Assembly (NCBI RefSeq): GCF_009914755.1
Contig: NC_060941.1
Direction: 5' to 3' (one strand)
Length of the DNA stretch: 64,000 nucleotides
DNA from: the human T2T-CHM13v2.0 reference genome, Homo sapiens
The notes under the pieces are model-generated. The model was not told the DNA's origin. It was given only the letters and a program-made list of their open reading frames with translations, and did no database searches. Both the position numbers and the translations under genes were made by a program. How positions within the stretch are numbered: position 1 is the first letter of the stretch; every line of letters starts with the position of its first letter. This document shows positions 1 through 64,000 of the stretch, piece after piece.

Positions 1-155
1 ACTTGGATCATGGGAGGGTGAAATGGGGAATTATGATAATTGGCGTAGTCAAATCAGGGCTCATTCCCGGAGTTGCGACAAGAACAAATGCTGACCAGGA
101 GTGCCCACCACACTAATGAATTCCCTCTTCTCCTTCTTCAGCCAGACCACTAGCA

Positions 156-817
<662 letters not shown>

Positions 818-1039
818 AGTAACCCCATTTTGAAATGGTTTCCATTTAGCTTTTTTGATAGTTCCAAACTTTCATACTTTCAGTCTTCATTAAATCAATT
901 AATAAACTGATCATTCTGCTTGGGATTTACATAATATCTTTCTTCCAGAGCTTTAATTATATTTCATAAGCAAATTTCAATGACCTTCATCATTTTTCCT
1001 CCCTAGAGCATAATGTGTAACTATAAAAATAGCATCCGT

Positions 1040-2714
<1,675 letters not shown>

Positions 2715-3065
2715 TGAGCAAAGTAAACTGAGGTGCAGAGAGGGGCAATAGCTGGTGGCCCAGCTGATAGGCTGAGATTTTCACATGTCAGTCAGAGCCA
2801 GGGACCAACATCTATCCACTATTCTCTGCTGTCCTCTCTCAGAGCGCCCCTTCTTTGGAAATGTGCATAGCACCTTTCTACAAGAGACTCTTAGTGTGTT
2901 CTGAGAAAGCCGTAGCTCCTCACCTGCCTCAGAAGGGCACGGTGCTTGCTTCTTCAGAAAATTTACAGACAAGTTTCACACACTTAAAACTTTCAGCTTG
3001 GCTTGAGAGTTAAAACATAACCACTCCAAACTGTAATACAAAGAAGTCTGCTCAAAAGAGTAGCA

Positions 3066-7330
<4,265 letters not shown>

Positions 7331-8838
7331 AACAAAGAAAAAAAACAAAAAGGAAAAGGAAAAAGAAAGAGAGAGAGAGAGAGAGAGATAATCCAGGACT
7401 TTTTTTGAAGGGAGAGGGAAACAGGACTGTCTGACACGCGGGAAAATTGCTTGAATTCTCCAGCCTTCCCATTTGGATGCTTTTCTCTTTGCGTGAACAC
7501 AGCCATAAGCTGGCTCGTTATAGAGGCATAGGCAGTGGTTGAAAATACAGGTCCTAGCAACAAGGAAGTCTGGGTTTGAATCCAGACTCAGCCACTTTCC
7601 AGCTGTGTGACCTGGGAGAAGTCACTGTTCCTCTCTGAGCCTGGAGCTACCTGCATCACTACCCTGAACTGATGAATGGAAAGCACTTGGTACAAAATCC
7701 AGCACATACTTGGCACACATAACTCACAGCTCGGTGTAATTAGAAGAATGCCAGGAGGACTGGCCTGCACGCTGGAAGGGGCTCTAGACAAGGCTGACCA
7801 TCAGGATCCACTGGTTGGTCCAGAGATCTCGGAACAGACTGGTTCTCCCCGCCGCTTCTGCCTCCCACTCACCTCCACCCGTTCATGCAACTGTAGTTTT
7901 CTTAGCCCCTGAAACCGGGTTGGGGCTGCCGCAGGGGCCATCAGGCTGTGAGGGAGGCTGACGCGGACACAGTAGGTAAGAGGCCAAGATGTACAGTCCT
8001 GAAAGAGGGCAGGAGGCTGGTGACTCAGTGGGTGAGAAAATGCAAAGGCTGGGGCTATCTTAGCCCAGAAAAGGACAAATTTTTTTTCCCCAAATTATTT
8101 TCCTTCTTTTGTCTCTTTCTCCCCTCCCTCTCTCGCTCCTTCCTGCTTTTCTTCCTTTCCCTCCGTTACTTTCTTTAATCCAAAGGAAATTTAAGTGGAG
8201 GACATAAAAGCATATGCTGTTATTAATTTTTGCAAATGTCCTTAACTGAGAGGCACTGAGCAGAAAGAAGAACACAATTGCATCTCCATTATCTTCATCT
8301 GGGCCACCAGATACCAGCCACCCACTCTCTCAGACAATGGCAGAAAGGACAAGCCAGCCCCCAGGGACCCGGCCCTGCCAGCTTACCTGTTGGCACACCT
8401 CCCCTGAGCACTGCAGCCTCACCAACTGTCTGGGGTCCCTGAGACTGCCTGCTCACACTCACCTCTGAGCCTTCCTGTCTGCTGTTCCCTCTGCCTGGAA
8501 CATCCTCTCCACTCCCCCTTAGACCCCCTCTAGCAGCTGTCCTGGCTGACTGCTAATTGGCTTTAGGATTCAGGGAGGCATCCTGCCTTGGGTGCCTTCT
8601 TTGATGGCCACAGATCAAGTTAGGGGTCTTCTCTGGCTGCTTATCCTCATAGCACCTGCTCCCGGATGTGACAGACAGCTTCAGTTTTGTCACCCTGTGG
8701 TCCAGCAGCTTTCTGAGGGAGGGCTGGGACCAGCTCTCATTTACCTGTGTCTCTCACCCCTGCAAGGTTCTGGCCACAGCAAGCAATGCCTAAGCACATA
8801 TTTGTGGAGTAAAGGTATAAAAGACAAGGCATCCCAGA

Positions 8839-9163
8839 TGGGCGTGGTGGCTCAATCCTAGCACTTGGAGAGTCTGAGACGGGAGGATCACTTGAGGGCA
8901 AGAGTTTCAGACCAGCCTGGGCAACCCAGTGAGACCCCATCTCTACAAAAAAAACATATTTTTGTTTGTTTGTTTGTTTGTTTGTTGTTTTTTAATTAGC
9001 CAGGCGTATTGGTGTGCACCTGTAATCTCAGCTACTTGAGAGGCTGAGGTGGGAGGATCTGTTAAGCCCAGGAAGTTGAGGCTGCAGTGAGTTATCATCC
9101 CACCACTGCACTTCAGCCTGGGCAATGGAGCAACACCCTGTCTCAAAAAAAAAAAAAAAAAAA
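8839..9163 (+). mobile_element. AluJ-like element with expanded (TTTG)n middle region
   Basis: Diverged Alu. Flanks AAGACAAGGCATC/AGGCAAGACATC. Confidence 0.85.
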
Positions 9164-10949
9164 AGGCAAGACATCAAGACATCCCTGGAGGAAGCCACTC
9201 TGTAGACCACAGGCTAACAGAGCATGGTTGAGCAGGGAGGAGTTGGGAGCTGCACCCAGCACCTCACACAATGTTATCATGGAGCTGGGGACAGAGCAGG
9301 TTCCAGAGCTGGGTTTGAGTCCCAGCTCCTCCGATGATGATATGACACCCCAGACATGTGCAGGGATGTCCTCTAAGCCTCAGCTTCCTCACTGCAATTT
9401 GGGGCTCTGTCTCTTTCTGGCAGGGAGTTATTGGGAAGACCAAATGAGATCATGTCCCCCTCCCAAACCCTGCAAGGCCTTTGCGTCACAGTTAGAATGA
9501 AGTCTACATATAGCCCTGTCCACTCGCAGCCTGCCTCCCTTCCCCATTCGCACCCTTACACACGGAGCCCCCTCCAACCTCCCCCCCACACACACTGAGC
9601 CCTGTGCTCTTTCCTCTGCCCAAATGGCCCTTCCCTCAGACATCTAGATGTCCATCCTCCTTCCCTCAGTCTGCCTCTCGGAGCAGTCTTCCCGACCACT
9701 ACAACGATGCCTCCCCAACCCCGGCCTGCGTCACTCCCCACGCCCACCCTGCTTTGCAGCATCGCTCCCTGGCTGACATTACATCATGCATTTATTTCTT
9801 TGCTTATTGTCTCCCTCCCCTCCATGAGGGCAGGAACCTTCATCTGTCTTGTTGACAGTAGCATCCCTAGAACCTAGCTCAGGCCTGACTCACAGTGTGT
9901 GCTCAGTCCACATTTGGGAAACCAATGGAGAGATGAATGGCACAGAGATGCGCTCAGGAACCCAGTTCCCTGACCTCCCATCCAGGCTGCACCCCTCAGG
10001 AGTCTAGGTTCCTGCTGATTGGTAGAGTTCAGGACCCAGGGCTGGAAAGTGTCCACCCACAGGGCAGATGGGCCAAGGCCATGTGCTCAAGGTGTGCAGG
10101 GCTAGGAGAGGGGGTCAGCCCCAGCTCCCATATGAGGGGCATGTGCCTCGCCTTGCCCCTGCTTTGGCTAGAGGGTACCCTGTTCACCAGAGATGAGCCT
10201 AGGCTCTCCCCGGGCCCGGCTCTGGCTTTACCCCAGAGCCCTCCAACTCGCAGACCTCCAGGCAAGGAGGGCTGGGGACCCACCCGTCCCAGCCATTTGC
10301 CTTTTCTCCAGTAACAGAGCCCAGAGGGGTCCCTGCCTGGGCCCAAAATCACACAGCAGATTGGGGTAGAGCCGGAGAAGACCCGAGACTCCTGTGCCAG
10401 CCTGGGCATCCCCTCCACTGCCAGGGAAGGACTGCATCCAAGTCGCATCCGTACCCAGGCCGAGGTGTCCGAGGCCCAGGCTGAAATCCGGTTGCTGCTG
10501 CAGAGACCAAGTTTCCAAGGCCTTGTCAAGAAGTGGGCTGTGCCAGACGATCCCCAGGCCTGTCATTGGCTGCTCTTCGGCTCGGACACACCAAACCTCA
10601 CCAAGCACTTCCATTTCTGAGGGAATAGAGGTTGTGGCTTCCGTCAAGCACCCATTTACCCCACCCTCCTCCTCCTCTTCCTGCAAACTTGAGTCACAGC
10701 TGCCCTGCTGGGCTCAGGCCCCAGGGATGTCTGAGTCAGCCTGGCTGGGGTTCCAGTCCTGACACCGCCCTTACCAGCTGGGAGACTCCGGGAACCTCCA
10801 ACCCTGCTGAGCCTCCACTTCGACATCTGTGAAACAGCCATGAACAAGCAGGTCTCAAAGGTCGACTCCTGTATGCAGGGACACAGCATGCAGTAGGTGC
10901 CCAATCATAACAGCAGCACCCACCTGGAGCCCCTTATAGCAGCCCTTCT

Positions 10950-11380
10950 CCTCTGCACTTCTACATGGCATCTCATTTAACCTTCACCACAACCCAACTA
11001 GGAAGGCACCATCATTATCCCATTTTACTGATGAAGAAACTGAGGCCCAGGAAGGTGAATTTACCAGCCAGCTCACAAATGGACTAGTAGATGGCAGTTT
11101 GTGGATTGGAGCCCAGAGGCTGTGCTCCTGCCCACACCCTCTCAAATGAGGGCTATAAAATAACACTCTAAGAGCTCTTCCTACGTGCCTGGCAGTGTAC
11201 TAAGAATTTGAGTCTTCAGTACGTTCAATCTTCACAACAGCCCTATGAGGTGGGGGTTATGAGGAGCCACCATTTTACAGATGGGTAAGTCAAGACACAG
11301 AGAGAGGATGTGGCTTGCCACAGACCACATGGCTGGTGAGCATAGGAGCCAAGATTCCAACCCGTTTCCCATCCTGGCCA
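10950..11380 (-). mobile_element. Two MIR elements
   Basis: MIR core CCCATTTTAC..ATGAAGAAACTGAGGC and CCATTTTACAGATGGGTAAGT. Confidence 0.7.
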
Positions 11381-11593
11381 AGAATAACACTCCTGCTTCT
11401 TCATTTCTCCGAAAGAAGCCATGCTGTCTCCATCCCTGGCTGTGACTTGGGCTGCTTGTCCCTTCTCTGCCCACCCACCCACCCCCAGGGCTGTGCCGGG
11501 GAAAGAAGGTGGTTCCTGGAGCCCTCTAGCCTCTGAAAAGCATGGCAGTGGCGCAACGTAGAGGATGGGCTTAAAGCCAAAGAAACACAGCTT

Positions 11594-12247
<654 letters not shown>

Positions 12248-14399
12248 TAGCTATGGGACCTTGATTGAGTCCTGTACCGTGCCTCAGTTTCCCCACTTAT
12301 AAAAAGAGGTTACTAAAAAGGATGCTTCACTCAAGGGTGTGAAGACCCAGTGAATGAAGTGTTAATAAGAGCTCCACGTATAGCGATGCTGCTGTTCAGC
12401 TGCACCAGGGTGGACTCCCTTGACTTGCTGGGAGTTACAATGAGGAAGGAAGGACCGTTAAACCTGTAGGTCTTTCCAGAGAAAGTGCGTTTCCTAAAAC
12501 CAAATCCTGCCCTTGCTCCAAAACTGTCAGTGGTGGTTTCCCATGACCACGCCACAGTCCCAGGGTCTCCCCTGGCCTTCAAGGCTGGCACAGTCTGACC
12601 CTGCCAACGTCCCTAGTGCCACCATCTGTCAGCCCCTCCTTGCTCCTGCTCCTGGTCTGCACATGCTGTTCTCTTTGCCAAGAATGCCATTTCCCCAGCC
12701 CCCTGGTCCCGATGGGGAACACCTCCTCATCCTTCAAAGCCAAGCTGGAAGGGAACATCTTTGGAGATGCCGCTTGACCTCCCAGGCAGAAGGGGTCATT
12801 CTCCCTGGAGATGTGGTCACGTCATTAACCACACTGGGTTAGAATCATCAGAAGCTGTTCCTGCCTCTTCCGTCAAGCAAGGGGCTCTGGAGGCCAGAAA
12901 ATGCCTATGAATCATGCCCACACCCCCAGAGCCCAGCATGGGGCGGGCTCAGGTTAGGTCAATCGTGTTTGAAGACTGAATAAATGAATGTCTTCATTTG
13001 CTACCCTCAGAAGCCCAGTCCGGAAAAATATTCCAGTGCAAGGTTTTTGGCTTGAATGAGATCCCAAGAATCACCTTCAGGTTGTCAGGAAAATGATACA
13101 GGGAAGGGAAGGAGCCAACAAAGGGTATGGGAATGAGCACATAACACTATGGACAGCTGGGGAACCTTGGGCGATGATGCAGAACTGTTTATCACTAACT
13201 CTCACCAGGTCAGTTGTGCATCAAGGCTACTCGGGGGATAGCACTTTACAGCCTACTCTAGCACCACGGTGGCCTTCTGGGGCAGGGGCCAGCAGGCTGC
13301 AGCTGCTGGATGAAGCCCCCAGGCAGAGTCGCTGGTCCTCAGGTGCTCAAGCTTAGCTGGAAGCCTTCAGGTTGCTGTGCAATGGAATAGTGAGTACCCA
13401 GAGGATATGTGCGTGTGTTACAGTGAGTGAGTGAATGAACGAATGAATGGAGAATCAAGAAAAGAGCCGCGTATCTTCAGTCATTGAGCAGACACGGGCC
13501 TTCTGCTGTGTGGCCCTGGACGAGCCATCATGCCTCTCTGACCCTGGTTTCCTCTTCTATAAAGCAGGAATGCTAGCCCAGCCTCCCAGGAGATAAAGGG
13601 TGGGAGGTCCCCAGAGAGTGAGAAGGGTTCCACCTGGGCTCCCAGACTCAATCTCAGCTCCAGGAAGCAGGACATGGCCCCAGTGAGGGTTCTCTGTGGG
13701 TGAAGAAGCCACAGAAGGCAGGCACAGTGCCCTGGTTGGAACCACAGGGGCCCCGAAGCAACCACATCATGGCCACCACAGCCTCCACCATCCCACAGCA
13801 ATTTCCGCTGCTGCCTCTCCCAGGGCAAGATCTCCCACCAGTGGCTGGCTGTCCCCTCTGCCAGCACCTGCCCCGGGTGGGCCCTGCAGCATGGCCATGG
13901 CTGCTGCAAGGCAGGCTGGCAGCTGCTCCTGTGTGCAGCAGCGTGTCTGCTTTGAAAAGCCACAGAGACTCCTGTGGTTAGGGGCTCATGTTACAGTAGC
14001 ACACGTTCGAATCCCAGTTCTACTACTTGTGACTGTGGGAAAGTAATTTCACCCCAGTCCTCTCTGGTCTCATTGATCAAATGGAACTAACATTCTATTG
14101 TCCCCTCTGGTGGTCTCAACTCCAGCAGTTTGTGAGATGGTTGCCTTCACTGTTTTCCCTACTGCAAAACCCATAAGGACACAGTTATCTTGCCTCCTGC
14201 CCCAACCCCAGGGTCTTGAACACAGTAAGTGCTCGATAAATGCTTGGTAAATACATGAATTATTGTCTGACCCGCCTTGCTCTTCCAGTCCAAACTTAAA
14301 TGTCGCCTCCTCCAGGCAGCTTTCCCTGATTCCTTCCCCGAGTTCCCAGAATCTCTTCCAACTCCTTTAACCTCTTTCCTGCAGCTGCCTGGCCTACTG

Positions 14400-15330
14400 G
14401 GTGTGGCCGCCAGTTATCGGACCCCGCACCCTCCACCTACCTTTCCCCAGGTTTGCGCGGGGCCTGCCGGCCTGCCCGCCCGCCCCGAGGGAATGAAGGG
14501 CTGGAAGGAAGGGGAGGGAGAAAGGAGGCGGCGCAGATACATCCAGAAGGGGAGGCGGCGGGGGATTCTCGAAGGCCCGGCCAAGACCCGCAGCCTCAGC
14601 AAGCCAAGATGCGAGCAGGGGGCCGGCCGGAAGGAGGCGGGGGAGGGGCGGCCAGGGAGCTGGACGCTAGCGGGCGGACGGGCGGGGGCGGCGGGGGTGG
14701 CGGGAGGGTTGGGGGCGGGGGCCTGGTATTTCCTGAGGCCCTTCAGGAAATGCTCTGGGCCGCCCCTGGGCGGGATCGGCGGTGGGATGGGTCTGGGAGG
14801 GATCCACAGGCTCCTTCCCTGCGCTGCCCTGGACTCTCTGGCGCGCTGTCTCTGCGGGCCCTCTTCCCCGTCGAGGAGGCGCTGCTCAAGCCCCATTTCA
14901 CGGAGGAAGAAACCAAGACTCAGAGAGGGCCACCGGGGTCACAGTCTCTCCTGCACAGTTCTGCGGCTGCGCCAGCGCCGGCCCGCTCCCTCCACGCCCC
15001 CGGCCCCTGTCAGGGCTGCGGCAGCCGCAGAACCCCCGGGCCGGGCTCCCTATGGCAGGGCCAGGGCGGAGGACTGGGAGACGGGGCGGGAAGGCGAGGC
15101 GGGGCCCGGCGTATCCCACGCACAGACCGCGCAGCGCGCACAGCCCCGGCCCTCAGGGAGAGCAGTGCTGGCTGCCCTGCCCCGGATCGTCCTCCCCTGC
15201 CTCGGCCCGGACACGGCCAGGCAGGACCCCGCGACACATCCGACGCCCCACCTCACACTCGGGACCCTGAGACACTCACTGTTCACCTAACGACTCGCTC
15301 CCTCCTCCGCTGACGGAGGAGTCAGTCCAT
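14400..15330. promoter_or_regulatory. CpG island with GC boxes; candidate promoter of unidentified transcript
   Basis: Very GC- and CpG-rich. Multiple GGGCGG/GGGGCGGGG boxes at ~14635-14722 and 15060-15110. No recognisable protein in any frame. Confidence 0.7.
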
Positions 15331-15492
15331 CGGGACTGGATGGGCTCCGTGTGCTCGAGTTCAAATCCTGCCTCACCACCCGCTGGCTGGCGCTTTTCTT
15401 GTCTAAGAAGAGCACCGCAGTTCCCTCTGTGTGGTGGGGATAACAGCACAGCCTGCCTCAGAAAGTTGCAGTGAGAACTAAATGCGTTCTGC

Positions 15493-15947
<455 letters not shown>

Positions 15948-16877
15948 TACAAAATATTTTTAAAACGCGTCGATCAGTATAAAGCGCTGTGCCTGGCACA
16001 TCCTGTGCTCAATCTGCTATTGTGACAAAATCGTGCTCAGGCCCCTGCCACCTGCAAACAAAGTCTCTCTCTCTTTGACATTTTCCCACCACCGTTTCAA
16101 CCTGCGCAGTCTCTCCTTTTCTCTCTCCTTCTGAATTTTAACAAATATCCCTCTTCTGTAAAGTGGCTGAAAAAAAAAAAAAAGGAAAACAAATCACAAT
16201 GGCTTAGACAAATAAGGGTTTATTTCCCTTATCACTGTGAACCCGGAGACCAGCCATGGCTGGCATTGTTTCCCCAGCCCAGTGATGGCAGGGCTGACGT
16301 CCTCTGTAATGCGCTTGGCGTTTCCCCCTTGTTTACAGCGTGGCTGATGCTGCTCCTGGCGTTGCATCTGCCTCCGCATTTAAGACAGAAAGGAAAAGGA
16401 ATGGTTACTTTCAGGGTTAATTGAAAGCGTTTGTCACTTTCGTCAATAATTTCCCAGGCACCCCGCCCCCCTCACCCCCCACCCCCACCCCTGCCACACA
16501 CACATAATGAGATCTAATGAGACTCCTTAGATGTCATTGGCCAAAACTGTGTCACATGGTCACTCCCAGCTGCAACAAAGGCTGAGAAGGTAAGTAGTTT
16601 CTCTTTTCCAGCCTCCACAGTGGAAAGCAGCAGGGAAGAGGGGAATTGGGAATGGTACACAAGGATCAGTCAGCTATTATAATAGTGTCTACCACACCTT
16701 CCCCCTCCGTCTTCTTCCAGCCCCTACACTCCCCAGGACCTGCCTTCCAGCCACCCCTGACCTCCTCCTTCATCCAGGGGCCACCTGTTTCCATTTCTTT
16801 TGGGATATCAGAAGCTCAGAACTCTGGGGCTGCACTTTTACAGGGTAGCAATCAGATGACGCTGAGTAGAACCGCAT

Positions 16878-17530
<653 letters not shown>

Positions 17531-17659
17531 TCCATACTCAGATTCTGAAACACAGATCTCATCGTATCACTCCTCTGGCTCAAAATCACCCTTAATAATT
17601 GGCTCTACTAGAGCCCCATTTCCCTATACTCCCTGCCTTTGAATATCTCACTGTTGCAA

Positions 17660-18330
17660 CACTGAAACACTTAAAGAATCTCCTCTGCTTTCTCTCTGGT
17701 TGCTTCTAGGATCTCCTCTTTGACTTTGGTGTTCTATATTTTCACTACAATATGTCCAGACATGAATTTCTTCCTACCTATCTTGCTTGGGATTCATTGG
17801 ATCTCTAGAATCTATGCATTTGGTGGTGCTTATTAGATATGGAAAAAAAGTCAGACTTCATGTTTTCAAATATTGAATTTGTCTCGTTTTCCCTTCTCTG
17901 TCTGGAACTGCTACCTATGTTAGCTCTTCCTGTTGTATTCTCCCTGGCTCCTAACCACTTTTTTTCTTTGTTTTCTCCTCCTCCTCTTCCTCCTCCTCCT
18001 CTTCTTCTTCGTCTTCTTCTTCTTCTCCTCTCCCTCCTCCTCATCCTTCTCCTTCTCCTCCTCCTTCTTCTTCTCCTTCTCCTTGCTACTGCTGCCACCT
18101 CCTCCTCCTCCTCCTCCTCCTCCTCCTCCTCCTTCAGCTTTCTCAGGTTGAATTCTTCTTTCCCCCCTGCCCCCATTTTCCATTTATTTTTCTTTCTGGG
18201 TTGAATTCTGGATAATTTCTTCAAATCCATCTTCCAGATCATGAATTCTCTATTCAGCTTTGTCTAAACTGTCGTTTAAACTCTCCATTGAGTTTTTAAT
18301 ATGTTACTAGGTGTTAAATTTCTAGAAGCT
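17660..18330 (-). mobile_element. Ancient L1/HAL1 ORF1-region fragment hosting the microsatellite
   Basis: T-rich antisense L1-like text. The minus strand has decayed ORF1-like sequence (...CTGGAAGATGGATTTGAAGAAATTATCCAGAA...). Confidence 0.55.
17972..18135 (+). repeat. Polypyrimidine (CCT/CTT)n microsatellite
   Basis: About 160 bp of almost pure C/T triplets. Confidence 0.9.
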
Positions 18331-18724
18331 CCATTTATTTCTCCTGCACATTTGCTTAGTTCTTCTCATTCCTCACCCTTTGCTCATGTTGCTCCATCTT
18401 CTCCCACCTCTTCTCCTGGCAAATTCCTATACAACCCATTTCTTTCCATCCCCAGGGAGCTTTCCCTGACCTCCAGGATGGACTGGGGCTTTCTTGGGCC
18501 CTTCAGTCCCTGGGACTCCTTTGTCACAGCACTGATCACCTTCAGCCATGATTGGCTGGGTCTGGATCTGGATCTGCCTCCCCCCCTCAGACCTGTGCTT
18601 CTAATAAGCAGGGGCCATATCTGCATCCTCTCTCAGGGATAAGTACAGGTGGTTTTCAATAAACTTGTATAAAATAAAAGCAATTTCCTTAGCCCCCCCA
18701 TCACTCCTTAGTCTTACTTGTTGT

Positions 18725-21738
<3,014 letters not shown>

Positions 21739-21903
21739 AGACCACCTCAAACGACAGTGCCTCCACTCAGGGCTCCTTCCCCTAATCAGACTCAGGTAAA
21801 CAAACACTTTCTTCCATGTACTTGCTTTTAACTTCATTAATTCACTTCCCCATCTGTAAATTCATTTCCTCATTCATTCATTTATTCATTATTCACTCGA
21901 TAA

Positions 21904-22865
<962 letters not shown>

Positions 22866-23399
22866 TCTATAAGTCTTTTCTAAGCACAACATAGGTTGAT
22901 GCCAGCAGATACGGGATGAACTAATGAGTGACAGAGGCAATCTGCTGTAAGAAATTCTAACAGCCAGGAAGGCTTCAAGTTGGGGTGATACTGGAGCAGG
23001 GTCTGGAAGGAGGAAAGTTGGGGAAAATGCTGGGATCCCACAGCAATGTGAAGAGGGCCCCAGTGGGAGGTCGCCAGCCCATGGGACGCAGCCCGTAGGA
23101 CCTTAATGCTCCCCAGCATATGAGTAGTGCATGTTCTTCCTCTCTTTGCCATGCCTGTCAGGAAGCTCAGAGCTCAGCTTGGTGCAAAGGTAGCAACTGT
23201 TGTTTGCCAGAGGTTTTGTAGTTATCTCTGTTTTGTCGCCCAAAATCTTTGACCTTTACATTGTCTATGTCTCTTATGGAAAACTTGAAATTGATGGAGT
23301 AAAATTAATAATAATAATAAAGACCTGATTCTCAGTAAGTGATGGATTCAGGACGTAAATGCAGCTCAGAGTCCAAGAGTTGTAGACTGACACCAGGCT

Positions 23400-23830
23400 T
23401 GTATTAGCTATCACTGCAATAATGCCACATAACAAACCACCCCAAAACTCAGTGGTTTAGAACAATCATTTAATTCCCCCTGATGCATCTGCAGGTTAGC
23501 TGAAGGTCAGTTGGTCTTGGCTGGGTGGCTCTGCCTCAGGCTAGGCTGGGATACAGGCTCTAGGCTGGGCTCTGGCTGTTCCATGTGTCTCTTGGCGGGG
23601 CGAGGCTGAAGGGCCGGCAGCCATTCAGGGGGACAATCTTCTCACAGCAGAAGCCAAGAAGACAGCTCCACTGTGGAAGTGCACCTCAAGCCTTTGGTCT
23701 TGTTATAGCCACTGCTATCCCATTGACCAAAGCAAGTTACATGGCTGAGCCCAGAGTCAAGAGACAGGGAGTGCACTCTGCCCACCTAGAGGCCGTGGCC
23801 AGCGTGAGGGGCCAATGATCAATGCCACAT
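23400..23830. mobile_element. MLT1-type (ERVL-MaLR) LTR (mirrored at ~58418-58848)
   Basis: TGTATTAGCTAT...CATAACAAACCACCCCAAAACTCAGTGGTTTA, a typical MLT1 end. Confidence 0.65.
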
Positions 23831-24122
23831 GCCATTTGCATCATCCAGTCTGGTCTCCACCCCTATTTCTCAGATGGGTACCCCAGGTGGATCAGTGTGG
23901 GACCAGGCAGGGTGCCCTGACTTCCCATTCCCTTTTCACAGCCCCGAGCAGGATCTCATATCACCTGGCTGATCCTCCTGGGGTGGGACCAATTCTGGAA
24001 ACTGCAGTTGCAGGTGGAAGAACCTGGACTTCGGAATCACAAAGACCTGAGTTCTCTGCTCCCCAAGGCCAGCAGTGAGTCCCTGAGCAAGTCCCACCTA
24101 CAAAGGAGGAAACTGAGGCTCA

Positions 24123-24359
<237 letters not shown>

Positions 24360-25552
24360 TCACTTGAGCCCAGGAGATCAAGGCTGCAATGAGCTATGAC
24401 AGCACCACTGCCCTCAAGCCTGGGCGACAGAGTGAGACCCTGTCTCAAAAAACAAACAGCCAGGAGCCGTGGCTCAGGCCTGTAATCCTAGCACTTTGGG
24501 AGGCTGAAGTGGGTGGATCACTCAAGGTCAGGAGTTTGAAACCAGCCTGGCCAACATGGTGAAACCCTGTCTCTACTAAAAAAAATACAAAAAAATTAGC
24601 TGGGCGTGGCTTCCGTGGGTTCCCTATCCCATGGAGAACCCACGGGACCAAGCAGGCAACTGCTTTCGTGTATTGCTTCATTGAATCCTCACAACCACCT
24701 TGCCTTATAAAAGAGGTGTTGCTATTATCCCCGTTCCACAGAAGGGGAAACTGAGGCACAAAGCAGAAAGGTCACGTGCCTGGAATCACACACCAGAAAG
24801 TGGCACAGCTGGGATTTTAACCCATGCCTGCCATGCTAGGACCAGCATCCTAGCAGCCAGGCACCATCCCCCAGCCCAGGCTGACTGCCCGTGCCCAGCT
24901 GGACTCCAGGGCTTGGCAGTCCCCAGGATGAAAAGAGGCCCCTCCCTGGGCCCTTCAAGTCACTCTGCCTGGGGGTGACACATGCAGCCACATAGGTCTC
25001 CGTGAGTTGCGGTAAGGTCTTGGGTCTCTTTATCCCTGGCATGCGGCGGGGGCACCAAAGTGACCTCAGGGATGCGGAAGTACAGGAGCCAGATTGCCAG
25101 CTGTGTGGCTCTGGCAAGTCACCTCCCCTCCCTGAGTCTGTTTCCTCAACTATAAAAAGGGATCAGTAAATGTCTCTTACTCATGGGATTGTGGGGGATT
25201 AAATTATTTGATAAATAAATGAATCATTTAGGAAAGTTCCTGGAATATAGAAACACAAGAAGAGGCAGAGGAGGAGGGGGGACAATATTACTATTGATAA
25301 TATTATCCTGGGAAGCTTTTGCTGCCAGAAGCAGGAGGGACAATTTGCTGGGAAGGAAGACCCTAGGAACCAGTCCTTCCTGTGGACCTGGGACCCAGCA
25401 CATTGCAGGTAGTTGGAAGGGGCCTCAGACCATCTCTGGAAACTCCATTCTATAGATGATGAGACTGAGGCCTGGGAGAGGCAGCCCCTGGGTCCAGGCT
25501 GCTCAGCAGAGCAGGCAGGCTGCCTGGCCCCACCTGGCCCCCTGCCCTCCTT

Positions 25553-26185
25553 CCATCCAGTCAGTCCCCATCCACCAGTCCCAATCCACCCAGTATCCAT
25601 CTACCCAGTTCCCATCCACCCAGTCCCCATCCACCAATCCCCATCCACCCAGTCCCCATCCACAAATCCCCATCCACCCAGTCCCCATCTACCAATCCCC
25701 ATCCACCCAGTCCCCACCCACCCAGTCCCCATCTACCCAGTCCCCATCCACCCAGTCCCCATCCACCAATCCCCATCCACCCAGTCCCCATCCACCCAGT
25801 CCCCATCCACCAATCCCCATCCACCCAGTCCCCACCCACCCAGTCCCCATCCACCAATCCCCATCCACCAATCCCCATCCACCCAGTCCCCATCCACCAA
25901 TCCCTACCCACCCAGTCCCCATCCACCCAGTACCCATCCACCAATCCCCACCCACCCAGTCCCCATCCACCCAGTCCCCATCCACCCAGTACCCATCCAC
26001 CAATCCCCACCCACCCAGTCCCCATCCACCCAGTACCCATCCACTCAGTCCCCATCCACCCAGTATCCATCTACCCAGTCCCCATCCACTCAGTCCCCAT
26101 CCACCCACTATCCATCCACCCACTCCCCATCCACCCAGTCCCCATCCACTCAGTACCCATTCACCCAGTCCCCATCCACCCGTTT
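25553..26185 (+). repeat. Minisatellite of mixed 15-mer CCCCATCCACCCAGT and 14-mer CCCCATCCACCAAT units
   Basis: Roughly 40 variant units read directly from the sequence. Source of the Pro/Ser/His-rich spurious ORFs. Confidence 0.95.
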
Positions 26186-27612
26186 CCCATGCACCCTCAC
26201 CCAACCCTGGTCTCCAGTCTCTCAGATTGAGGTCACCTCAGCTTCTCTGCACTGCAGTGGCCAGTGCAGGCAGTGCCCCCAGCCCCCCAGCTTGACCTCT
26301 GACCTTCCAGGACTCCAGGTTCCCACTCCAGCAGGTTAACAGTGCCAGTAATTCTGCTATCATTGCGCCTCCATGGGGTGCGGGGAGCAGGCTGTGTGGG
26401 CCCTTGGAAGCTCCCTAGGAAAGGATGAACCCCACAGTCCAGGGTCCTCTGCACAACGCTCAGAGCAGGATGGAGGAACATTGGGGGAAGAAGGTGGGCA
26501 GGCCCCAGTGTAGGAGACACCAACATCCCCCACCCATATCCTGTTCTGAGGCCAGGAAGAGGCCTGACCTACCCCTCCTCCTCCAGTGAGCCTTTCTTGG
26601 CTGACCAGGAGGCAGCTCTGTACAAGGGCTCCAGCCCAGGGCTGTGAGCAAGGGAGACCATGGGCCAGCCCCACCCCTTCTGGGTCTCTTGTTCCCTTCA
26701 TAACTGGAGGACAGATGGCAGCAGCACTCAGGAAAGGCTCAATGCTGATGCACCCGGGAAGTGCTGTGCTGCACGGGCCCAGTGGCTGGACAGGACTGTG
26801 GGAGCCCACCCAGCCCCTTCCTCCCTGTCTTAGTGTGTTTGGTGTTGCTCTAACAGAATACCTGAGACTAGGGCATTTACTTCTTTGTTTGTTTTTTAGA
26901 CAGGGTCTTGTTCTGTCACCCAGGCTGGAGTGCAGTGGCCCCTTCAGCTCACTGCAGCCTCCACTTCTTGTGCTCAAGTGATCCTTCCACCTTAGCCTCC
27001 AGAGTAGCTGGGACTACAAGTGTATGCCACCACACCTGGCTAATTTTTTAAATTTTTGTAGAGATCGCATCTCACTATGTTGCCCAGGCTGGTCTCGAAC
27101 TTCCTGGCCTCAAGCAATCCTCTCACCTTGGCCTCCCAAAATGCTGGGATACCATGCCTGGGCATAATTAAATTTCGGCAGGAGCACCTCCTTTACGCCT
27201 CAATCTGTGCCTCACCAAGGCCAGCGCTGCACGACTCCAGGGGGCCATGCATGTGTCCTGGCCGACCATCCTCCCCTGACCAAGATGCATTCTGAAAAGA
27301 TCCGGGGGCCGGCTCTGGGCCTTCACACATGCTGTTCTCTCCACCTGGAACACACTTCGCTTTCTCAAACGCCACCTCCCATTTATTTTTCAGCATACAG
27401 TTAAAAAATAAACTCCTGGGAAACCTGCCTTTATCCAGCTGGTAAAGTTCTCCTGTAGGTTCCCACAGCACCCGCTGCCTCAGTCTCCTCCCCATCCTGT
27501 CGCCCCACCGCCCCACCGCCCCACCGCCCCACCACCCCACAACCCGCCGCTCTCTCTGTCTCCCCAGGCTCAGCCCTACTGGTGCCTCCTTGCGCCCGGA
27601 CACGTGTAGACA

Positions 27613-27626
27613 GCGCCCTCTGCTGG
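27613..27626 (-). promoter_or_regulatory. CTCF motif (points away from palindrome centre)
   Basis: Reverse complement CCAGCAGAGGGCGC matches the CTCF core CCASYAGRKGGCRS. Adjacent E-box CACGTG at 27601-27606. Confidence 0.75.
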
Positions 27627-28062
27627 CGACTCTCAGCTAGCCGCTCAGCCTCGCCCGCCTGGGTCCCAGCTCTGCCCCAGGCTCAGGTCCGGGGCCCTGG
27701 AGGTCCAAATGAGGCCAGAATCCCGGGAAGAGTCACCCGGAGAGGAGCCTCGGTCTCGGAGCCACAGACCCTGCTCAAATCCCTCTCCTGCCTTCTAATT
27801 TTCATGTGGCCTCGAGCAAATCATCTTCCTTCCTTGAGATTCAGTTTCCCCTTCCGCAAAATGTATCCTCCACAACTCTTCCCTGAGTACTTACCGTGTG
27901 CTAGATACTGAGTTGGGCACCGGCGATACCGCAGGGACAACGATGAGCAAAGTCACTGCCTCAGGAAGCTGACATAGAGGGGACGGGCAATAAACAATAA
28001 ACACAACGCGGAATGTCAGTTGTCTATCTAGCACAGGGTGAGTGCTTAAAGAAGTGAAGCCG

Positions 28063-30667
<2,605 letters not shown>

Positions 30668-30845
30668 TCAAGGGGTGAAAGCCAAGAAGGAGCAGGTCAC
30701 TGCTGCAGGCAGCAGAGGCTCAGTGCTCTTGGGCGAGCACAGCTCGGAAGTGTCCCAACAAGGGCTGGAGAGGGTGGCACTTGTCCTCACTGTTCTTTTG
30801 CCCTTCGCCCGGGCTGAGCATTCTCTTGAAGCCAGAGAAAGTCCG

Positions 30846-33359
<2,514 letters not shown>

Positions 33360-33429
33360 TTATTAGGTAGTTATAGTTGAGAGAGGGTGTGGTGAGAACA
33401 CGAGAGTGGCCTCAGCCCAGTCCCACCAG

Positions 33430-33800
33430 AGTCTGCGGAGCCGCTGTCTGTCCCTGCTCCTGGCCGGTCTGCGGCAATCCCGTCATTTCTGCCTCGGTCT
33501 CTGCGTCTATGGGTACCGGTGCGTGGGTGGGTCAGTCTCTCTCTTGCGTTCTGTGTCTGTGTGGCCCGGACGCTGAGGGGTGTGGAGTGGCCCTGCCACA
33601 GGCCGTCCTTAGCACAGCCCCCGGGGGACCCCTCATTCACTTCCGGGACCGGAAGGCGACCTGTAGTTCCAGAAGCCGCCGCAAGAGGGCAGAGGCGGCC
33701 ATAGGATGGGGCGCGGCCCGCTGGGGGCTGCCTTGAGATGCGGCTAAGAAACCCGGCAGCCCTGGGAGGAACCACACTCCCAGCGCCCCACATGTGGGTT
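33430..33800. promoter_or_regulatory. Small CpG-rich promoter-like element (two ETS/GABPA sites, ACTACA motif, YY1-like site)
   Basis: CACTTCCGG 33638-33646, CCGGAAG 33649-33655, TGTAGTTCC 33662-33670 and GCGGCCAT 33695-33702 in locally CpG-rich unique sequence. Confidence 0.65.
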
Positions 33801-34294
33801 CGAACCTGGGCTCCTCCATTCCTAGGTTAAGGCTCTTAATCCTGCCACCAGTAAAATGGGTTACTGTAAGCTTTAAATAATGTGAATATAAGGTACCTAG
33901 TTTGTGAACCTGTTTTTCCCGTTTGCTTGGGGAACTGTGGACCTCCCACAGGGGCTGGGACCTTTTAATAAGTCATACAATTTAAGGAATTTTTATTTCC
34001 CTAGTGTCTGGTACTGAAAGCAGTGAGCAAGGGAATGACATGATTAGAAAATGAAATAGAAGGAAAAGGAGGAGGGGGAGTGGAAGAGGAGGGGGAAGAG
34101 GAAAAAGAATATGATAAAATGCACTTAAAAAAAAATCCAGGGGCCAGACATGGTGGCTCACACCTGTAATTCCAGCACTTCGGGATGCTGAAGTGGAAGG
34201 GATTACTTGAAGCCAGGAGATCAAGACCAGCCTGGGCAACACAATGAAATCCTGTCTCTACAATAAATAAATAAGTAAATAAATAAATAAGTCA

Positions 34295-34477
<183 letters not shown>

Positions 34478-34766
34478 CTACCCCTCATCAATAACCACAT
34501 TGGGTTTTTGGGTTTTCATACGTGAATTTGTGGTCTTTTTCTCACAACAAACTCATACATCCAAATATAAATTTATGAATATTTGCTCACAAACTCAAAG
34601 GTGCAAGAAATGTCACACTACTTCATTAAATTAAAAAAAAATTTTAAGTACTTGTTTTATAAACATGCTCAACAGAAAAAATCCAAGCCACTTAGAAAGT
34701 ATACAGAAAAAAAGCAATAAATCTCCCCCATCTGTGGGGTTTTATATTTCATGAACATCATCATAG

Positions 34767-35141
<375 letters not shown>

Positions 35142-35544
35142 TAAGACTGGGATCATAACCCATGCTATTCTGTTTGTGTGTGAACAGCCAGTGACTTGTC
35201 ATTATGTACGTATGCCTGTGTGTTTTAAGTGTTTTAAAAAATTAATTAGTAGAGGGCAGGCACAGTGGCTCATGCCTGTAATCCCAGCACTTTGGGAGGC
35301 CGAGGTGGACAGATCACCTGAAATCAGGAGTTCAAGACTAACCTGGCCAACACGGTGAAACCCCATCTCTACTAAAAATACAAAAATTAGCCAGGCATGG
35401 TGATGCATGTCTGTAATCCCAGCTACTTGGGAGGCTGAGGCAGGAGAATCTCTTGATTCAGTGAGACAAGATCGCACCACTGCACTCCAGCTGGGACACA
35501 GAGCAAGACTCCGTCTTTAAAAAAAAAAAAAAAAGAATTAATTA

Positions 35545-37272
<1,728 letters not shown>

Positions 37273-37594
37273 TCAGGAGGCCGAGGCACGTGACTCACTT
37301 GAACTCAGGAGGCAGAGGTTGCAGTGAGCCCAGATCGTGCCACTGCACTCCAGCCTGGGTGATGAAGTGAAACTCTGTCAAAACAGAAATTATTCTCTCG
37401 CAGTTATGAAGTCTCAAAGGGGGATCCTTCCTTGGCTCCTCCGGCGTCTGGAGGCTACTGGCCATCCTGGTGTTACTCAAACACCAGGGGTTCCATCTAG
37501 GGCCTGCCACTCACCTCACAGAAAGCCAATCAGTGAGACAACGATTCTTGCCAAGGAAGAAGGCTTTAATCAGGTGCTGCAGCTGAGGGGATGG

Positions 37595-39390
<1,796 letters not shown>

Positions 39391-39409
39391 TCCCCCCTAA
39401 AAAAAAAAT

Positions 39410-39735
39410 TGTTTTTAAGAGTCAAGATCTCACTCTGTCTCCCAGGCTGGGGTGCAGTGGGGTAACTGATCAGAGCTCACTGCAGCTTTGAACTCAGCCA
39501 GCTTCCCTGACTCAAACGATCATCCCGCTTCAGCCTCCCGAGTAGCTGGGACTACAGACGGTGCCATCACGCCCAGCTCATTGTTGATTCCCGCCCCCTT
39601 GGTAGAGACGGGATTCCGCTATATTGCCTGGGCTGGTGTCGAACTCATAGAACAAAGGATCCTCCCTCCTGGGCCTGGGCGTGGGCTCGCAAAACGCTGG
39701 GATTCCCGGATTACAGGCGGGCGCACCACACCAGG
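39410..39735 (-). mobile_element. Strongly remodelled antisense Alu abutting the U3 DSE (mirror 42507-42832)
   Basis: Alu skeleton recognisable but with many atypical substitutions and insertions, and CpG-rich. Confidence 0.75.
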
Positions 39736-39742
39736 AGCAAAC

Positions 39743-39798
39743 ACTTCCGGTTTTAAAAATTCAGTTTGTGATTGGCTGTCATTCAGTATTATGCTAAT
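39743..39798 (+). promoter_or_regulatory. Distal sequence element of left U3 (ETS ACTTCCGG, inverted CCAAT, octamer-like ATGCTAAT)
   Basis: ACTTCCGG 39743-39750, ATTGG 39771-39775 and ATGCTAAT 39791-39798 (about -226), the usual DSE position of snRNA-type promoters. Confidence 0.8.
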
Positions 39799-39954
39799 TA
39801 AGCATGCCCGGTTTTAAACCTCTTAAAACAACTTTTAAAATTACCTTTCCACCTAAAACGTTAAAATTTGTCAAGTGATAATATTCGACAAGCTGTTATT
39901 GCCAAACTATTTTCCTATTTGTTTCCTAATGGCATCGGAACTAGCGAAAGTTTC

Positions 39955-39971
39955 TCGCCATCAGTTAAAAG
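39955..39971 (+). promoter_or_regulatory. Proximal sequence element (PSE, SNAPc site) of left U3
   Basis: TCGCCATCAGTTAAAAG at -62 to -46 resembles the PSE consensus. No TATA box, so Pol II snRNA-type. Confidence 0.85.
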
Positions 39972-40016
39972 TTTGCGGCAGATGTAGACCTAGCAGAGGT
40001 GTGCGAGGAGGCCGTT

Positions 40017-40233
40017 AAGACTATACTTTCAGGGATCATTTCTATAGTGTGTTACTAGAGAAGTTTCTCTGAACGTGTAGAGCACCGAAAACCACGAGAA
40101 AGAGAGGTAGCGTTTTCTCCTGAGCGTGAAGCCGGCTTTCTGGCGTTGTTTGGCTGCAACTGCCGTCAGCCATTGATGATCGTTCTTCTCTCCGTATTGG
40201 GGAGTGAGAGGGAGAGAACGCGGTCTGAGTGGT
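40017..40233 (+). ncRNA. SNORD3: U3 small nucleolar RNA gene (box C/D), 217 nt, variant copy (box C' G83A, C133U)
   Basis: Starts AAGACTATACTTTCAGGGATCATTTCTATAG (boxes A'/A) and ends GGTCTGAGTGGT. Box B GAGCGTGAAG 40122-40131, box C TGATGA 40174-40179, box D CTGA 40225-40228. Box C' reads GAGAAAGA (40096-40103) instead of GAGGAAGA. Specific paralogue not determinable. Confidence 0.97.
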
Positions 40234-40247
40234 TTTTCCTTCTTGAT

Positions 40248-40261
40248 GGCTCAATGACAGA
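40248..40261 (+). terminator. Putative 3' box (Integrator 3'-end formation signal) of left U3
   Basis: GGCTCAATGACAGA about 15 nt downstream of the mature 3' end; degenerate match to the 3' box consensus ending in ...AGA. Confidence 0.5.
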
Positions 40262-40504
40262 GACTAGCTCGTAAACTCCGGGGCGTTTCTGGGCTGTTCG
40301 CTCCTGCTTGGCAATGTAGCGAGAAAGGTTTTCGCCTCCTGTTTCAGCGGTGACGGCTCTTGGGTTTTCTCGGGGTGGCTTTTTAATTTTAGTCTTGGCG
40401 CGAGGCGGGGGATGCTGTGTGGCACCTCCTATTGTCTCTTTTTGCGTTTTCTCCCATTCTCGCTCCCTCTTTTGTCGCCGTTTCCCGCCCGCCACTCCCA
40501 CCCC

Positions 40505-40946
40505 CAGACGGGGTCTCCGGGTCTCTTGTTCTGTCTGCCGCCCCGGCTGGAGTGCAGTGGCGCGATCTCGGCTCCTAGCAACATCTGCCTCCCGGGCTCA
40601 AGCGAGTCTCCCGCCTAAGCCCTCCCGAGTAGCCGGGGCTTAAAGGCGCACACGCCACTCCAGGCTTTTTTTTTTTTTTTTTTTTTTTTTTTTGGCAGAA
40701 ACGGGGTGTCAGCATGTTAGCCAGGCTGGTCTCCAACGCGTGATCTCAGGTGATCCGCCGGCCTCGGCCTCCCGAAGTTCTGGGATTACAGGCGTGAGCC
40801 ACTGCACCCGGCCCTTCTATTTTTTTAAATAGCGACGGGGTTTCACCATGTTGGCCAGGCTGCTCCTGAACACCTGAGTTCAGGTGATCCGCCCGCCTCG
40901 GCCTCCCGAAGTTCTGCGATTACAGGCGTGCCACCCGCACCCGGCC
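40505..40946 (-). mobile_element. CpG-rich antisense Alu plus extra left monomer downstream of U3 (mirror ~41318-41745)
   Basis: Alu consensus with retained CpGs. The palindrome inner boundary lies in the last monomer. Confidence 0.85.
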
Positions 40947-41338
40947 CTAAAAGTACTTTTTATAGAGATGGGGTCTCACTCTGTTGCCCAGACTGGTCTC
41001 AAACTGCTTATCTCAAGTGACTGACTGTCTGCCTCAGCTGCCCAAGTAGCAGGGATTACAGACACAAGCCACAGCCGCTGGCTCTATTCAGGAACATCTT
41101 AGTTCCAAGTTTTGGCAATTATGGATAAAGCTGCTATAAACAGGTGTGCAGGTTTTTGTGTGGACATTTTCAACTCATTTGGGTAGACACCAAGAGGCAC
41201 GAGTTCTGATCATACCGAAAGTGTTTAGTTTCAGAAGAAGCTGCTTTTCTTGGGCTCCATAACAAAATACACAGACTTTGTGGCTTAAATAACACAAATT
41301 TATTTCTTACAGTTCTCAGTCGGGCGCGGTGGCTCACT
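40927..41338. other. Palindrome spacer (~410 bp): FLAM/Alu, old L1 fragment and MLT1-like start; paralogous to 36785-37019
   Basis: No mirror partner at the centre. Shares the junction ...GGAACATCTTAGTTCCAAGTTTTGGCAATTATGG... with 36910-36945. Confidence 0.9.
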
Positions 41339-41986
41339 CCTGTAATCCCAGAACTTCGGGAGGCCGAGGCGGGCGGATCACCTGAACTCAGGTGTTCAGG
41401 AGCAGCCTGGCCAACATGGTGAAACCCCGTCGCTATTTAAAAAAATAGAAGGGCCGGGTGCAGTGGCTCACGCCTGTAATCCCAGAACTTCGGGAGGCCG
41501 AGGCGGGCGGATCACCTGAGATCACGCGTTGGAGACCAGCCTGGCTAACATGCTGACACCCCGTTTCTGCCAAAAAAAAAAAGCCTGGAGTGGCGTGTGC
41601 GCCTTTAAGCCCCGGCTACTCGGGAGGGCTTAGGCGGGAGACTCGCTTGAGCCCGGGAGGCAGATGTTGCTAGGAGCCGAGATCGCGCCACTGCAATCCA
41701 GCCGGGGCCGGCAGACAGAACAAGAGACCCGGAGACCCCGTCTGGGGGTGGGAGTGGCGGGCGGGAAACGGCGACAAAAGAGGGAGCGAGAATGGGAGAA
41801 AACGCAAAAAGAGACAATAGGAGGTGCCACACAGCATCCCCCGCCTCGCGCCAAGACTAAAATTAAAAAGCCACCCCGAGAAAACCCAAGAGCCGTCACC
41901 GCTGAAACAGGAGGCGAAAACCTTTCTCGCGACATGCCAAGCAGGAGCGAACAGCCCAGAAACGCCCCGGAGTTTACGAGCTAGTC

Positions 41987-42000
41987 TCTGTCATTGAGCC
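41987..42000 (-). terminator. Putative 3' box of right U3
   Basis: TCTGTCATTGAGCC, mirror of 40248-40261. Confidence 0.5.
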
Positions 42001-42014
42001 ATCAAGAAGGAAAA

Positions 42015-42225
42015 ACCACTCAGACCGCGTTCTCTCCCTCCCCAATACGGAGAGAAGAACGATCATCAATGGCTGACGGCAGTTGCAGCCAAGCAACGCC
42101 AGAAAGCCGGCTTCACGCTCAGGAGAAAACGCTACCTCTCTTCCTCGTGGCTTTCGGTGCTCTACACGTTCAGAGAAACTTCTCTAGTAACACACTATAG
42201 AAATGATCCCTGAAAGTATAGTCTT
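42015..42225 (-). ncRNA. SNORD3: U3 small nucleolar RNA gene, 211 nt, variant copy (A75G; 6-nt deletion at ~nt 189-194)
   Basis: Reverse complement of U3 with intact box C' GAGGAAGA and boxes B, C, D. It reads TTGGGGAG^GGAGAGAAC where the left copy has TTGGGGAGTGAGAGGGAGAGAAC. Confidence 0.96.
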
Positions 42226-42270
42226 AACGGCCTCCTCGCACACCTCTGCTAGGTCTACATCTGCCGCAAA

Positions 42271-42287
42271 CTTTTAACTGATGGCGA
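42271..42287 (-). promoter_or_regulatory. PSE of right U3
   Basis: CTTTTAACTGATGGCGA, exact reverse complement of the left PSE. Confidence 0.85.
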
Positions 42288-42443
42288 GAAACTTTCGCTA
42301 GTTCCGATGCCATTAGGAAACAAATAGGAAAATAGTTTGGCAATAACAGCTTGTCGAATATTATCACTTGACAAATTTTAACGTTTTAGGTGGAAAGGTA
42401 ATTTTAAAAGTTGTTTTAAGAGGTTTAAAACCGGGCATGCTTA

Positions 42444-42499
42444 ATTAGCATAATACTGAATGACAGCCAATCACAAACTGAATTTTTAAAACCGGAAGT
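42444..42499 (-). promoter_or_regulatory. DSE of right U3 (octamer-like, CCAAT, ETS)
   Basis: ATTAGCAT 42444-42451, CCAAT 42467-42471, CCGGAAGT 42492-42499. Confidence 0.8.
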
Positions 42500-43336
42500 G
42501 TTTGCTCCTGGTGTGGTGCGCCCGCCTGTAATCCGGGAATCCCAGCGTTTTGCGAGCCCACGCCCAGGCCCAGGAGGGAGGATCCTTTGTTCTATGAGTT
42601 CGACACCAGCCCAGGCAATATAGCGGAATCCCGTCTCTACCAAGGGGGCGGGAATCAACAATGAGCTGGGCGTGATGGCACCGTCTGTAGTCCCAGCTAC
42701 TCGGGAGGCTGAAGCGGGATGATCGTTTGAGTCAGGGAAGCTGGCTGAGTTCAAAGCTGCAGTGAGCTCTGATCAGTTACCCCACTGCACCCCAGCCTGG
42801 GAGACAGAGTGAGATCTTGACTCTTAAAAACAATTTTTTTTTTAGGGGGGATGGTATTAAATAGATACAAAATTTACCATTTTAACCATTTTTCACATAT
42901 ACAATTCAGTGGCATTAAGTACATTCGTGTAGCCATTGGCATGTAACCATCACCATTATTTATCTCCAGAACTTTTTCGACATCCCAAACTGAAACTCTA
43001 CCCGTAAAACAAACTTCCCTTTCCTCCCTCCGCCCAGACCCCTTTAACCACTATTCTACTTTCCGTCTCTATGAATTTGATTCTTGTAGGTATCTCTATA
43101 AGTGGAAACATGCAATATTGTCCTTTTGTATCTGGCTTATTTCACTTAGAATGACGTTTTCAAGGTTCATTCACGTTGTAACATGTTGCAGAATTTCACT
43201 CCTTTTTCAGGCTGGAGTGCAATGATGCATGATGTGACAGCTCACTGCAGCCTTGACCCCCAGGGCTCGGGTGATCCTCCCACGTCAGCCTCCTGAGTAG
43301 CTGGGATCGTAGGCACATGCCATCACGCTCCGCTAA

Positions 43337-43477
<141 letters not shown>

Positions 43478-43588
43478 TAATTACATTTTTGAATTGTTCC
43501 TTGCCAGTGCATAAAAACACAACTGGACCGGGCACGGTGGCTCACGCCTGTCATCCTAGCACTTTGGGAGGCCGAGGCGGGTGGATCA

Positions 43589-43877
<289 letters not shown>

Positions 43878-44096
43878 TTATTAGCTCTGGTAATTATTGT
43901 GCGTGTATTCTTTGGGATTTTCCCTATTTAAAGCGATGGTTTTATTTCTTATTTCTCAATTTGGTGCCTTTTCTTACCTAAAGGCTCTGGCTACAACTTC
44001 TAGCAAAATGTTGACTAGGCCAGGCGCGGTGGCTCACATCTGTAATTCCAGCATTTTGGGAGGCCGAGGCAGGCAGATAACAAGGTCAGGAGCTCA

Positions 44097-44405
<309 letters not shown>

Positions 44406-44969
44406 TCACCACTAAGTATGATGGTAACTGTGGTTTTTTCACAAATACCTTTTATAATGTTGAGGCAGATCCCCTCGTTTCATAGTTTTCTCTATGTTTT
44501 AATGATGAAATGTTAGAATTTCTTAGATGCTTTTTCTGTGTCAGCTGGAATGACTGTTTTTTTCCCTTTGTTCTACTAATGCGGTACATTACGTTAACGG
44601 ATTTTCTTATGTTGAACCACCCCCTGCATTCCTGGGATGAAGCCCTCCCATCCCCTCAGCTGCAGCACCTGATTAAAGCCTTCTTCCTTGGCAAGAATCG
44701 TTGTCTCACTGATTGGCTTTCTGTGAGGTGAGTGGCAGGCCCTAGATGGAACCCCTGGTGTTTGAGTAACACCAGGATGGCCAGTAGCCTCCAGACGCCG
44801 GAGGAGCCAAGGAAGGATCCCCCTTTGAGACTTCATAACTGCGAGAGAATAATTTCTGTTTTGACAGAGTTTCACTTCATCACCCAGGCTGGAGTGCAGT
44901 GGCACGATCTGGGCTCACTGCAACCTCTGCCTCCTGAGTTCAAGTGAGTCACGTGCCTCGGCCTCCTGA

Positions 44970-45245
<276 letters not shown>

Positions 45246-45722
45246 TGAAAACGTATGTCCGCACAAGCCTGCACACATATGTTTATAGCAGCTTTACCCA
45301 TAATTGCCAAAACTTGGAACTAAGATGTTCCTAAACAGAGCCGGGGGCGGTGGCTTGTGACTGTAATCCCTGCTACTTGGGCAGCTGAGGCAGACAGTCA
45401 CTTGAGATCAGGGGTTTAGGAGCTGCCTGGGCAACAGAGGGAGACCCCTGTCTCTAATAAAATAAAATAAAATAAAATAAAATAAAATAAAAAATATGTC
45501 TTCACTTTGAGAGGCCAAGGCAGGTGGATCTCCTGAGATCAGGAGCTCAAGACCAGCCTGGCCAACATGGCAAAACCCCATCTCTACTAAAAATACAAAA
45601 ATTACACTGGGCGCAGTGGCTCCCGCCTGCAATCCCAGCACTTTGGGAGGCTGAGGCGGGCAGATCACGAGGTCAGGAGATCGAGATCATCCCGGCTAAC
45701 ATGGTGAAACGCCGTCTCTACT

Positions 45723-45954
<232 letters not shown>

Positions 45955-45997
45955 TTAGCTGGGTGTGGTGGCACACGCCTGTAATCACAGCTACTCA

Positions 45998-46168
<171 letters not shown>

Positions 46169-47099
46169 TTAGATATTATTCAGTGCTAAAAACAAATGAG
46201 CTATCAAGCCATGAAAAAACATTCAAGAACCTTAAACGCATATTACTAAGAAAAAGAAGCCAATGTGAAAAGGCCATATACTGTACGATTCCATACACAT
46301 GACCTTCTGGAAAAGCAAAACTATGGAGACAGTAAAAGGCTCAGTGGTTAGCAGGGGTTGGGGGAGGGAGGGATGGACAGGCAGAGCACAGGGGACTTTC
46401 AGGGCCACAAAACTACTCTGTATGACATGACAATGGTGGATACGGCATTACACATTTGTCCAAACCCACAGAATGTACAACACCAGGAATGAGCTGTAAT
46501 GTGAGCTATGGACCTTATTTAATAATTCCATATGCATATTGGTACATCAGTTGTAACAGAAGTATCACGCTATAATGCAAAATGTTACTAACGGGGAAAT
46601 GAGTGTAGGGGTCTGAGAGAGAGGATGTATGGGGATTCTGTTCTTTGTGCTCAATTCTTCTGTAAACCTATAACCGCTCCTCCCAGAAAAGTCTACTAAT
46701 TAATTCTTTTTTTTTTTTTTTTAAAGACGGAGTCTTGCTCTGTGTCCCAGCTGGAGTGCAGTGGTGCGATCTTGTCTCACTGAATCAAGAGATTCTCCTG
46801 CCTCAGCCTCCCAAGTAGCTGGGATTACAGACATGCATCACCATGCCTGGCTAATTTTTGTATTTTTAGTAGAGATGGGGTTTCACCGTGTTGGCCAGGT
46901 TAGTCTTGAACTCCTGATTTCAGGTGATCTGTCCACCTCGGCCTCCCAAAGTGCTGGGATTACAGGCATGAGCCACTGTGCCTGCCCTCTACTAATTAAT
47001 TTTTTAAAACACTTAAAACACACAGGCATACGTACATAATGACAAGTCACTGGCTGTTCACACACAAACAGAATAGCATGGGTTATGATCCCAGTCTTA

Positions 47100-47474
<375 letters not shown>

Positions 47475-47763
47475 CTATGATGATGTTCATGAAATATAAA
47501 ACCCCACAGATGGGGGAGATTTATTGCTTTTTTTCTGTATACTTTCTAAGTGGCTTGGATTTTTTCTGTTGAGCATGTTTATAAAACAAGTACTTAAAAT
47601 TTTTTTTTAATTTAATGAAGTAGTGTGACATTTCTTGCACCTTTGAGTTTGTGAGCAAATATTCATAAATTTATATTTGGATGTATGAGTTTGTTGTGAG
47701 AAAAAGACCACAAATTCACGTATGAAAACCCAAAAACCCAATGTGGTTATTGATGAGGGGTAG

Positions 47764-47946
<183 letters not shown>

Positions 47947-48440
47947 TGACTTATTTATTTATTTACTTATTTATTTATTGTAGAGACAGGATTTCATTGT
48001 GTTGCCCAGGCTGGTCTTGATCTCCTGGCTTCAAGTAATCCCTTCCACTTCAGCATCCCGAAGTGCTGGAATTACAGGTGTGAGCCACCATGTCTGGCCC
48101 CTGGATTTTTTTTTAAGTGCATTTTATCATATTCTTTTTCCTCTTCCCCCTCCTCTTCCACTCCCCCTCCTCCTTTTCCTTCTATTTCATTTTCTAATCA
48201 TGTCATTCCCTTGCTCACTGCTTTCAGTACCAGACACTAGGGAAATAAAAATTCCTTAAATTGTATGACTTATTAAAAGGTCCCAGCCCCTGTGGGAGGT
48301 CCACAGTTCCCCAAGCAAACGGGAAAAACAGGTTCACAAACTAGGTACCTTATATTCACATTATTTAAAGCTTACAGTAACCCATTTTACTGGTGGCAGG
48401 ATTAAGAGCCTTAACCTAGGAATGGAGGAGCCCAGGTTCG

Positions 48441-48811
48441 AACCCACATGTGGGGCGCTGGGAGTGTGGTTCCTCCCAGGGCTGCCGGGTTTCTTAGCCG
48501 CATCTCAAGGCAGCCCCCAGCGGGCCGCGCCCCATCCTATGGCCGCCTCTGCCCTCTTGCGGCGGCTTCTGGAACTACAGGTCGCCTTCCGGTCCCGGAA
48601 GTGAATGAGGGGTCCCCCGGGGGCTGTGCTAAGGACGGCCTGTGGCAGGGCCACTCCACACCCCTCAGCGTCCGGGCCACACAGACACAGAACGCAAGAG
48701 AGAGACTGACCCACCCACGCACCGGTCCCCATAGACGCAGAGACCGAGGCAGAAATGACGGGATTGCCGCAGACCGGCCAGGAGCAGGGACAGACAGCGG
48801 CTCCGCAGACT
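48441..48811. promoter_or_regulatory. Mirror copy of promoter-like CpG element
   Basis: ATGGCCGC...GGAACTACA...CTTCCGGTCCCGGAAGTG (CCGGAAGTG 48595-48603). Confidence 0.65.
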
Positions 48812-48901
48812 CTGGTGGGACTGGGCTGAGGCCACTCTCGTGTTCTCACCACACCCTCTCTCAACTATAACTACCTAATAAAACTTAAAATTGTTCTATA
48901 A

Positions 48902-49312
<411 letters not shown>

Positions 49313-49494
49313 TAGGATAAAAACAAAACAATGTTATTAAATGGTGTTGGATGCTTCCCCACAGAGGCTGTGTAGGATGAGTGCTCTGTTCAAAAACGAG
49401 TTTTAGCAAAGTGTGAGGACAGTTTTGCAAACATGTTTCATATTCCAACTCAGTAGACACAATTTTTCACAAAGTAACATTCTTCCTTTTCTGA

Positions 49495-49894
<400 letters not shown>

Positions 49895-50714
49895 TAGCCA
49901 GGATGGTCTTGATCTCCTGACCTCGTGATCCGCCCGCCTCGGCCTCCCAAAGTGCTGGGATTACAGGCGTGAGCCACCGCACCCGGCCTTAAAAAGAAGT
50001 TTTAAAAAAACTAATTTGGATTCAGTATACTAACTTTATAGCTCACTAAGCAGTCACACCCCATAATTGGAAAAACTGTGTGCAAAATACGTAAAGCCCT
50101 AACACTGTGCAGAGATTTTACCTGGGCATAATCAGCAGACTGAAAGTGAATGAAGAAGGAAATTGCCTTCCCACTGTAGTTGATTGTCTACTGAGGCGGC
50201 CACCAAGAACTTCTCCCTGCCCTGTGCCCTCCGCCACCCCCACATCCAAAGGTGAAGCCTATTTCCCCTCCCCTTGCATCTGGCCTGGCCTTGTGGCTGT
50301 TTTCACCCCTAGAATGCACCCCCACTAGAATGCACCAGAAGCGATGTTCTGGGACTTCCAAGTTAAGACCTCAAGAGGACTAGCAGCTTCTGATTGTTAT
50401 CATTTGGGATGCTCCTTCTGGAAATGAGCCACCACGTTGTGAGGAAGCCCAAGAAGCAACACAGAAAGACCCATGCGGAGAACTGAGGCCCTGGGCTAAC
50501 AGCTCCAGCTAAGCTTCTAGCTGGCAGCCAGCAGCAACTGCCAGCCACATACTTCCTATCCATGCCTATGGCATCACATCACGAAAACACAGGATGACCG
50601 GGCGCAGTGGCTCACGCCTGTAATCCCAGCACTTTGGGAGGCCGAGGTGGGCGGATCACGAGGTCAGGAGATCGAGACCATCCTGGCTAACACGGTGAAA
50701 CCCCATCTCTACTA

Positions 50715-51394
<680 letters not shown>

Positions 51395-51572
51395 CGGACT
51401 TTCTCTGGCTTCAAGAGAATGCTCAGCCCGGGCGAAGGGCAAAAGAACAGTGAGGACAAGTGCCACCCTCTCCAGCCCTTGTTGGGACACTTCCGAGCTG
51501 TGCTCGCCCAAGAGCACTGAGCCTCTGCTGCCTGCAGCAGTGACCTGCTCCTTCTTGGCTTTCACCCCTTGA

Positions 51573-51883
<311 letters not shown>

Positions 51884-52397
51884 TGATCCATCCGCTTCGG
51901 CCTTCCAAAGTACTGGGATTACAGGCGTGAGCCACCGCGCCCGGCCTATTTGAGAACTCAAACCAAGACAGGAAGAGCCGGGTAAACGCTAAGTTTAATG
52001 ATGGCCGTTATTCCAGTTATTCACTCGCATTGCCTCTTACTGTAGAGGAAAATAAACAGGAATGTAATAATCACAGCTAACATTAATTAAGCCCCTACTG
52101 GATATGATACATGTTTCAGATGTACTAACTCACTTCTTACCAACAACCGTCTGAAATATCTTTAAGTCCATTTTCCACACAGGGAAACCAAGGCATAGAG
52201 AGCCTAAGCAACTTAACATCTCATTGCCAGCAAGCAACAGCAGCAGAATTCACACCTAGAAAGTGGGGCTTAATAAAATGTAAAATTGTTCTATAAATAG
52301 ATAAAGTGTTATTAAAAAGAAAAATAGAATGAATTTTGAAACGTCAATTAATGTACTTATTTATTTATTTATTTATTTGAGATGGAGTCTTGCTTAG

Positions 52398-52541
<144 letters not shown>

Positions 52542-53523
52542 TAGTAGAGATGGGATTTCACTGTGTTAGCCAGGATGGTCTCGATCTCCTGACCTTGTGA
52601 TCCGCCCGCCTTGGCCTCCCAAAGTGCTGGGATTATAGGCGTGAGCCACCGCACCTGGCCTATTCATTTTATTTTTAAGACAGGGTGTCACTCTGTTACC
52701 CAGGCTGGAGTGCAGTGGTACAATCATGGCTCACTTCAACCTCGAACTCCTGGGCTCAAGTGATCCTCTCACCTCAGCCTCCTGAGTAGCAGGTGGACAC
52801 CACTCAGGGCCCATGTGTTCACATATTAGGCCACAGTGCCTCTCCAACCCCCAGAATGAAATCCAAGCCCCTTGGCCTGGTCCTCAAGTCTTTCTCTGAC
52901 CTGGTCATCCCTGCCACCTGCCCTCTCTTCTCCAGCTACCTTGAATCACTTGAAGAATCTCCATGCCTCACAGCTTTCATTGCTGTTACTTCTGCCTTGA
53001 ACACCCTTCCTCCTTGTCATTCCCACTTTTCAAGTCTCACATCAGCATGCACTGCCTCCTCCAGGAAGCCTCTCAGCACTCACCCCAGAGTCCGTCAGGC
53101 TCCTCCAGGTTCCTATGGCCTCCCAGCTGTCCCCTATTTGATCACAAGTGCTGGCTCTGGAAGAGTTGATAGAGGAGCAGGCGGCTGAGTGAGAGGCACC
53201 ATGAGGAGTGGGCGGCTGAGTGAGAGGCACCGTCCTGCCCCATGGTTAGCGCAAAAATCGATAAACCAGCACCCAATGGGCACCTACTGTGTGCAAGGCA
53301 CTGTTCTCAGTGCTGGGGCTACCCATGGAAGTAGACAGACAAAAATCCCCGCACTTACAGGCCGACTTTCTCCTGGGCAGGCAGACGATAAACACAGTAA
53401 GTAGGATGGAGAGCTGGGAGGTGGCCCAAGGAGAGCACATGAGGGAGGATGCTGGGCGTTCGTGCCATTTGCATGGCTATGACAGCGTGCTGCGGGGGCA
53501 TCGATGTTCCCACCTCCCCATGA

Positions 53524-54038
<515 letters not shown>

Positions 54039-54613
54039 TGACTCATTTTTTATTTTTGGTAGAGACGGGGTTTCTCAGTGTTGGTCAGGCTGGTCTCAAA
54101 CTCCTGACCTCAGGTGATCCGCCCGCCTCGACCTCCCAAAGTGCTGGGATTACAGGCGTGAGCCACCGCGCCCGGTCCGGCTTCACTTCTTTAAGCACTC
54201 ACCCTGTGCTAGATAGACAACTGACATTCCGCGTTGTGTTTATTGTTTATTGCCCGTCCCCTCTATGTCAGCTTCCTGAGGCAGTGACTTTGCTCATCGT
54301 TGTCCCTGCGGTATCGCCGGTGCCCAACTCAGTATCTAGCACACGGTAAGTACTCAGGGAAGAGTTGTGGAGGATACATTTTGCGGAAGGGGAAACTGAA
54401 TCTCAAGGAAGGAAGATGATTTGCTCGAGGCCACATGAAAATTAGAAGGCAGGAGAGGGATTTGAGCAGGGTCTGTGGCTCCGAGACCGAGGCTCCTCTC
54501 CGGGTGACTCTTCCCGGGATTCTGGCCTCATTTGGACCTCCAGGGCCCCGGACCTGAGCCTGGGGCAGAGCTGGGACCCAGGCGGGCGAGGCTGAGCGGC
54601 TAGCTGAGAGTCG

Positions 54614-54627
54614 CCAGCAGAGGGCGC
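54614..54627 (+). promoter_or_regulatory. CTCF motif (mirror, points away from centre)
   Basis: CCAGCAGAGGGCGC on the + strand. Confidence 0.75.
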
Positions 54628-56062
54628 TGTCTACACGTGTCCGGGCGCAAGGAGGCACCAGTAGGGCTGAGCCTGGGGAGACAGAGAGAGCGGCGGGTTG
54701 TGGGGTGGTGGGGCAGTGGGGCGGTGGGGCGGTGGGGCGGTGGGGCGACAGGATGGGGAGGAGACTGAGGCAGCGGGTGCTGTGGGAACCTACAGGAGAA
54801 CTTTACCAGCTGGATAAAGGCAGGTTTCCCAGGAGTTTATTTTTTAACTGTATGCTGAAAAATAAATGGGAGGTGGCGTTTGAGAAAGCGAAGTGTGTTC
54901 CAGGTGGAGAGAACAGCATGTGTGAAGGCCCAGAGCCGGCCCCCGGATCTTTTCAGAATGCATCTTGGTCAGGGGAGGATGGTCGGCCAGGACACATGCA
55001 TGGCCCCCTGGAGTCGTGCAGCGCTGGCCTTGGTGAGGCACAGATTGAGGCGTAAAGGAGGTGCTCCTGCCGAAATTTAATTATGCCCAGGCATGGTATC
55101 CCAGCATTTTGGGAGGCCAAGGTGAGAGGATTGCTTGAGGCCAGGAAGTTCGAGACCAGCCTGGGCAACATAGTGAGATGCGATCTCTACAAAAATTTAA
55201 AAAATTAGCCAGGTGTGGTGGCATACACTTGTAGTCCCAGCTACTCTGGAGGCTAAGGTGGAAGGATCACTTGAGCACAAGAAGTGGAGGCTGCAGTGAG
55301 CTGAAGGGGCCACTGCACTCCAGCCTGGGTGACAGAACAAGACCCTGTCTAAAAAACAAACAAAGAAGTAAATGCCCTAGTCTCAGGTATTCTGTTAGAG
55401 CAACACCAAACACACTAAGACAGGGAGGAAGGGGCTGGGTGGGCTCCCACAGTCCTGTCCAGCCACTGGGCCCGTGCAGCACAGCACTTCCCGGGTGCAT
55501 CAGCATTGAGCCTTTCCTGAGTGCTGCTGCCATCTGTCCTCCAGTTATGAAGGGAACAAGAGACCCAGAAGGGGTGGGGCTGGCCCATGGTCTCCCTTGC
55601 TCACAGCCCTGGGCTGGAGCCCTTGTACAGAGCTGCCTCCTGGTCAGCCAAGAAAGGCTCACTGGAGGAGGAGGGGTAGGTCAGGCCTCTTCCTGGCCTC
55701 AGAACAGGATATGGGTGGGGGATGTTGGTGTCTCCTACACTGGGGCCTGCCCACCTTCTTCCCCCAATGTTCCTCCATCCTGCTCTGAGCGTTGTGCAGA
55801 GGACCCTGGACTGTGGGGTTCATCCTTTCCTAGGGAGCTTCCAAGGGCCCACACAGCCTGCTCCCCGCACCCCATGGAGGCGCAATGATAGCAGAATTAC
55901 TGGCACTGTTAACCTGCTGGAGTGGGAACCTGGAGTCCTGGAAGGTCAGAGGTCAAGCTGGGGGGCTGGGGGCACTGCCTGCACTGGCCACTGCAGTGCA
56001 GAGAAGCTGAGGTGACCTCAATCTGAGAGACTGGAGACCAGGGTTGGGTGAGGGTGCATGGG

Positions 56063-56695
56063 AAACGGGTGGATGGGGACTGGGTGAATGGGTACTGAGT
56101 GGATGGGGACTGGGTGGATGGGGAGTGGGTGGATGGATAGTGGGTGGATGGGGACTGAGTGGATGGGGACTGGGTAGATGGATACTGGGTGGATGGGGAC
56201 TGAGTGGATGGGTACTGGGTGGATGGGGACTGGGTGGGTGGGGATTGGTGGATGGGTACTGGGTGGATGGGGACTGGGTGGATGGGGACTGGGTGGGTGG
56301 GGATTGGTGGATGGGTACTGGGTGGATGGGGACTGGGTGGGTAGGGATTGGTGGATGGGGACTGGGTGGATGGGGATTGGTGGATGGGGATTGGTGGATG
56401 GGGACTGGGTGGGTGGGGACTGGGTGGATGGGGATTGGTGGATGGGGACTGGGTGGATGGGGACTGGGTGGATGGGGATTGGTGGATGGGGACTGGGTGG
56501 ATGGGGACTGGGTAGATGGGGACTGGGTGGGTGGGGACTGGGTGGATGGGGATTGGTAGATGGGGACTGGGTGGATGGGGATTTGTGGATGGGGACTGGG
56601 TGGATGGGGATTGGTGGATGGGGACTGGGTGGATGGGAACTGGGTAGATGGATACTGGGTGGATTGGGACTGGTGGATGGGGACTGACTGGATGG
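56063..56695 (-). repeat. Mirror minisatellite (GGGTGGATGGGGACT)n
   Basis: Translated ORFs identical to the left copy. Confidence 0.95.
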
Positions 56696-57888
56696 AAGGA
56701 GGGCAGGGGGCCAGGTGGGGCCAGGCAGCCTGCCTGCTCTGCTGAGCAGCCTGGACCCAGGGGCTGCCTCTCCCAGGCCTCAGTCTCATCATCTATAGAA
56801 TGGAGTTTCCAGAGATGGTCTGAGGCCCCTTCCAACTACCTGCAATGTGCTGGGTCCCAGGTCCACAGGAAGGACTGGTTCCTAGGGTCTTCCTTCCCAG
56901 CAAATTGTCCCTCCTGCTTCTGGCAGCAAAAGCTTCCCAGGATAATATTATCAATAGTAATATTGTCCCCCCTCCTCCTCTGCCTCTTCTTGTGTTTCTA
57001 TATTCCAGGAACTTTCCTAAATGATTCATTTATTTATCAAATAATTTAATCCCCCACAATCCCATGAGTAAGAGACATTTACTGATCCCTTTTTATAGTT
57101 GAGGAAACAGACTCAGGGAGGGGAGGTGACTTGCCAGAGCCACACAGCTGGCAATCTGGCTCCTGTACTTCCGCATCCCTGAGGTCACTTTGGTGCCCCC
57201 GCCGCATGCCAGGGATAAAGAGACCCAAGACCTTACCGCAACTCACGGAGACCTATGTGGCTGCATGTGTCACCCCCAGGCAGAGTGACTTGAAGGGCCC
57301 AGGGAGGGGCCTCTTTTCATCCTGGGGACTGCCAAGCCCTGGAGTCCAGCTGGGCACGGGCAGTCAGCCTGGGCTGGGGGATGGTGCCTGGCTGCTAGGA
57401 TGCTGGTCCTAGCATGGCAGGCATGGGTTAAAATCCCAGCTGTGCCACTTTCTGGTGTGTGATTCCAGGCACGTGACCTTTCTGCTTTGTGCCTCAGTTT
57501 CCCCTTCTGTGGAACGGGGATAATAGCAACACCTCTTTTATAAGGCAAGGTGGTTGTGAGGATTCAATGAAGCAATACACGAAAGCAGTTGCCTGCTTGG
57601 TCCCGTGGGTTCTCCATGGGATAGGGAACCCACGGAAGCCACGCCCAGCTAATTTTTTTGTATTTTTTTTAGTAGAGACAGGGTTTCACCATGTTGGCCA
57701 GGCTGGTTTCAAACTCCTGACCTTGAGTGATCCACCCACTTCAGCCTCCCAAAGTGCTAGGATTACAGGCCTGAGCCACGGCTCCTGGCTGTTTGTTTTT
57801 TGAGACAGGGTCTCACTCTGTCGCCCAGGCTTGAGGGCAGTGGTGCTGTCATAGCTCATTGCAGCCTTGATCTCCTGGGCTCAAGTGA

Positions 57889-58125
<237 letters not shown>

Positions 58126-59401
58126 TGAGCCTCAGTTTCCTCCTTTGTAGGTGGGACTTGCTCAGGGACTCACTGCTGGCCTTGGGGAGCAGAGAACTCA
58201 GGTCTTTGTGATTCCGAAGTCCAGGTTCTTCCACCTGCAACTGCAGTTTCCAGAATTGGTCCCACCCCAGGAGGATCAGCCAGGTGATATGAGATCCTGC
58301 TCGGGGCTGTGAAAAGGGAATGGGAAGTCAGGGCACCCTGCCTGGTCCCACACTGATCCACCTGGGGTACCCATCTGAGAAATAGGGGTGGAGACCAGAC
58401 TGGATGATGCAAATGGCATGTGGCATTGATCATTGGCCCCTCACGCTGGCCACGGCCTCTAGGTGGGCAGAGTGCACTCCCTGTCTCTTGACTCTGGGCT
58501 CAGCCATGTAACTTGCTTTGGTCAATGGGATAGCAGTGGCTATAACAAGACCAAAGGCTTGAGGTGCACTTCCACAGTGGAGCTGTCTTCTTGGCTTCTG
58601 CTGTGAGAAGATTGTCCCCCTGAATGGCTGCCGGCCCTTCAGCCTCGCCCCGCCAAGAGACACATGGAACAGCCAGAGCCCAGCCTAGAGCCTGTATCCC
58701 AGCCTAGCCTGAGGCAGAGACACCCAGCCAAGACCAACTGACCTTCAGCTAACCTGCAGATGCATCAGGGGGAATTAAATGATTGTTCTAAACCACTGAG
58801 TTTTGGGGTGGTTTGTTATGTGGCATTATTGCAGTGATAGCTAATACAAGCCTGGTGTCAGTCTACAACTCTTGGACTCTGAGCTGCATTTACGTCCTGA
58901 ATCCATCACTTACTGAGAATCAGGTCTTTATTATTATTATTAATTTTACTCCATCAATTTCAAGTTTTCCATAAGAGACATAGACAATGTAAAGGTCAAA
59001 GATTTTGGGCGACAAAACAGAGATAACTACAAAACCTCTGGCAAACAACAGTTGCTACCTTTGCACCAAGCTGAGCTCTGAGCTTCCTGACAGGCATGGC
59101 AAAGAGAGGAAGAACATGCACTACTCATATGCTGGGGAGCATTAAGGTCCTACGGGCTGCGTCCCATGGGCTGGCGACCTCCCACTGGGGCCCTCTTCAC
59201 ATTGCTGTGGGATCCCAGCATTTTCCCCAACTTTCCTCCTTCCAGACCCTGCTCCAGTATCACCCCAACTTGAAGCCTTCCTGGCTGTTAGAATTTCTTA
59301 CAGCAGATTGCCTCTGTCACTCATTAGTTCATCCCGTATCTGCTGGCATCAACCTATGTTGTGCTTAGAAAAGACTTATAGAGGCCGGGCGTGGTGGCTC
59401 A

Positions 59402-60086
<685 letters not shown>

Positions 60087-60137
60087 TCAGGAGATCGAGA
60101 CCATCCTGGCTAACACAGTGAAACCCCGTCTGTATTA

Positions 60138-60344
<207 letters not shown>

Positions 60345-60509
60345 TTATCGAGTGAATAATGAATAAATGAATGAATGAGGAAATGAATTTACAGATGGGG
60401 AAGTGAATTAATGAAGTTAAAAGCAAGTACATGGAAGAAAGTGTTTGTTTACCTGAGTCTGATTAGGGGAAGGAGCCCTGAGTGGAGGCACTGTCGTTTG
60501 AGGTGGTCT

Positions 60510-63520
<3,011 letters not shown>

Positions 63521-64000
63521 ACAACAAGTAAGACTAAGGAGTGATGGGGGGGCTAAGGAAATTGCTTTTATTTTATACAAGTTTATTGAAAACCACCTGT
63601 ACTTATCCCTGAGAGAGGATGCAGATATGGCCCCTGCTTATTAGAAGCACAGGTCTGAGGGGGGGAGGCAGATCCAGATCCAGACCCAGCCAATCATGGC
63701 TGAAGGTGATCAGTGCTGTGACAAAGGAGTCCCAGGGACTGAAGGGCCCAAGAAAGCCCCAGTCCATCCTGGAGGTCAGGGAAAGCTCCCTGGGGATGGA
63801 AAGAAATGGGTTGTATAGGAATTTGCCAGGAGAAGAGGTGGGAGAAGATGGAGCAACATGAGCAAAGGGTGAGGAATGAGAAGAACTAAGCAAATGTGCA
63901 GGAGAAATAAATGGAGCTTCTAGAAATTTAACACCTGGTAACATATTAAAAACTCAATGGAGAGTTTAAACGACAGTTTAGACAAAGCTGAATAGAGAAT

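What the first reader, a model, noticed from the sequence alone, without database searches (positions are those of the whole stretch)
40017..42225. Complementary lesions and a local collapse of arm identity in the inner ~900 bp
Seen: the promoters and upstream arms look identical, but from the U3 start to the spacer I count about 11 differences. These are G83A, A75G, C133U, the 6-nt deletion, an indel plus substitution at ~40313-40318, an indel plus substitution at ~40541-40552, poly(T) 28 vs 11 at 40666, and substitutions at 40760 and 40917. That is roughly 20-fold denser than the outer arms. At all four U3 sites, one copy retains the canonical state. Inference: conversion may be inefficient next to the loop, the highly transcribed unit may be hypermutable, or the inner repeat may be older than the outer arms. 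A short conversion tract or crossover could rebuild a canonical U3, making the pair a shuffling reservoir of U3 alleles.
Basis: partly seen in the sequence, partly recalled or inferred. Interest (0 to 1): 0.75.

Follow-up and report, generated by a model that had tools for sequence, protein, structure and literature searches.

The report
Mutation hot zone in U3 genes
Two facing copies of the human gene for U3, an RNA needed to build ribosomes, differ 15 to 20 times more densely than the mirror-image DNA around them, likely because this small gene and its tail mutate fast while five neighbouring copies swap patches; one change is predicted to disable a copy, but three intact copies lie nearby.

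Summary
The excess is real: 10 differences in the inner 900 bp between SNORD3A and SNORD3C, against 12 in 21.8 kb of outer arm. The eleventh (40917) is the spacer junction. The loop is not the main cause. The sister palindrome B1/B2 has an identical 432-bp spacer and no inner difference except poly(T) length, while B1 versus D, not a palindromic pair, shows the same peak (9-fold). Among the five U3 copies, 13 events fall in +1..+900 against 3 in 1.9 kb of equally shared upstream sequence (p 7e-5). The AluS behind U3 carries about four times the local transversion load. Three A/C differences, and C's poly(T) length, are C=D alleles, and four-gamete conflicts among the paralogues show interlocus exchange. 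'Complementary lesions' is a truism for private mutations; a single A/C crossover cannot rebuild canonical U3, and B1, B2 and D are already canonical. Only G83A looks severe: it removes the G of the first sheared G.A pair of the C'/D kink-turn. Best reading: an snRNA-type mutation hot zone plus mosaic ancestry in a known cluster. One haplotype only; moderate-low interest.

The parts
40017..40233 (+). SNORD3A, U3 snoRNA gene (217 nt) with private G83A (40099) and C133U (40149)
   Evidence: Rfam RF00012 192.3 bits; five-copy alignment
42015..42225 (-). SNORD3C, U3 snoRNA gene (211 nt) with private A75G (42151) and a 6-nt deletion of +186..+191
   Evidence: Rfam RF00012 181.5 bits
40097..40103 (+). 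Box C' of copy A; position 40099 is the G of the first sheared G.A pair in canonical U3 and reads A here
   Evidence: Alignment to the Rfam consensus; terminal stem and 3-nt bulge from folding; kink-turn anatomy from PMC5499572 passages
39791..39798 (+). Octamer-like motif of the distal promoter element of A (mirror at 42444-42451 for C); motif identity recalled
   Evidence: Sequence; identical in all five copies
39955..39972 (+). Proximal-element-like motif at -62..-45 of A (mirror at 42270-42287 for C); motif identity recalled
   Evidence: Sequence; identical in all five copies
40234..40916 (+). 3' flank of A to the true arm end; matches B1/B2 at +302, +523, +744; poly(T) of 28 at 40666-40693
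41349..42014 (-). 3' flank of C to the true arm end; matches D at +302 (41931), +523 (41709), +744 (41505) and poly(T) of 11; private 1-nt deletion near +298 and G536T
40525..40810 (-). Full-length AluS-like element 3' of A (mirror about 41455-41740 for C), unusually diverged and transversion-rich with CpGs kept; ends approximate
40917..41348 (.). 432-bp spacer bounded by two outward-facing Alu heads; identical to the B1/B2 spacer; A-side 250 bp is a 92% copy of sequence 3.0-3.3 kb upstream of B1 and D
1..40916 (+). Left arm of the 48-kb palindrome (begins 7.3 kb before the window)
41349..64000 (-). Right arm of the 48-kb palindrome (runs 25.5 kb past the window)

Best explanation
The inner 900 bp differ more than the outer arms, likely because the U3 gene and its 3' flank mutate several times faster than their surroundings, and three of the ten differences are alleles that copy C shares with copy D, which likely reflects patch exchange among five neighbouring copies. 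Shown: the counts; the same peak in B1 vs D; no peak in B1 vs B2; four-gamete conflicts among the paralogues; an old transversion excess in the Alu behind U3. Inferred: the snRNA-type Pol II promoter and dense transcription with read-through into the GC-rich flank raise the mutation rate, as reported for RNU genes; new alleles stay private to one copy until interlocus conversion or crossover spreads or erases them; with five copies a damaged allele such as G83A is tolerated. Paralogue divergence settles near the ratio of mutation to conversion, so a higher mutation rate gives a local dip in identity without a failure of conversion.
For: Five-copy core as internal control: 13 events in +1..+900 vs 3 in -2605..-701 (9-fold, p 7e-5); private events alone 9 vs 4 in -2605..-1 (p 0.001). 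B1 vs D, direct repeats 78 kb apart: 7 in 900 bp vs 31 in 36.3 kb (9-fold, p 3e-5). B1 vs B2, same spacer: 0 non-homopolymer differences. AluS 3' of U3: non-CpG divergence 13.6-14.4% vs 5.9 +/- 2.4% in 62 distant S/Y-like Alus (1 of 62 higher); transversions 7.8-9.6% vs 2.1%, above all 62; GC-neutral changes 9 and 6 vs 2.3 expected (p 0.0007 and 0.03). 7 of 21 marker pairs fail the four-gamete test among the five copies. Print: RNU genes show 7-fold SNV density and 32-fold de novo rate (10.1101/2022.08.20.504670, passages); U8 and U13, the other independently transcribed snoRNAs (PMC7430653, passage), supply 6 of 15 de novo snoRNA variant rows in PMC12165836 Supplementary Table 3, where no SNORD3 gene appears.
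Against: One haplotype and small counts. A vs B2 shows only 3 inner differences (3.5-fold, p 0.06). All four U3-internal variants are in A and C, none in B1, B2 or D, which a uniform hot zone does not predict. A relative-rate test on the Alu upstream of the promoter, using a chr11 copy, gave no excess on the U3 lineage (4 vs 5 non-CpG changes), so the zone is not shown upstream. Part of the Alu excess is W>S (11-12 vs 3.2 expected), which GC-biased conversion could also give. A patch of 8 differences in 900 bp occurs 30 kb away with no U3 gene, so old patches arise in these arms by other means. The transversion share of recent variants (5 of 10 vs 12 of 53) is not significant (p 0.12). The U8/U13 rows come from a rare-disease cohort and a table limited to R-loop regions. 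The cited paper attributes the effect to Pol III, whereas U3 is a Pol II gene.
Confidence: 0.65

Rival explanations
1. Edge effect with old arm-specific alleles: conversion tracts need homology on both sides, so the last kilobase before the loop is homogenised less often and keeps older differences; the mutation rate is ordinary.
For: +302, +523, +744 and the short poly(T) travel with the C/D junction type, compatible with old arm-type alleles. D, whose homology partners also end at the spacer, has 3 private changes in +218..+900 and 2 in the spacer. The spacer piece is 7.7% from its upstream paralogue, so the centre may be old.
Against: B1/B2 are identical up to the same loop and share the non-consensus +744 allele. 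+745..+900, nearest the loop, has 0 variants in five copies (2.7 expected, p 0.07). Density is highest inside U3 (4 in 217 bp), 700-900 bp from the loop. Less conversion does not explain the Alu's excess divergence from its family.
Confidence: 0.2
2. The private U3 variants are peculiar to this cell line or assembly (somatic mutation in culture, or consensus error in a near-perfect palindrome) and do not segregate in people.
For: Only one genome could be examined; all four U3 variants are singletons among the five copies. The locus is a 99.7% palindrome with three more near-identical copies.
Against: Three differences are shared between C and D, and two alleles between B1 and B2, in patterns that random error would not give. 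The Alu excess is far older than any cell line.
Confidence: 0.08
3. A and C form a maintained pair of complementary defective alleles, a reservoir from which canonical or new U3 RNAs are rebuilt by recombination.
For: No U3 site is non-canonical in both copies; the copies face each other 2.2 kb apart; exchange among paralogues is indicated.
Against: Complementarity follows from independent mutation. A single crossover cannot give a canonical gene (variant order C, A, A, C). B1, B2 and D are canonical. Three of the four changes look mild: A75G and C133U turn pairs into G.U wobbles, and the deletion shortens one hairpin while the terminal stem and main helix persist.
Confidence: 0.05

Closest known systems
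Human U3 gene cluster at 17p11.2 (Gao, Frey and Matera 1997; only the title was seen, in the reference list of PMC4802181)
   Same: The same locus: U3 genes clustered in a complex inverted repeat.
   Different: The complete assembly resolves five copies, three spacers and the block order; per-site differences and their sharing pattern could not be compared with the 1997 text, which is not held.
Hypermutable RNU and tRNA genes (10.1101/2022.08.20.504670) and R-loop-region de novo excess in snRNA/snoRNA genes (PMC12165836)
   Same: A short, highly transcribed, independently promoted RNA gene with a sharp local excess of variants.
   Different: 'SNORD' does not occur in the main text of the first and no SNORD3 gene occurs in the supplements of the second, which drops poorly covered regions. 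Here the excess runs about 530 bp past the mature RNA and is read from paralogue differences, not de novo counts.
Y-chromosome palindrome P6 with arm-to-arm gene conversion (PMC3723533, PMC8600007; passages)
   Same: Long inverted arms above 99.7% identity around a spacer, with signs of conversion.
   Different: Autosomal, 48-kb arms, a 432-bp spacer, and not a singleton: the U3 core has five copies and the outer block three, so donors outside the palindrome matter. The passages shown reported no loss of conversion near the spacer (12 of 23 and 12 of 28 places shown).
Interlocus gene conversion in segmental duplications (PMC10172114; passages)
   Same: Mosaic ancestry among high-identity paralogues and raised SNV density.
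   Different: The genome-wide elevation is 60%; here it is 9- to 15-fold over 0.9 kb. '17p11.2' does not occur in the main text and the readable supplements hold no SNORD3A/3C/3D, GRAP or GRAPL (one file unreadable).

Membership tests
U3 snoRNA (RF00012) | Covariance-model score above the gathering threshold over the full model | tested here: met
   192.3 and 181.5 bits vs 34, model 1-219
U3 snoRNA (RF00012) | 5' domain that pairs with pre-rRNA unchanged | tested here: met
   No variant in +1..+74 among the five copies
U3 snoRNA (RF00012) | C'/D kink-turn with two sheared G.A pairs, copy A | tested here: not met
   G83A replaces the G of the first pair; loss of SNU13 binding is predicted, not measured
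U3 snoRNA (RF00012) | C'/D and B/C motifs, copy C | tested here: met
   Boxes unchanged; A75G gives a G.U in the terminal stem; the deletion shortens the hairpin after box C
U3 snoRNA (RF00012) | Copy-specific expression and snoRNP assembly | not testable with these tools
   Promoters of A and C are identical; no RNA data
Palindrome kept by arm-to-arm gene conversion | Long inverted arms above 99% identity around a spacer | tested here: met
   48-kb arms at 99.6-99.9%, 432-bp spacer
Palindrome kept by arm-to-arm gene conversion | Signs of exchange between arms | tested here: inconclusive
   Indicated for B1/B2 (shared -184, +298; four-gamete conflicts). For A/C no inner allele is shared by A and C alone, and 20-40 kb out C is closer to the B2 block than to A
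Palindrome kept by arm-to-arm gene conversion | Variants switching state across haplotypes or species | not testable with these tools
   No other human or ape genome is held
Hypermutable snRNA-type genes | Variant density several-fold above flanks | tested here: met
   4 events in 217 bp and 9 in the next 683 bp vs 3 in 1905 bp; small counts
Hypermutable snRNA-type genes | Raised de novo rate in trios, limited to active copies | not testable with these tools
   SNORD3 genes are absent from the de novo table read
Hypermutable snRNA-type genes | Pol III transcription, as worded in the Roulette paper | tested here: not met
   U3 is transcribed by Pol II according to a passage of PMC7430653; it works like the class but fails this literal criterion

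The most novel reading that the evidence does not exclude
The U3 cluster is a hypermutable, essential RNA gene family hidden from short reads, in which dead alleles such as G83A arise often, segregate in people and are purged or spread by conversion among five copies, so that functional U3 dosage varies between haplotypes; the reference T2T SNORD3A would itself be a null allele, and low-dosage genotypes could modify or cause ribosome disorders.
Probability: 0.3. Interest if true: 0.62.

Novelty: new member of a known kind. Interest (0 to 1): 0.33.

Why it matters
U3 is essential for 18S rRNA processing, and the related snRNA genes and U8 have proved to be frequent disease genes partly because they mutate fast. 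The U3 genes sit in near-identical repeats that short-read studies tend to drop. If the hot zone holds in many haplotypes, it extends that class to a Pol II snoRNA and its 3' flank, gives a compact natural system for mutation-conversion balance, and warns that the T2T reference copy named SNORD3A carries a predicted kink-turn defect, which matters for read mapping and variant calling.

Tried and rejected
Loop-proximal conversion failure as the main cause: rejected by B1/B2. Import of the U3 variants from a retro-pseudogene: the best of 35 other matches listed are 83% identical or short, and of the 10 fetched none carries A75G, C133U or the deletion and 1 carries A at 83 in a different context. 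A fourth paralogue as donor of the -29.95 kb patch: only three copies found. Hypermutation upstream of the promoter: relative-rate test negative, 4 vs 5. Transversion excess among recent variants: not significant. The first Alu consensus was permuted because the seed straddled two elements and was used only to read two positions; searches replaced it. Alu sets were de-duplicated, and one search kept only full-length copies (62 S/Y-like, 9 J-like, 5 near U3), sorted by recalled diagnostic motifs, so one or two may be misclassed. In one search some bins for B1, B2 and C are shifted by indels (the single B1/B2 substitution in 218..900 is the junction base), so inner counts come. Literature: no paper held all of 'GRAPL', 'inversion', '17p11.2' or 'U3 genes', 'concerted evolution', 'gene conversion'; listings for SNORD3A/3B/3C (30 of 37 shown), U3 with 17p11.2 and SNORD3A with gnomAD showed no title on U3 paralogue variation. 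PMC13102968 has no mention of snRNA or snoRNA. Subscription papers and bioRxiv supplements were not searchable and may cover this.

Full report
Observation. A self-comparison of the window gives one inverted repeat of 22.7 kb at 99.7%, and flanking stretches extend it to 48-kb arms. Both annotated genes are full-length U3 by Rfam. The ratio is 20- to 22-fold in the window and 14.7-fold over 47 kb once homopolymer indels are dropped (p 6e-8). Position 40917 is not an arm difference: it begins the 432-bp spacer, where two different Alu heads diverge. Ten differences remain.

Setting. A search of the genome found three further U3 units nearby. The block order is G u> s <u K, G u> s E K u> s <u K E, where u is a 3.5-kb core holding U3, s the spacer, G a 34-kb block on the GRAP side, K a 36-kb block holding KYNUP and E an 8-kb block reaching the EPN2 5' end (gene names from the supplied table, GRAP itself recalled). 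The core occurs five times (B1, B2, D, A, C) and the spacer three times.

Who shares what. In the five-way alignment, B1, B2 and D carry the canonical state at all four U3 sites. A alone has G83A and C133U. C alone has A75G, the 6-nt deletion, a 1-nt deletion near +298 and G536T. C and D share +302, +523, +744 and an 11-nt poly(T), against A, B1 and B2 (poly(T) 28, 21, 19). B1 and B2 share -184 and +298. D alone has +267, +274 and +568. So the ten A/C differences are 2 private to A, 4 private to C, 3 shared by C and D, and one unstable homopolymer.

Test of the loop idea. B1 and B2 face each other across the same loop and have no difference in +1..+900 other than poly(T) length, while they differ at 6 non-homopolymer sites in the 2.6 kb upstream. 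They share a G at +744 where the local Alu consensus has the C/D state, which suggests transfer across the loop within 157 bp of it. The last 156 bp of the arm are invariant in all five copies (p 0.07 if the inner rate applied). B1 against D, which are direct repeats, shows the same inner peak as A against C (7 in 900 bp vs 31 in 36.3 kb). The peak follows the U3 unit, not the A/C loop. A weaker edge effect remains possible, because the three C/D alleles travel with one junction type.

Test of hypermutability. With copy number held at five, 13 events fall in +1..+900 and 3 in -2605..-701 (p 7e-5), or 6 in -2605..-1 (p 1e-4); private events alone give p 0.001. An independent, older record is the AluS-like element 510-790 bp behind the start. 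Its non-CpG divergence from the local consensus is 13.6-14.4% against 5.9 +/- 2.4% for 62 distant copies, its transversion load exceeds all 62, and it keeps over half its CpGs. W>S changes are raised (11-12 vs 3.2), which GC-biased conversion could cause, but GC-neutral changes are raised too (9 and 6 vs 2.3); the A and C copies are not independent of each other. Against this, the Alu upstream of the promoter shows no lineage excess relative to a chr11 copy (4 vs 5), A vs B2 is only 3.5-fold (p 0.06), and an equally dense patch of 8 differences lies 30 kb away with no outside donor. In print, RNU genes have 7-fold SNV density and a 32-fold de novo rate (10.1101/2022.08.20.504670, passages). 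U8 and U13, which like U3 are independent Pol II units (PMC7430653, passage), account for 6 of 15 de novo snoRNA variant rows in PMC12165836 Supplementary Table 3; no SNORD3 gene is listed, and the study removed poorly covered regions.

Exchange among copies. Seven of 21 marker pairs show all four gametes among the five paralogues: the flank type conflicts with both the B1/B2 and the C/D alleles, and the junction type conflicts with the B1/B2 alleles. Concordant runs of two and three sites make recurrent mutation unlikely, so conversion or crossover between copies is inferred, in line with the general picture for segmental duplications (PMC10172114, passages). The direction of exchange (C from D, or B1 from B2) cannot be fixed without outgroups. 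The spacer's A-side 250 bp is a 92% copy of sequence 3.0-3.3 kb upstream of B1 and D, which suggests that the inverted centre is far older than the 1% inner divergence and that homogenisation has reached the loop repeatedly; this dating is an inference.

The four U3 changes. They are not equal. The terminal stem starts at +75, a 3-nt bulge follows at +80..+82, and G83 is the G of the first of the two sheared G.A pairs that define the C'/D kink-turn bound by SNU13 (anatomy from PMC5499572, passages). G83A is therefore predicted to impair assembly and stability of copy A's RNA; this is untested. A75G and C133U convert Watson-Crick pairs to G.U wobbles, and the deletion shortens the hairpin after box C while the main helix and terminal stem persist. 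Copy C may well be functional. The variants lie in the order C, A, A, C, so no single crossover yields canonical U3; a conversion tract from C into A would need its left end between +75 and +83. Any covering tract from B1, B2 or D would do the same without that constraint. The 'complementarity' is what four independent mutations look like.

Verdict. A real but largely explicable feature of a known cluster: a local mutation hot zone (inferred, 0.65) overlaid on mosaic ancestry among five copies, with an edge effect as the main rival (0.2). My searches found no paper on U3 paralogue variation, but the 1997 description of the cluster was seen by title only and subscription papers were not searchable. 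The predicted null allele in the reference copy is the point most worth following. Interest 0.33.

Noticed in passing
window about 10070-10970 (U3 -29.95 kb): A second patch of 8 non-homopolymer differences in 900 bp, all private to the A arm against C and B2, over exons of LOC102724624; no fourth paralogue found, so probably an old allelic patch.
   Followed up: partly
window 40945-41195 vs L017:540-800: The A-side of the spacer is a 92% copy of sequence 3.0-3.3 kb upstream of B1 and D, and both spacer ends are outward-facing Alu heads; this suggests a multi-step, Alu-guided template switch at the origin of the palindrome.
   Followed up: partly
L009:1501-2510 (chr11) vs window 38834-39842: A 1.0-kb, 90% copy of the U3 upstream region ending 175 bp before the gene and followed by an A-rich tail in U3 sense; it looks like a retroposed Alu read-through that carried the distal promoter element but not U3.
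   Followed up: partly
L025, about 2730-10000, and L028: The left arm of the 48-kb palindrome ends in an inverted copy of the EPN2 5' CpG-rich region, joined directly to the spacer behind SNORD3D.
   Followed up: no
L017-L021 vs window 1034-44835: The B1-spacer-B2-K block is a 44-kb inverted copy of the K-A-spacer-C block, so crossovers could invert the D/GRAPL segment between them and swap which U3 copy sits at which named position. From recall, GRCh38 has D on the other strand; not checked.
   Followed up: no
window 41358-41395 and 41489-41526: The two tandem Alu left arms behind U3 share a stretch of about 38 bp with the same departures from the local Alu consensus, hinting at a local duplication or Alu-to-Alu conversion; coordinates approximate.
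   Followed up: no
L017, B2 promoter at U3 -423: B2 alone has a 15-nt C-rich insertion and a substitution at -440 in the upstream Alu.
   Followed up: no
G000:C6:69842668-69842744: A 97% copy of only the first 77 nt of U3, resembling the 3'-truncated U3 retrocopies recalled from older work.
   Followed up: no

What the first reader, a model, noticed from the sequence alone, without database searches (positions are those of the whole stretch)
40096..40103. Left U3 copy has a G>A change at the k-turn G of box C'
Seen: ACCAC-GAG-AAAGAG here versus ACCAC-GAG-GAAGAG in the right copy and in canonical U3 as I recall it (position 40099, U3 nt 83). Known: the C'/D motif forms a kink-turn, with stem ACCAC/GUGGU, a 3-nt bulge and tandem sheared G.A pairs with box D CUGA. 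It binds SNU13 (15.5K), nucleates NOP56/NOP58/fibrillarin assembly and is needed for U3 stability. Inference: the change removes the first sheared G.A pair, so this copy may make an unstable or mis-assembled RNA from a fully intact promoter.
Basis: partly seen in the sequence, partly recalled or inferred. Interest (0 to 1): 0.72.

Follow-up and report, generated by a model that had tools for sequence, protein, structure and literature searches.

The report
Likely crippled U3 RNA gene copy
In this human genome assembly one of five near-identical genes for U3, an RNA needed to build ribosomes, has a one-letter change at the spot where a key protein is predicted to grip the RNA, so this copy likely makes unstable RNA while three unchanged copies likely cover for it.

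Summary
The base is there. Window 40099 is A, at U3 nt 83 of SNORD3A; the other four chr17 copies have G. Nt 83 is G1b of the box C'/D kink-turn, the guanine whose N1 and O6 are read by 15.5K-family proteins. The same slot in single-copy U8 (n.57G>A) is a listed disease variant. The copy also carries C133T, and its upstream 400 bp equal those of an unchanged copy.

It is an allele, not a fixed paralogue feature. hg19 SNORD3A has G83, and hg19 carries four other variants in its other copies, none shared with this assembly. Only 3 of 5 copies here and 1 of 5 in hg19 are canonical.

Best reading (0.62): a real loss-of-function or strongly weakened allele, transcribed normally, unstable as RNA and buffered by the other copies. 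Rivals: tolerated (0.20), a decoy or miR-U3 source (0.10), assembly error (0.08). The change is invisible in homopolymer-compressed sequence, so reads should be checked.

No RNA, read or population data could be examined. This is an ordinary kind of variant in a redundant family, but a clean natural test with matched promoters. Interest 0.3.

The parts
40017..40233 (+). U3 snoRNA gene SNORD3A (217 nt), left copy; differs from the canonical copies at nt 83 and 133 only
   Evidence: Rfam RF00012 192.3 bits versus 199.2 for the three canonical copies; differences
40099..40099 (+). G83A: A at the 1b position of the C'/D kink-turn (opposite A212)
   Evidence: hg19 SNORD3A has G
40096..40103 (+). 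Box C': bulge G80 A81 G82, then 83.A212, A84.G211, A85-U210, G86-C209, A87-U208
   Evidence: register listed; k-turn nomenclature
40091..40095 (+). 5' strand of the terminal stem (stem I, nt 75-79)
   Evidence: predicted pairing with nt 213-217, p 0.79-0.97 in the left copy; Rfam structure line
40225..40228 (+). Box D (nt 209-212), unchanged
40229..40233 (+). 3' strand of the terminal stem (nt 213-217), unchanged
40149..40149 (+). C133T, second private change; turns the loop-closing C133-G140 pair of an internal hairpin into U.G
40122..40131 (+). Box B (about nt 106-115; limits recalled), unchanged
   Evidence: no difference from the canonical copies
40174..40179 (+). Box C of the B/C motif (nt 158-163), unchanged
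40061..40080 (+). Source of miR-U3 (nt 45-64), unchanged; the partner fragment nt 75-94 contains nt 83
   Evidence: PMC7430653 passages
39955..39972 (+). PSE-like promoter element at -62 (consensus recalled)
   Evidence: motif match; upstream 400 bp identical to the SNORD3D and SNORD3C copies
39791..39798 (+). Octamer-like distal element at -226 (consensus recalled)
39771..39775 (-). CCAAT motif at -246 (role recalled)
42015..42225 (-). Right copy SNORD3C (211 nt): G83 kept, but A75G (42151) and a 6-nt deletion near nt 186-191 (about 42041)
18245..40943 (+). Left arm of a 22.7-kb inverted repeat that holds the gene
   Evidence: 99.727% identity to 41321-64000
41321..64000 (-). Right arm of the inverted repeat (runs to the window edge)

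Best explanation
This SNORD3A copy carries A instead of G at U3 nt 83, the first sheared G.A pair of the box C'/D kink-turn, and is likely a real loss-of-function or strongly weakened allele whose loss is likely buffered by three unchanged U3 copies. Shown here: the base, its slot, unchanged boxes B, C and D, and an upstream region identical to an unchanged copy. Inferred: the copy is transcribed normally. A83 loses one of the two hydrogen bonds of the 1b.1n pair, and loses the guanine N1 and O6 contacts that 15.5K/SNU13-family proteins make. On an already weak C'/D site, 15.5K and then NOP58-fibrillarin would fail to load, the RNA ends would stay unprotected, and the RNA would be degraded or kept out of the nucleolus. 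It is haplotype-level variation of the kind that both reference assemblies show across their U3 copies.
For: G at nt 83 in 4 of 5 chr17 copies and in 10 of the 15 dispersed old copies examined (15 of the 35 weaker matches were fetched). Upper-case G in the Rfam consensus. Register G83:A212, A84:G211, A85:U210, G86:C209. A glutamate bonded to G1b N1, also seen in the 15.5K-U4 complex, and the helix dipole on G1b O6 are called universal (PMC3884654). Folding is 'most sensitive' to the G1b.A1n pair (PMC5579392), and removing either guanine amino group blocks ion-induced folding (PMC5061560). U3 C'/D is a low-affinity site, and the terminal half-particle makes a major contribution to snoRNA stability (PMC5499572). 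U8 n.57 is the same slot, and n.57G>A is listed as a leukoencephalopathy variant with 7 of 263,492 alleles (PMC8248351). Four U8 box C variants reduced 15.5K binding (PMC8993069), and most box C mutants were destabilising in zebrafish (10.1101/2025.10.10.681432). hg19 SNORD3A has G83, and hg19 has four other variants over its copies.
Against: No measurement on U3 A83 itself was found or run. The passages read do not name n.57 among the U8 variants tested. The riboswitch data at 1b.1n changed the A, not the G. A.A is isosteric with G.A at the neighbouring 2b.2n slot and can be rescued by context. In protein-free folding, A83 removes a competing mis-registered helix (G83-C209, p 0.87 in the canonical copy) and leaves the true stem II in the lowest-energy structure. 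The change is silent in homopolymer-compressed sequence, so an assembly error is not excluded. The key human U3 paper (Knox 2011) could not be read.
Confidence: 0.62

Rival explanations
1. Real but tolerated: A83.A212 keeps the shape of the pair, or the motif slips one step (G82.A212, A83.G211), and assembly factors plus the intact B/C half-particle stabilise the RNA, so it accumulates near normally.
For: A.A is isosteric with G.A at 2b.2n and is rescued by tertiary context. A83 creates a GA step at 82-83 and removes a predicted decoy helix. In yeast, Rsa1 enhances Snu13 binding on the weak C'/D site.
Against: The slipped register leaves a 2-nt bulge and an A85:C209 mismatch in place of G86-C209. 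The rescue examples are at 2b.2n; changes at 1b.1n were not rescued. Adenine cannot supply the N1-H and O6 contacts (base chemistry).
Confidence: 0.2
2. Real and mildly harmful in trans: the RNA keeps an intact high-affinity B/C motif, soaks up U3-55K and 15.5K without maturing, and feeds Dicer to make more miR-U3.
For: B/C is unchanged and binds 15.5K much more tightly than C'/D. Loss of U3-55K lowers U3 and raises miR-U3 (nt 45-64), which lowers SNX27 (PMC7430653). The guide segment is unchanged, and the predicted nt 45-94 hairpin has the same energy in both alleles (-8.6 kcal/mol).
Against: The miR-U3 rise was shown for U3-55K depletion in Drosha-knockout cells, not for a C'/D defect. One copy of five and a short-lived RNA argue for a small effect (inference).
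Confidence: 0.1
3. Not a germline allele: a run-length consensus error in a segmental duplication, or a change that arose in the cell line.
For: G2A2 versus G1A3 is identical after homopolymer compression, which holds for only 73 of 645 possible substitutions. That this assembly was built in compressed space is recalled. The gene lies in a 99.7% identical inverted repeat.
Against: It would need two compensating run-length errors. The copy has a second private change, C133T, that is visible after compression. Copy-specific U3 variants are also common in the independent hg19 assembly.
Confidence: 0.08

Closest known systems
Human U3 snoRNA (RF00012; SNORD3A/B-1/B-2/C/D)
   Same: Full-length match, 215 of 217 nt identical to the canonical copies, same upstream region, boxes B, C and D unchanged
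   Different: A at the 1b guanine of C'/D, plus C133T; neither is in hg19 SNORD3A
SNORD118/U8 box C variant n.57G>A (leukoencephalopathy with calcifications and cysts)
   Same: Same G>A change at the same slot of the terminal box C/D kink-turn of an rRNA-processing snoRNA
   Different: U8 is single-copy in humans and the disease is recessive; U3 has five near-identical copies per haplotype, so no phenotype is expected from one
Non-standard kink-turns with an A.A pair (Thelohania Kt-23; SAM-I G2nA)
   Same: A.A in place of a sheared G.A pair
   Different: Those are at 2b.2n; here it is at 1b.1n, the pair reported as least tolerant
Hypermutable Pol II snRNA-type genes
   Same: Dense small variants in a short, independently transcribed RNA gene: 8 distinct events over two assemblies
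   Different: The preprint read covers spliceosomal snRNAs only and never mentions snoRNAs; G83A is not a TCW change on the non-template strand

Membership tests
U3 snoRNA (RF00012) | Full-length covariance-model match above the gathering score | tested here: met
   192.3 bits, model 1-219, cut-off 34
U3 snoRNA (RF00012) | Own snRNA-type promoter (PSE, distal octamer) rather than a retrocopy flank | tested here: met
   PSE-like at -62, octamer-like at -226; upstream 400 bp with 0 mismatches to 2 of the 4 other copies and 1 mismatch to the other 2; consensus motifs recalled
U3 snoRNA (RF00012) | Unchanged 5' domain and B/C motif | tested here: met
   only nt 83 and 133 differ
U3 snoRNA (RF00012) | Expressed, stable RNA assembled with core proteins | not testable with these tools
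   no RNA data available
Standard box C/D kink-turn (C'/D) | Canonical stem I and 3-nt bulge | tested here: met
   nt 75-79 with 213-217 predicted paired; bulge 80-82
Standard box C/D kink-turn (C'/D) | G.A at 1b.1n | tested here: not met
   A83:A212
Standard box C/D kink-turn (C'/D) | A.G at 2b.2n and G-C at 4b.4n | tested here: met
   A84:G211, G86:C209
Standard box C/D kink-turn (C'/D) | Binds 15.5K/SNU13 | not testable with these tools
   inferred lost
Fixed paralogue-specific variant of SNORD3A | Present in independent human assemblies | tested here: not met
   G83 in 5 of 5 hg19 copies, read by eye from the supplement of PMC4914119
Box C loss-of-function snoRNA alleles (U8 type) | Change at the G of the first sheared pair | tested here: met
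   U8 G57 and U3 nt 83 occupy the same slot
Box C loss-of-function snoRNA alleles (U8 type) | Measured loss of protein binding or RNA stability | not testable with these tools
   needs a gel shift or allele counts

The most novel reading that the evidence does not exclude
Human haplotypes differ in how many working U3 genes they carry, because the five-copy cluster mutates fast and is shuffled by inversion and gene conversion. The A83 copy is a transcribed decoy that binds U3-55K through its intact B/C motif and is shunted into miR-U3, so U3 dose and miR-U3 output are hidden inherited traits that short-read studies miss.
Probability: 0.1. Interest if true: 0.65.

Novelty: new member of a known kind. 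Interest (0 to 1): 0.3.

Why it matters
If real, the complete reference carries a likely non-working allele in the copy usually taken as the human U3 gene. This affects read assignment and any construct or probe designed from it. It is also a matched natural experiment: same upstream sequence, same cell, one kink-turn base changed, so allele counts in nascent versus mature RNA would measure directly what the C'/D 1b guanine does for U3 stability in human cells. The comparison with hg19 suggests that the number of canonical U3 copies differs between haplotypes (3 of 5 versus 1 of 5), which is open to a pangenome survey. No disease effect is expected from this allele alone.

Tried and rejected
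(1) A83 as a fixed SNORD3A feature: rejected, hg19 has G83.
(2) U3-specific clustering of differences between the two arms: 3 of 15 substitutions fall in the gene (P 0.0004 against the whole arm), but 15 of 27 events lie in the innermost 927 bp, and within that zone the gene is not enriched (P 0.35). Using private changes across five copies, 3 of 9 fall in the gene (P 0.04), which is weak support only.
(3) An APOBEC3 origin: G83A is not TCW on the non-template strand, and the preprint does not cover snoRNAs; not adopted.
(4) A register using G86-A87 as the sheared pairs: gives a 6-nt bulge and mismatches; rejected.
(5) A changed miR-U3 guide: the guide is nt 45-64 and is unchanged.
(6) Published mention of this allele: none seen in the listings of six searches on SNORD3/U3 variants, none from 'human U3 ... 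G83' (0 papers), none in the six supplementary files of PMC12165836. dbSNP and gnomAD could not be queried, so it may be catalogued there.
(7) Primary U3 C'/D mutagenesis papers, the U8 genetics paper and the U3 gene-cluster paper were not held. Supplements of the bioRxiv U8 preprint, which may give n.57 results, were not seen.
(8) Earlier scan findings were not available.

Full report
OBSERVATION. Rfam finds two U3 genes in the 6 kb searched: 40017-40233 (+) and 42015-42225 (-). Position 40099 is nt 83 and reads A in the left copy and G in the right. A search of the window's own genome gave 40 scored matches, of which five are full-length and near-identical (97-100%), all on contig 17; the next full-length match is 83%. 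The three copies outside the window (the SNORD3D, 3B-2 and 3B-1 places) are identical to each other over the RNA. The left copy differs from them at nt 83 (G>A) and nt 133 (C>T); the right copy differs at nt 75 (A>G) and by a 6-nt deletion near nt 186-191. Rfam scores are 199.2 for the three, 192.3 for the left and 181.5 for the right copy. Among the 15 dispersed old copies fetched (of 35 weaker matches), nt 83 is G in 10, A in 2 (one at an ambiguous gap), C in 1 and gapped in 2.

ANATOMY. Nt 75-79 are predicted to pair with 213-217, and G80-A81-G82 form the bulge. The pairs that follow are 83:A212, A84:G211, A85:U210, G86:C209 and A87:U208. In k-turn terms nt 83 is 1b (PMC5061560, passages). 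Boxes B, C and D and the 5' domain are unchanged. The 400 bp upstream are identical to the SNORD3D and SNORD3C copies and hold PSE-like, octamer-like and CCAAT motifs (consensus motifs recalled). Over 1.5 kb upstream the left copy has no private change. Both genes sit at the inner ends of a 22.7-kb inverted repeat, 99.727% identical. Of 27 differences between the arms, 15 lie in the innermost 927 bp. In the 3' flank the left copy shares alleles with the SNORD3B copies and the right copy with SNORD3D, which I read as exchange between copies (inference).

ALLELE OR PARALOGUE FEATURE. The supplement of PMC4914119 (rows seen; hg19 per passages) prints all five hg19 copies. Read by eye against the numbering: SNORD3A is canonical with G83 and C133; SNORD3C is full length with G108A; 3B-1 and 3B-2 have A78C; 3D has A4G, C53T and A78C. 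None of these four variants is in this assembly, and none of this assembly's four is in hg19. So 1 of 5 copies in hg19 and 3 of 5 here are canonical. That is 8 distinct events in 1,085 nt, against about 1-2 expected at ordinary human diversity (rate recalled; Poisson P 2e-5 to 2e-3). Reference errors in either assembly would inflate this count. SNORD3D also has the opposite strand and mirror-image spacing in the two assemblies (48,285/75,380 versus 75,418/48,357 bp), which points to a 124-kb inversion between 3B-2 and 3A. G83A is therefore specific to this haplotype or assembly, in a family where such variants are common.

MECHANISM. Shown: the base, its slot, and the unchanged remainder. From the literature: the N1 of G1b is hydrogen-bonded by a glutamate in L7Ae complexes and in 15.5K-U4, and its O6 sits on the helix dipole; both are called universal (PMC3884654, passages). 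Folding is most sensitive to the G1b.A1n pair, and the protein's specific contacts are to the 1b and 2n guanines (PMC5579392, passages). Removing the guanine amino group blocks ion-induced folding. U3 C'/D already binds Snu13/15.5K much more weakly than B/C and recruits NOP58 and fibrillarin; the terminal half-particle is described as a major contributor to snoRNA stability (PMC5499572, abstract, sections 3 and 20 and part 1 of section 24). The nearest natural precedent is U8. Its nt 55-61 are box C, so n.57 is the same slot. n.57G>A is in a table of leukoencephalopathy variants at 7 of 263,492 alleles (PMC8248351, two passages). Four box C variants reduced 15.5K binding (review PMC8993069, passages), and most box C mutants were destabilising in a zebrafish assay (10.1101/2025.10.10.681432, passages). 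Neither text, as seen, names n.57 among those tested. Inferred: the copy is transcribed, fails to load the C'/D half-particle, and its RNA is degraded or mislocalised; three canonical copies buffer the loss.

RESULTS AGAINST. A.A can replace G.A at 2b.2n and be rescued by context. The unrescued 1b.1n changes altered the adenine, so G1bA itself was not tested in what I read (PMC3651934, passages). Protein-free folding puts G83 of the canonical RNA in a mis-registered helix with C209 (p 0.87), whereas the A83 RNA places the true stem II in its lowest-energy structure. The change could thus remove a decoy while it removes a contact; such folding ignores sheared pairs and proteins. A slipped register (G82:A212, A83:G211) is possible on paper but costs the G-C pair and one bulge base. 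The substitution is invisible after homopolymer compression, a property of 73 of 645 possible substitutions, while C133T is visible. I could not see reads.

NOVEL ANGLE. Impaired U3 assembly by U3-55K depletion raises miR-U3 (nt 45-64) and lowers SNX27 (PMC7430653, passages). The A83 copy keeps that segment and an intact B/C site, so it could act as a decoy or a miRNA source. Nothing here tests that; probability 0.10.

COMPARISON AND NOVELTY. It is a member of the U3 family by sequence and promoter, but its C'/D motif fails the standard k-turn test at 1b.1n. It is predicted to work like the box C loss-of-function alleles of U8. I saw no report of this allele in seven searches (listings and abstract starts only) or in the supplements of PMC12165836 (passages; supplement search); variant databases were out of reach. 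The hypermutability preprint 10.64898/2026.10.12.758683 (passages) concerns spliceosomal snRNAs only. Knox 2011 (weak C' box) was seen as a title in a reference list only.

VERDICT. A real base difference at a structurally critical position, most likely a buffered loss-of-function allele (0.62) in a polymorphic five-copy family. New member of a known kind. Interest 0.3, mainly because it is cleanly testable and flags copy-level variation in human U3 genes.

Noticed in passing
window 42015-42225 (-), SNORD3C: A75G plus a 6-nt deletion that shortens the 3' hairpin; the lowest-energy fold of the full RNA loses the terminal stem (p below 0.1), though the 3' domain alone keeps it. hg19 SNORD3C is full length. 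Both genes of this palindrome may be impaired in this assembly.
   Followed up: partly
G000:C17 about 19,012,026-19,136,017 (L003 to L001): SNORD3D strand and spacing mirror those in hg19, pointing to an inversion of about 124 kb between SNORD3B-2 and SNORD3A.
   Followed up: partly
hg19 copies in the PMC4914119 supplement: A78C in three hg19 copies breaks a pair of the C'/D terminal stem; G108A in hg19 SNORD3C lies in box B; C53T in hg19 SNORD3D lies inside the miR-U3 segment. None is in this assembly.
   Followed up: partly
window 40017-40943 versus 41321-42225: 15 of 27 differences between the 22.7-kb arms crowd into the innermost 927 bp; the 1.7 kb just outside (38354-40090) has none.
   Followed up: partly
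L006, L008, L010-L012, L016, L018, L019, U3 nt 85: Many old dispersed U3 copies have G at nt 85 where today's genes have A, suggesting that the 3b position of box C' changed after they were copied.
   Followed up: no
canonical copy L002, nt 82-84 with 208-210: Protein-free folding predicts a mis-registered helix that competes with the C'/D kink-turn; it may contribute to the known weakness of the human C' box.
   Followed up: no
G000:C6:69842668-69842744: A 97% identical match to U3 nt 1-77 only, a young 3'-truncated copy.
   Followed up: no
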